Of a stretch of 64,000 nucleotides of DNA, positions 1 to 64,000 are shown piece by piece; the first letter of the stretch is position 1; the number at the start of each line of letters is the position of its first letter. The notes beneath the pieces were generated by a model that saw nothing but the letters and a program-made list of their open reading frames with translations, made no database searches and had not been told where the DNA came from. Source of the DNA: Eledone cirrhosa (taxonomy: Eukaryota); contig OZ024747.1 in NCBI GenBank assembly GCA_964016885.1, positions 42,222,001 through 42,286,000 on the forward strand, read 5' to 3'. The position numbers and the translations under genes are program-made.

Positions 1-433
1 TCAATAGCCATACAAAATCACCGGGAGAGATGACCCCTTAGCCCTTGTCAAAGCAGAATTCTAGGAGAAGGAAAACTCTGATATAACACCTGCAATCCTG
101 ATGGTATCCAATGATGTTGACTTGTTCTTCTTTTTGGTAAATATCATCTTGGTTAAGGGAGTGGGACTGGCTTTGTGCAGTGCCTTTGCTCACTATAAAA
201 GCTTCACGGCACAGGCATTGCTTTATATCTGGAGATCTCTGCACTTGTCGTCACATGGTACCATGGGCCCAGCACTATGTGTCAATAATTGTCACAAGTG
301 TAGTGTTTGTACCAGAGTTTTCATGTCGCAGGCTGGACTAAAAAGTCACACTCGTTCAGTGCATCGGTAGGGGTTCTCCTACATGGATATAAAGTAGTGG
401 CCGTACTCGAAAACGAGTTGGCAGCCACCATGT
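1..433 (+). mobile_element. Non-autonomous RTE-derived element (UTR-like head plus RTE 3' end with one C2H2 finger); 5' end runs off the window
   Basis: The 3' part encodes CSVCTRVFMSQAGLKSHTRSVHR*, like RTE C-terminal fingers. It ends ggccgtactcgaaaacgagttggcagccaccATGT, homologous to the RTE end at 7951-7990. A near-identical partial copy lies at 3990-4272. Confidence 0.75.
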
Positions 434-3400
434 TTTCTCTTTCTCTTAATTTCGAGTATATTTTTTTGACCGGCGACCTTCCTGGTGGCAAGGTTGTAAA
501 AGAAAAGAAATTGTCATCCCTTGAATCGCAAGAATGTTTTGCAAATTTTGAAGGTGCCAGCTATCGCAGCCATTTGTAGACTATGAATTAGGGAGCTGCG
601 TTTTTTGTCCGCAATTCCAAGTTCAGTCATACTTTGGTCCAAGCGGGTTGGTATATAACCCGTAGCACCAATAATGATGGGTATGAAGCTAAAGGTGTAT
701 CTTGGATACTGTATTTGTAAGCTCCTCATCAATGGTCCGTAGATGTCCTCCTTCTCCTGTATTTTTCTGACAACGTTTACATCAAGTGGGCAGCTGATCT
801 CCACAACAGAACACGTTTTCAATGTGTGGTCCCAAACTACAATATCAGGCCGGTTGTGCTTTAATTTGGTGGCAGTTTTTATTTTCAGGTTCCACCAGTA
901 TTCCTTAGTGCCATCTGTCTCAATATATTCTTCCTCGTTTGTTGTTAATTTTGTTTTCCGAAGTGCATTCCAGATGGTTCTAGCTATCCCATCGTGTCTC
1001 ATGGGGAGGTAGTAGTGAGATGACATTCTTTCGCAGCTGGCAACAATGTGGCTTACATTCTCGATCTTTGTTTTACATAGCCTACATTTATTGTCAGCTG
1101 CTGGCCCTCCTCTTTTGTGCAGCAGATATTTGGTAGGGAGTTCTTGTTCCTGTATTGCATAGAGATATCCCTCAAGGTGTGATGTCATAAACTTGTCGGA
1201 ACTCCATGCCAGGCTTTTTGAGTGGTTTATCCCCTCTATTGTCTGTGTTTTACGCCTCAAGTATCCATGCACAACTTTTTCTGTAAATTGGTCAATTTTT
1301 TTTATCTTGTTTGAACATTGAATAGGATCTTCCGATTTCTCTGGGTGAGAGATTTATATCAGGCTTTATTCCATATCTCTCCTCCAGATCAGTCGCTATT
1401 CTAATGATATTTCTTTTTTCATGCTCATAAACCTGGGCAAGATGGTTGCCAACCTTTTTCCTCTGTTGAAGGTGTTGCTTCAGTGTTACTATCCGGGTCT
1501 CATATGTTGTTAATATTGATTTTAGACCCCGGCCACCTTCCTTGCGTAAGAAGTATAGCCTATCCACATCACCATTGATGTTAAAGTTCCCAGTAACACT
1601 GAGAAGTTTTCGAGTTCCAACATCCATCTCACTTAGTTCAGTAGGCCAAATGTTGGCGTTAGAATTGGCACAGCATAAGTATCGTGGGCAATGTATTTGT
1701 TGTATGCTGACAGTTCTGATGACCATATTTTCTTTACTCTTCTGAGGTATTCAGTTCTGGTTCTCTCCTTATTTATGTGTCCATCATATCTGACATTCTC
1801 ATCCTGTCCAAGATATCTGTAGTTGTCACCTGACTGCAGAGGTTGTATTGTCAAGCCGTTCATCTCTAGATTTCTAGAGGAGGGCACAGCTCTTCCACGT
1901 TTTACTGCCAAATATGCACTCTTGGACTCACTAAATTTCATTTTGATGTCTGTTGAAAATTGTGTAATGAGGTCCAATTGTTTCTTGATGTCATTGATAT
2001 TTGGCCCATACAACTTCAGGTCATCAACAAAGAAAAGATGGGAGATACTTCTGGGCCCACTTCTTTGTCCACCTTGTTTCCTGAGTAGGTAAGATAGTGG
2101 ATTCAGTGAGAGAACGAAGAGTAGCAGTGACAAGCTATCACCCTGAAAGATGCCCTTCTGGTAATGTATCTTATCAGTCTTAACCTGCTCCTTCTCACCT
2201 CTAAGGATCAAATTGGTGTACCAGTTCTTGGTCAGGCGTTCAACAGCAGCTACCAATGGTTGTGGGACTTTAGCTAACTGTAAAGCCTTAATAATCCACC
2301 CATGAGGTACACTATCGAATGCTATTTGATAGTCCAGCCACACGACAGTCATGTTTCTGCGATTCTTTGTTGTTTTTTCCTGAATCATTTTGTTAGTTAG
2401 TAGGTGATCTATGCAACCCCACACCTCCCTTTTTCCACCAGCTTGCTCAGGTGTTATGATGTTGTTGGTAGCACAGTGATCCTGTAAGAACAGGTTAAGG
2501 CACCCAGTATATAATTTATACATGATGTTTTGGCAGGCAATTGGGCGGTAATTTTTAGCAAGGGTGGTTTGGCTATTTTGGGGAATGAGGAGAGTAGTGA
2601 CAGTTGATAACCGTCTGGGCAGTTCTTGTGTGCCCTTAATGGTTTCTGTAAACAGCCGTATGAGATCTTGCCGATAGAAAGTGAAATTCTTCAACCAGTA
2701 TCCTGTAATGAGGTCTGGGCCTGGTGATTTCCTATTCGACATTTTCTGTAGAGCTGTTTCCAGTATTGATCCATCTATGTCATATTGTTTTGTCTGGACA
2801 TGTTGGCAGTAGTCCTGTTCCAGTTTTTTAGCCAATTAGCTTGTCTGTTGAATCCGTCATCCGTTTCCCATACATATCTCCAGTAGCTCTCAACCTGTTC
2901 TTTTGAAGGGGTGTCGTTTACAGGGATTGAGCTTTTGCCACCGAAGCTGCGATATACTGATTTAGGATCTCTGGCAAACAATCTATTTAGCACTTGTCGT
3001 TTATGTGCTGTTGACTTATATTTTAGTCTTTCTGTTGTAGCTGTGAGTTGTTGTTTCAACTGGTGTCATTTGGAGTTTAAAGTTTTAAATTTTGTATCTC
3101 CAAATCGTCTCTCTAACCTTTTCTTTAGGTCTTCCTGGTGTCGTGTGAAGTTGCTCTCTATGTTGCATTTCATAACGACTGCGATGTGTGAGATACTTCG
3201 TCTCAGGGACAAAATTTTGGTTTTTAAATTTCGCATCCACGCTGGTTCAGGCTTTCTGTTTGTATCTTGATTGCGTGGTTTTAGATGTGTGTTATATGAT
3301 AGCAATGTGACAGCTGAAACATATAACAAAACATTAAGCGTTTCAAATGTCGTTTCTACACCTTTAGATCGTATAGCCTTCAGATAATTGCCAGCTATTT

Positions 3401-3891
3401 CGTTCACCGCTTCCAATTCCAATTTAGTGGGTTCTTTACTGACTCTAGTGTTGTATGGTCTGTCACTCACATTAAGGCTGTGTATCTCTTGAAACATATC
3501 GTTCCATATCACTTGTAGGGTGCCCACAAGTTTTTGGTGCTCTGTTTGTTCAGTAGAGTCATGAATTTCAGCCTCGTTGTTGATGTGGTGACAATTACTA
3601 CTAGAGTCAGCTGGCCTTTCTCGCTGTTCTTCAGTGGAAGTGGGATGGATTTCAGCAAAATTGTTGGTGAGCTGTTCACTGTTAGATTTAGCTGGCCATT
3701 CTCTTTGTCTGTCAGTGGAGGTGGGGTGGTTGTCTACAAGGGCTGTATTTGTAGTATCACTCAATTCCGTTAGATGTATCAATTTACATCTAATGATACG
3801 TTTTGCCTGTTCATTTAGATGCTTTGGAGAAAAGTCTAATTCTGGGTGTTTGGAGTTCCATAAAGTTTTTAGCCTTTGCATAAAACCGAAC
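434..3891 (-). mobile_element. R4/Dong-clade RLE non-LTR retrotransposon, family A, frameshifted and slightly 5'-truncated
   Basis: Broken ORFs 3893-3066, 3059-2775, 2835-1633, 1726-1292 and 1272-514. RT motifs NYRPIAC, WLDY..AFDSVPH, GIFQGDSLS, HLFFVDDLKLY; CCHC knuckle CRLC...HIVASC; RHD; restriction-like endonuclease NRPDIVV...VVEISCP. Confidence 0.92.
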
Positions 3892-3989
3892 ATGTATGTA
3901 TGTATGTATGTATGTATGTATGTATGTATGTATGTTTGAATGTATGTATGTATGTATTTTTATATGTATGTATGAATGTATATATGTAT
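3892..3989. repeat. (ATGT)n microsatellite
   Basis: Direct reading. Confidence 0.95.
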
Positions 3990-4272
3990 GGTTAAGAGAG
4001 TGGGACTGGCTTTGTGCAGTGCCTTTTCTCACTATAAAAGCTTCACGGCACAGGTATTGCTTTATATCTGGAGATCTCTCTACACTTGTCGTCACATGGT
4101 ACCAAGGGCCCAGCACTATGTGTCAATAATTGTCACAAGTGTAGTGTTTGTACCAGAGTTTTCAAGTCGCTGGCTGGACTAAAAAGTCACACTCGTTCAG
4201 CGCATCGGTAGGGGTTCTCCTACATGGATATAAAGTAGTGGCCGTACTCGAAAACGAGTTGGCAGCCACCAT
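3990..4272 (+). mobile_element. 5'-truncated second copy of the RTE-derived non-autonomous element
   Basis: Nearly identical to 150-431; followed by atatgtatgtatgt. Confidence 0.8.
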
Positions 4273-4295
4273 ATATGTATGTATGTATATACATA

Positions 4296-4577
4296 TGTCG
4301 GGACACTCTTGAGTACTATTGGTAACATGTAACCCAGTACAACCTGTCGCATGGTCAGGTCGTCGGCGACTAAATCGGCAACCTCACCAAGTTTACTTGG
4401 TGAGGAGGCTGATTTTGGATATCCTGCAGGACAAAAAACAAAACCTGACAAAGGGCGGAAGAACTCATAAGAGTCAACGGCCATCCCAAAGAGTGTAAAT
4501 ATGTATATACACATGTACATATGTATGTATATGTGTATATACATGGGTACATGTGTATGTATATGCGCGGGGACATA
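4296..4577. mobile_element. Structured short interspersed repeat, unclassified (second partial copy at 25531-25652)
   Basis: acaaagggcggaagaactcat..gagtcaacggccatcc...gcgcggggacata recurs at 25531-25652. Long hairpin aaatcggc..cctcaccaag/cttggtgagg..gctgattt. Confidence 0.6.
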
Positions 4578-4954
4578 GAAATAGTTGGGCTGGATACCCG
4601 ATCGCGCGGTTAAACCTCTGGGAGTGAAGGACCCCTAGCCTTTGTCAGGGCATTTTTATAGGAGAAGGCAACTCAGGAATCTGGGATAACTCTGTAGTTA
4701 CCGATGATGTTGATCTTTTCTTCTTTTCGGGTTATAGCTACTGTCGCTCAGAGAGTTGGATTGGCTCAATGCACAGTCTTTCCTCACTTTAAAAAAATTT
4801 TCACGCACAGGCATTGCACAATAGAATTAATTAATTATTATTAATGTTATATCGTGCAATGGCCATACTTGATAACGAGGGGGCAGCCATCATGTATGTA
4901 TGTATGTATGTATGTATGTATGTATGTATGTATGTATGTATGTATGTATGTATG
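4578..4954 (+). mobile_element. RTE-partner non-autonomous element with (ATGT)n tail
   Basis: Head is homologous to 32-221. The 42 nt at 4852-4893 match the RTE end at 7942-7983 with one mismatch. (ATGT)n tail follows. Confidence 0.8.
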
Positions 4955-5064
4955 TTATTTTGAGTTTGTTTTTTTCCCTTCCCTTTTCTTTTCTTTTCTT
5001 TTCCCTTCCCTTTTTTTATGTTTTGATGCCGCTGTTGTTGTTGTTGTAAATGTTCATTTCAGTT

Positions 5065-7636
5065 CATTCTGAAGCTGTTGTTGCTCGTCTTAAGGATAAA
5101 AATGTGAAGAGGACATTGGAAGAAGAGATGCAGGCTGCAGATCTTGGTGAGGATTGGCCGACCCTTAAAAAGTCGGTTTATGATGTGGGCAGGCGTGTTC
5201 TGGGATTGGTGCAGAGAAAACATCAGGACTGGTTTAATGAGAATGATGTACATATAGAAGACTTGTTGGCTGATAAGAGGCGTGCTCTGTCACGCTACTT
5301 GACGGCAAAACCACAGGAGAGGAATACGTTGCATGAGGAGCTCAGGGATGTAAAATCACGTGTTAGGCGGAGTCTTTCTCAGATGAAGGATCAGTGGTGG
5401 AGTGAGAAGGCTGATTCCAATAACACAAAGCTGTTGTACAGTCTCTTGCGTGAGGTTTATGGACCGTCTTCTTCTCTGGTGACACCACTTCGCAGCAAGG
5501 ATGGCAAAGAACTTCTTCGTGACTCACAGGGAATTCTACGAAGGTGGCGAGAGCACTTTGATGATCTCTTGAATCAGCCGTCTGTCGTCAGTGAAGATTT
5601 CCTCAATCTCATTCCAGAAAGTCCTGTGAAAGTAGCTCTCGCAGAACCTCCGACGCTTGTGGAGGTTGCAGTGGCTATTTCGAAGCTGAACAGTGGAAGA
5701 TCTCCAGGTATGGATGGCATACATGCTGAGCTCCTACAATATGGTGGTGAGAGACTCCTGCAACATCTGCACTCTTTGTTTGGAAGGATATGGGCTAATG
5801 AATCCGTACCTGAGGACTGGAGAGATGCAGTAATGGTGGTCTTGTACAAGGGAAAGGGTAACAGGAATGATTGTGGGAATTACAGATGTATATCATTGCT
5901 TTCTGTCGTAGGGAAAGTTTTATGTAGGGTGCTTCTGGACCGTCTGCTGACACACATTGCAGATTGTGTTCTTCCTGAAAGTCAATCTGGTTTTCGTGCT
6001 GGACGCGGCACTACTGATATGATCTTCTCAGCTAGACAGCTCCAGGAGAGGTGCATTGAACAAGGCTTGGATCTGTATCAGGTTTTTGTCGATCTGACAA
6101 AGGCTTTCGATACTGTCAACAGAGAGGCATTATGGAAGGTTCTCCAGAAACTTGGTTGCCCTGATAAGTTCCTTGCTTTAGTTAGGTTTTTCCATGACGA
6201 CATGAAGGCTTGGGTTAATGTCGGAGGTAACATGTCGGAGCCTATCTCAGTAAAAAATGGAGTGAAACAGGGGGATATTCCAGCACCGACCCTGTTTGCC
6301 ATATACTTTGCAATGGTTTTCTGTATTGCATTCAGGAATTGCGAGCATGGTGTTTACATCCGATATCGAACCTCAGGCAGCATATTTAACATCAGGCGCT
6401 TTGCTGCGAAGACAAAAGTATTTACATCAATCATAAGAGACCTCTTGTATGCAGATGATTGCGATCTTGTAGCGCACACAGAGAGTGATATGCAGCACAT
6501 TTGAATGCATTTTCTGACGCTTGCACTGCCCTGGGTTTGACTGTCAGTCTCAAGAAAACCGTCGTCATGTACCAACCTGCCCCTAGTAAGCAGTACACTG
6601 AACCAAACATCTATGTGTATGGCAAACGACTTGGAGTGGTTGATCAGTTTGTCTACCTGGGAAGCACTGTCAATCGATACGGCAACCTTGACAGTGAAAT
6701 CTCACTTAGGATTAGGAAAGCAAGTGATGCTTTCGGAAAGCTAGAAAGGCGACTCTGGGGTCGGCGAGACATATGCAGGAGGACAAAGGTAAAGGTGTAC
6801 AGGGCATGTGTACTCTCTTGTCTTTTTTATGCCTGCGAGACCTGGGTCACATATCGACACCATCTTAAGCAATTGGAGCGTTTCCATCAGATGTGTCTCA
6901 GACGGATCCATGGCGTTCACTGGAGGGACCACATCAGTGATGTCGAGATTTTGGAAAGCTCTATGTGTGACAGTATAGAAGCTCTTGTGCTTAAGCAACG
7001 ACTCCGTTGGAGTGGTCATCTTGCCAGGATGAAGGATTATAGAATACCAAAACAACTCTTCTATGGAGAGTTGATTAAAGGAAAACGACCGCCACATAAA
7101 CCAAAAAAGAGGTATAAGGATTCCTTGAAAGCCTCTCTGAAAGACGCTAACATCTCTGCTGATACATGGGAAAATATTGCTGCTGATCGTAATAAATGGA
7201 GAAAGACTGTATATGAGGGAAAAGTTGCCTTTGAGGCATCTCGAATCGCACACGAGAAAGTAAAGCGGGATGTGAGGAAGGGCATTGCTGTTGCACTTCC
7301 AGACGGCGAGGGTCCTCCTATGGTGCTGACATGCAGCGTCTGTGCGAGACTCTGCCTAAGCAAAGCTGGACTCGAAAGTCATCTTCGCAGTCATAAAGTA
7401 AGACCAGTGGTTGACTACCAGGCTGCTGTTGGAGATGCTACTCATCATGCTTGCCAAACATGTGGTAGAGAATGTAAATCAGCAGGAGGGCTCAAGCGAC
7501 ATGCAAAAGTACACGAACTCCAACCACAGCCGACTATTCCCAGTAAATGTTTTGGTTGCCGACTCTGTGCAAGACATTGTAGATCATTGGCTGGGCTAAA
7601 AAGCCACATTCGATCGCAGCACTGTTAGTTGTTATC

Positions 7637-7670
<34 letters not shown>

Positions 7671-8056
7671 GCTTATGTGCGTGCGTGTGTGTGTATATAT
7701 ATATGAATATGTATATTATTATTGTTGTTGTCGTTATTATTATTATTGCTATTATTATTATTATTGCTATTAATGTATGTGTGTGTGTGTGTATATGTGT
7801 GTGTGTATGTGTATGTATGTGTGTATGTATATATGTATGTATGTATATATATATTCTTTTTTTTTTTTTTTTAATTTATTATTATTATTATTATTATTAT
7901 TTTATTTAATTTTTTTATTTATTTATTATTTTTTTTTTTTCTCGTGCAATGGCCATACTCGATAACGAGGGGGCAGCCATCATCATGTATGTATGTATGT
8001 ATGTATGTATGTATGTATGTATGTATGTATGTATGTATGTATGTATGTATGTATGT
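5065..8056 (+). mobile_element. RTE-clade LINE, 5'-truncated (no APE domain), one frameshift near 6500, three C-terminal C2H2 fingers, (ATGT)n tail
   Basis: ORFs 5050-6504 and 6501-7628. Motifs GNYRCISLL, SQSGFR, FVDLTKAFDTV, GVKQG, LLYADD, YLGS, LRWSGH, IPKQLFYGEL. Microsatellite-rich 3' UTR with a terminal stem-loop. Confidence 0.95.
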
Positions 8057-8349
8057 TAAAATATATTTTATAACACCCCTAAGAAATGTTTCTCCTCAGT
8101 AAAGAACTAACATCTATGAAAGAATTTTACACATATGTACCATCAATCGACAATATGACACATGTACACTTCAGTATTGTTTAATAAAATGGAAGTTCTC
8201 TGATCCCTATTTTACAAATGTATTTACTTTAAAAAAAATTCATATTAATGGTCCTCAGGATTTAAAATTATGAATTTAGTGGTCCGTGAGGTCCGAAAGG
8301 TTGGTGACCGCTGGCATAGATAAAATAAGATTTATTAATACGCATCTTA

Positions 8350-8562
8350 GGGCAATGGATTAGCAGTATCAGTAGAGGCGTCGGACACCATGTTTCGCAC
8401 CATAGAGTTACGGCTCTTTACGTTCTGAGTTCAAATCCAGCCGAGGTTAAGCTTTGCCTTTTATCCTTACGAGGTCAATAGATAAAGCACCAGTAATGCA
8501 CTAGGGTCGATTTAATCGATTTTCATCCATCCCCTTCAAATTGCTGGCCTTGTAGAAACAAT
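8350..8562 (+). mobile_element. tRNA-derived SINE (dominant family of the window)
   Basis: B box gagttcaaatc and conserved body gaggttaa.ctttgccttt.atccttacg.ggtc.ata.ataaag.accagt. Confidence 0.85.
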
Positions 8563-8592
8563 TAATACGTATCTTATTCTTTTTTTTCACAG

Positions 8593-8720
8593 GTTTAATT
8601 GCCGATATGTTTTCTTACAACATGTCCTTCTTCATCTCCGGTATCATCGTACTCATAATTTCGACGATTTTTAGCATAATCGCCTTTTGCACACGTAAGA
8701 CCAACGCACCATCTTCATAA
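8593..8720 (+). CDS. Terminal coding exon of an MFS transporter (SLC16/monocarboxylate-transporter-like last TM helix); not in the ORF track
   Basis: Acceptor (t)n-cacAG at 8592, phase 1. Reads (G)LIADMFSYNMSFFISGIIVLIISTIFSIIAFCTRKTNAPSS*, fitting the G-x-x-x-D...SY...F...G plus hydrophobic-helix pattern. AATAAA lies 59 nt downstream. Confidence 0.7.
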
Positions 8721-8778
8721 CACTATTTTTTATCTTTTTTTAAATTTTTATTTTGTTAATTATCTGACATAAGTCAGC

Positions 8779-8784
8779 AATAAA
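8779..8784 (+). promoter_or_regulatory. Candidate polyadenylation signal of the transporter gene
   Basis: AATAAA after the stop codon, with a GT/T-rich tract downstream (tgtctttgttg). Confidence 0.5.
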
Positions 8785-8916
8785 AAGCATTTCCCAAAAA
8801 TATATTCAATGTCTTTGTTGTATATCTGTTTCAATCCTACATTTATCTATGACGAATACACACACACACACACGCGCGCGCGCGCGCGCGCACACACACA
8901 CACAGATACACATATA

Positions 8917-8979
<63 letters not shown>

Positions 8980-8992
8980 ATGTGTGCGTATG

Positions 8993-9043
<51 letters not shown>

Positions 9044-9076
9044 ATGTGTGTGTATGTATGTGTGTATATATATATA

Positions 9077-10863
9077 GGAACAAGTAGGACCCTGACGGCT
9101 GAGCTCAAGCCGTTTCGACGGCTAATTCTGGACTAAATAAACATTTTTAGCCTGGTAAATGAATAGCCGAACTTCTCAGGGGGTAATTCCATATATGGTA
9201 AAAGTGATTGTCACAAGGATGGGTCAAAAGTTTGTTGTTAAGACATATGATTCTATCATGGCATTTTGTGGAAGGTAGGGGTAGCTGAACTTGCCAGTAG
9301 AAGAAAGAGGGAGAGGGAGTGGAGGAAACCCAGTCAAGCGTTGAAAGTGAAAAATACAGCAGATTCTAAGGATAGTGTATAGAAGGTCGAAAAAAGTACA
9401 CTAGAGAAGGGGGAGGGGAAGTTGAAACAATAAGTAAATCTAAAGGGAGTAAACAAAAAAGCCATTATAAAAATGAGGAAATATATAAACAATATATAAA
9501 AAAATATAAAAAACAATTTCTAGTTACTACTCCTCTTCCACAATCATCAAATCTCTCATTGGTACTGCTAAGCTATAGAAAAGTTTAATAGGTGGGAAGG
9601 AATACTAAATACGAGATTGTAGTGAAAGAATTTTATGAGGCCATCATTACAGGGGGTCTACCACCACTACTATATTTAGTAGTAATCAGCCAATGCTATC
9701 TTACAATGACAGGTCAATAAGTTGAGGACCAACATACTAAAAAAACTAATACGAAATATTAATTCAGAATCCCGAAACTAATACGAAATATTAATTCATA
9801 ATCCCGAAACATGAATACTAATACAATATATATAAAAGTACTGCTACAATACATAAATTCTAATACAATCTACATAATACTCATACAATATATATAAAAA
9901 AACTAATACAATATATATAAATACTGCTACAATACATACATTCTAATACAATCTACATAAATACTCGTACAATATATATGAAAAACTAATACCAAATATT
10001 AACCTGTCATTGTAAGATAGCTTTGGCTGATTACTACTAACTATCGTAGTGGTGGTAGACCCCCTGTAACGATGGCCTCATAAAATTCTTTCACTACAAT
10101 CTCGTATTTAGTATTCCTTTCCACCTATATATTTCCTCATTTTTATAATGGCTTTTTTGTTTACTCCCTTTAGATTTACTTATTGTTTCAACTTCCCCTC
10201 CCCCTTCTCTAGTGTACTTTTTTCGACCTTCTATACACTATCCTTAGAATCTGCTGTATTTTTCACTTTCAACGCTTGACTGGGTTTCCTCCACTCCCTC
10301 TCCCTCTTTCTTCTACTGGCAAGTTCAGCTACCCCTACCTTCCACAAAATGCCATGATAGAATCATATGTCTTAACAACAAACTTTTGACCAATCCTTGT
10401 GACAATCACTTTTACCATATATGGAATTACCCCCTGAGAAGTTCGGCTATTCATTAAACAAAAAAGCCATTATAAAAATGAGGAAATATATAAACAATAT
10501 ATAAAAAAATATAAAAAACAATTTCTAGTTACTACTCCTCTTCCACAATCATCAAATCTCTCATTGGTACTGCTAAGCTATAGAAAAGTTTAATAGGTGG
10601 GAAGGAATACTAAATACGAGATTGTAGTGAAAGAATTTTATGAGGTCATCATTACAGGGGGTCTACCACCACTACGATAGTTAGTAGTAATCAGCCAATG
10701 CTATCTTACATAAAAATGTTTATTTAGTCCAGAATTAGCCGTCGAAACGGCTTGAGCTCAGCCGTCGGGGTCCTACTTATTCCTATTACCCACTCTACTA
10801 CCCTAAGTATTGAGTACTTTGGTGCGTTATGGTCCATCTGGTTCCTTACCACACTTCCTTCGT
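9077..10863. mobile_element. Hammerhead-bearing non-coding element (Penelope pLTR/retrozyme-like) rearranged as a foldback between (TA)n tracts
   Basis: 10003-10455 is the reverse complement of parts of 9158-9714; 10456-10710 directly repeats 9451-9705; 10711-10783 is the reverse complement of 9077-9150. Related pieces at 39838-40090 and 40442-40577. Confidence 0.75.
9089..9184 (-). ncRNA. Type I hammerhead ribozyme motif with variant core (CUGAGAA)
   Basis: Minus strand reads cccc CUGAGAA G-uu-cggcua...uagccg-u-C GAAA CGGCU ugagcuc AGCCG UC aggg. Confidence 0.6.
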
Positions 10864-10890
10864 TATATATATATATATATATATATATAT

Positions 10891-11129
10891 CAGGGGCGGT
10901 GCAATCATTTCTGAATCGGGGGTGGGGGTGGGGAAAATTTGGATAATTTAGTTGTAGTGATTAGTTTAGTTCTTTGCACTTTAAAATGGTCAGAAAACTT
11001 CGATATGCGATAAACATAACTTGTACATAGAATGTAGCGCATATACAAAATAGATGTGTGTTATTGTAGATTGGGAGAAAATATAATTTCTGGAGAGGGG
11101 CATTCTCCTACCCAGTTCTACCGCTATTG
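10891..11129. mobile_element. hAT-like MITE remnant (related sequence at 52053-52430)
   Basis: Ends caggggcggtg / taccgctattg; internal aatttagttgtagtgattagttt is shared with 52098-52150. Confidence 0.45.
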
Positions 11130-11159
11130 TATATATATAATAAAAAAAAATTCTGCTCT

Positions 11160-13043
11160 GTGCCCTTTCCCAGGGGGTTAATATATCGACCTTCTTCGCA
11201 TTTGGTAAGAAACTGGTTTAGAAGAGGTTATTTGGTAGTTAGATGATAGTTAATAGGAGAGAGAGATATATGGATATAGATATGTGTTGTTATGGATGTT
11301 AATATTTGTTTGTGTATTGTATCAGAGAAGTCACCGTTGACGCAGTCCAAAGAAATGTTGTGGCAAATATCATCATAAGGCATTACGACGTTTTTTGATA
11401 TATAATTTATTTACAAAGATGAGAAGTTGAGTTAGCTATGAGGACATGAAACAAAACAAATTAAGATGCTGTAAAAGAATACGCAGACCGATGGCTGAAG
11501 TTAGAAGCCACGGTGCGAAGAATTCCAATAGTTACAATTTGGAATATTTGAGGAGCAAAATCAAGAGTTGTTTACCTTCCGGTGCCGAGATTCAAAGAGA
11601 GAACGTTTATTGAAAAGAAGCAGGAATTTTTCCCTGAGGGCGGAAGTTGAAATACATCTACGCTGGTATCGATTGGATTGGCTGAACTGAGCCAAACAAC
11701 GCTCGGAGAATGTATTCAAGAGCCCTCAGAATGTAGGTCACTACAATACCCCCTATTTAGCCTAGAAGGCGATATATAAGATTGAATTAGCAGGAAAAAC
11801 GCTGAAAGAGAGCACATCAATGAAAAAAATTGAACAAAAGAATGCATGCAAGAAGAAAAGCGAGGCGTTAAGGGCCTTGTTGAGCCGCTGTGTCAAATGA
11901 CTAGCTGTTTTGCTATTTAAACGTGACCACCAGGGGTCTAACAGAAAACGGATAAAGTCTGACATGGGAAAAGTTGCTGTTCTTGCATTAAATGAAGAAC
12001 TGTGTAGCTGTTATGGTAAGTGTTGTACGAGAGCTGTGGATGAAGCTGTTATGGTAGTTTACCAGTAGCTGTTGTCAATGATGATGCTATTCATGTTTTA
12101 CCAGAGATATGTAGAGGAGCTGTTATGGTAAATATTGTACCAGAGCTGTGTGGATGAAGCTGTTATGGTAGTTTACCAGTAGCTGTGTACGAGCAGGTAT
12201 CTGCATTTGCGGATTGCAAATTCCAGTGAAGAGAGATCCGACTCTAGGATGACTGCTATGCGGCCATAAGATGTGAGTCATTATTTGCAGGTGCTGGCAA
12301 GGAGTTGATGGGTAGGCGAGAAATTTCTGGCCTCCCAGATGAATTGCCGGAAGTGCTAGGCACCCAGGAAAAAATGGCTAAAGTTGCTTTGAAAGAAAGC
12401 AAGTTGAATCTGTAGGTAGGTAGTAGTTGAAGCTGTAATTCTGGTGATTCGTCAGAGAAATGGTGGAAATGCTGACAGGTCCAGTTCCATGAATGTTTTA
12501 GACGACGATCGAAGTTGAAGGTTGAAGACAACTTTAGAGTCACCAATATTATGAACGTCTGACGCCATAATGGTGAGAAGACTGTTGTTCTTTTAATTCT
12601 CGAGTCACCGTTGTAGCGAGACAGAAGGTGTGGTGGTTGCGTCGGTAAGGCTATAAAGCTGCCACATAGCTATTCCCTGTTGTTGGTTAGTGGTTAACCA
12701 TGTGTTGCTGCTGCTGATCTTGTTGATAGTTGATGGTAGCCATGTTGAAAAACAAATTTACCTCGTGCTGTGACTTTTTAAAAGACAGCTAATTTTTTTT
12801 TCAAATAATGTTTTCTCAGGTGGGTTCATTGAAGTTAATCCACGTGTTGTGCTGTTATCAACAAAAAGGTTTTTACATGGTGTTGATACAATACAAGAAA
12901 GCTTGTTGTTCTTTAAACAAAAAAAATATTTCTTATTTTTTTTTAAAGGAACATTTAATTCAAAAATGTTCTCGCGACTGGGTCACCAATTTAGAAGAAG
13001 TTAGTTGGTTGGTGATAGTTAATAGGAGAGAGAGATATATGGA
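11160..13043 (-). mobile_element. Highly degenerate Penelope-like retroelement fragment (N-terminus to early RT)
   Basis: Minus-strand traces in the expected order of DKG-x-IVV, P-x-I-x-K and LR-x-V-x-S-like motifs, read by eye and interrupted by many frameshifts. Direct repeat tgatagttaataggagagagagatatatgga at 11244-11274 and 13013-13043. Confidence 0.45.
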
Positions 13044-13270
13044 CTAGGAGCACGTTCTATTAAAGTCAAATAAGCCTCGTCGGAGAGTGAAAAAAGAAAC
13101 TCCTTCAGACGTACGATCTGTCTCTGATTATCATGGGTGAGAACACTATGGTGGCTGGATCATTAAACCATTTATATAAATTATTAGGCCCATAAGTAAA
13201 AATACATTGCTGGCCAGGGACGCAAGTTCTCTGTTTGCCATAGGTGCTATTTTCCCTAATTATGCCTCTG
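13041..13270. mobile_element. Partial copy of the hAT MITE at 38362-38645
   Basis: High identity to 38416-38645; keeps one TIR (ccctaattatgcctctg). Confidence 0.8.
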
Positions 13271-13779
13271 CATAAATGCATATAAAAAATATATTAAAAA
13301 TGTATACACATATGCACGCAACCACACGCACCTAAATACACCCACGCATACATACACTCACGCACATTATTGGATGGCCAATGCTCTATAAATTTTTCTA
13401 ATCTTTGGAATCAATATTAATCCGATTATAAAAATTTGGTGAATCGGCAAATAATCGGTAGAGCATCGAACTTAATATACTATGGAATTTAGTTACAGTC
13501 ATCATATTTTAAAGTTTAAACAGCAGTGGAACCAATTTTTCTTCTGGATCAAATACTGGTCTATAATGATATATTGTATTTTTAATCCTAACCAGAAATG
13601 TGTGTTGTGACAGCATAAGACATATTTATTGTTGTTGAAATTAAATTTAAATACGTTTATGCAGAGTCTCGAGCAAGTTAAACCAAAAGAAATTGTAACT
13701 GACGAATACTAACACAAGATCACATAGAATCATGATAAAGTATATTGTTCCCAGTTAGATTGTGTTTGTAATGAGATAA

Positions 13780-14784
<1,005 letters not shown>

Positions 14785-14809
14785 TATATATATATATTTA
14801 TATTGATTG

Positions 14810-16110
14810 AGAATTCTTGTCAGAAGAGCGGTATCCTTTCATTGATCATTGCACGATCATGTTCACGCAGGTGGCTTTTCAGACCCGCTTTTGTTTTTCA
14901 GGCACGTTCACAGACGTGATGCTTGAACTGTCTGACATGTAGCATTACCGGCTACGGTGTGTCTTCATGCATTCTACCATGTGTGGTCTGTTCACCAGCT
15001 GAATTGCAAATTAAACCATAGTTATTGCAAGTGTACCGCGTAGGGCGTGGTGGCAGAACCATCTTAAAACTTGTTATTTCTCTCTGGCTTGTGTGACTTC
15101 AGATGGTTGACAAATCCAGCTCTTGATAGAAGAAATTGGCAACATACATTACACCTCAATTCCTGCTGGACTTTTTCAGGCATTGCACTTAGGTATCACT
15201 TACGGAGTGAACGGTTCAAAGCAGTATGTTCAACTTAATGTTTCTCAAAGACATCACATCCATAATTGATTATCATTCTCTATGATGTACGGCCAATGTC
15301 TCCATGTCAATCTTCAGAGCTTTAAGATGGTCTTTTATGACATCCCTAAAACGCTTCTTTGGTTTATGCAGCGGCCTTTTCCCTCTGATCCGCTCCCGGT
15401 AATATAACTGTTTAGGCAGCTTTCCGTCTTCCATCCTGACCATATGACCAGCCCCAATGGTTCATAGTAATCCTCTTCTCAATACTGGTGCTACCCGCTT
15501 TCTCAAGTACAGCAGCATCAGGCGTGTGAGAGGGTCACTTATGTTCAGGATGCGGCGGATACAATGCTGATGAAATCTTTCCCGCTGCCTGATGTGATGC
15601 CTGTAAGTTGTTCACGGTTCGCATTCGTATAGCAGGGCTGAAAGAACACACGCCTTATACACAGAGAGCCTTGCGTTTCTCGTGTTACCCCGATCTGACC
15701 AGATGCTCTTCTCAAGCTTCCCAAAGGCAAGACTCGCTTTCGAAATCCTGTGATTTATTTCAGCATTGAGGGCATCATCTCTCCTAAGTGTACTTCCGAG
15801 ACACTCAAAGCTGTCCACCACTTCAAGTCTTTTTCTTCTCACGAAAAGGTGTGGAGTAGTGTACAACTGGTAGAGTGTACAACTGGTAGAGTGTACATGG
15901 CCTTTATATTTTTTATGCTAATATTTAGCCCAAATGCAGTGTATACATTGAGGAAGGTGTCCAAAATCAACTGCAAGCGCGAGCCACAAAATTTGCATCA
16001 TCAGCCTAAAGGAACTTCCTCACATGATTGACAAATGTTTCCGACTTGGTGGTATAACGTCTTAGGTTAAAGATTTTGCCAGAGGTTCTAAATTGCAAGT
16101 ATACACCGAG
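14810..16110 (-). mobile_element. Degenerate RTE LINE 3' half
   Basis: LEVVDSFECLGSTL...AFGKLEKSIWSDR...VYKACVLSALLYECE; LPKQLYY; KAGLKSHLR finger remnant near 14860-14920. Confidence 0.85.
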
Positions 16111-16149
16111 GGTGAGGGTGGAGAGAGAAATACCCCCCCCCCAGTACAT

Positions 16150-16468
16150 TTGCTAAAAGGCGTGTGAATGTAGAGAGAATAGCCCGTGTGAATGGGTCTA
16201 TTCTGAGCATGCGCCTGTAGGCTGGTTAATTTGAGGGGGAGAGGAGTGTCTTTCCCGGGTGCCCTCGAAGCGTTGGGTGGTTCAAAATTGGTGGGGTACC
16301 TGAGTCACCGCTGGGTTGTTATACCACTATTGGGGAATTTTCATTGTTGTATTTTTCTTGTTTATTGTTAGTTATTTTCGATTTTAACTAGATTTCATTG
16401 TAAACCCCAACTGTCCATGTCTGCATTGTCCCCTATATATCGGCCCTGGTGAACAATAAATGAAACCA
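16150..16468 (+). mobile_element. 3'-end fragment of a Tx1-clade LINE related to 45816-51500
   Basis: Encodes RIARVNGSILSMRL* versus RMARVNGPSLYISL*. Shared 3' UTR ttgtccc...gccctggtg..caataaa. Confidence 0.75.
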
Positions 16469-16478
16469 TTATATATAT

Positions 16479-16893
16479 ATGAATGTGTGTATAGTAAATT
16501 TGGCAATATACTGTATGTTTAATTATAATCATTTAGAAGACCATTCGCTATGAGTTTTAAAGTAGTGACTATGTTACTTACTTATTCTCGGCATAAACAA
16601 CAGAGAGAGGGATTGCCGGTCCGGCAAAAATCGCTCTGTTTAATCAGCTCCTGATTATTACTGGAATTCTATAAGAATCCAGCCTCTATAATTCTCGGCA
16701 AAGGCAACTGAGTGTGTGGTCTTGATAAACACTCACAAGCGAGAATCAGTCTGTCTGTCGGCCGCTCTCTGTTGTTTATGCCGAGAATAAGTAAGTAACA
16801 TAGTCACTACTTTAAAACTCATAGCGAATGGTCTTCTAAATGATTATAATTAAACATACAGTATATTGCCAAATTTACTATACACACATTCAT
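16479..16893. repeat. Foldback/MITE-like element with 129-bp inverted arms
   Basis: 16479-16607 is the reverse complement of 16765-16893; 157-bp spacer; TA-rich flanks. Confidence 0.9.
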
Positions 16894-16925
16894 GTATACA
16901 TCGCTATTTCAGAGCACCAATACTA

Positions 16926-16928
<3 letters not shown>

Positions 16929-16999
<71 letters not shown>

Positions 17000-17010
17000 G
17001 CACACACGCG

Positions 17011-17095
<85 letters not shown>
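16929..17095. repeat. (CA)n microsatellite
   Basis: Direct reading. Confidence 0.95.
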
Positions 17096-18640
17096 GGTGA
17101 AAACATTAGGTGGTTAGAAGAATAAAGAACTTTCTATAAATCACATTAGATGGAGAAAATAATAATAAACTGGAAAATGCATCTAACATTATTACTATTT
17201 ATATAATTATGAAACAAAGCTTATCAAATTTAATGGACACAGTTTAATTAAGTCTGTATGTATTATTATAAAACAAACCCAACACATTACAGTGTACACT
17301 TATACATTAATTAGTGAGAAAAACGACTTCGTGCGGATATTTGCAGAAACAATTATGGTCATCTCATTAGTTTTTGTTCTGATTGGTTTCGTTATGAATA
17401 GCTTTTCAACGTTTCCTTTTTAATGATACATTAGCTTTGTTGTTGAGTATTTCTGCTGTTCTTATTCAGATTAGTAAACAATAAATATGAAGATATATTT
17501 TTTTCTCATAATTATTTCAAGATATCTATATTTTATTAAAAAAATATCAAAATTGTAATGATAATAGAATTTAGAAATGAAAATCTGTCAATTTTGAAGC
17601 ACCTTAGGGTAAACAATATTCATTGTGTAATTTTTTGTTGGTGTCCAAATGAATAAATTGTTGTTGCTTCCAATTTGTGAGCAACCAACATAGAGTTGAC
17701 CGTGGCAGAAACATGTAGTAGAGAGATCAAGTCCAACTACCTTGAAGGATTGACTCTGAGATTTGTTAATTGAAATAACAAAACTTAGTTTGATCGAAAA
17801 CTGAAGCCTCTTATATTCAAATGGAACAGTTGTAGATATGAAGGGAATTTTTAGAATAAAGGCATTTTTTATTTCACTATTGTAAACAAATAAATAAGTA
17901 TCAACATCCGAAAGAAATATGTATTAATTATTATTTTTGTATGCAGTGTAAATTAACCAAATATAAGCGAATGTATTAACTGCTAATTTAACGGACAGAC
18001 ACACATACACTCACACAAACATACACTTAAAAACACACACACACAGGCATACATTCATACAAACGCCCACAGTTTCATTCCACCCCAGCGTTTGCTATGT
18101 CAGTCGTCACAGAAATGTATGTATACTCACACACACATATACACTCTCACATACACTCACACACACATGCACTCTCACATACACTCACACACATATACTT
18201 GTCAGTCATCACATGTGAAGATGTGTGTGTGTGTTTAATTCTCTGTGTATCTGATTAAATATTTACCTGAAGATGTATGCGTATGTAACTTACTAAGGCC
18301 TAACGTACGTAACGAACGCGTAAACACTCACACACTCACAAACACACACACTCATATACAAAATGTGACGTCGTCGTCGCCGTCGTAGTATAGTTGACTA
18401 TAGAAAGATTATTTTAGATAAAATGTAATATTGTTTTAATCCAAATGAAAATAAAAATTATATGTTGCACTGTGTCTAATACTACGTTATAAAATGTGAT
18501 TTGATTTGGTCAAGCCATTTGAGAATACATAAGGAAACAGACAGACAGAGAGACGAAGAATTTTATATATAGAGAGGTTTCTGAGCAGTTTTAAGTTTTT
18601 TGGTGTTCTATTATTATTCAAAATGTTTTTGTTTGCTATA

Positions 18641-18969
18641 CAGTGTACCCGCGGCATTTGGGTTCCCAGTTATTTGCAGAATTTTCCTTAGAACCTAATT
18701 AATAATTGTTCGCGGAAACCACTGCATATTCGCGGAATCGTAAATATCTTCCACGATTTTTTAATGTTTTTTTTTCGTGGCAATATATATTTTTTCTCGC
18801 TTTTTAATGCTAAATTATTAATAACAATTTACCGTATTTGCCAGCCAATATTTTACATTATGTTTTGACGTTAATAGGCATTTTTATCGGCTACGTTCAA
18901 TATTCGCGGTTTTTCACTCTTCGCTGGTGCTTTACGAACGTAACTCCCGCGAATACGGGGAGACAACTG
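18641..18969. mobile_element. pogo/Tigger-like MITE, uninterrupted copy
   Basis: TA-CAGT...ACTG-TA ends with subterminal tattcgcgg motifs; inverted sister copy at 29194-30440. Confidence 0.8.
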
Positions 18970-18997
18970 TATTTCCTTCGTGTTTCGTTTATATTTA

Positions 18998-19758
18998 CTA
19001 GCAGAAAAACCACCATTCGGGTGGTTTTCTGCTAGCATGTGTAGAGTGTAGTGTGTATACGCAAGTATATATACATGTAGATATGATACATCAAATAAAA
19101 TCGTAATTGACAATATATACAGAAATTGAACGAAGACTGTATTACACTGTCTTATGTAATCAGTAAAGTAATCTATGATACATTAAAAAAAGACGATATT
19201 ATATATAAACTGCATTAGGAGAAAATTAGTGACTGAAAATTAGTAGGTTTATTTAAATGATCGCCACCGGAAGTGTTGACATCACACACTCTCTCTTTCT
19301 ATATATATATGGTAGTTGAAGTGGTGGTGGTGGCAACGATATACCGGAAGTGCAACTTTGAAAAGAAGTCAATTTTAAATTATCTATTTTTACGAAATTA
19401 TTTTTGTTTACGAAATTTAGTAGATAAATTATGTAATATTCATTCATTACGGGGTCGATAAAATAAAGTACCAGTAATGCACTGGGTAATTGCTGGCCTT
19501 GTGCCTAAAGTAGAAACAATTATTTATTCAAAGTAAGTTGAAGTTCAAATGAGTTCAAATTCCGCCGAGGTTAACTTTGCCTTTCATCCATACGGGGTCG
19601 ATAAAATAAAGTACCAGTAATGTACTGGGTAATTGCTGGCCTTGTGCCAAAAGTAGAAACAATTATTTATTCAAAGTAATCCAACTTATTTTACTAACGG
19701 GATAAAAACAAAATAAACCGTACGCAGTCCCGCAGACCTTCCTTTATTATAGTTTAGA
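18998..19758 (-). mobile_element. Non-autonomous Helitron-like element, copy 1, carrying SINE pieces
   Basis: Minus strand begins A|TCTAAACTATAATAAA and ends with hairpin ccacc-cgaat-ggtgg then CTAG|T; no TSD. Sister copy at 33686-34421. Confidence 0.7.
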
Positions 19759-20174
19759 TAGCTGTGACACATTAAAAACAACTCAAGTTAACATGATTCG
19801 TTTCTTATTGACCTCCATTTTTTATTCAAAAGTTTTGTCAAATCCAGTGTAGTTTACTAAGCAGATGTAAGTAACTATAACAAGGAAAGGGTAGTCTAAA
19901 TCAATATTCCAACCTAAATAAATCTTTTATTAGTAGTACACTTGTCACTTATAATTTGATTGATTCTCCTTCTTGATAATCATGTTTGTATTGTAATTAG
20001 CCGTTTCATTGCACGCTCAATAGTTCTTTAATAACAATAAATAAAAGAACTTACACTTTAAATAACAAGAAAAAGGAAGAGAACGAAAGGAAACATAAAA
20101 AGGTTTGTAACTAAGTATACTAAGTAAGAATGAGAAACAGAGAAGTTGTGTTGTCGGGTTGAAACAGTTTTATG

Positions 20175-20178
<4 letters not shown>

Positions 20179-20207
<29 letters not shown>

Positions 20208-20230
20208 TGTATGTATGTATGTATGTATGT
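20179..20230. repeat. (ATGT)n microsatellite at the R4 3' junction
   Basis: Direct reading. Confidence 0.95.
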
Positions 20231-23200
20231 TCTTCTGGTTTTATTATTTCACTAAGTTTTACCAATAGAGAGAGAGTCGGTTTCTAACATAGACACAAGA
20301 CTCTCTCATTGGAATTTACACAACATCAACTAGGTAGATATGTATGTATGCATACATGTGTAGATATGGATGTTATTGTATGTGTGAATGTGTATGTTTT
20401 GAGTTGTATGTGTGCATGTGTATATGCTTTGCATCTGTACATGTGTATATGCAGTTATTAGATGCAACATTTTTAGAAGGTTTTACATATTTTTTACTGT
20501 TCCATTAATAGATTGTACTTGTAATTTCCTAACTAGTTGTGTTCTTTCTGTTCCTGTTAAGCCTAGCTTCTCAATATTTGTATTGAGGCAGTTACTAATA
20601 TACCCCAGTGCCCCAATAATCACAGGCATAAATCTGAAGGTGTAATCAGGGTGGAGTATCTGCAGATTTCTCATCAGTTCTGCATAAATATTCTCTTTTT
20701 CACTAATCTTTGATATTATATTGGCATCTGCTGGGCAGCTAATTTCCACTACTGTGCATGCTTTCTTTTCCCTGTCCCATATCATAATATCTGGTCTGTT
20801 ATGCCTGCATTTTATTGGGGTTTTTACTGGAACATTCCACCAGTACTCTTTCATATTATGTACATGGATGTCTTCCACATTGATGTAGATTTTAATGTGT
20901 TTATTATCGGGGCTATCTTTTTAACGAACTGCATTGTACAGTGTTTTGGCCACTACATCATGCCTCATAGGTAGATAGTACCGCGATGACATCTTTGGAC
21001 AGCTGGTGATGACATGGCTGATATCCTCGATGTTAGTTCTGCAGAGTCTGCACTTGTTATCACATCTAGGTGTTTTGCCTGCATCCCTATCTCTTTTAAG
21101 AATCAGGTATTTCGTGTTAATTTCCTGTTCTTGGATTGCAAAAGCGTATCCTTCAAAGTGGGAGCCAATATAGCGGTTGTTGGTCCAAGATAGACTACTT
21201 TCCTTATCTATATTACTCTCACTCTGGAGCTTCCTGGCAACATATCCAAGCATGATTTTTTGCTGATAAGTATGTAGTTTTTCATCCATGGATTCACTGC
21301 GATACTGCCGAGCGACTTCACTGGGTGTGAGTTGTTGATTATCACACAGGGAATATCTCTCGAGGAGTTCCTTCCCAACTACCATGAACTTATCTGTTTC
21401 ATCGAGAAACGGGCTCCTACGCTTCGAGGTTCGTAGATGTCGGAGAGATATGATGCCACATTCAAATGATGTTAGGCCTCTGCCTCCCTGCTTACGTTTC
21501 AAGTAAAGGCGGTCTATGTCACTGTTGATGTGGAAGTTTCCGGTGTTGTTCAGTATTTTTCGAGTTCCAACATCAACTGCTCGGATTTCGTCTATTGTCC
21601 AATTGAGTATTCCAAACGTTGGTGTTAGGACAGACACAGCAAACACATTGTGAGCCACTGTTTTGTTTTGCGCAGAGAGTTCCGATGACCAGATATTTCT
21701 TAATCGGGTGTAGTATTCCCTGGTTACTCGATCTTTATTACAGATACCATTATAGGATATGTTCTCATCTATCCCCAGGTATCTGTAGCAGTCCTCATCA
21801 GATATCGGTGAAACAGTTAGGCCATTGATGACAATGTTGCTAGATTGGGTTGTTGTTTCCCCCCGCTTTACAGTCATGTATGAGCATTTATCTTGGCCAA
21901 ACTCCATTCCTATATCCTTTGAGAACGTTGTAACCAGGTCAAGATTTTTCTTCATTCCATCCTGTTCTTGGCATAGAGTTTCAGATCATCCACAAAGAAC
22001 TTATGGGTTAGGTTCGTATTTCTGTCCTCATGTGAGCCAATGACGTATCCCTCACATTTCTTGAGCAGAAAGGACAAGAGGTTTAATGACAAGATGAATA
22101 ATATAACAGAGAGACTGTTCCCCTGAAATATACCCCTGCAATATTTTATTTTATCAGTGAAAATAGAGTCTTCCCTCTCTGTCTTTAACCTTAGGATAGT
22201 AGCCTAAGAAGAAGACAGCCTCTCTGTGGCTCTGACAATAATGTCTGGGACTTTAGCAAGTTGGAGGGTCTCTATCATCCAAGAGTGGGGAACAGAATCG
22301 AAAGCTTTCCTGTAGTCCAGCCAGACTATAGCCATATTCCTCCTAAGTTATCGCACCTCCGACATCGCAGTTTTGTTGATTAGGAGTTTTTCAGCACATC
22401 TCCAAACCCTTTTCTTTCCAGCTGCTTGTTCATCTGTGATGATGTTATTATTTTCACAGTGATCTTGGAGGAATAGGTTCAAGCAGGCTGTATACATCTT
22501 ATACATCAGGTTCTGGCATGCAATGGGTCGGTAGTTTTTTGCCAAGTGGGTGTCTTTGTTCTTGGGGACCAGTAATGTTTGTGCTAATGTCAACCATTCT
22601 GGTATAAGTGTATCTCCCTTAAGAACTTGTTGGTAGAGGTCAGTAAGATACATCCGATAGAATATCAGTTTTTTATATCAGTAGCCGACAATCATGTCTC
22701 TTCCTGGTGTTTTCTTATCTTGGAGTTTTCCTATCACAGTCTCAAGGGTACCCTCACTTATTTCGTATGTTTTTGTTGTAGTGTAGGAGCAATAGTTCTT
22801 TCGGATTTCTCTTAGCCACACTGCATCTTGGTTAAAATTCTTCTTTTCACCCCATATTTTTCTCCAAAAGGAATCTATGTCTTTCTGGGATGGGGCCTTA
22901 GTGACACTCATTATTTTGCCCTTCATATCTCTATAGACTGAATCTTTTATTAAGCACTTTTCTCTCATCTACCTTCTTCAGGTATCGGTGTTTTTCGCTA
23001 ACAGCTCTCAATTCTTGTTTGAGGGTGATCAGCTTATATTGGAGAGTTCTGGTTCTACTGTTACCAAACATCGTCTCTATTTTATTTTTCACTCTTTGTT
23101 GGTGAGGAGTGAGGTTTTTTGTGTTTGTTTGCATGTAAGGAGCATTGTCACTTATCCTATGGTTTTTCGTAGGTCAGCAATCTTTTTTTTTATTTTAGCT

Positions 23201-24464
23201 ATATATGATGGTATTTTTGGTGGTGTTTTGTTCTTGTTAATATATCTGCTATCACCAAGATAATGCTTCACTGTCATTGCTAAGGCATATAAACAGGCGT
23301 TGATTTGCCAAAATGTTGGGGTTTTTATCCGTCGTAAATATTCATCCCCTATTTCGTCAATAACACGTAGTATTTCATTATTTGTTTTTTTTATTAAACA
23401 TTGTCGTTTTAACATGTTCTGCCAGAGAGATATTTATACATGAATTAATTTCTCTCTGGAAGATTTCGTTGAAGGAAGTTTTCAATTGTTTATACTTTTG
23501 ATTATCATTATCGATAGGGATTGGCAGTATCGGTAGAGGGTCGGACGCCATGCTTTCCAGCATAGTTACGTCCCTTTACGATCTGAGTTCAAATCCCGCC
23601 GAGGTTGACTTTGCCTTTCATCCTTACGGGGTCGATAAAATAAAGTACCAGTAATGCACTGGGTAATTGCTGGCCTTGTGCCTAAAGTAGAAACAATTAT
23701 CGATAGTATTTTCCACAACAGTCGAGGTAGACTCGGATGGTACACGTGGTGTCAAATTTATTCGATTATTATTATTATCGATAGTGTTTTCCCCAGCATT
23801 CGAGGTAGACTTAGATGGTACAGGTGGTGTCAAGTTTCTTACAGGCATAGTTGTTTCAAGGCGCTGTTTCGACCTGGTTGCTAGGAAGTCTAGTAGCATG
23901 GCGACCTGTAGCACGTGTTGTTGATAACATGTTTGTTGTGGGGGACTTACAATTAATAATATTTATCTTATTTTCAAACGTCGTTTGTTGGCGTAATTGT
24001 TTCGCTGTGAAATAATTTAGCTCTGGGTGCATTTCGTCCCAGTGTAGCTTCATTCTATTCATATAGCCAATGGAGGGATTGTTTTTTGCCATTTTATAAC
24101 AATTAAATAAATCATTATTAAGTTCGCAACTCCAAGAGAAATGCGATTTATAATTTCGGTTTCTTCTGTAGCTACAACTGAATAAAGTTTGATTACCTTC
24201 CTTGTTATTTGTCTTCGGTACTTCCTTAATTTGTTTGTTGATGTTGTGTTCAGCCATGCTGTTTGTAGCAAATCCTTGTAAAATGAATTATGTATTTAGT
24301 GAGATATCTCTACGAATTCGAATAAAAGGTGAAGATATAGTTAGAAGAATAACCAGTTATTCAACATAACTGTAGTTGTGGCATTACTGTCGGAGATAGT
24401 ATTCATCTTAAATTTAATAAATAGTCTCCCACGCCAAAATATGCGACTGATCGCGTTGACTATC
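20231..24464 (-). mobile_element. R4/Dong-clade RLE retrotransposon, family B, apparently full-length but decayed
   Basis: Broken ORF from ATG 24257 (GYMNRMKLHWDEMHPEL) through NYRPIACQN, CRLC...HVITSC, RHD and NRPDIMIWD...VEISCP; about 200-nt 5' UTR and about 225-nt 3' UTR. Confidence 0.92.
23518..23696 (+). mobile_element. SINE inserted into the R4 family B element, with TSD attatcgatag
   Basis: A box tggcagtatcgg, B box gagttcaaatc; flanking duplication on both sides. Confidence 0.9.
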
Positions 24465-24477
24465 TATGTATGTATGT

Positions 24478-25407
24478 TCTTCTGGTTTTATAATTTCACA
24501 AACTTTTACCAATAGAGAGAGAGAGTCGGTTCTAACATAGACACAAGACTCTCTCATTGGAATTTACACAACATCAACTAGGTAGATATGTATGTATGTC
24601 TGTATGTCTGCATGTGTAGATATGGATGTTATTGTATGTGTGGTTGTGTATGTTTTGAGTTGTATGTGTGGATGTGCATATGCTTTGTATCTGTACAAGT
24701 GTATATGTAGTTATTATATGCAACACTTTTGGAATGTTTTACTTATTTTTACTGTTCCATTAATGGATTGTACTTGTAATTTCCTAACTAGTTGTGTTCT
24801 TTCTGTTCCTGTTAAGCCTAGCTTCTCAATATTTGTATTGAGGCAGTTACTAACATACCCCAGTGCCCCAATAATGAAGGTGTAATCAGGGTGGAGTATC
24901 TGCAAATTTCTCATCAGTTCTGCATAAATATTCTCCTTTTCGCTAATCTTTGATATTATATTGGCATCTGCTGGGCAGCTAATTTCCATTACTGTGCATG
25001 CTTTCTTTTCCCTGTCCCATATCATAATATCTGGTCAGTTATGCCTGCATTTTATTGGGGTTTTTACTGGAACATTCCACCAGTACTCTTTCATATTAGG
25101 TATATGGATGTCTTCCACATTGCTGTAGCTTTTAATGTGTTTATTATCGGGGCTATCTTTTCTACGGATTGCATTGTACAGTGTTTTGGCCACTACATCA
25201 TGCCTCGTAGGTAGATAGTACCGCGATGACATCTTTGGGCAGCTGGTGATGACATGGGTGACATCTTCGATGTTAATTCTGCAGAGACTGCACTTGTTAT
25301 CACATCTAGGTGTTTTACCTGCATCCCTATCTCTTTTGTGAATCAGGTATTTCGTGTTAATTTCCTGTTCTTGGATTACAAAAGTGTATCCTTCAAAGTG
25401 GGAGCCA

Positions 25408-25409
<2 letters not shown>
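24478..25409 (-). mobile_element. 5'-truncated R4 family B copy, in tandem with the full-length one
   Basis: High similarity to 20231-21170; bounded by atgtatgtatgt and (ATGT)n 25410-25497. Confidence 0.92.
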
Positions 25410-25438
<29 letters not shown>

Positions 25439-25650
25439 TGTATGTATGTATGTATGTATGTATGTATGTATGTATGTATGTATGTATGTATGTATGTGTG
25501 TACGCATGTATGTATGTGTATATGTGTAAACAAAGGGCGGAAGAACTCATGAGAGTCAACGGCCATCCAAAAGTGTGTAAATATGTATATACACATGTAC
25601 ATATGCATGTGTATATACATGGGTGCATGTGTATGTATATGCGCGGGGAC

Positions 25651-26551
25651 ATACTGTGATGTCATAAGTATTATGACGACATAAGTACTGAGACGTCATA
25701 TGCACTGTGATATCATAGTACTGTGACGTCATGTGTACTGTGATATCATATGTACTGTGACATCATATGTACAATGACGTCAATGTACTGTGATGTCATA
25801 TGTATTCTAACGACATAAATACTGTGATGTCATATACACTGTAGCATCATATGTATTGTGACGTCATAAATACCGTGACGTCATATGTACTGTGATGTCA
25901 TATTATTCTGATGACATATGTACTATGACGTCATATGTATTATAATAACATAGTTACTCGTGGCAAGATGTACTGGAACACAGCACATCTTGTCATCAGT
26001 ATGTATGAACTGGGACATATACATCATGACGTCATATGTACTAGTAACGACATATGTACTGTGACGTCATATGTATTCTGACGACATGCGTACTATGACA
26101 TCATATGTAATCTGTCGACATATACACAGTGGCGTCATATGTACTCTGATGATCTATGCACTGTTACGACATATACACTGTGACGTCATATGTACTGTGA
26201 CGTTATATGTACTGTGACGATATGTGCACTGTGACGAAGTATGCACTGTGACGACATATACACTGTGACGTCATTTGTACTGTGACAACGTATGTACTGT
26301 AACGTCATATGTACTGTGACGTCATATGTATCTGATGTACTGTTACGTTATGTATACTGTGACGTTGTATGGAATGTGACGTCATATGCATTGTGACGAC
26401 ATTTGTACTGTGACGACGTATGTATTGTGACGCCATATGTACTATTACAGTGCTTACTGAGATGCCATATGTACTTTGACGACATATAAGCTTTGACAAC
26501 ATGTACTGTGACGAGATACGATCTGTGACTACTTATCAGCTGTGACGACAT
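25651..26551. repeat. Degenerate 17-bp minisatellite (consensus gtactgtgacgtcatat)
   Basis: About 50 diverged units with CpG-type decay. Confidence 0.9.
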
Positions 26552-26929
26552 AGGAGCTGTTAACTCTTCAGCGGGAACGCTGACACCATTTTAACTTGGT
26601 GAAATGAAACTATGTAATAAAATAAAGAAATTGTGTCTGAACTGATAACTGCAGCTGATACAATAGTAAATTAAAGTATTTCCTATATACTTTAATCACC
26701 TATCACAGCGCCATGTCAATAAATGTTAACGGGTTTCTAGATGTTTCTTAGATGTTTAGTATCATGCTAGAGACTGAACATGACTGTACAATAACAAAAT
26801 ACACTGTTATCAATAAAACAGAAGGTTAATGAATATTAAAATATCTGACAGCTGAAATACTATGAACATGTTGTCGTATGTGGGTGGTATAGCTACAGAA
26901 CATTTCTTTCATTGTTCTATTATTTATGT

Positions 26930-26932
<3 letters not shown>

Positions 26933-27017
<85 letters not shown>

Positions 27018-27194
27018 GAGTAAGAAAGAAGGAGAGAGAGATAAAGAAAGAGAGAGAGAGAGAGGGAGAGATAGAGAGAGAGAGAGAAAGAGAGAGACAG
27101 TGAGAAAGAGAGAAATAAAGAAAGAGTGAGAGAAAGAGAGTGAGAGTAAGAAAGAAGGAGAGAGAGATAAAGAAAGCGAGAGAGAGAGAGAATG

Positions 27195-27255
<61 letters not shown>

Positions 27256-27345
27256 AGAAAGGAAGAGAGAAATAAAGAAAGAGAGAAAGAGAGTGAGAGA
27301 GAGAGAGTGAGAGAGCGAGAGAGAGAGGGAGAGAGGGAGAGAGAG
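26933..27345. repeat. (GA)n and GA-rich low-complexity tract
   Basis: Direct reading. Confidence 0.95.
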
Positions 27346-27349
27346 ATAT

Positions 27350-27541
27350 GGAGCGGTGGATTGGCAGTATCGATAGAGAGTCGGACACAATGCTTTGAAG
27401 CATACAGTTACGTCCCTTTATGATCTGAGTTCAAATCCCGCCGAGGTTAACTTTGCCTTTCATCCTCACGGGGTCGATAAAATAAAGTACCAGTAATGTA
27501 CTGGTTAATTGCTGGCCTTCATGCCAAAAGTAGAAACAATT
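27350..27541 (+). mobile_element. tRNA-derived SINE, full-length
   Basis: A box, B box and conserved body. Confidence 0.9.
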
Positions 27542-28014
27542 AATTATTAAAACCGTGTTTTAATAATTAATACTGGAGGTTTCATTGCCAAGGTAAACGA
27601 ATAAACAAGAATGGGCTATAACAACATCTTGCTCTGTGATAAAGTTTGTTTGTTTAGTTTTGTTGTTTGTTTGTTTTTGTTGTTTGTTGCAGTGTTTCAC
27701 ACAAATTGATCCACACAACTATAACTGTTGTAATATATAACTGTTGTTCTGTAACGTTAAGAGAGCAACAAACACGAGAGACATCTAGTTTGTTGTCCTC
27801 ATCGAATATGTACTTTTATAGTCTTAGAATTATGATTGTATGGGCGGGGGATTGGCAAAGTCGTTAGAGCATCTAACAGATCGCTCTAATCGACCGACAA
27901 GACCTTATTCGTTTACCGAGTGGAGTGGAACTCGCCAAATCGGATCAAGGTTAACAATGTTTCCATTGGTCTTTCCATTGCTAATACTACCTACCTGTCG
28001 CAACTCCTGGCAGA

Positions 28015-28132
28015 AGGAGCAATGCGAAATAAAGTGTCTTGCTGAAGGACACAACGCATCACCCGGTCCGAGAACTGAACTCGCAACCTCACGATTACGA
28101 ATCCAACTCTCTAACCACTAAGCCACACGGCT
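28015..28132 (-). mobile_element. Second tRNA-derived SINE family (CORE/V-type body), 5' part
   Basis: Minus strand: gtggcttagtggttagag...gagttcagttc...gttgtgtccttcagcaagacactt. Confidence 0.7.
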
Positions 28133-29193
28133 TCACACTAACACTTCACTATATGACAGGTACTTAGCAGTTTTTATTCCCGTTCTTTAGGTTCTGAGTT
28201 CAAATTCCACCAAGGTCAAATTTGCTTTTCATCTTTCCGGGGATGGGGATGGGGGGGGGGGGGGGGGTGTCAACTTAATTGTTTTGTTTAAAGCATCATT
28301 TCGTACTACTATGTCTTCCATTATCGCACTCACATTGCTGGAGCATTTGGCATTGTTTGACCGACTTTCAGTCTAAATTTAACGTATCTTTACCAGACAC
28401 AGCCACTGCACTTTCTATTAACTAAAATGTGTGCACTCTGAACAGCGAGATGCTACTGCAATCTTATTGATTCATTGAGTGAGTTATGGCCGGAGATCGT
28501 TGAAATATCAGTAACTTTTCGTAAATCTTGTATAGTTTTTTAAATTAATTTTTTTCTTTTCCTTCTGGAAATACTTTAATCCATTACGACAGTTCGCGCC
28601 ATCTCCATCAGATAGGCATCGAAACAATTTCCGTCTACCAAATTCCACCCATACGTTTGGGATCGGCTAGAAGCTATAGTAAAATACACCTGTCCATGGT
28701 ATCGAACCTACTCTATATGATTATGAAACTAACTTCTTTGCCATTCAGTCACAGTTTAATTTGAAACAAGTTAAAAGGAAAAAAAGAAAGACACGCTGTA
28801 TCTAACTCTACCGACCATTTTGTAGTTAGTTCAGTTGTCGTGAGCTTATTTCACGGTCAGTGCAACTAACGAATGTCAGAACTAATGAACAGCTAGGTTT
28901 ATGGCCGCTCTCTACTTCACGCATGGATTAAGATGAATGATATAGAGCGTGTACTATCGACTACAGAACAATTTCTCAAGAGATCGAGCAGACCTATGAT
29001 CAAAGGTGTTCCAGTGTAACCGTTCCACCATATTTGTTTATCTAGGATTATTATCCAAAGAGATCTTTCGTTTTTAGGACGGTATGATGTTCAATAAGAT
29101 TTGGATGATTTTTCTATCAAGTTACTCGTTGGCTTGCTTGCTCGTTCCGTTGTTTTTGATGTTACTGTTTCAAATTCTTTTATAAAATAAGTA

Positions 29194-30440
<1,247 letters not shown>

Positions 30441-30706
30441 TATATGAAATATTAATGGGCGGTGAGATTTGGCGGAGTTGTTAGGGTGCCGGATTAAAAA
30501 TGCCTCAGTAATTGTTCCGACTTCCTGAGCTCTGCGTTCAAATAGCGCTGAGGTCAACTTTGCTTTTCAACCTTTCGAGGTCGATAAATTCGGCAGCTAC
30601 TTCCCATACCCCACCCCACTCTACAGCTATGTCTATCATATTTTACTAGCTCTAAATTTTTCATTCACATCATTAGCGTATCTGTCTCTTTTTTATACAA
30701 GATATC

Positions 30707-30934
<228 letters not shown>

Positions 30935-31102
30935 CCTGTAGCTCACAATACCGTGGAAACCGGGATAAGTACCGTCCTGATGAGACTCCGAGCTCGAGAC
31001 AGACTTTAGACTTTTAAAATTTGTCAGGATTCTCTTATTGTTAACCTCGTGATTTCCACGAATTATCGGAAGATTTCATTGTTATTTCAAATTCAATATT
31101 TC

Positions 31103-31430
31103 AGTATCGGTAGAGAGTCGGACGCCATGCTTTCCAGCATAGTTACGTCCCTTTACGGTCTGAGTTCAAATAGCGCCGAGGTTCACTTTGTCTTTCATCC
31201 TTACGGGGTCGATAAAATAGAGTACCAGTAATACACTGGAATAATTGCTGGCCTTGTGCCAAAAAGTAGAAACAATTATTATTAATAAGCACTGTTACGT
31301 CCCTTTACGGACTGAGTTCAAATCCCGCCGAGGTTAACTTTGCCTTTCATCCTTACGGGGTCGATAAAATAAAGTACCAGTAATACACTGTGATAATTGC
31401 TGGCCTTGTGCCAAAAATAGAAACAATTAT
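31103..31430 (+). mobile_element. Tandem SINE units (one near-complete, one 5'-truncated)
   Basis: SINE body occurs twice. Confidence 0.85.
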
Positions 31431-31498
31431 TAATATTCGAAAAACTCAGATTACATTTATTGTATTCAGCCATGTAGAGCGAAATTTTCTTTTTATAT

Positions 31499-31533
<35 letters not shown>

Positions 31534-31784
31534 GTAATAATAATAAATTTGAAGACTAAAATCCAAAGAGGGCTCGATAAGGATAAATATATATCAAATA
31601 TATAAGAACCCTAGAGCAAATATTTATTAAAATAACAGATTAAAGTTTAAGCATTTAAAGTTTAAACTGGGATAACTGCTGGACTTGTGCCAAAAGTAGA
31701 AACAGTTATTTCAAATTCAATATTTGACAAAATCAATAACTCTATTTTAGACAGAGATGCATTCGTTTTCTCTCTTCAAAACAC

Positions 31785-32113
31785 AATGGCTTCTGATTTA
31801 AGCACAAGGCCAACCATTTAGAGGGAGGGAATAGTCGATAAATCGACACTTTTGCATTATTGGTACTTTATTTTATCGACCCCATAAGAATGAAAGGCAA
31901 AACTAACTTAGGCAGAATTTTCTTCAAAACATAATTGTTTCTACTTTTGGCACAAGGCCAGCAAATTACTCAGTACATTACTGGTACTTTATTTTATCGG
32001 CCCCGTAAGGATGAAAGGCAAAGTTAACCTCGACGGGATTTGAACTCAGAACGTAAAGGGACGTAACTATTCTAGAAAGCATGGCGTCCAACCGTCTACC
32101 GATACTGCCAATC
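31785..32113 (-). mobile_element. Two SINE copies, minus strand
   Basis: Reverse complement of the SINE body. Confidence 0.8.
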
Positions 32114-33032
32114 AAAACATGATGGGCATGGAAGGCAACAGGAAATGTTGTGAATCATACATAGCCACCATGTTACATCCATTACATTATTTCAATATCA
32201 CTATCATGCCTCTTACAAGTACACACACTATCTAATGTGTCTTTTCTTTATTTTTAAGATGGCAGGGTATGAATTGCGAGAGATTTGGCTGCTATTTCTA
32301 ACAGGGAGTGTAATCTCACAGAAGCTCGTCCTTTGGCTCACTATATTGACACTAGTTCTGGCAGAAGCAAAAATGGTGTATTGAAACGGTTATCAATAGA
32401 CTTGCTCTCCATTGACTTAATGATTTTATGTTTAGAGAGCAGATGAACAACTACTGACTAAAACGCTTGGTTAACAGAGCCAATACTAATAGTGACCTTA
32501 AAAGCAAGTTCGATCACGAATTAGTAGTAGACAAAAATCAATGCAAAATACATTTTATTTTACACTAATCGTGCGTTATTATTTAATTAAGACCAGTACT
32601 ATACATACCCATATATATATATACATACACATACATATTATATATATATATATATATATACATACACACACATATATATACATACACATATATATATATA
32701 TACATACACATACATATTATATATATATATATATACACATACATATATATATACATATACACACATACATATTATATATATATGTGTGTGTGTGTGTTTG
32801 TACATGCGTATGTGTGTGTGTGCGTGTGTGTGCATGCGTATGTGTGTGTGCGCGCGTGTGATCATGTACTTTTATTTTTACGTAGAAAACTTTTCCTACA
32901 ATGACGGAAGCTACACACAACCTGATAACCCGTTTTCTATATAAAGAACTTCAATTGGATAACATTTATATATAATACAGTTTAATGTAGAAATTGAGAT
33001 GAAATTATATTGCTTGCTCCCAATAATAGTAA

Positions 33033-33210
33033 TAATTGTTTCTACTTTTGGCACAAGGCCAGCAATTACCAGTACTTTATTTTATCGACCCCGTAAGGAT
33101 GAAAGGCAAAGTTAACCTCGGCGGGATTTGAACTCAGAATGGCAAGGGCCGTAACTCTATGCGTCAAAGCATGGCATCCGACCCTCTACCGATACTGCCA
33201 ATCCACCGCC
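33033..33210 (-). mobile_element. SINE, full-length
   Basis: Reverse complement of the consensus including the head (gccaatccaccgcc). Confidence 0.85.
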
Positions 33211-33398
33211 ATAATGAGGAAGGAATTGTTTTTAGTGTTATTCTTATTATGAGAATAGTAGTATGGCAAAGAACGGTAGAGCATCGGACAAAATATTTTG
33301 TGGCATTTAGTTACGGCTCTTTACGTTTCCAAATCCCTCTGATATTAACTTTGCCTTTTATCCATCATTCGGTATCAATTATAATAAAGAGCTTGTCA

Positions 33399-33596
33399 CT
33401 GACCTGCCAACCTCTAAAAACCCGAAAAAGGAGGGTACCATGAAAAAAGGTCCCCCAAACAAGGAGAAATGAGGCAAAATGGGGAGATTTTACATAAAAT
33501 GAAAACTATACCCATTTTCACAAGAGAAGACATCTCTCACCTATCACAGAGTGAATTGGAGATCTCCCCGTCCGAAGGGGAGAGTTGACAGGTCTG
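33399..33596. mobile_element. hAT-like MITE (family also at 52420-52597 and 61941-62135)
   Basis: TIR gacctgccaac / gttgacaggtc; three copies in the window. Confidence 0.75.
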
Positions 33597-33685
33597 CTGT
33601 AATTTACTGGGGTCGATTTCGTCTTATTTCCACTCCCGCTAAATTGCAGACCTTCTGCCTAAATTGAACTCCATCATTATCTTCA

Positions 33686-34421
33686 CTAGCAGAAAAACCA
33701 CCCTAGTGTGTATATTGATATTACACGCAAGTATATATACATGTAGATATGATACATCAAATATAATCGTAATCCTAATTGACAATATATAATACATAGA
33801 AATTGAACGAAGACGTTGTTACACTGTCTTATGTAATCAGTAACGTAATCCATGATACATTAAAAAAGACGATATTATATATAAAGTGCATTACGAGAAA
33901 ATTAATGACGGAAAATTAGTATGTTTATTTAAGGCTTAAATAAACATACTAATTTTCCGTCATTAATTTTCAACACTTCCGGTGGCGATCGCTTAAATTT
34001 TAAGCGATCGCCACCGGAAGTGTTGACATTTCAGAAATTTTAAAGAAGTGAATCTTTAAATAAACAAAATATATTTAATGAACAGCCACGAAATTTAGTA
34101 GATAAATTATGTAATATTCATTCATTATTTATTCAAAGTAAGGGCGGTGGATTGGCAGTATCGGTAGATAGTCGGACACCATGCTTTGAAGCATAGAGTT
34201 ACGTCCCTTTATGATCTGAGTTCAAATCCCGCCGAGGTTAACTTGCCTTTCATCCTTATGGGGTCGATAAAATAAAGTACCAGTAATGTACTGATTAATT
34301 GCTGGCCTTGTGCCTAAAATAGAAACAATTATTTATTCAAAGTAATCGAACTTATTTTACAAACGGGATAAAAAAAAACAAAACCGTACGCAATCCCGCA
34401 GACCTTTTATTATAGTTTAGA
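33686..34421 (-). mobile_element. Non-autonomous Helitron-like element, copy 2, with an internal full-length SINE
   Basis: Same TC and CTAG termini as 18998-19758. SINE 34142-34328 is flanked by the duplication attatttattcaaagtaa. Confidence 0.7.
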
Positions 34422-34559
34422 TTAATCATTTGAGAGCGCATGCGTCCATCTTTATTTTAAAACAATTCTAATACGTTTTTTTCTTTTTTTTCATATATAA
34501 TCATAAACGAAGCGGTTTAAAATTGAAATGCCTGCGTTCCAGCGATCACTATAAATAAT

Positions 34560-35580
34560 AGTTTGTTTCTACTTTTGGCACAAGGCCAGCAATTACCCAG
34601 TGCATTATTGGTACTTTATTTTATCGACCCCGAGGCAAAGTTAACCTCGGTGGGATTTGAACTCAGAATAGCAAGGGCCGTAACTCTATAAATAATAGTT
34701 GAGGAAATTGTGTAAAGTATCCCTGAAAACGGGGAAAAGTGGACATAAGTGACATTGGTGGCCATGTGACCAGCGGCTCTTTATCGTCAGGGTTAACACA
34801 CTCGCCTGACATCCGGGTGATACGGGGGTTCCTCGCACAGTGCCTCTGTTTGTTGTCTCCGGGAGTAATTTACCTTATTTTCTCAACTATTATTTATAGT
34901 AAGCATCAGACAACATGCTTTGCAGCATAGAGTTATGGCCTTTTACGTTCTGAGTTGAAATTCCGCCGAGGTTAACTTTACCTTTCATCCTTACGAAATC
35001 GATAAAATAAAGTACCAGTAATACACTGGGATAATTGCTGGCCTTAATAATTATAAAATTATAAAATTATAAAATAAAAAGCAGTAATGCACTGGGATAA
35101 TTGTGCCAAAAGTAGAAACAGTTATTGCAATCAGATATAGGGCGATGGATTGGCAGTATCGGTAGAGCGTCGAACACCATGCTTTGCGGCATAGAGTTAC
35201 GTTCTGAGTTCAAATCCCGCCGAAGTTAGCTTTGCCTTTCATCCTTACGGGTTCGATAAAATAAATCACCAGTAACGTTCTGGGATCGATCTAACCGACT
35301 CCCCCCTCAAATTGCAGGCCTTGTGCCTATAATAGAAATCATTGTTGTAATTATAGTTAAAGGTCGGTGGATTGGCAGTATCGGTAGAGCGTCGAACAAC
35401 ATGCTTTGTGGCACATAGTTACGGCCCTTTACGTTCTGAGTACAAATCCCGCCGAGGTTAACCTTGCCTATCATCCTTACCGGGTCGATAAAATAAAGTA
35501 CCAGTAATGCACTGGTGTCGGTTTCATCGACGTACTCCTCCCACCAAAATTGTTGCCCTTGTGCCTACATGAGAAACCAT
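34560..35580. mobile_element. SINE cluster (about 4 copies) around a small inverted-repeat element at 34686-34900
   Basis: SINE bodies at 34560-34685 (-), 34905-35045, 35139-35340 and 35362-35580 (+). IR ctataaataatagttgag / ctcaactattatttatag. Confidence 0.75.
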
Positions 35581-35904
35581 TATTACAGTCATTTGTGTAG
35601 AGACGCACACATATAAAAAAAAGGGAGAGGCTATGTAGCCGGTAAGAGTGTCAGACACCATGAGTTGTGGTCCGAGTTAAGACACTTGTTCAGACAATTG
35701 TTGAGACAATTTGATGTCTTTTCCACCATCAATTGTTAAAAAACAAGTTAAAATCATTTAGTCGTCCATTCGTAACGTACGTTACACTTTAGTTACATAC
35801 AACACATCTACAGGTAAATACATAAACAGATACAGGCAACAGAAGGAAGGGTTTACTGGCTACATAGTCTATTCGTAAAAAATAAAGAAAAATTAAAGCT
35901 GTTC

Positions 35905-37740
35905 GTAGTTAGTGTCTTATATAATGTTATTTGTGTACATTTAGTGTCTTATATAGTGTTATTTGTGTACAGTTATACATTTAGTGTCTTATTTAGAGTT
36001 ATTTGCGTACAGTAATATATATTAGTGTCTTATTTAGTGTTATTTGTGTACAGTAATACATTTAGTCTCTTACTTAGTGTTATTTGTGTACAGTAATACA
36101 TTTAGTGTCTTATTTAGTGTTATTTGTGTACAGTAATACATTTAGCGTCTTATTTAGGTTTATTTGTGTACAGTAATACATTTAGTGTCTTATTTAGTGT
36201 TATTTGTGTACAGTAATACATTTAGTCTCTTATTTAGTGTTATTTGTGTACAGTAATACATTTAGTGTCATATTTAGTGTTATTTGTGTACAGTAATACA
36301 TTTAGTGTCTTATTTAGGTTTATTTGTGTACAGTAATACATTTAGTGTCCTATATAATGTTATTTGTGTACAGTAATACATTTAGTGTCTTATATAATGT
36401 TATTTGTGTACAGTAATACATTTAGTGTCTTATTTAGGTTTATTTGTGTACAGTAATACATTTAGTGTCCTATATAATGTTATTTGTGTACAGTAATACA
36501 TTTAGTGTCTTATATAATATTATTTGTGTACAGTAATACATTTAGTGTCTTATTTAGTATTATTTGTGTACAGTAATACATTTAGTGTCTTATATAATTT
36601 TATTTGAGTACAGTAATATATTTAGTGCCTTATATAATGTTATTTGTGTACAGTAATACATTTAGTGTCTTATTTAGTGTTATTTGTGTACAATTAGTGT
36701 CTTATATAATGTTATTGGTGTATAGTAATACATTTAGTGTTTTATATAGTGTTATTTGAGTACATTTAGTGTCTTATATAATGTTATGTGAGTACATTTA
36801 GTGTCTTATATAGTGCTATTTGTGTACAGTAATACATTTAGTGCCTTATATAATGTTATTTGAGTACATTTAGTGTCTTATATAATGTTATTTGTGTACA
36901 GTAATACATTTAGTGTCTTATATAGTCTTATTTGTCTACAGTAATACATTTAGTGGCTTTTTATAATGTTATTTGAGTACAGTAATAGATTTAGTGTCTT
37001 ATATAATGTTATTTGTGTACAGTAATACATTTAGTGTCTTATTTAGTGTTATTTGTGTACAGTAATACATTTAGTGTCCTATATAATGTTATTTGTCTAC
37101 AGTAATACATTTAGTGTCTTATTTAGTGTTATTTGTGTACAGTAATACATTTAGTGTCTTATATAATGTTATTTGTGTACAGTAATACATTTAGTGTCTT
37201 ATTTAGTGTTATTTGTGTACAGTAATACATTTAGTGTCTTATATAATGTTATTTGTGTACAGTAATACATTTAGTGTCTTATTTAGTGTTATTTGTGTAC
37301 ATTTAGTGTCTTATATAATGTTATTGGTGTACAGTAATACATTTAGTGTCTTATATAGTGTTATTTGAGTACATTTAGTGTCTTATATAATGTTATTTGA
37401 GTACATTTAGTGTCTTATATAGTGTTATTTGTGTACAGTAATACATTTAGTGCCTTATATAATGTTATTTGAGTACATTTAGTGTCTTATATAATGTTAT
37501 TTGTGTACAGTAATACATTTAGTGTCTTATATAATGTTATTTGTGTACAGTAATACATTTAGTGTCTTATATAATGTTATTTGTGTACAGTAATGCATTT
37601 AGTGTCTTATATAATGTTATTGATGTACAGTAATACATGTAGTGTCTTATTTAGTGTTATTTGTGTACAGTTACATTTAGTGTCTTATATAGTGTTATTT
37701 GTGTACAGTAATACATTTAGTGTCTTATATAATGTTATTT
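35905..37740. repeat. 40-bp tandem satellite (catttagtgtcttatttagtgttatttgtgtacagtaata) with 32-bp variants
   Basis: Period 40 is visible in the line layout; about 47 units. Confidence 0.95.
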
Positions 37741-38361
37741 AAAAAAGGTTGAAACTCGCCCACCTGTAATGCTTCTATATTGTCGAATATCCCTTTCTGT
37801 TTTTTAAACCATTTGAGGCATTTGAATGGAATGGAACTTTTAGTATATTGAACAGCATCCTTCATATTGGTGCCCAATAAAATCAATATGTTCAGTTCAA
37901 TTTGATTGACTATATATGACCTCTACAACAACAACAACACCAAAACAATAACAAAATGAAATAACAAAATAAACCTCCAAAATATTAACCTTGTGCCTAA
38001 TTAGAAAAAGCGATATTTTAGGAGCAATGCTAATATAATTTCCTCTGGTTACTTAAGAAATGTTAAAACCAGTAAACACTTCTGAAAGTATTTACTTTTA
38101 ATCCTTCTAAACAATATTAAACTATTAAAACATCTAATTGTCCAACCTAACTTCGCCTCAATGATAATTTATTGCCTAATCGTCAACTTAAGTTGTGTTC
38201 TCTGCTGCTTTAAAGAACAAGGTTATTTACACAATTTTCACCACCCCCATTGCTGGTCTCGTTACATATTTTTGAATTATAAATAACATTATTTGCAGAT
38301 GGCAGCAGATAGTGAAGTCAATCATGTTACTGGCCTGCTAATGCCATATCTCCCTCAAATC

Positions 38362-38645
38362 CAGAGGTGTAACTAGGGAATGGCAAGCATGCCACATGCC
38401 ATAGTGTCACTACTTGGACTAGAAGCACGTTCTATTAAAGTCAAATAAGCCTCCTCGGAGATGGGAAAAAGAAACTCCTTCAGACGTACGATCTGTCTCT
38501 GATTATCATGGGTGAGGACACTATGGTGGCTGGATCATTAAACCATTTATATAAATGATTAGGCCCATAAGTAAAAATACGTTGCTAGGCAGGGGCACAG
38601 TTTCACTGTTTGCCATAGGCGCTATTTTCCCTAGTTATGTCTCTA
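38362..38645. mobile_element. hAT MITE with 8-bp TSD
   Basis: TIR cagaggtgtaactaggg / ccctagttatgtctcta; TSD ctcaaatc at 38354-38361 and 38646-38653. Confidence 0.9.
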
Positions 38646-38727
38646 CTCAAATCATACCTTATGAAAGTCTTAGGAGAGGAAAAACGCATTGAATAATATA
38701 GTTCCTTGTATGTATGTTCTGGTTTCA

Positions 38728-39030
38728 TTTAACTTTGCCTTTCATCCTTACGGGGTCGATAAAATAAAGTACCAGTAATACACTAGGTAATTGCTGGCCT
38801 TGTGCCAAAAGTAGAAACAATTATTTTATACATAAGGCGGTGGATTAGCAGTATCGGTAGAGGGTCGGACGCCATGCCTTGCAGCAAAGAGTTACGGCCC
38901 TTTATGGTCTGAGTTCAAATCCCGCCGAGGTTAACTTTGCCTTTCATCCTTACGGGGTCGATAAAATAAAGTACCAGTAATACACTGGGATAATTGCTGG
39001 CCTTGTGCCAAAAGTAGAAACAATTATTTT
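38728..39030 (+). mobile_element. Tandem SINEs (partial plus full-length)
   Basis: SINE bodies, each followed by aattattttatacat. Confidence 0.85.
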
Positions 39031-39652
39031 ATACATTTTTACCAATATATATATATATATATCACAAGGAAATTACCTGGCATCCCACCACATCCTCTAC
39101 GGAATTACCTTAGGAACTTACCCACGGACATACAATAAACAACATTTTTTTTCCCACACGCTACCTACATCCACAATACGTATAAACACCACACACACGT
39201 GCGTACCACCACATATTTACACACTCAGCCTCCGGAATCCTCTCCTCCCCACACCTCTGACCCCTCCCCATCCACATACGCGCACACACACCGACCTACA
39301 CCCCCACCCCACACGCACCTTTTCCTGAACATGCAACCCCGTTCTTCCCCCAAATCTCACATTTACATACACACACACACACGCACACACACACACACGT
39401 ACACCTACACACACACATACCTTCAGCCCTCCCCGCTCGGACACCCCGCATCCCTCTCCACACTCCACCCGCCACCACCCCTACACGCCCCACACCCTTC
39501 CACCACTTGTTTTACTTCATGTTTATTTTTATTTTTATTATACTTTTGTATTTATTTTCATTTGTACCGTTTCCTCTCACCCCCTTTTTTCTAAATGTCT
39601 CTCCCCCACTCCCCTACACACCCTTGGAACTCTCTTCCCACACACTTTTCGC

Positions 39653-39680
39653 CTGAAGAAGGGCTTATGCCCGAAACGTC
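39653..39680 (+). ncRNA. Minimal hammerhead core of Penelope pLTR type, stem I not evident
   Basis: CUGAAGA a GGGC uuau GCCC GAAA C GUC within a (TA)n-bounded insert (39061-39772) that has a downstream AATAAA. Confidence 0.6.
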
Positions 39681-39767
39681 ATTCCCCACCACCACCCCAC
39701 TCTCAAGAGCGTGAAACTAATAAACCTTTGTTCGTACTGCCTCTCTGTTTTGTTCCCGTTCAATTTT

Positions 39768-39837
<70 letters not shown>

Positions 39838-39842
<5 letters not shown>

Positions 39843-40090
39843 ATCTTTGACGTCGACGGCGGAGCTCAAGCCGTTTCGACGGCTATTTCTGGACTAAATT
39901 AGAATTTTTAGCGTGGTAAATAAATAGCCGAACTTTTCAAGGGTTAATTCCTTATATGGGAAGATTGTAGTTGTCAAAAGGATTGGTCAAAATTTCTTGC
40001 AAACACAATTAAGTCTTTCAACAATGAGGGAGCGGGTGGAGCCGGTCAAGCGTTGAAAGTGAATTCTATACAGCAAATTCTAAGGATATA
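39838..40090 (-). mobile_element. Diverged copy of the 9.1-kb hammerhead element (core UUGAAAA)
   Basis: Homologous to 9085-9240 and 9333-9375; adjoins (TA)n. Confidence 0.7.
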
Positions 40091-40093
40091 TAT

Positions 40094-40432
40094 ATGCTAA
40101 GGATGGCTCTGAACATTAATCAGTATACACTGAGGATGAAAAACTCAGAGCTGTATGGGAGCCTCCCAAAATTCAGCTCAAAAGTGACACAGAGGAGACT
40201 GAGGTTGGCTGGACATGGCCACCGACATCCAGAGTTGACATTGCACTCAGTGCTCCTGTGGGAGCCCCTACATGGACACACTGGAAGAAGAAGACCAAGG
40301 TTAACGAATGTTGATGCCCTAAGGACAGACACTGGCCTGTTGGAGACGCAGGACATGGCAGCTATAATGAGGGGCAGAGACCGCTGGAGAGAACTCGTCC
40401 ATAGATCTCGGGAATTTTACCCGCCCTAGAAA
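40094..40432 (+). mobile_element. RTE LINE 3' fragment
   Basis: MLRMALNI...RRLRLAGH...GRRRPRLT...RDRWRELV. Confidence 0.75.
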
Positions 40433-40441
40433 ATATATATA

Positions 40442-40577
40442 TAACGAAGGAGGTGTGGTGAGGAACCAGATGGGCCATAACGCACCAGAGTACACAATAC
40501 TTAGGGTAGTAGAGTGGGTAATAGGAAATAGCCGTCGAAACGGCTTGAGCTCTGCCGTCGGGGTCAAACGCTTTCCT
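40442..40577. mobile_element. Fragment of the same hammerhead element: inverted tail joined to a plus-strand hammerhead 3' half
   Basis: 40442-40527 matches the reverse complement of 10780-10863, then gccgtcGAAACGGCttgagctctGCCGTCgggg. Confidence 0.7.
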
Positions 40578-40601
40578 ATATATATATATATATATAAATA
40601 C

Positions 40602-40694
<93 letters not shown>

Positions 40695-40728
40695 AATTCA
40701 GGAATTTTATATTCTTTGAATGAAAAGA

Positions 40729-40812
40729 ACCTTCTGACGAGAATCTTTCTTTGCAACGAAGGCCGTATGGTCTCCGTTTTATTTTTGGGATTCGAAACCG
40801 ATCGGTAAAGGT
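40729..40812 (+). ncRNA. Type I hammerhead ribozyme, intact consensus
   Basis: ACCUU CUGACGA GAAUCUU...GGGAUUC GAAA CCGAUCGG UA AAGGU: stems I, II and III and the core are all present; predicted cut after GUA at 40807. Confidence 0.88.
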
Positions 40813-41212
40813 AACTATAGTAGGTAAAGTCAATTTTTTAAAATTTATTTTGAAACTTTTTCATTATTTGCTAAACCTTGTTTATATTTGTTCTGGCTCG
40901 TTAATTTATTAACCCGCCATTGAACCACACTGGCATTTGGTTGGACAATACATGCGTACCTTGGCGCCTTGTGCGTGAAGGAACGTATATCCTATTACTA
41001 CTACCTCCACTAATGTTGAGAACAAATTTGGTCGTTCTGACTGCTGCTAGCAATAGCTGTGGCTAGTTTGACCTACCTTCCTTCTGCCTCTATCTTTGCT
41101 TCGGCCCTTGATAAACCTGTTTCTACATCATCCACTCTCATCCCAGGAACAGTTTTGATAGCGCTAGTTTGTGATTTAAATTCAGGAATTTTATATTCTT
41201 TGAATGAAAAGA

Positions 41213-41296
41213 ACCTTCTGACGAGAATCTTTCTTTGCAACGAAGGCCGTATGGTCTCCGTTTTATTTTTGGGATTCGAAACTGATCGGTAAAGGT
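41213..41296 (+). ncRNA. Type I hammerhead ribozyme, second copy
   Basis: Identical except stem III CUGAUCGG (U-G wobble); predicted cut after 41291. Confidence 0.85.
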
Positions 41297-41363
41297 AACT
41301 ATAGTAGGTAAAGTCAATTTTTTTAAATTTATTTTGAAACTTTTTCATTATTTGCTAAACCTT

Positions 41364-41427
<64 letters not shown>

Positions 41428-41428
<1 letters not shown>

Positions 41429-41527
41429 AAAATATTGTTATTCTCCATCGAGTGCTAAGCTGTATTCCGAATCTGCATTCGTTAGCTTAGCCGCAGCCAA
41501 AAGCTTCGTTAATGCTGTACTAAAATT

Positions 41528-41573
<46 letters not shown>

Positions 41574-41671
41574 AAAATATTGTTATTCTCCATCGAGTGC
41601 TAAGCTGCATTCCGAATCTGCATTCGTTAGCTTAGCCGCAGCCAAAAGCTTCGTTAATGCTGTACTAAAAT

Positions 41672-41674
<3 letters not shown>
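41428..41674. repeat. Two ~103-bp direct repeats separated and flanked by (TA)n
   Basis: 41428-41529 matches 41572-41674 with about one mismatch; internal hairpin gctaagct...agcttagc. Confidence 0.9.
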
Positions 41675-41703
<29 letters not shown>

Positions 41704-41745
41704 TAATTTATCGTGATATATATATAAGTTTAGGAATAACCAACC

Positions 41746-41973
41746 ATAAAACGGGTCCGCAATATCTGCTATTTCTCCCAATCTTCACGTTCGGTTACGC
41801 AACCCAACGTCCCATGTGAAATACACAGTATGGCCTAGTCTGCATCGGGCTATGGTATGCCACTTTAGCCAGATGCACACTGGGCCATACTGTGTATTTC
41901 ACGTGGGACGTTGGGGTTGCGTAACCGAACGTGAAGACTGTGAGAGATAGCAGTTATTGCGGACCCGTTTTAT
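41746..41973. repeat. Foldback/MITE-like hairpin with ~105-bp imperfect arms
   Basis: ataaaacgggtccgcaata... / ...tattgcggacccgttttat, short loop near 41850-41866. Confidence 0.9.
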
Positions 41974-42811
41974 TTCCACTTCCTTCATTGGAGTGCCAGC
42001 AGTGCATGTACACTGCTTTACCTCACTTCATTGTATTCTGTTTTGGATTTAAGGTGTTTGTAGCAGACTGCCTCTGTGGAAAGATCCTCTATGCGCGTAT
42101 TTGGAAACCTAGTATTATGTCGCCTAATACTTGGAACTGGAACCAATGGATAGAAGGTGGTGGCCGAATATGGAGAAATCAACCTGTTACAAGGCGATAC
42201 TACTGGACTGCACCATTTTTCCTATAAACAACTCTGCCTGTAAAGCTGCACCACAGCTAACCAACTTTTCTATTTACTGACTCCTGCTTACAAGCTTTCA
42301 TACTCTGCCTTTAAATCATGTACTTGCACTGCTTGTGAATTGATGTATCTATGCTTGGTTTGTTTTTTGATCATGCTGAGTAACAACCTCATTCATTTCT
42401 TGCTCTCCTCTCTCAACCTCCTTATGATCTATTGCACCATTTATGTGATAATCTTTTGATGTAATTTTTTATGATGTAATTTTTTTATGATGTAATTTTT
42501 TTGTGACATTATATGTATCATGTATTGTGTGCCCCCCTACTTGTCCTTCTTCCTTGTTCTGGTGACTAGGCTCGATGGAGCCTGCAACCTTTGATATACT
42601 TTTGTTTATAGGCTCTGATAATTCCTGCCCTAGGGTATGGATGAAACACTGTTAGCAAATAAAACAATGTATTTCTAAGCACTCTTTGGCTATTCCTAAA
42701 CTTATAACGGCTCTGTAGTATACTAGTTATCCTACATTGAGCTAAAACCACACTGTCATACCAAGGACAATATATCTGTGTATCTGTGGACATTAGTATA
42801 ATTGTCAGCCA

Positions 42812-42879
<68 letters not shown>

Positions 42880-42885
<6 letters not shown>

Positions 42886-43346
42886 CAGGTTTCTAACATA
42901 GGCAAGACTCTTTTATTGGAATTTTATTACTACACAGGTTCGTGTATGTGTATGTGTGTGCGTGTATGTGTGTGCAGGTATAGATATTATTGTATGTGTG
43001 GATCTGTATGCTTTGAGTTATATGTGTACACTTGAACATGTTTTGTATCTGTACATGTGCACATGCAGTTATTACATGCAGAATCTTTGGAATGTTTTAC
43101 ATATTTTTACAGTTCCATTTATGAATTGTACTTGTAACTTCCTAACTAGTCGTGTTCTTGCTGATTCTGTGAAGCCCTGTTTTTCAAGATTTGTATTGGG
43201 GCAGTTAGTAACATATCCCAGAGCGGCCAAAGTCACGGGTATTAATCTGAAGGCATAGTCAGGGTGCAGTATTTGCAGATTCCTCTTTAATTCTGCATAG
43301 ATGTTCTCCTTTTCGCTAATCTTTGATATTATATTAGCATCTGCTA
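42880..43346 (-). mobile_element. R4 family B-related 3'-end fragment
   Basis: ADANIISKISEKENIYAELKRNLQILHP...VKICKTF plus the 3' UTR. Confidence 0.85.
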
Positions 43347-43402
43347 AAACCATTATATATATATATAGGGTCTCAAAAGTCACTATCTATTTTGAATAGT
43401 AC

Positions 43403-43475
43403 ACCAAGAGGAGAAAGTCCTTCTGATGACGATTAATCAATCTGAAGTGGTACCGTCAGGGTGCTCTTCTTTGGT
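43403..43475 (+). ncRNA. Degenerate type I hammerhead
   Basis: ccuu CUGAUGA c GAUU aauc AAUC u GAAg UGGUACCG UC aggg; next to (TA)n. Confidence 0.55.
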
Positions 43476-44199
43476 TGCTAAAAACAACGGTGACATCATC
43501 ACCGTTTTTTAAATTCATAGCGAGGCTACAAACATGTTTATTTATGGGAACATTTCGTATCTGATTTAATATACAACCCTGGTCAGCCCCCACCCCACCC
43601 CCACACACACCACACAAACAAACAAAGAAGCACACACACACAAACACACTCACTCACTTATACACACGCATGCTTCATGTACAGAGAGCAAAAGGTGTCA
43701 AGTTTAAGAGAGATATAACAACAATAGCAATAACAACAATAAGAACAGCAACAAAAGCAATAACAACAATAACACACCTTATTTGATAAACAAGAATAAT
43801 TTCATATTGCGGTAAACAGATCACGTTTTTGCCTATTAATATGTTTATCTGGTTTCATGCATGTTAGAGCTGAGAGGCGGCAGACCTTACACCCAGATAG
43901 TCCCAACTACTGCCAACCGACACCCCAATATCATATCTTACCCCACGCAGGTGTGGCATAGTTGTGTTGGTATTGGTTGAAATGACGGAGAAGACTGGCT
44001 TTTGATCTTAATTTTAAATGAAACCTGTCTGGTCATTTGATACGTCACTTACCACCGTCTCATTAATTCCAGCTTCTTTAAATAACAGTGCTTAAATATT
44101 AGCCATGGTTTTGCAGAGAGCAACGTGGAAGCCTAAACACCTGCTTGCTTGAAATAGCAGTCAAATCTCTCAAAAGCCATAGAAAAATTTTTTAATAAA

Positions 44200-44376
44200 T
44201 GTTTCTACTTTTTGGCACAAGGCCAGCAATTATCCAGTACATTACTGGTACTTTATTTTATCGACCCCGTAAGGATGAAAGGCAAAGTTAACCTCGGCGG
44301 GATTTGAACTCAGATCATAAAAGGGACATAACTATGCTAGAAAGCATGGCGTCTGACCCTCTACCGATACTGCCAA
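44200..44376 (-). mobile_element. SINE
   Basis: Reverse complement of the consensus. Confidence 0.85.
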
Positions 44377-45304
44377 TTATGTTAATAACATTGCATAATG
44401 TGTTCGTAGATTTGATTTCATTGACATTTTAAGGATTTCTTTATCGTTTAATTAAGGAGGGAAAGGCAGCAACCATGACCATTTATTTTCATGGTCTCGG
44501 AGATGACCTGGCTCTAATGCTTGCAACAGAATGAACTTCGCTAACGTACGAGCTGCGGGGGGGGGGGGGGTGTAAAAACAACCATGTTGGAGGTGGAAAA
44601 AGGGCAACAATCACGAGCCTTTTTGGGGGGAAAGCTAAAACTAGTGGAGAAAGAGGTATAAAATTACAACTGACTGGTTACTGCTGTTGGGTTGAACGCA
44701 TTAGAGTATTGATTAAGATTAGAGACCTGGTCGAATGTCCACAACTGAGTGGACAACGTTAAACAGCTAAATGCACAAAATTAAACAACAGAATGGACAA
44801 CGTTAAACAGCAGCGTGAACAACGTTAAACAGCAGCGTGAACAACGTTAAACGACAGATTTAACAACTTTAAAGATACAAAGGCTCAGATGTTCGTATAA
44901 AATCGAGTGATGAATTAAATCTAGCAACCAACAGATACACTATGGCTCCGAAAAAAGAACGCGATGGTCATAGCTCGGAGCAGAATAATAGTCGATCACT
45001 ATAGCTGAGAAAATCTGGTAAATACCTCATATATTATTCATAGTGATCGACTATAGTCATTTGCTTTGGGACATGGACATCTGAAATTTCAAATTTTGCA
45101 ATGCTTCTTTAGTCAACCCTTTCGTTTACATTTTTAATTACAGGTTTAAAATCCGGTAAAAAGAGGGAATTTGTTGTGTAATGGTTAACGCTCTTGGCCA
45201 GTATCCGATAGATGTAGTATTTGTTTTCTCACAGGAACCTCTCTTCACCTTTTTTCCGTTTCTAGGGGCATTTACCCGATTTTCTCTACTATTATTGATA
45301 GAGA

Positions 45305-45815
45305 TCGATTACCACCAAACTATCGCTCTCTCTATATCTACCATACAACACTCTCTCATACTCTCTCACTCTATCCATCACTATCAAACTCTCCCCCTCT
45401 CTATATCTATTAATACATATCACTATCAATCCTTAAACTCTATTCATTTCCACCAAACTCTCATCCTCTCTACATCAACCATACAACACTCTCTCCCAAT
45501 CCCCCTCTCTATACCTACTACACGGAACTCTCTTCCAATCCCCCTCTATATATCAATTAACACCAAACTCTCCCACCTATCTATATCTATGACATGGAAA
45601 TCTCTTCTAATCCCCCTCTCTATACCAGTTAACACCAAACTCCCCCTCTCTATATCTACTACACGGAACTCTCTTCCAATACCCTCTCTATATCAGTTAA
45701 CATCAAACTCTCCCCCTCTCTATATCTCTAACAAACTCTCCCCCTCTCTATATCTCTAACAACCTCTCCCCTCTCTCTATCTACACCTATCTCTTCCAAC
45801 ACCCCTCTCTATATC
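45305..45815. repeat. CT-rich degenerate minisatellite (ctctctatatc cores), resuming at 51501-51680
   Basis: The same motifs lie on both sides of the Tx1 insertion. Confidence 0.8.
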
Positions 45816-46007
45816 AAAGACGTGATTTACTTTGCTCCGGATTTTTGCGGATTGTTGTAAAAAAGAACTGTGAGTTTATTGATCAATTTAATAACATTGT
45901 TTGGTTTAGCCCCTTGCCTTGGCCGTCAGACGTTAAGTCAACAAATTTTCGCCCCTTTCTGGGGCGAAATTTTCAATTTTCATCTAAAAACTGTAGACTT
46001 GGTGGCA

Positions 46008-47782
46008 ATGGATGCCATTTCCACCTCGCACACTGTCGTGAGTGCCACGCCCACTAAGAAAAGTGGTGGAGGGAAGGTAGGAGTACAAAGCTTGCAGCCG
46101 TCCCCCCTCGCATCATCGAAAAACGTGGAAAATATCGAAACCGCGAAACCAAATCCGGCAAATAATACCAGCACCAACAACAAGAACAATGACAACAACA
46201 CCACAACCAACAACTGCAACAACAGCAACACCAATATTACCAACAGTGACAGTAACACGAAAGACAACAACACCAAAACAACATTTGCACAGACCGTAAA
46301 AAAAAACGAACTATACACGCCAATAGACATAACAAATGCTAAACAACTATTACAAGACGCAAAACAATTCGTGACTTTTGGCGAAAACGGTGCTTTTAGC
46401 ATCAATTCTCCACAGGAATTACGTAGAGAGGCTGTCCTGAAAACTGTGGTTTTCAGGACAATATCGAACGTAACAAGAAAACCAGCTCAATTATCACAAA
46501 ATGAAATTGAGCTGGTTCTAAAAGACGCAATGAAGGACTTAACCTTTATACAAAAAGGTAAACTGTTTGGTAGCATTTCGGTGCTGATGAACAACCAGTC
46601 AACAGCTCAAAAGTACTCGATAGCACCCATTGTGTCCCCCCACTTCACCTTTTACCCCACATACAGGGGGAAAAGGACACAAAGAATAAAAATAATGAGT
46701 ATCACACCAAATGTAAACATTTGGTGGATACTATGTGGAATAATAAACTTTGATGAAGACAAGATAATTTCAATAGGAAAGTCCTCCGGAGGTGTATTTG
46801 GTGGGACCAGCGTAGAAGTTCTGGTGCAAATGAACCCAGAACGAATAGCGAATATCCCACAACGCGTGCCTCTGGACGGGCTAACTTATATAAACATTTC
46901 AGTGGAGGGAAGGCGGCCGTCATGTTACCACTGCTTAAGCAGGGGTCACCTGAGGGCTGCCTGTCCTCAATTAACGAGTAAAAAAAGAAAGAAAAAGACT
47001 CTTCTGCCAACCCCGAACACAACAACACAACCACCACCACCACCACCACAACAACACGGAAAAATAACAACACAAAACACTGTTCCACCCAACCCCTCCC
47101 CACCTAAAACAAATACAAAAGCAACCACAACAAAACCCCAAAATATATCCCTCCTCAACAACACGGAAGAGGACTCCGTATCAACGTCACCCAGTGACGA
47201 CGAGGGAGAACCCTTTCAACAGGTGAAAAGGAAAAAAAAAAGGCACCACATTAACAAAAATGCCACAAACACACAACCACCAGCACAAACAGAAGAAACA
47301 TCACAAATAAAAAACCCACCCCTCCCCAAAACATAACACGTACTATAAAACGCAAACACCCGCAAGAACAACAAACAAAAACAAACACAACACAATAAAA
47401 ACTCTATACATACATTAACAAGAACAATAAAACGTTGATGAAAGCGATAGAAAATAACCCTTCGGTGGAAACCGAAGGGATCACTTTCACCTACGCAGCG
47501 AACAAACCGCACCTAATGATGATTAAGGTCCCAACGGAAACCTATGTAACTTTGAAAAAGAACCATCCAATGCATGTGGGGACCAACTGCACCAAACCAC
47601 ATAACAGCGTCCTATTGAGATGTTTCCCCACCCCCACACCAGACACCCACACCCCACCAAACACCCTAATCCCACCACACACTGATGTCCTCACCCCACC
47701 ACAAACCACCACCCCACCAAACAACCTTTCCAACACCCCCATGGAAATTGTGCAGCCTGGTCCCCAGGAGACGAAGAGGTAA
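46008..47782 (+). pseudogene. Tx1 ORF1 (gag-like), disrupted near 47336-47435
   Basis: VEGRRPSCYHCLSRGHLRAACP zinc knuckle, Asn/Thr/Pro-rich linkers, FQQVKRKKK motif. Confidence 0.8.
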
Positions 47783-47824
47783 GTAATTTCCTTTCCTCTT
47801 CCTTTTTACCTCTTCAGCACCAAC

Positions 47825-50800
47825 ATGGCCAATATAAGAGTTGGATGTGTGAATGCACGCGGCTTGGGGATGTCCTGGAAACAGGGCAAACTCTTAAATG
47901 ACCTCACGTCGCACAGAGTGGATGTAATCGTTATTTGCGAGTCCAGGATAAGCAGCGAGCGCCAACTGGCCCCCATCTTCGACGACTTTGAGATCTACGC
48001 ATCTCTCTGTCAGCAGAGGGGTGGGGGTGGGGTTGTCGTTCTGCTGCGAAAATACCTGGGTCTTGCCACACAGAAGGTACACCTGGACCCGGAGGGTCGA
48101 CTGGTGGTTTTAGACGTCGGCAGTGGTGAAGGTGGAGCTTTCAGGCTGGTGGCAGCGTATGCCCCATCGGGGACACCGCGACCGGACTTCTTCCGACGCC
48201 TGGAGAATTTCCTGGGAAGGTCTCGCTCCTTGCTTTTAGTGGGGGACTGGAATGGTATCCTGGATGCACGTTGGGACTATGTAGGGGCATGTCCCGATAG
48301 AGGGGGTGTAACAGCCTCAAACGATTAATCGGCCGATTTGATCTGGCCGATAGATATCGACTGGATTTTCCGACTGTGCCACGGTGGACGTGGAGTAATC
48401 GCAGCGGAACATCCAGGTCGTACCTAGATAGGTTCCTAGTTAGAAATAAGGATAGGGACATATTAAGCTGTCCACGAATGTTCATGGTTGACTATTCGGA
48501 TCACAAGTTGTTGACCGGAGTGGTCAACCTTGATAGAACTCATAGACAGGGACCCGGTTACTGGAAGCTAAACTTGTCTTTACCGACAAACAAAGCTTAC
48601 AGTAAGCGGATTAGCACACTAGTTAAGAAGCGTTTGACAGGGGCAATTGTCAACAACAGGTGGTGGGGATCTCTCAAGAGAGAAATTAAAATAGAATCCA
48701 TAGGTTTTAGTCGGGAATTAGCATCAGGTAGGAATAGAACTGAAAGGGAATTAACAAATAGAGTAGAAGAGGCGATTAGGAGTGGCAACGTGGCCGGCGT
48801 GCTGGCGTCAAGAACGGCCCTAGACCAGTTCTTTGATGCGAAGCACGAGGGCTGCGTTGTCAGGAGTAAAATACGTGCTCTGGGTAACGAGGGAGCCAAA
48901 GCTGTTAGCTGGGCCCGAGTGACAGAGGCAAAAAGTGGAAACAAGTCCACGATTCGGTCTTTGAAGGACCAGGATGGACGCGTGATCCTTGAACCTGTAC
49001 GGATGAGCGCGGCCTTTCAACGGCGCTTTGCACGACTGTTCGGGAGGGGCGGCGGGCCGGGTGGGGCCATGGATTTCGGTCCATACCTCGACGGTCTGGC
49101 GCGGCTCTCGGACGAGGAGGCGAAGTCCTGCGAGAGGCCGATTTCAGCCGCTGAAATAGGGGAAGCGCTGAGCCAATGCAGCAAACGCAGATCTCCGGGT
49201 CTCGATGGTCTACCATACGAACTTTATGTAGCGATGCCGGGCTTGTTCTCCGGTCTCCTCGAGGCGGTCTACTGCAACTGGCAACAGAACGGGAGAATTC
49301 CCAGTTCTGTGACCAAGGGCGTAGTCACGCTGGTGAGGAAGGACGAGAACAAGGGGGATGACATAGATAACTTCAGGCCCATAACTCTGCTAAACACAGA
49401 GTTAAAGATTTTGGCGAAGGTGTTAGCGAAGAGGTTGGCGCTTGTCGTCGGGAACCTGGTGGGAGAAGCGCAGACATGCGCAATCCCGTCCAGGTCCATA
49501 CACGACAACCTCCACCTCATGCGATACATCGTAGAGAGGGTAGGGAACGAACCCGGCTTTGGTGGGGCCCTGATCAACTTGGATCAATCTAAAGCGTTCG
49601 ATAGGGTTGACCATCGGTACCTGGATGCGGTGCTCGCGGCGTCAGGCTTCGGACCCGTTTTCAGGGGCTGGATTGCTGCAATGCACAGCAGCAACACCTG
49701 CTCGAGGGTCAAGGTGAACGGCTACCTCTCGGAGCCGTTCCAAATCACGCGATCCATTCGACAGGGATGCCCTCTCTCCTCCCTCCTGTATGTGCTGGCT
49801 CTCGAGCCACTACTGAGGAAGCTGGAGCTGTTGCAGGGCATCCCCTTGGAACCGCGATTGCGGAAAGCGGTGTCGGCCTACGCCGATGACGTGACACTAA
49901 TGGTGTCGTGCGCCTCGGAATTCGGACAGATCGGCACCTTACTGGAGGAATATGAAAGGTTCAGAGGAGCCAAGCTGAACCGGGATAAGTCCGTCGGTTT
50001 GCAACTCGGGACGTGGAGGGTCAAAACGATGCCCTCCGACGGCATCGTCGGATGCTGGACGGAGGGACCGGTGAAGCTGCTCGGGGTCTGGTTCGGACCG
50101 GACATCCAGGTGGAGAAAAACTGGGACGAGGTAACGGGCAAGGTGTTTGCACTCGCCCAGAAGTGGGCCGAGTGCAAACTATCCCTGAAAAGTCGAGCGG
50201 AGGTGGCGAACGCTTATATAGCGTTCGTCATCTACTACCGCTTGACCGTCGTGTCTTGCCCAGAGAAAACACTCGCCAAAATGGAGCGCGCGCTCTTCCG
50301 ATTTCTTTGGAAGAAGCGGGCTCCTTTGGTGAGAAGATCCATCTGCTGTCAACACCCTTCGAACGGAGGGCTGGGGATGCCGTGGCTGACGATGCGTAGA
50401 CACGCATTAAGGCTACGGCACCTCCAGGTATTCCTCACCGGTCAGCCGGTGTGGGCCCTGTTTGTGAGGCGAGCCTTTCCGAGACTCGTCTCACTCACCG
50501 AGCTGCAATCCTGGGTCAAGCAAAGACCGAGAAAAGTGGGCGACTGGCACATTGAATGTGCCCAGGCGCTCACGGCCCTCTGGCAAGCGGATCCGGCAAT
50601 CAGTGGAGACTCAACCTCAACATTCTATAGAGGGTTGGTTCGCAGTAAGTGCGACGACGCTCTCGGAGAGGCTCTGGGCATGGAGGAAGACGAGCTGGCC
50701 AGTCTGTTCGGTAGGACGTTTGGCCCGGGACCGATGGACAACTTCCAAAAGTCCCTGGCTTGGCAATGTTACCGAGGAGCTCTACCCGTTCGGGACAAGC

Positions 50801-51261
50801 TCTACAGACACGGGCGCCCGGGTAGGGACCCCTCGAAGAAGATCTGTCCAAGATGCGTGCGTGACGAGGAAACCGTCGCACACGCATTCGTACACTGCCC
50901 GGGCGTTGCTGACCTGTGGGGCTATGTAGAACGACTACTATCGCGGGTGGGACCAATCCGGTTGACCACCGAGAACATTGTCACAATCAAACCGCCTCCC
51001 CCTTTCAAAAACGAAGGAGAGGCGGTTTTCCTCTGTGTGATAGCCATGGCGAAAGAAGTTGTATGGTGGACAGGGTTGAAAGGGCTGAGGTCAGACACCT
51101 ATCTCTCCGGCCAACAACTGGTCTTTTTTTTCAAGTACCACTTTAGAAGAAGGATCAGAATGGAGAGAGAGGTGCTCTACCCCAGCAAGTTTTATGAAAG
51201 ATGGGTGAAAGTAGCGAGAATGGCCCGAGTGAATGGGCCTTCTCTCTATATCAGCCTGTAG
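47825..51261 (+). pseudogene. Tx1 ORF2 (AP endonuclease plus reverse transcriptase), one frameshift near 48310
   Basis: VGCVNARGL, GDWN, SYLDRFL, SDH, GYWKLN, NFRPITLLN, QGCPLS, YADD, CPRC...ETVAHAFVHC. Confidence 0.93.
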
Positions 51262-51993
51262 ATGAGAGAGGAGAAGAATGAGAAGAAGAAGGAAGCACCC
51301 GCTCTTTGTGCTCCTGAAGAGGAGGGTTGCACATTTTTCGGGGGTGTGTGCGACCCATGTCAACGCCCCTCCCTATTGAGGACATCGATTGTTAAATTTA
51401 ATTTGTTATATGTTTTTTTACACGTCTTTTTAAATGTATGTAAACTCCCCCCTTTGTATTTGTCCCAATCTTTGATGCCCTGGTGGCAAATAAATAGAAA
51501 TATATATCTACCATACAAAACATTCCCTGAATCCCCCTCTATATATACATTACCAACAAACTCCCCCCTCTCTATATCTACTATACAACACTCTCTTTCA
51601 CTAACCCTCTCTATATCAATTACCACTATATGTCTACCACGACACTGTCTCTCAATGCCTCTCTCTCTATCAATTACTCTCAGGTCTTGAATAATCATCC
51701 ACCCCCATTTACTAATTTTCAGTGCCCGCCTTTTATCAAGCCGCCATTTTCCTGCTTATTAAAGTTTGCTAATTTTTCTCCGGTGAAATTTTATTGTAAG
51801 TGATTCATATCAATTCGGCAACTGGAGAATCTAATAACTTTATTTTACATTAAAAAACGTTATATATGACAAAAAAAGAACATTACAAGAAATCCCATAT
51901 TTACAAACGCACTATATACAATTACCGACCCCCACCCCCGCTTATAAGAATTCAAGCAAATGTCCAACCCCCCCTATTATTTGGGACCTGACA

Positions 51994-52052
<59 letters not shown>

Positions 52053-52055
<3 letters not shown>

Positions 52056-52597
52056 GGGCGTGGAAGCATTCTGAATTGGGGTGGGTGGGAGTTTGGTCAA
52101 TTTAGTTGTAGTGATTAGTTTACCTCTTTGCACTCTAAAATGGTCAGAAAAGTCAATTTGAGTTCAAGCAAGTTACATTTACAGCTTTCAATAATTATAA
52201 AGTGATTATAACAAAGTGACTTATGAAATCTGTCTCTGAATACATATATGAGCAATTAGCAAATAGTGATATGTGGAGAAAAAGTTATGACATTACCAAC
52301 AAATTTATTTACTATGAAGGTTAACATAATATATTATCAACATGTACATAAATTGTAGCGCATATACAAATAGATGTGTTTCGGTAGTTTGGGGAGAAAA
52401 ATATAATTATTGGGAGGGGTGGGGGAGATCTCTTACCCACTTTTGGGTGGGTGAGAGATGTCTTTTCTTGTGAAAATAGGTATAGCTTTTATTATGTAAA
52501 ATCTCCCCATTTTGCCTCACGACCCCCCCCCCCCCCCATTTTGGGGCACCCTTTTCATGGTACTCCCCCGTTTGGGTTTTTAGAGGTTGGCAGGTCT
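52053..52597. mobile_element. hAT-like MITE remnants
   Basis: Similarity to 10891-11129 and, on the minus strand, to 33399-33596. Confidence 0.6.
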
Positions 52598-52879
52598 CTT
52601 AACATCATACTCACACGTCGTTTTTCTTACTGATTAACGTGTGAGTAATGGGTTTGTATTTTTAATAATACAAACCTGATTAAAACATTGAGTGAGTAAA
52701 GAAACGGCCGAAGCAGTACCGATTCTCTTCGACTAGCTTCGTATATCTATATATATATAAACCGGTGACATCAATCATATATATCCATAGAAATGTGATC
52801 CACCGACGGAGATGACTGTACGATATATAGAACGTAAAGAGAATTTAATACTTCCCTTTGATTAGAAGGTCTCTTATTT

Positions 52880-53190
52880 CTGTAAACAATCATTAGATAA
52901 AAGTTCTCTTTTGACTAGAGTAAAGAAAAATAATGCAACCGCTCTTATGTTAAAAGTAATGACGATATCGCAAGGGACTATATGAAAACATGTAACAACA
53001 TGTATTGGACAATCAATGCATGTCTGTATACAGCGGCTATCACTTTGACAGAGCATATAGGAAATACCTGTTGTGCACGTGACAATGAAATAGCACAAGG
53101 TAAGCCCACCCACGAGGACAACAATCCTTTTCCAAAATATCAACAACTTGCTATGCAGAATCCAACATAGAGATTTATAATAATTAGAAA
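52880..53190 (+). mobile_element. R4-clade N-terminal fragment
   Basis: YWTINACLYTAAITLTEHIG resembles FWQINACLYALAMTVKHYLG at 23152-23415. Confidence 0.6.
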
Positions 53191-53759
53191 AATTTGTAAA
53201 AATATTAGTGAAACTTTATAAAATTATAAAATATATTTTAACAATTATAAAACCATTATATACTACATACTATATTTAAAGATCGATCCATGCCTTGTGA
53301 GTAGTATTGGGTAGACAGAAACTGTTTGGAAGCCCCCGTCGGATGGACCTGCAATTCAAAGGGCCTGTCATCGTGCGCCAGGATGAGAGGCCCTTATTAG
53401 AACAGCTCATCAAATATACAATGGTAGCCATAACTGTTTTCAAACTGGCAAAATTATAATTTAACATTATATTTTGAAATCTTTCTATAATAAATAACTG
53501 AACGTACTAAATTTGTAGGAAACATTTTAAACAACTCTTGTTATAACCAATTCCTAGTTTTAAACCCCCTCCCTCCCAAAAATAAATAGACACTTATAAA
53601 TTTATAATTTTGCATGTTTGAAAACCTTAAGCAAGCTTATACTAACTTTGGACTTGAAATTTTAACAGCCTGTCTAAATGCTCCTTGCTTTGAATCCTCT
53701 CTTTTTCTTGATATTTGTCTTATGATATTAATTTATTGTTATTTTATTATATATATATA

Positions 53760-53878
53760 TTTCCTGAAGAGATACGGTTGGGATAATGCACCTATAATGG
53801 AGTTAATTGTTAACTGATAATCTCCAGTTTCTCCACAAATGGATGCGATATTCTAGCCGCGTTGAAACGTTCGTAGAG
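53760..53878 (+). ncRNA. Hammerhead motif with extended stem II (Penelope pLTR-like)
   Basis: CUGAAGA GAUACGGUUGGGAUA...UAUUCUAGCCGCGUU GAAA CGUUC; 14 of 15 stem II positions pair (G-U allowed); stem I is weak. Confidence 0.55.
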
Positions 53879-54056
53879 ATTCGGAGAGATGTATAAATAA
53901 ATAATAATATACTATCCTTGGTTTTCTTAAAACTTTACTTTTAAATGCTGTGCTACCGGAACTGCCCATAATTCATCCATTTTGTTTTCACTCCTGAAGA
54001 GCAGATGACGGTAAAGTGCACGCACACACACACGCACACACACACACACACACACA

Positions 54057-54133
<77 letters not shown>

Positions 54134-54149
54134 TTTACCGTGTGTGTGT

Positions 54150-54997
54150 GTACGTGTTCGGCACTCAACTATTTTTGTCACTTTTCTGTCACTTTAATGT
54201 TAATTAATTATGCGGTTTTAACATAGACACAAACAACGAAATTGAAAATGTGAGAATCCCAAATTCAGAAAATAACTGTAATAAGGATTGATCACTATAA
54301 ATAATAGTTGAAAAAGGGATTATTCTCTGCGTTTGAGACTCACATTTTCAGATTTCATAGAGTTTATTTACAAGTGCTTTGAATATTCATATAGCTTATT
54401 GACAAGCAACAAATATATCTAAGACTATTTTAGCCAATGTGTCCCTTATTTTTTTAAATAGAGTACAGTGTAATTTAGTGGAGATTCGAGCCACTGCGTT
54501 GAAGAGTGGTGGGGATACCCTTGCCAGAGGATTAAATTTCGCGTCGCCGGCATTTAGATTTGAAACTGCTCACTAATGAAATCTCTGCTGGAGGCGTAGG
54601 GCGCCTTCGTGTTATACGGCATGACTTTGGCATTTTTTAACTTGGTGGAGCTCATTTGTCTTTAAATCTGAACACAGCCGATTTCTTCCAGAAAGAGAGG
54701 GGGACAGCGAGAGAGAGAGAGAGAGAGAGAGAGGGGGAGAGAAAGATATATATATATCTATACAGTATATATATATATATATAAACTCTATGAATATTCA
54801 AAGCGCTTGTAGTCTCAAACACAGAGAATAATCCCTTTTTCCGTCTCTAAGGATAATTTACTCAATTTTCTCAACTATTTATTACAGTTATTTTCTGAAT
54901 TTGGGATTCTCACATTTTCAACTTGGTTGCTTTGCATAATTAATTAACATTAAAGTGACAGTAGAGTGAAAAAAATAGTTGAGTGCCGAACACGTAC
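54150..54997. repeat. Two inverted diverged copies of a ~230-bp element
   Basis: 54150-54392 matches the reverse complement of 54781-54997 with indels. Confidence 0.75.
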
Positions 54998-55606
54998 AGA
55001 GAGAGAGAGAGAGAGGGGGGGGGGGGGGAGAGATAGATAGATAAGAGAGAGAGAGAGAGAGATGGAGTACAGAGAGATGGAACATTGAGGAAGCAAGAGA
55101 AGGGAAGTAAGGAAGAAAAATTAAGGAAGAATGGATTCCAGAAAGATTGGAAGGCTAAGTTGACCTCGATGGGATTTGAACTCAGAACGCTGACTGGAAC
55201 AAATATAGCAAAACATTCTATCCGATGTTCTAACGACTCAGCCAATACTCCCCCCCCCCCATAAACGAAGTCTCTACCCCCCCCCCCCCCAAAAAAAAAA
55301 TGAAAGGCCTTAACAACAAAACAACAATTTATTGAAAGTTACATAACTATGAATTTGTAAAATTTTAAAGATGCATTTCTTCTTTTTCTAACTTAGATGC
55401 GCCCTCAGTTTCTTAGGTACTTGGAATTCGTACCTTGGAATATTTTCTAAATTGAGTGACGTCTATTTTTGTGGGTTTATTACTGCCTGACCTCTGAGAG
55501 CCTTCAGTCAGTGTCAGATGCCATAGTGGAGCCAATGTGTTCTGGGTATTTAAATCTGACAGTGTTCATCTCTCTCTAGCGTCTTACTGCAACCGGTAAT
55601 GAAGAT

Positions 55607-55783
55607 AATTGTTTCTACTTTTGGCACAAGGCCAGCAATTATCCCAGTGTATTACTGGTACTTTATTTTATCGGCCCCGTAAGGATGAAAGGCAAAGTTA
55701 ACCTCGGTGGTGTTTGAACTCAGACCATGAAGGACCGTAACTCTCTGCTGCAAAGCATGGCGTCCGACCCTCTACCGATACTG
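55607..55783 (-). mobile_element. SINE with TSD-like taatgaagataa
   Basis: Reverse complement of the consensus; flanking duplication. Confidence 0.85.
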
Positions 55784-56659
55784 GAAATAATGAAGATAAC
55801 AGAAAAGCTCTAGGGAGAGCGTGGAATAGATGGAATGAATCTCAGTCGGTCTCGACGACTAATCTTCCAGTTGTTCAATCAATGGAACAGTTTCTTCGTG
55901 AAGTTAACGTGCAAGTGGCTGAGCATTTAACAGACACATGAACCTTTAACGTAATTCTCAGGGAGATTCAGATAGACGCAGGTATAGTCAATCCAACGGG
56001 TTTCTAAACAGTTTCCGTCAATCCATTTTCCCTAACAAGTGGATATTGTAAATAACATTTGCCCAAGTTGCAATCCAGTACGATGGAACCCAGAACCTAG
56101 AGCCGATGAGAGGGGAGTCCAGCCGGTACTTTGTTCCGGGGTCCAAGAGCTAAGAAGGCCCCACAACAACCATGCAACATCCATTTTGAGAAAAATATTT
56201 GTCTGCTTCGGGCCCCAAAGGGGTCTCGTACCGCCTGGCAAGATTTCTCTGGGAGGCCCTGCCAGAACCTAATGACTGCGAAGCAAACTTCTCAACCCTT
56301 CGGCAATGCAGCGTACACTGGTGAGAGTGTAATCAATTTTGTCCATCCAATATTCGATTGCTAAGGCGAAGAGGACGTCCAAAGATGAACTGGCGACAGA
56401 CAATCGATAGGGATATGAAACACGTCAACAAAAATTCGAACAATGTATTGATAGATGCAACTAACCGAGGTGATTGAGCACTTTGGCAGCCTCATATGTC
56501 TCAAGACTCAAGAGCTTCTTTGTCTAAGTCTCAGAAAAGAGAAAAGGCTAAATGGGTGTTGCTGCTGAGATTTGAATTCACGTGTATGAAGCTAAATATT
56601 GCAAGGTATTTAACAAGGCAATCTACCATTACTGCCACACCACTTAGTTTAGTAATAAT

Positions 56660-57795
56660 TTATTTCTACATTTGGCACAAAGGCAACAATTTGAAGGGAA
56701 GGAAAAAGTCGATGAAATCGACCCCTGTGTGTTATTGGTACTTTATTTTATCGACCTTGTAAGGACGAAAGGCAAAGCTAACCTTGGCGTGATTTGAATT
56801 CATAATGTAAAGAGCCGAAACAAAGTCGCAAAACCTTTTGTCCAGCACTCTAACGATTGAACTAATCCACCGCCCTAAATGATTTCTAATTTAGGCACAA
56901 GACCAGGAATTTGTGGGGAGGGGAAAGCCAATTTACTGACTCCATTACTTAACTGGTACTTTATTTTATCGGCCTCGGAATGGTAAAAAGCAAAGGTAAC
57001 CACGACTGGATTTGAACCTAGAACGTAGACATTCACAACTAAATACCGCAAAGCATTTTGCCCGATGCTCTAATGATACAGACAATTCGTTGGCCGGCTT
57101 ATAGTAATTATATTAGTAAATATTGATTGGAATTGTCAGTAATCGTCTATGATTAAATTTAATAACTCTGTACGGCGAATCATATGTTGAGTGATAAGGT
57201 AACACTAGCGATACTGATTGGTCAGAACTAGTCACACGTGTAAACAAATTAAGCTGCTCGGCATGGGGTCCATTGTTTCTACTTTGCTTGCTGGCTGCAC
57301 TTCAACTACGCCTTCTTTCCCCGCCTAACCTTATATCATAGTTTACGAAACAAAAGCGGCCTCTCTCAGACAGCTTACGTTTCCTACGTGAAAAGCAAGA
57401 CAGACAGTTCCGAACTAGATATTAGCAGCCTAGAATCATTATACACTGTTTGGAACGTGTCTTGTAATAATAATTGTTTCTACTTATGGCACAAGGCCAG
57501 CAATTACTCCAGTGCATTACTGGTACTTTATTTTTATCGACCCCGTAAGGATGAAAGGCAAAGTTAACCTCGACGGGATTTGAACTCAGACTGTAAAGGG
57601 AAATAACTATGCTGGAAAGCATGGCGTCCGACCCTCTACTGATGCTGCCAATCCACCGTCATAATTGTTTCTACTTTTGGTACAAGGCCAGCAATTACCC
57701 CAGTGCATTACTGGTACTTTATTTTATCGACCCCGTAAGGATGAAAGGCAAAGTTGACCTCGGCAGGATTTGAACTCAGAATGGAAAGGGCCGTG
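56660..57795 (-). mobile_element. SINE cluster (about 4 copies) with a unique spacer at 57100-57465
   Basis: Bodies at 56660-56875, 56880-57090, 57470-57658 and 57662-57795. Confidence 0.8.
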
Positions 57796-57859
57796 CAGAT
57801 TCTACTCATTTAACAGGGACCGGAACCTTGTTCTTTCGTTCAATCAACAGTCCCTCGTC

Positions 57860-58047
57860 TTTCTCTGCCTCTTCCCTATCTTTCCTTTTCTCTCTCTTCT
57901 TCCTTTTTTTCTCTATTTCCATCTCTTCTCTCTTTCCTTCACTCGCACTCACTTCTTATCTCACTCTCCCCTTTTCTCTCTCTCTCACTTTATCACTCCC
58001 TTCTCTCTCTCTCATTCCCGTCTCTCTCTCTCGCATAATCACACCCT

Positions 58048-58111
<64 letters not shown>

Positions 58112-59061
58112 TTTCCTCATTCCTTCTCTCTCTCACTTGATCACTTCCTTCTCTCTCTCTCATTCCCGTCTCTCTCTCTCGCATAAGCACACCCTTGTCT
58201 CTCTCTTTCTCCCTTCCTTTCTTCATTCCTTCTCTCTCTCACTTTATCACTCCCCCTCTCACTCTTTCCCGTCTCTCACTCTCGCATAATCACACCCTTC
58301 TCTCTCTCTCTCTCTTTCTCCCTTCCTTTCCTCATTCCTTCTCTCTCTCATTTTATCACTCCCTTCTCTCACTCATTTCCGTCTCTCACTCTCCCACACA
58401 CATAATTACTCCCTCCCTCCCTCTCTCTCGCTTCCCCTCCATCTTATTTTGTTTGACTCTTTTACTTTATACCGCTCTATCTATTACCCTCACGTGACAA
58501 GTTACACCTGTCAGCGGGGGAAACTTATACTTAGAACAGTGTCACTGTCACCTACACATACACACATACACACATACGCACACATACACACACACGCACA
58601 CGCACAAACACACGCACACACACACACACAGACACACACATACAGACGGACGCATATGCAATGTACACATGGTCACACAAATACACATACATACATAACT
58701 GCAGCATATTTAGCCACATGCATTCATATATGATTTCATTGGTTGAGACAATAGAAAGACGTTAAAACCAACCACACACACACACACACACACACGCACA
58801 TACACACACACACACACATATGCGCACATACATATATAAACACAATTATACATAACGGAGCCTGAAACCAATATTTGGATGCTTATTTTCTAAATCAGGT
58901 AAGCTGCCTATATTTATATATTTGTCTGCATCGCCGTCTACCTGCCCCCCCCCTCTCTCTCCCTCTCTCTCTCTCTCTTAATATACACACAAACACACAT
59001 GCATACACACACACACACACACATATATATATAATGTATATACATATATATGTACAAACCA

Positions 59062-59094
<33 letters not shown>

Positions 59095-59105
59095 TATACA
59101 CAAAT

Positions 59106-59165
<60 letters not shown>
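57860..59165. repeat. CT-, CA- and TA-rich simple repeats
   Basis: Direct reading. Confidence 0.9.
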
Positions 59166-59169
<4 letters not shown>

Positions 59170-59363
59170 TAAAATAACAGATTAAAGTTTAAGCAAAGAA
59201 TTGCTGCTTTCACCCTTAATGAGATCTTCTGAAACTTTAATCTTGCTTAAACTTTAATCTGTTATTTTAATAAATATTTGCTCTAGGGTTCTTATATATT
59301 TGATATATATTTATCCTTATTGAGCCCTCTTTGGATTTTAGTCTTCAAATTTATTATTATTAT

Positions 59364-59411
<48 letters not shown>

Positions 59412-59493
59412 ATATATATATGTATATATAAAAAGAAAATTTCGCTCTACATGGCTGAATACAATAAATGTAATCTGAGTTTTTCGAATATTA

Positions 59494-60317
59494 ATAATTG
59501 TTTCTATTTTTGGCACAAGGCCAGCAATTATCACAGTGTATTACTGGTACTTTATTTTATCGACCCCGTAAGGATGAAAGGCAAAGTTAACCTCGGCGGG
59601 ATTTGAACTCAGTCCGTAAAGGGACGTAACAGTGCTTATTAATAATAATTGCTTCTACTTTTTGGCACAAGGCCAGCAATTATTCCAGTGTATTACTGGT
59701 ACTTTATTTTATCGACCCCGTAAGGATGAAAGGCAAAGTTAACCTCGGCGGGATTTGAACTCAGTCCGTAAAGGGACGTAACAGTGCTTATTAATAATAA
59801 TTGCTTCTACTTTTTGGCACAAGGCCAGCAATTATTCCAGTGTATTACTGGTACTTTATTTTATCGACCCCGTAAGGATGAAAGGCAAAGTTAACCTCGG
59901 CAAGATTTGATCTCAGTCAGTAAAGGGACGTAACTGTGCTACAAAGCATGGCGTCCGACCCTCTACCGATACTGCCAATCCACATTGGCTTCTTATATAG
60001 GCACAAGGCCAGTGATTTTGGGGGAGGGGAAAGTCGATTAAATCGACCCCAGTGCGTGACTGGTACTTTATTTTATCGACCCCATGAGGATGAAAGGCAA
60101 AGTTAACCTCGGCGGGATTTGAACTCAGTCCGTAAAGGGACGTAACTGTGCTTATTAATAATAATTGTTTCTACTTTTGGCACAAGGCCAGCAATTATCC
60201 CAGTATAATAATATTAATAATTGTTTCTACTTTTGGCACAAGGCCAGCAATTACCCAGTGCATTACTGGTACTTTATTTTATCGACCCCGTAAGGATGAA
60301 AGGCAAAGTTAACCTCT
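59494..60317 (-). mobile_element. Tandem SINE array (about 6 units or fragments)
   Basis: Repeated reverse-complement SINE bodies about 150 bp apart. Confidence 0.85.
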
Positions 60318-60500
60318 TATTAATAATAACATTCGATTCGTTTGCAATTTTGCAAACAAGCCTCAATTTTATAGCCATGTCAGTAGAATGAACACTTCAG
60401 CCAACACAAGAGCAAGAATGAAGTGTTCATTCTACTGACATGGCTATAAAATTGAGGCTTGTTTGCAAAATTGCAAACGAATCGAATGTTATTATTAATA
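60318..60500. repeat. Perfect 82-bp inverted repeat with 19-nt loop
   Basis: 60318-60399 is the reverse complement of 60419-60500. Confidence 0.92.
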
Positions 60501-61028
60501 TTCGAAAAACTCTATATTCTACCACTATATATATATATAGTGGTAGAACATTGGAAGGTAATACCCGCAGTAGTAAAGCACTCAGTCCGTGGGACGAGTT
60601 AGGTAGAAGTGGTTACGCAACAGTTAGTTCACCATACCGAGAACAATTGTTCTCGGCATGGTGAACTAACTGTTGTGTAACCACATCTATATATATATAT
60701 TAAAATAACAGATTAAAGTTTAAGCAAAGAATCGCTGCTTTCACCCTTAACGGGATCTTCTGAATATATATATGTATGTATATATATATATATATACATT
60801 TATATATATATATTTATGTGTGCGAGCTCTTGAAGACGCCACTATTTCAAGTTTCAACTTCGTTATTAGAACGTTCTCGTATTCTCTAAGTACTGAAAGT
60901 TCCTAAGTCGATAATTTTGTCAACGTTTCCAGCCCTTCGTGGTCACATCACGAGGAGCGTTGTTGGCATATTTTCTTTATTGCTTTTTTTTTATGTTATA
61001 GGCAAATGTATTTTAGGAATAGCGTGAA

Positions 61029-61535
61029 TCTTCTTCTTCTTCTTCTTCTTCTTCTTCTTCTTCTTCTTCTTCTTCTTCTTCGTTCTTCTTCTTCTTCTTC
61101 TTTTTCTTTTTCTTTTTCTTCTTCTTCTTCTTCTTCTTCTTCTTCTTCTTCTTCTTCTTTTTCTTCTTCTTCTTTTTCTTCTTCTTCTTCTTCTTCTTCT
61201 TCTTCTTCTTCTTCTTCTTCTTCTTCTTCTTCTTCTTCTTCTTCTTCTTCTTCTTCTTCTCACACTTATTTCTAAGAGAGTCGTGCGGGGCAGTCTTCAA
61301 ACGCTCCTTCCAGCGTGACTAGCCAAGCTCATATATGTTATCCAACTATCTTGCTCGGAGACTACCCCTGGGTCTCTTGCCGGTTCGTTTTGCCCGTATA
61401 ATCTGTCCAGGGATTCTTTCCTGAGACATTCTAACTACATGCCCATAGTATCGGAGCTGTGATTTCTCAATTCGGACAAGTAGCGGCTCTGCCTGGAGTG
61501 ACTCTCTCATCTCCGAGTTACGTACTTTATCGATC
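61029..61535 (-). mobile_element. RTE LINE 3' fragment with (GAA)n tail
   Basis: IEKSQLRYYGHVVRMSQERIP...GKRPRG; (TTC)n at 61029-61260 abuts its 3' end. Confidence 0.8.
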
Positions 61536-61940
61536 AATATTTAAGGTTCAAATTCCGCTACTGTTCATCAAATTTGGCAGGTCAGAGGAATAGCAGTTTA
61601 TGTCCTCACTAATCTGTTAGGTCACACTGTTTGCACAGATTCCCTTGAATCTCTGTTACCATCCAATTCTATTTTTCATCATATTAGGTGGGTCAGAGGG
61701 ATTGCAGTTCATGTCGTCACAAATCAGCTTGATATTATTTATTAGCTTGTCGTCCTCTGCTAGCTCTTCTTTGTGTAGGCTCCCACAAAACAACTTAATT
61801 AACAATTTCATTTTTAGCTCCCAATAGAATGATGTTGAAATAATAAGGACTGCTTGTAACTTCATAAGACACATTTCCTTATAATAAAATATTCTGAAAA
61901 AAAAACCTACTAATGGCACTCGTAATGATGTTACTGTGAG

Positions 61941-62135
61941 CAGACTTGCCAACCTCTAAAAACCCAAACTGGGAGTACCATGAAAAAGACTGCTCCAAAA
62001 CGGGGAGAAATGAGACGAAATGGGGAGATTTTATATAATGAAAGCTACACCCATTTTCACAAAATAAGACATCTCTCACCCACCCCAAAGTGGGCTGGAG
62101 ATCTCCTCGTCGGACGGGGAGAGTTGACAGGTCTG
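61941..62135. mobile_element. hAT-like MITE
   Basis: TIR cagacttgccaac / gttgacaggtctg; flanks ctgtgag and ctgcgag. Confidence 0.8.
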
Positions 62136-62355
62136 CTGCGAGGGTCTGGAAATGTTGACAGAATTATGGGCTTAGAAACTTTGTTGTTCCAAACAGACAG
62201 TAACGGACTTATTAGAAAATACGAGAAAGTTATAAGGAAATTGAAATTATAAATAGGCTTCAACTGAATATGTATATGTATACAGAGCCATCTTAACAGC
62301 ATTATAGGCCCCCGGGAAAAGCAGAGCACTGGGGCCCCTACCTACACAACCACTC

Positions 62356-62395
<40 letters not shown>

Positions 62396-62436
62396 TGTGT
62401 GTGTGTGTGTGCATTACATATATTTTCGTATACAGA

Positions 62437-62595
62437 CAGGGCCGTCTTAACGCATGGGCACGCTGGGCAGTTGCCCGGGGGCCCCACGAGGATAGGGGAC
62501 CCATTTGTATTTTTATTCCTGTGAGTGGTTGTGTAGGTAGGGGCCCCAGTGCCCTGCTTTGCCCGGGGGTCTATAATGCTGTTACGACGGCCCTG
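62437..62595. mobile_element. hAT-like MITE, with an inverted half-copy at 62283-62357
   Basis: TIR cagggccgtc / gacggccctg; near-TSD tatacaga and tacacaga. Confidence 0.8.
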
Positions 62596-63499
62596 TACAC
62601 AGATATATATCTTTACACAGACACACACGTGTGTGTTTGGGTGGGGACGTATGTGTGTGTGTACATTACATATATTTCCCTATACAGATATATATCCATA
62701 CACAGGCACACACGCGTGTGTTTGTGTGTGTATATCTATATATATAAAACAGAGGATGTCTGTCTGTGTCTGTGTGTGTCTGTGAGTTCGAATCCCTAAA
62801 ACTCCAGAAGTACCCAACCGATTTTTTTTTCCAAACTTTACATGTGTATTTTATTGTTTCGTCGAGACCTCGTCAGGTATACTCGGACCCCGTACTACCG
62901 AGCTCCTCAGCAAGAACGGAACGTCGCAGCCCCACCAGGTGGGTGGCTGTTACAGCGGGTGTCGCTGGCCATTGTCCACGGAAATACTTTTGCGGTCTTG
63001 TCCGCGGGGCGTAGCCCCAACACTGCTGCGCCCTAGGCCCAGACACCATCACCCTCTCCCTTCCCCCTCCCATTCTTCTGTGACTCTAGAGCCCTTGCCT
63101 TTCCCTTCTTTTTCTGTTTTTTTTCAGTAGAATGTGACATGCAGGCTCAGGCAACGAAACTGTCGTCAACCCAGCTATAGATTAAGTTGTGTCTTCTTAG
63201 CCAGTCCGCCTGGCATTGTCCTCTTTCGCCAGTTCCACTATTGAGATCATAAGTCTTCATTGGCTTGTTCTGCCATTGGGGACTTTTGCTATATTTTATC
63301 TAGGTATGCCCTCGGGACGGTCTTGCTATTAAATCAAGGCTCTTTTCGGCCAAGACTGATTGCCTAGGTATGTGGGTATGTGTCTGAGGAGAAGTTATAT
63401 ATTGCGCACCACTCAGTTAAATTTACTATATCTACACATTCTTTAAATCGTTTCTATCTCTTTAAAATATTGTCTTTAAATCCTGGAAAACGAGATCCC

Positions 63500-64000
63500 C
63501 AGTATTGGAATAAATGCAGTCAAAATGGCAAGAAATTTCTCAATCGCCCTATTATTATGACAATCGGTACTTGGAGTATAAGAACTTTATCCGATCTAAA
63601 AGAAAATGACAATCGACCTGAAAGAAGAACAGCCTTCATGACTCAAGAACTGGCTTGACCCAACATCGATGTTACTGCATTGAGAAGACAAAATTGAAGA
63701 ATCTGGTTCAGGTTACACCTTTTTCGGAAAGGAAAGGGAGTAGTAGAACTTTGTCTCAAAGTTTGCTTTTCTGTGAAGACAAGGGTGGTGAAGGACTATC
63801 AACTCGCCCCCAACAACCATCAATGAAAAATTCATGATTTCGTGTCCCACTTTCTGCATACAGCTTCACCGCGTCCATTTCTTCCTAGGCACATATAAAG
63901 ACCTTAAGAACATTCTCTCCAAAGTACCGTCTAAATACAAACTCCTCTTGCTCGACCATTTCAATGCTAGAGTCGGAAAGAACTCCCTCTCGTGGCAGAA
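63500..64000 (+). mobile_element. Degenerate RTE LINE 5' coding region (APE domain), runs off the window
   Basis: MTIGTWSIRTLSD...RPERRTAFMTQELA, SGYT, and a LLLDHFNARVG-like (GDFNARVG) motif near 63945-63976. Confidence 0.8.

Follow-up and report, generated by a model that had tools for sequence, protein, structure and literature searches.

Organisation of the locus

The window, that is the whole stretch of 64,000 nucleotides analysed here, contains two minus-strand copies of one R4/Dong-type retrotransposon family (family B), separated and flanked by a tetranucleotide repeat. A plus-strand (TATG)n array of 53 nt (20178–20230) is the presumed target on the 3' side of the first copy, B1 (20231–24464), which is decayed and near full length. 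The spacer (TATG)3T (TATGTATGTATGT; 13 nt, 24465–24477, plus strand) lies between the 5' end of B1 and the 3' end of the second copy, B2 (24478–25408), which is 5'-truncated within its coding region and is followed on that side by a further presumed target, a (TATG)n array of 89 nt (25409–25497, plus strand). This order of array, copy, spacer, truncated copy and array had been given in a preliminary description of the DNA, which also called B1 full-length; the order stands but the term does not, since B1 has 11 stops in its aligned pieces, broken frames and a SINE insertion.

The pieces of B1 were aligned from N- to C-terminus by TBLASTN with intact relatives. They comprise a part (23955..24176) that aligns to the relatives L001, L002, L004 and L008, and whose modelled counterpart in L001 resembles Myb/SANT-type folds (Z 5–6.2); a linker and reverse transcriptase remnant (21964..23403; 10 stops); and the thumb, CCHC zinc knuckle and restriction-like endonuclease region (20492..21961; 1 stop), all on the minus strand. 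The SINE (23518..23695, plus strand), which is multi-copy in the window, is a later insertion bordered by an 11-nt duplication (23507–23517 and 23696–23706), and a SINE-free version of the site is spanned by contig 6 of sequencing run X1.

The copy of a second family, A, occupies 434–3891 on the minus strand and is truncated in its N-terminal domain, with the reverse transcriptase and zinc knuckle still recognisable (Pfam RVT_1, E 9.8e-24; zf-RVT, E 2.5e-6). On its 3' side lie the 3' end of an RTE element and the first ATGT unit of the RTE tail (150..433, plus strand), and at its 5' junction an (ATGT)n array (3892–3990, plus strand). B1 and B2 are 92.4% alike (948 columns); the proteins of A and B1 are 49% identical (788 columns), which bears out the earlier assignment to two divergent families. 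An older family-B-like fragment (42886–43345, minus strand), 79% alike to B1/B2, has (TA)n(AG)n on one side and a short (TA)n on the other. It had been set aside for want of intact ends, and it does lack the terminal ~37 nt of the 3' end and any ATGT at either end; its position outside ATGT context counts against targeting.

Four sequencing runs supplied the reads and contigs aligned over 20217–24480. In run X4 the depth was about 630,000–670,000 at the 3' end against 51,000–69,000 at the 5' end, which fits the expectation for many 5'-truncated copies. Among the rows listed, the SINE accounts for 23 of 24 loose ends and all 15 joints. In run X9, where the depth at 20252 was 3,697, 3,127 reads overran the ends of the aligned stretch, a count that distinguishes neither between the two ends nor between matching and other flanks. 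These overrunning reads would fit ATGT flanks and were not counted as support.

Junctions and the proposed supply of target

The three large copies (A, B1 and B2) all have minus-strand orientation, and their 3' junctions read ATGT|T at 433, 20230 and 24477, as first described. This register could be off by one base, because the last A of the element could belong to element or target. Position 433 is the end of one lone ATGT unit, directly after the RTE 3' end. The truncated 5' ends also adjoin the repeat, as had been claimed, A at the array 3892–3990 and B2 at the array 25409–25497; the latter junction has a 3-nt ATA microhomology with the (CATA)n array.

The RTE 3' end at 150–433 matches 3989–4272, which has an ATGT tail, at 96.5%, and all four RTE 3' ends found in the window carry (ATGT)n. 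Once the family A copy is excised, the array at 3892–3990 is in phase with 430–433 and is likely the remainder of an RTE tail split by that copy. With a single unit on the 3' side and a long, in-phase array on the truncated 5' side, the repeat beside family A is not a self-made tail; the junction at 433 and those at the 5' truncations argue for insertion into pre-existing arrays. RTE elements of this genome that end in (ATGT)n would supply part of the R4 targets, and an R4 copy in such a tail would lie antisense to its RTE.

With the four copies excised, positions in or adjoining an ATGT/ACAT run of at least 12 nt make up 434 of 54,917 (0.8%). The probability of three of four copies being so placed by chance is 2e-6, of two of three loci 1.9e-4, and of two of three loci given landing in any microsatellite 0.046, all of them generous figures because the window was picked afterwards. 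Chance placement was rejected, three of the four copies adjoining (ATGT)n. In the window, 2,025 nt consist of AT, AC or AG repeats and 445 nt of ACAT, yet it is ACAT that adjoins all three copies with intact 3' ends. The array signal in the window comes from two arrays only.

Protein domains and clade membership

The domain order is a three-helix N-terminal domain, reverse transcriptase, CCHC knuckle and C-terminal restriction-like endonuclease, with no APE domain. L001 encodes all of this in one 1,161-aa ORF with a non-LTR reverse transcriptase, and A and B1 align end to end with such single-ORF relatives. Residues C89, C92, H101, C106, P168-D169 and K200 of alignment A1 are invariant. The nearest matches of the predicted L001 structure are R2 proteins (E 8e-35). 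Its N-terminal domain, three helices in the predicted model (pLDDT about 90), best matches the Zeste DNA-binding domain (Z 6.2, rmsd 2.5, 64 aligned), followed by ISWI, TRF1 and MYB domains (Z 5–6); Foldseek returned nothing for it at E 0.001. The domain is likely Myb/SANT-like, as modelled on L001, to which B1 and A align; given the middling Z values and the Foldseek result, the label stops short of proof.

This layout fits the placement of families A and B as R4/Dong-type. Membership of the R2 clade was rejected, as there is no zinc finger N-terminal to the reverse transcriptase and no rDNA in the window, and that of Waldo (R1 clade) likewise, the endonuclease being C-terminal and R2-like. 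The elements are not Dong in the narrow sense, which inserts in (TAA)n, their junctions being in (CATA)n. Rfam gave no match of any kind in the window or in five loci, and so none to an HDV-like ribozyme; a possible 7-bp stem begins at the first base of B1 and is absent from the best fold.

Relatives outside the window

Relatives were taken from six metagenome loci, together with L007 from a genome scan, where it was the one distant locus among 25 candidates, and the (TAA)n-flanked, Dong-like L008. L001, whose frame is intact and which is ~50% identical to the window elements, has (CATA)n at 1–76 and 4470–4541; an intact element with the same repeat at both ends gives independent support for (CATA)n targeting. 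Flanks of (CTTA)n were found at both ends of L004, at the 5' end of L002 and at the 3' end of L005, the 5' end of which adjoins (ATA)n instead. No array was seen at L003 and L006, or within ~580 nt past the stop of L002, where in each case the contig perhaps ends first. Neither a relative (first viral scan) nor a match to a 21-nt pattern from the family B 3' end was found in viral contigs.

Protein searches gave almost no named match, and none to a named R4, Dong or Rex6 protein; the trees were built from relatives without names, to which a single Bombyx protein and an element flanked by (TAA)n were added. Families A and B group with L001, L002, L004 and L005 in a clade of 23 of the 46 rows (support 100/100), outside which fall L008, whose identity with an intact relative is ~31%, and the (TAG)n-flanked L007, in which three truncated copies are stacked in (TAG)n. 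Within the clade the CATA-flanked elements are not monophyletic: two changes of repeat are needed, a single change being found in 4% of bootstrap trees.

Probable target preference and alternative explanations

We hold with good confidence that the window contains decayed copies of two R4/Dong-type families in (ATGT)n/(CATA)n arrays, probably because their protein picks this repeat as its target. The window junctions share one orientation and one 3' register, the 5' truncations join the array, and an intact relative has the same flanks; the target preference put forward in the preliminary description is thereby supported. It is very improbable that the element instead makes the repeat itself, as a 3' tail produced by RTE-like slippage, with copies passively clustering in repeat-rich DNA. 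The RTE elements of the window do end in (ATGT)n, and the family B 3' UTR carries CATA-like runs (20339–20350 and 24587–24599), but family A has nothing past one unit, the long arrays of A and B2 stand where these copies are truncated at the 5' end and where no tail can form, and L001, L002 and L004 carry arrays at their 5' ends. A self-made tail was therefore rejected as the main cause. A looser specificity of the clade, extending to (CWTA)n or to short repeats with TA at large, is a doubtful but more serious contender; which repeat is observed would then depend on what the host has to offer. Family B, with its CATA flanks, groups nearer the CTTA families than does family A, at a weak node (90/76); the window has no (TAAG)3 run, so that family B had no choice at that locus; L005 has a different repeat at each end; and the older fragment lies near (TA)n. 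Against this, the copies with intact 3' ends are all at ACAT in spite of the commoner dinucleotide repeats, and L001 and L004 each have a single repeat type at both ends.

The stacked arrangement of B1 and B2 was likewise seen as described, and stacking is ordinary for microsatellite-targeting R4 elements; the two may, however, not be independent insertions. It is rather unlikely, though the target preference would stand in that case too, that they derive from one insertion which was locally duplicated through the flanking arrays, or gene-converted, the upstream copy losing its 5' part. Both have T at 20558, where the four runs show G at 97–100% of their depth and the old fragment has G too; this rare base makes a single origin possible, and the private changes of the two copies are comparable (9 and 7 of 444 three-way columns). 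At the other four of five sites checked, however, the majority state is present in B2 and absent from B1; in two runs the majority G is also missing from ~3% of the depth, for which a minor subfamily would account; retrotransposition usually yields 5' truncations with microhomology; and the stacked copies of L007 offer a parallel.

Targeting of the repeat by the protein could proceed along the lines known from related elements. R4/Dong elements target rDNA or microsatellites (PMC7998251), and R2 cuts the bottom strand at a fixed position but the top strand at varying ones (PMC5035012). If the protein acts as those of R2 and Dong do, it would bind the (CATA)n array mainly on the future 5' side of the element; its nick in the (TATG)n strand would fall behind TATG or ATGT, and reverse transcription would be primed from there; the second strand would then be cut inside the array and the 5' end joined, sometimes through a few matching bases. 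Array would remain on both sides of the insertion, so that the site would stay a target and allow head-to-tail stacking. The sister families of the clade that use (CTTA)n would likely have followed one switch from (CATA)n.

Comparison with known elements

Dong of Bombyx mori, DongAg, DongBg and Darwinula Dong1/2 belong to the R4 clade and target (TAA)n. They share with the window elements a reverse transcriptase and restriction-like endonuclease, a divergent Myb/SANT-like N-terminus without zinc fingers and insertion into microsatellites (PMC7998251, PMC3812793), but the window elements lie in (CATA)n and the (TAA)n-flanked L008 falls outside their clade. WaldoAg1, WaldoAg2 and WaldoFs1 of the R1 clade target ACAY repeats, including (ACAT)n (PMC3812793), so the repeat itself is already a known retrotransposon target; these have an APE-type endonuclease and belong to another clade, and the match in repeat is convergent. 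Togen (NeSL-related), which uses (TG)n, and HERO families combine a restriction-like endonuclease with microsatellite targets (PMC4640811), in other clades and with other repeats. R2, which provides the nearest solved structures to the L001 model and is the source of the proposed mechanism, differs in its N-terminal zinc fingers and 28S rDNA target. Octopus Dong-R4 comprises 51 families and 92.7 Mb, five families having 1,129 recent insertions (PMC13282606), and a full-length Dong consensus exists for O. bimaculoides (PMC9115989). If the host is an octopus, as a SINE would suggest, the window families are likely among these; the available text of the sources gives no target site for them.

A search of papers, which did not extend to Repbase, Dfam or a 2025 survey of such elements, turned up no R4 element whose target is (CATA)n, (TACA)n or (CTTA)n. 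Microsatellite targeting and stacking are known from Dong, and together with nesting in tails they are a known habit; a four-letter target in place of the three-letter TAA repeat reported for Dong would probably be new for this lineage. We would put at about even the chances of the broader proposal, namely that these elements belong to an undescribed, widespread R4/Dong sub-clade living on four-letter repeats and separate from the Dong elements of (TAA)n, with (CATA)n as the ancestral target, a single change to (CTTA)n and some intact members, and here parasitising the (ATGT)n tails of RTE. If true, two tetranucleotide targets would be added to the short list for restriction-like-endonuclease retrotransposons. 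The intact relatives are ~47–63% identical and their targets, (CATA)n and (CTTA)n, one base apart per repeat, a pair that offers a simple way to locate the target-choice domain of the R4 clade. Zinc fingers are absent from that clade, and none of the solved structures among the matches found belongs to it. The finding would also explain the landing sites of an abundant class of cephalopod LINEs, and how the tail of one LINE may feed another.

R4-like copies in the window

The window is animal DNA with many SINEs, microsatellites and LINE remnants; to judge by a SINE, the host is presumably an octopus. Two copies of one R4/Dong-like family (family B) lie on the minus strand in the order given by the preliminary description, namely a (TATG)n array in plus-strand reading (20178–20230), copy B1 (20231–24464), a spacer of 13 nucleotides (24465–24477), copy B2 (24478–25408), which starts at its 5' end within the coding region, and again (TATG)n in plus-strand reading (25409–25497). 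B1 and B2 are 92.4% alike. Copy A (434–3891, minus strand) belongs to a second family, the protein identity between A and B1 being 49%. A fourth, older R4-like fragment (42886–43345), already described as lacking intact ends, has lost its last ~37 nucleotides and makes no contact with ATGT.

B1 had been called full-length. It does cover everything between the N-terminal domain (24176) and the endonuclease end (near 20492). Its frames, however, are broken, with 11 stops across the aligned pieces, and it houses a SINE (23518–23695) with an 11-nucleotide duplication. One contig of sequencing run X1 spans a SINE-free version of this insertion place. In a further run, X4, read depth is approximately elevenfold lower at the 5' end of B1 than at its 3' end, a profile like that of a large family with 5'-truncated copies.

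Insertion junctions

In element sense A, B1 and B2 are each preceded by (CATA)n and followed by ACAT, which bears out the common 3' junction proposed for them, with the nick position ambiguous by one base. If the nick is placed at ATGT|T, the A site without its copy stays in phase and every B join gains a surplus T; if it is placed at TATG|T, phase is kept at the B site and three bases are repeated at A. The 3' side of A, at 433, offers a single ATGT unit directly behind an RTE 3' end, the twin of which (3989–4272) has an ATGT tail; all four RTE 3' ends located by a motif search are followed by ATGT. The long array of A is on its truncated 5' side, and the B2 truncation point has three bases (ATA) in common with its array. 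A tail made by the element itself was considered as the source of the arrays; it accounts neither for arrays at truncation points nor for the missing tail of A, and the (ATGT)n arrays were therefore there before the copies inserted.

For chance estimates the four copies were cut out, and positions within or adjoining ATGT/ACAT runs of at least 12 nucleotides were counted (434 of the remaining 54,917). The chance of three out of four copies lying at ATGT/ACAT is 2e-6, that of two out of three loci is 1.9e-4, and that of two out of three loci, given landing in any microsatellite, is 0.046. Because the window was chosen post hoc, these values make it, by itself, suggestive evidence for targeting, short of conclusive.

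Other repeats in the window

Two short elements (1–431 and 4290–4955) resemble non-autonomous RTE derivatives; they have a common 5' region (15–221 versus ~4612–4817, 69%), which runs into the 3' end of an RTE bearing an (ATGT)n tail. A 130-nucleotide piece found at 4448–4577 and 25530–25653 (91% alike) sits immediately to the right of each of the two (ATGT)n clusters bearing R4 copies. The 5'-truncated RTE at 5050–7984 has C-terminal C2H2 fingers, microsatellites that begin where the ORF ends, and a tail of (ATGT)18; by description it fits RTE-2_OV as presented in PMC9115989. Across the whole window 77 of 78 matches to ATGTATGTATGT are on the plus strand, a skew which reflects a few co-oriented arrays.

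Also present are a near-complete L1/Tx1-like element (45861–51261, plus strand) with an ORF1-like frame, an endonuclease-like frame and a 986-amino acid RT frame; a foldback-like structure (8948–10874) of nested inverted and direct repeats with 95–99% identity (9158–9487 with 10455–10126; 9450–9705 with 10455–10710); mariner-like DNA transposon remnants at 13906–14771 and 29373–30257 (93% alike, 66-nucleotide inverted ends); and minisatellites at 35936–37740 (40-nucleotide unit, 46.7 copies) and 25652–26443 (17-nucleotide unit, 46.2 copies).

Protein and class

Family A has Pfam matches to RVT_1 and zf-RVT. Across 21 aligned sequences there is no variation in the cysteines and histidine of the knuckle or in the PD and lysine of the endonuclease. 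The predicted structure (pLDDT 85.9) of L001, a metagenome relative, is nearest to R2 proteins captured at the start of target-primed reverse transcription (E 8e-35). Its residues 1–80 are modelled as three helices, best matched, at a middling Z of 5–6.2, by the DNA-binding domains of Zeste, ISWI, TRF1 and MYB; no Foldseek match at E 0.001 was found for this domain. In R4 and Dong a self-cleaving ribozyme sits at the 5' end; at this position a possible 7-bp stem begins with the first base of B1 (24464–24420, minus strand), is absent from the best fold, and its region gave no Rfam match. The domain layout agrees with that of R4/Dong in PMC7998251. As the sequences compared were not named R4, Dong or Rex6 elements, membership of R4/Dong is assigned by architecture.

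Relatives and possible target history

A metagenome scan reduced 87 candidates to six loci. L001 has an intact frame of 1,161 amino acids (50% identity to A, 49% to B1) between (CATA)n flanks at 1–76 and 4470–4541, which are oriented like those of the window copies. Together with the window junctions these flanks uphold, as likely, the (ATGT)n target preference first proposed. (CTTA)n stands at both ends of L004, at the 5' end of L002 and at the 3' end of L005, the 5' end of which adjoins (ATA)n. No array was found in ~580 nucleotides past the stop of L002 or ~400 past that of L003, the 3' tails of complete relatives being ~600–1,050 nucleotides; the L006 contig stops within the element. Thus at least one end lies in (CWTA)n, CATA or CTTA repeats, at four of the six loci.

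Two more distant loci served as controls. L008, from a viral-collection contig, is a Dong-like element (2399–6370) flanked on either side by (TAA)n, as is the pattern of Dong. L007 comprises three truncated R4-like copies stacked in (TAG)n (2795–6425), a target of which no description was found in the literature searched; its contig was binned as an archaeon and probably represents DNA of an animal host within that bin.

The tree comprised 46 rows picked from 101 rows plus L008; B2 and L006 were excluded as too short. A, B1, L001, L002, L004 and L005 fall in one clade of 23 rows (support 100/100), with L007 and L008 outside; repeat targets were assigned to six of the 23 clade rows. The CTTA elements represent one change (98/99). 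The branches of the CATA elements leave to either side of the clade base, a pattern that fits CATA as the older target state, with a weak node at B1 (90/76).

Proposed mechanism and stacking

On the model of R2 and Dong, the protein would bind the repeat array, nick its (TATG)n strand always in the same phase and prime cDNA from the nick. One unit sufficed on the 3' side of A, which suggests that recognition may be mostly on the 5' side of the insertion site; R2 recognition is likewise mostly on the 5' side. PMC5035012 describes for R2 a fixed cut of the bottom strand and a variable cut of the top strand, which matches the junctions of A, B1 and B2, constant at the 3' side and variable at the 5' side. 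Because array persists on both flanks, the site would stay open and be hit again. At five sites where B1 departs from the run majority, B2 agrees with the majority at four; the rare T at 20558 is common to both, so that, judged from these bases, the pair may represent one insertion or one minor subfamily, and the stacking is to be read with that reservation.

Relation to known elements

Dong-R4 elements are abundant in octopus (PMC13282606, PMC8967140, PMC9115989), and the accessible parts of these papers give no target site for them. No (CATA)n/(CTTA)n target was found in the portions available of PMC3774820, PMC13580325, PMC13586686, PMC12988792, PMC3747384 and bioRxiv 10.64898/2026.04.17.719288. 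Neither (CATA)n nor (CTTA)n turned up as the target of an R4 element in the literature searched; such an element may be listed in Repbase, Dfam or other catalogues. We regard the observation as real and consider a target preference for the four-letter repeat likely, with good confidence. The window families share with Dong the R4/Dong architecture and probably its mode of working, and differ from it in the target repeat. Against the literature searched, the new features would be the four-letter target and the occurrence of the (CATA)n/(CTTA)n pair inside one clade.

Follow-up and report, generated by a model that had tools for sequence, protein, structure and literature searches.

The locus summarized in Table 1 is best explained, with a probability of about 0.6, as one copy of a multi-copy, noncoding repeat of 484 nucleotides. 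This repeat would be a nonautonomous Penelope-like element, that is, an animal non-LTR retrozyme, with a helper acting in trans. The anatomy of the locus, its multi-copy state, a head-to-tail unit in a second organism, and a hammerhead-bearing repeat that is better conserved than the spacer are direct observations. The element is real, is probably young, and belongs to a class that has already been described. All positions refer to the 64-kb stretch of DNA that was analyzed, which is called the window.

Table 1. Features of the element and its flanks, in window coordinates.
Feature	Position	Strand	Basis or remark
Left (TA)n tract (target site)	40577..40691	.	TRF period 2, 57.5 copies, 94% pure
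Repeat 1, upstream pseudo-LTR (5'-truncated partial unit)	40690..40887	+	2-nt AT microhomology at 5' junction
Type I hammerhead 1	40729..40812	+	Predicted cut after 40807; descriptor scan and folding
Predicted hairpin, cut site to repeat 3' end	40808..40879	+	Stem I 3' strand can pair into its base
Internal TATAT	40883..40887	+	Copy 2 passes into the (TA)n target at this point
Spacer, 286 nt, noncoding, part of the multi-copy unit	40888..41173	+	ORF, Pfam, and read evidence
Predicted cut-to-cut monomer, 484 nt, 38% GC	40808..41291	+	Cut-site positions
Repeat 2, downstream pseudo-LTR, 3' end of insertion	41174..41371	+	Repeat alignment
Type I hammerhead 2	41213..41296	+	Predicted cut after 41291; stem III U.G from C>T at 41283
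Right (TA)n tract (target site)	41367..41426	.	TRF 30 copies, 100% pure

The insertion consists of repeat, spacer, and repeat, a partial tandem of 1.4 units and not the two tandem units of the original prediction. The same prediction placed direct repeats of about 198 bp at a distance of 484 nt, and this holds: the repeats are 198 nt long with a period of 484, are about 99% identical, and differ at two positions (C at 40799 versus T at 41283, and A at 40840 versus T at 41324). Two complete hammerheads lie within the 1.4 units; TRF finds no period-484 array in the window, and the 64 kb contain no second copy of the unit. The claims of a noncoding spacer and of (TA)n on both sides were also correct. 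The longest stop-free stretch in the unit, read circularly, is 83 amino acids, and the unit has no Pfam match among 58 translated pieces of the window (55 of the 84 filtered ORFs in the 30- to 56-kb region, from 413 ORFs in the window, and three added pieces). Pfam detects an L1/Tx1-type endonuclease and reverse transcriptase at 47.8 to 51.3 kb as the only domains in these 58 pieces, which contain no GIY-YIG domain. At the 5' junction, AT is all that matches the internal sequence, which is how a 5' truncation would look. The 3' junction coincides exactly with the internal TATAT, and the insertion ends 75 to 80 nt beyond the second predicted cut site. The partial tandem, this 3' end, and the (TA)n flanks support the Penelope-type anatomy and TA target that had been proposed. 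A pol III-transcribed SINE was considered and dropped: the unit has neither an A or B box nor AATAAA, and it contains seven runs of at least four T residues. No tRNA gene was found in the window.

Each repeat contains a complete type I hammerhead, as was originally claimed, with the CUGANGA, GAAA, and NUH core elements intact, three helices, and helix I open. Stem I of hammerhead 1 pairs 40729-40733 with 40808-40812 (5 bp), and the core comprises CUGACGA (40734-40740), GAAA (40794-40797), and GUA (40805-40807). Stem II pairs 40741-40747 with 40787-40793 (7 bp, including two G.U pairs) and is capped by a 39-nt apical insert with its own hairpin. Stem III has 3 bp and a 4-nt loop inside a 10-nt palindrome. 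Hammerhead 2 is hammerhead 1 displaced by 484 nt, and the GUA cleavage sites predicted to end at 40807 and 41291 match in position in both copies. The predicted palindromic stem III is perfect in copy 1 but not in copy 2, which has a U.G pair at 41283. A descriptor scan of both strands of the 64 kb identifies these two hammerhead sites only, and none of 200 composition-matched (Markov-1) random windows matches at the observed stem strength (4 of 200 do so at relaxed strength). The Rfam search suggested with the original prediction returned no match at the gathering score, and its 27 matches at E<=10 include no hammerhead, likely because stem II carries the 39-nt insert.

Predicted folding gives a mixed picture of how these RNAs might act. 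The whole stem II domain has a z-score of -2.65, and 2 of 200 shuffles fold as well. The hairpin between the cut site and the end of the repeat is not significant alone (z -1.56, 14 of 200 shuffles), and its inner 10-bp stem has a probability of 0.79 to 0.98 in the circular fold. In the minimum-energy folds of single hammerheads, the core is misfolded with stem III, and a z-score signal is absent. For the repeat-spacer-repeat RNA, a double hammerhead (-158.0 kcal/mol) is predicted to be 9 kcal/mol more stable than two single hammerheads (-148.9 kcal/mol), but a free domain-swapped fold (-165.0 kcal/mol) is lower than either active form, and the dimer stem III helix has a probability of about 0.015 at equilibrium. 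Stem I reaches a probability of 0.55 to 0.8 only as long as the growing transcript stops shortly after the first hammerhead, at which stage the monomeric stem III is mostly unformed. On these models, hammerhead cleavage at this locus is plausible; the two hammerheads would likely act as a pair, possibly with the assistance of a protein.

Reads or contigs from four of the 13 public runs listed for the sequence (X1, X5, X6, and X11) were aligned to positions 40400 to 41700 at 80% likeness; there is no RNA run among the 13, and X7 to X10 have small shares of the sequence. X1 consists of contigs from organism A and may be the window's own sample, and X11 consists of raw DNA reads from organism A in another study. 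X11 is a RAD library biased by restriction sites, and the alignment depths are not copy numbers. In X1 and X11 alike, substitutions and indels of intermediate frequency are numerous in the repeat as well as in the spacer, which indicates a polymorphic multi-copy family that includes the spacer. This bears out the family reading. A solo unit that was duplicated locally was rejected as an explanation, because both junctions recur in further copies and in other organisms. In X11, the depth of both repeats summed is about 1.6 times that of the spacer, a ratio in the range expected for repeat-spacer-repeat elements or short tandems and not the many-fold excess expected for the ends of a long element. 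The depth of X1 contigs is about 110k at 40840-40927 and about 4k at 41016-41103, a roughly 30-fold difference, and therefore there may be longer-tailed copies, or a larger family that has in common the part just past the hammerhead. A T>A change at 40888, which lengthens the internal TATAT, is present in 159 of 217 X11 raw reads and in 56 contigs of X1. In the region 40981-40990, seven X1 contigs diverge from the unit beyond 40981 into a short loose end that resembles TA/CA, beside a second internal TATAT. This site is a possible second 3' terminus, some 100 nt beyond the first, and would correspond to a Penelope 'tail'.

The unit, or part of it, also occurs in two other organisms. In X5 (organism B), a 513-nt contig covers 40840-41353 with 21 substitutions and three gaps. 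Its length equals a 483-nt unit plus 30 nt, the length by which the ends overlap when a loop closes in a graph of 31-mers, and therefore the unit is also head-to-tail in organism B; the value of 31 follows the word size of the search tool and that of Logan. The graph loop fits tandem DNA and a 1.4-mer with trimmed tips equally well. The hammerhead-bearing repeat is better conserved than the spacer, because the X5 substitutions concentrate in the spacer (18-19 in 286 nt, versus 2-3 in the 198-nt repeat; Fisher p 0.002-0.012). Of the 21 substitutions, 20 can be seen, with 18 falling in the spacer and 2 in the repeat, and the range of p reflects placement of the remaining one on either side. In X6 (organism C), a single 241-nt contig crosses the repeat-spacer junction with three differences.

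The variants in the reads also touch the hammerheads themselves. Among the best-supported 40 substitutions of 209, none hits the catalytic core. Frequent G>A variants at 41272 (stem II) and at 40870 and 41307 (downstream hairpin) are each predicted to replace G.U with A-U, but this support for the structures is weak, because the changes are one-sided and G>A is common (33 of 201 variant places in X11). Position 41283, which is T in copy 2 of the window, is C in 113 of 123 X11 reads. X11 also contains hammerhead variants at 41241-41307 and 40757-40823 that look linked and suggest a second subfamily; among them is a single extra base in loop III (82 of 130 reads at 41285), which makes the palindrome odd. 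Pile-ups of X11 read ends stem from a DNA library and were set aside; of the five shown within the unit, three are at or near TTAA, and none is at a hammerhead cut site.

We infer every RNA and protein step of the cycle that would produce such a locus. A head-to-tail master locus would be transcribed through its hammerheads, and a trans-acting Penelope reverse transcriptase/GIY-YIG endonuclease would nick (TA)n DNA. Reverse transcription would begin inside the RNA, 75 to 80 nt downstream of the cut site, at the UA-rich base of the hairpin, where UA/TA pairing probably aids the start. Copying would then traverse one full unit and halt 0.4 unit into the next, which yields repeat, spacer, and repeat. 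The template would most likely be uncut multimeric RNA. The hammerheads would likely cut best when paired through the palindromic stem III; the product would be a 484-nt monomer, which a ligase of the host could join into a circle. That such a circle exists as an RNA species is conceivable but somewhat against the odds, and its use as the template for transposition is doubtful. Judged by the (TA)n target, the helper would likeliest belong to the Neptune clade.

Part of this scheme follows from the geometry of the insertion. Because the insertion ends 75 to 80 nt past the second cut site, a released linear monomer cannot be the template, and with the linear cut-to-cut monomer excluded, the template is either a circle or uncut RNA. 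The geometry is no proof of a circle, because on uncut RNA the Penelope enzyme of a lizard starts 85 to 92 nt past its hammerhead. This enzyme, the Anolis protein PAc, is described in PMC11167929 as nicking AT-rich DNA and starting inside the RNA, 111 to 118 nt into the ORF; the hammerhead cut is at +26, and subtraction gives the distance of 85 to 92 nt. According to the same account, the template is mainly uncut RNA, cleavage is not required, the hammerhead cuts only with protein, and the start site is not homologous to the target. Because of this parallel, uncut RNA would be the likelier template of the 484-nt element as well. As reported there, the enzyme needs no homology to its target, which counts against a need for UA/TA pairing of the kind that we infer.

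Animal non-LTR retrozymes, as described by Cervera and de la Pena (2020, PMC7229834), comprise repeats of 150 to 450 bp with type I hammerheads and yield circles in coral, mussel, and axolotl; most loop-contact bases are reported to be absent from those of mussel. Li, Clavereau and Pollet (2026, bioRxiv 10.64898/2026.07.22.740005) report families of 51 to 972 bp in 35 genomes, mostly vertebrate, with cleavage in one of nine Xenopus dimers tested, and they derive animal retrozymes from Penelope pseudo-LTRs and define them as nonautonomous Penelope-like elements. By that account, 'retrozyme' and 'nonautonomous Penelope' are not alternatives. Further background on the class is provided in PMC6765202, a review that covers work by Lunse et al. 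on dimer cleavage, and in PMC7761336. Like the retrozymes described in these sources, the element has a noncoding head-to-tail unit with one type I hammerhead per unit, a GC content below 50% (38%), multiple copies, a palindromic stem III that is weak and lends itself to cleavage as a dimer, and a proposed Penelope helper. Its unit of 484 nt exceeds the range given in PMC7229834 but is within that of the 2026 preprint. In contrast to the described retrozymes, it is a 1.4-mer and not an array, and its helices I and II have 5 and 7 bp with a 39-nt apical insert, versus the canonical 6 and 4 bp. Circles are known for the described retrozymes and are hypothetical here.

The hammerheads of Penelope pseudo-LTRs, as presented by Cervera and de la Pena (2014, PMC4209133) and in PMC11167929, share the partial-tandem layout, the sizes of helices I and II (4-5 and 7-8 bp in PMC4209133, where a circle model is also proposed), a palindromic helix III, a 3' end about 80 nt past the cut site, and an AT-rich target. 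The 484-nt element differs from them in having no reverse transcriptase/GIY-YIG ORF, in its stem III, which is a 10-nt palindrome (3 bp as a monomer) and longer than the 1-2 bp described, and in lacking an extra nucleotide between the core and stem II. Partial tandems and (TA)n targets, both hallmarks of Penelope elements, are described together with tails and nonautonomous members by Craig et al. (2021, PMC8557442). Among the elements covered in that paper, MRC1 of Chlamydomonas is likewise noncoding and forms pseudo-LTRs, and in the (TA)n-targeting Neptune and Naiad clades, the microsatellite target likewise conceals any target-site duplication. Naiads and most Chlamys elements, as characterized there, are without canonical hammerheads, unlike the present element. 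The plant LTR retrozyme, with a type III hammerhead, PBS and PPT, and a 4-bp target duplication, is not a match for a type I hammerhead with microsatellite flanks. On its anatomy, the element appears to belong to the class of animal retrozymes, and the helix sizes fit those of Penelope hammerheads and not the canonical retrozyme ones. What is peculiar to it is modest, namely an insert in stem II, a palindrome of greater length, and a comparatively long unit.

The most serious alternative, although a rather unlikely one, is the mechanism of the original prediction, a circle-templated retrozyme, in which double cleavage releases the 484-nt monomer, a ligase of the host closes it, and copying by the helper's reverse transcriptase is primed at +75-80 of the circle and proceeds for 1.4 rounds. 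The circle model proposed in PMC4209133 predicts products of more than unit length that extend across the cut site, and circles are abundant for the retrozymes of coral, mussel, and axolotl according to PMC7229834. The predicted circular fold of the monomer is also better than all 100 of its shuffles (z -2.7), and because stem I is unformed in this fold (p 0.0), a circle would be shielded from being cut again. However, uncut tandem RNA accounts for the same geometry, hammerhead mutants are reported in PMC11167929 to be without effect on insertion in vitro, the helices are of the Penelope type and not the canonical 6-bp/4-bp retrozyme type, and the linear monomer fold reaches only z -1.84 (4 of 100 shuffles), with a modest 60% of its bases paired. 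A fuller version of this scenario is unlikely: that the locus records rolling-circle reverse transcription of a 484-nt circular RNA, with a retrozyme family in related species of an apparently octopus-like lineage that has no reported one, an enlarged hammerhead that is locked off in the circle, and an internal UA motif at the base of the hairpin that primes insertion into TA.

Two further explanations would do without mobilization of the 484-nt unit as RNA. The locus might be the dead remnant of an autonomous Penelope-like element that suffered an internal deletion and was never mobilized as a 484-nt unit, with hammerheads that are its pseudo-LTR ribozymes. The Penelope-type helix sizes and the roughly 30-fold drop in X1 depth from the end of the repeat to the middle of the spacer are consistent with such an origin, but the middle of the spacer is polymorphic at many positions in both X1 and X11, the 483-nt unit closes as a loop in organism B, and the spacer shows no coding remnant, so that we consider a remnant improbable. 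Alternately, a hammerhead satellite might have spread by duplication or recombination at the DNA level. The birth of satellites from Penelope ends by unequal crossover is discussed by Li et al. (bioRxiv 10.64898/2026.07.22.740005), and the repeats are 99% identical; however, a lone 1.4-mer with sharp ends in (TA)n, a 3' end at TATAT, and no second copy in 64 kb fits an insertion better than an array, which makes a satellite very improbable. The nonautonomous Penelope-like element copied from uncut RNA is the reading that we prefer.

Several other repeats are located in the window. An element end at about 39430-39771 contains a minimal hammerhead core (39653-39680, + strand; CUGAAGA, a 4- to 5-bp stem II, and GAAAC-GUC) that is followed by AATAAA and (TA)33, and in which stem I is not evident. 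This sequence, 1 kb upstream of the 484-nt element and unrelated to it, resembles the 3' terminus of a different Penelope-type element, which would point to Penelope-type activity at nearby TA tracts. A different TA-flanked family is present at 40433-40579, 39840-40090, 8999-9420, and 10200-10874, and it is far deeper than the 484-nt element in X1 and X11. Its copies at 9-10.9 kb form an inverted pair and contain GAAA, a 4-bp stem with a palindromic loop, and GUC, a stretch that resembles a hammerhead's 3' half but has no neighboring CUGANGA. Another short TA-targeted repeat is a 103-nt unit that occurs twice (41427-41529 and 41572-41674; period 145, 99%), each time between (TA)n tracts, and that is polymorphic in the reads. 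A 228-nt imperfect palindrome (41746-41973, 89%) is MITE-like, and its Rfam microRNA matches are far below the gathering score. A near-intact L1/Tx1-type element occupies 45861-51261 (+ strand), with a first ORF of 491 amino acids for which no homolog was found at E<=0.001, followed by an endonuclease and a 986-amino-acid reverse transcriptase/zf-RVT frame. A dispersed, SINE-like repeat of 152 nt accounts for 35 BLAST hits in the window (at 59492-59940, 31136-31432, and elsewhere) and is partly arranged in head-to-tail dimers and trimers; it presumably resembles octopus repeats, and we take the repeat landscape to be octopus-like. Protein searches on the host lineage gave no hit or, as best matches, reverse transcriptases of 44-60% identity. 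A 40-bp minisatellite with 46.7 copies is found at 35936-37740.

In O. vulgaris, 31 recently active Penelope-like families are reported (PMC13282606), and the words 'hammerhead' and 'ribozyme' do not appear in the main text of that paper. No cephalopod retrozyme is described among the literature matches listed; the supplement of PMC7229834, which covers additional invertebrate retrozymes, those of the 2026 preprint, or Repbase or Dfam could hold one. A scan of metagenome contigs with the hammerhead pattern gave no match at first, and four matches from a later scan were discarded as chance (62-66% GC, with no similarity beyond a 21-nt motif). The same kind of scan of viral contigs gave no match.

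The element bears on two open questions: the reason that hammerheads persist in Penelope-like elements, and whether the circles of retrozymes are genuine intermediates of transposition. Proposals for the template conflict, with circles favored in PMC4209133 and PMC7229834 and uncut RNA found in vitro in PMC11167929, as these sources describe them. A short, sharply bounded, young 1.4-mer with a conserved hammerhead is a convenient substrate for testing them. If the locus does record a rolling-circle event, it would be a compact natural substrate with which to decide between circles and uncut tandems for Penelope-type enzymes. The element would extend retrozymes to another invertebrate lineage and leave the picture of the class unchanged.
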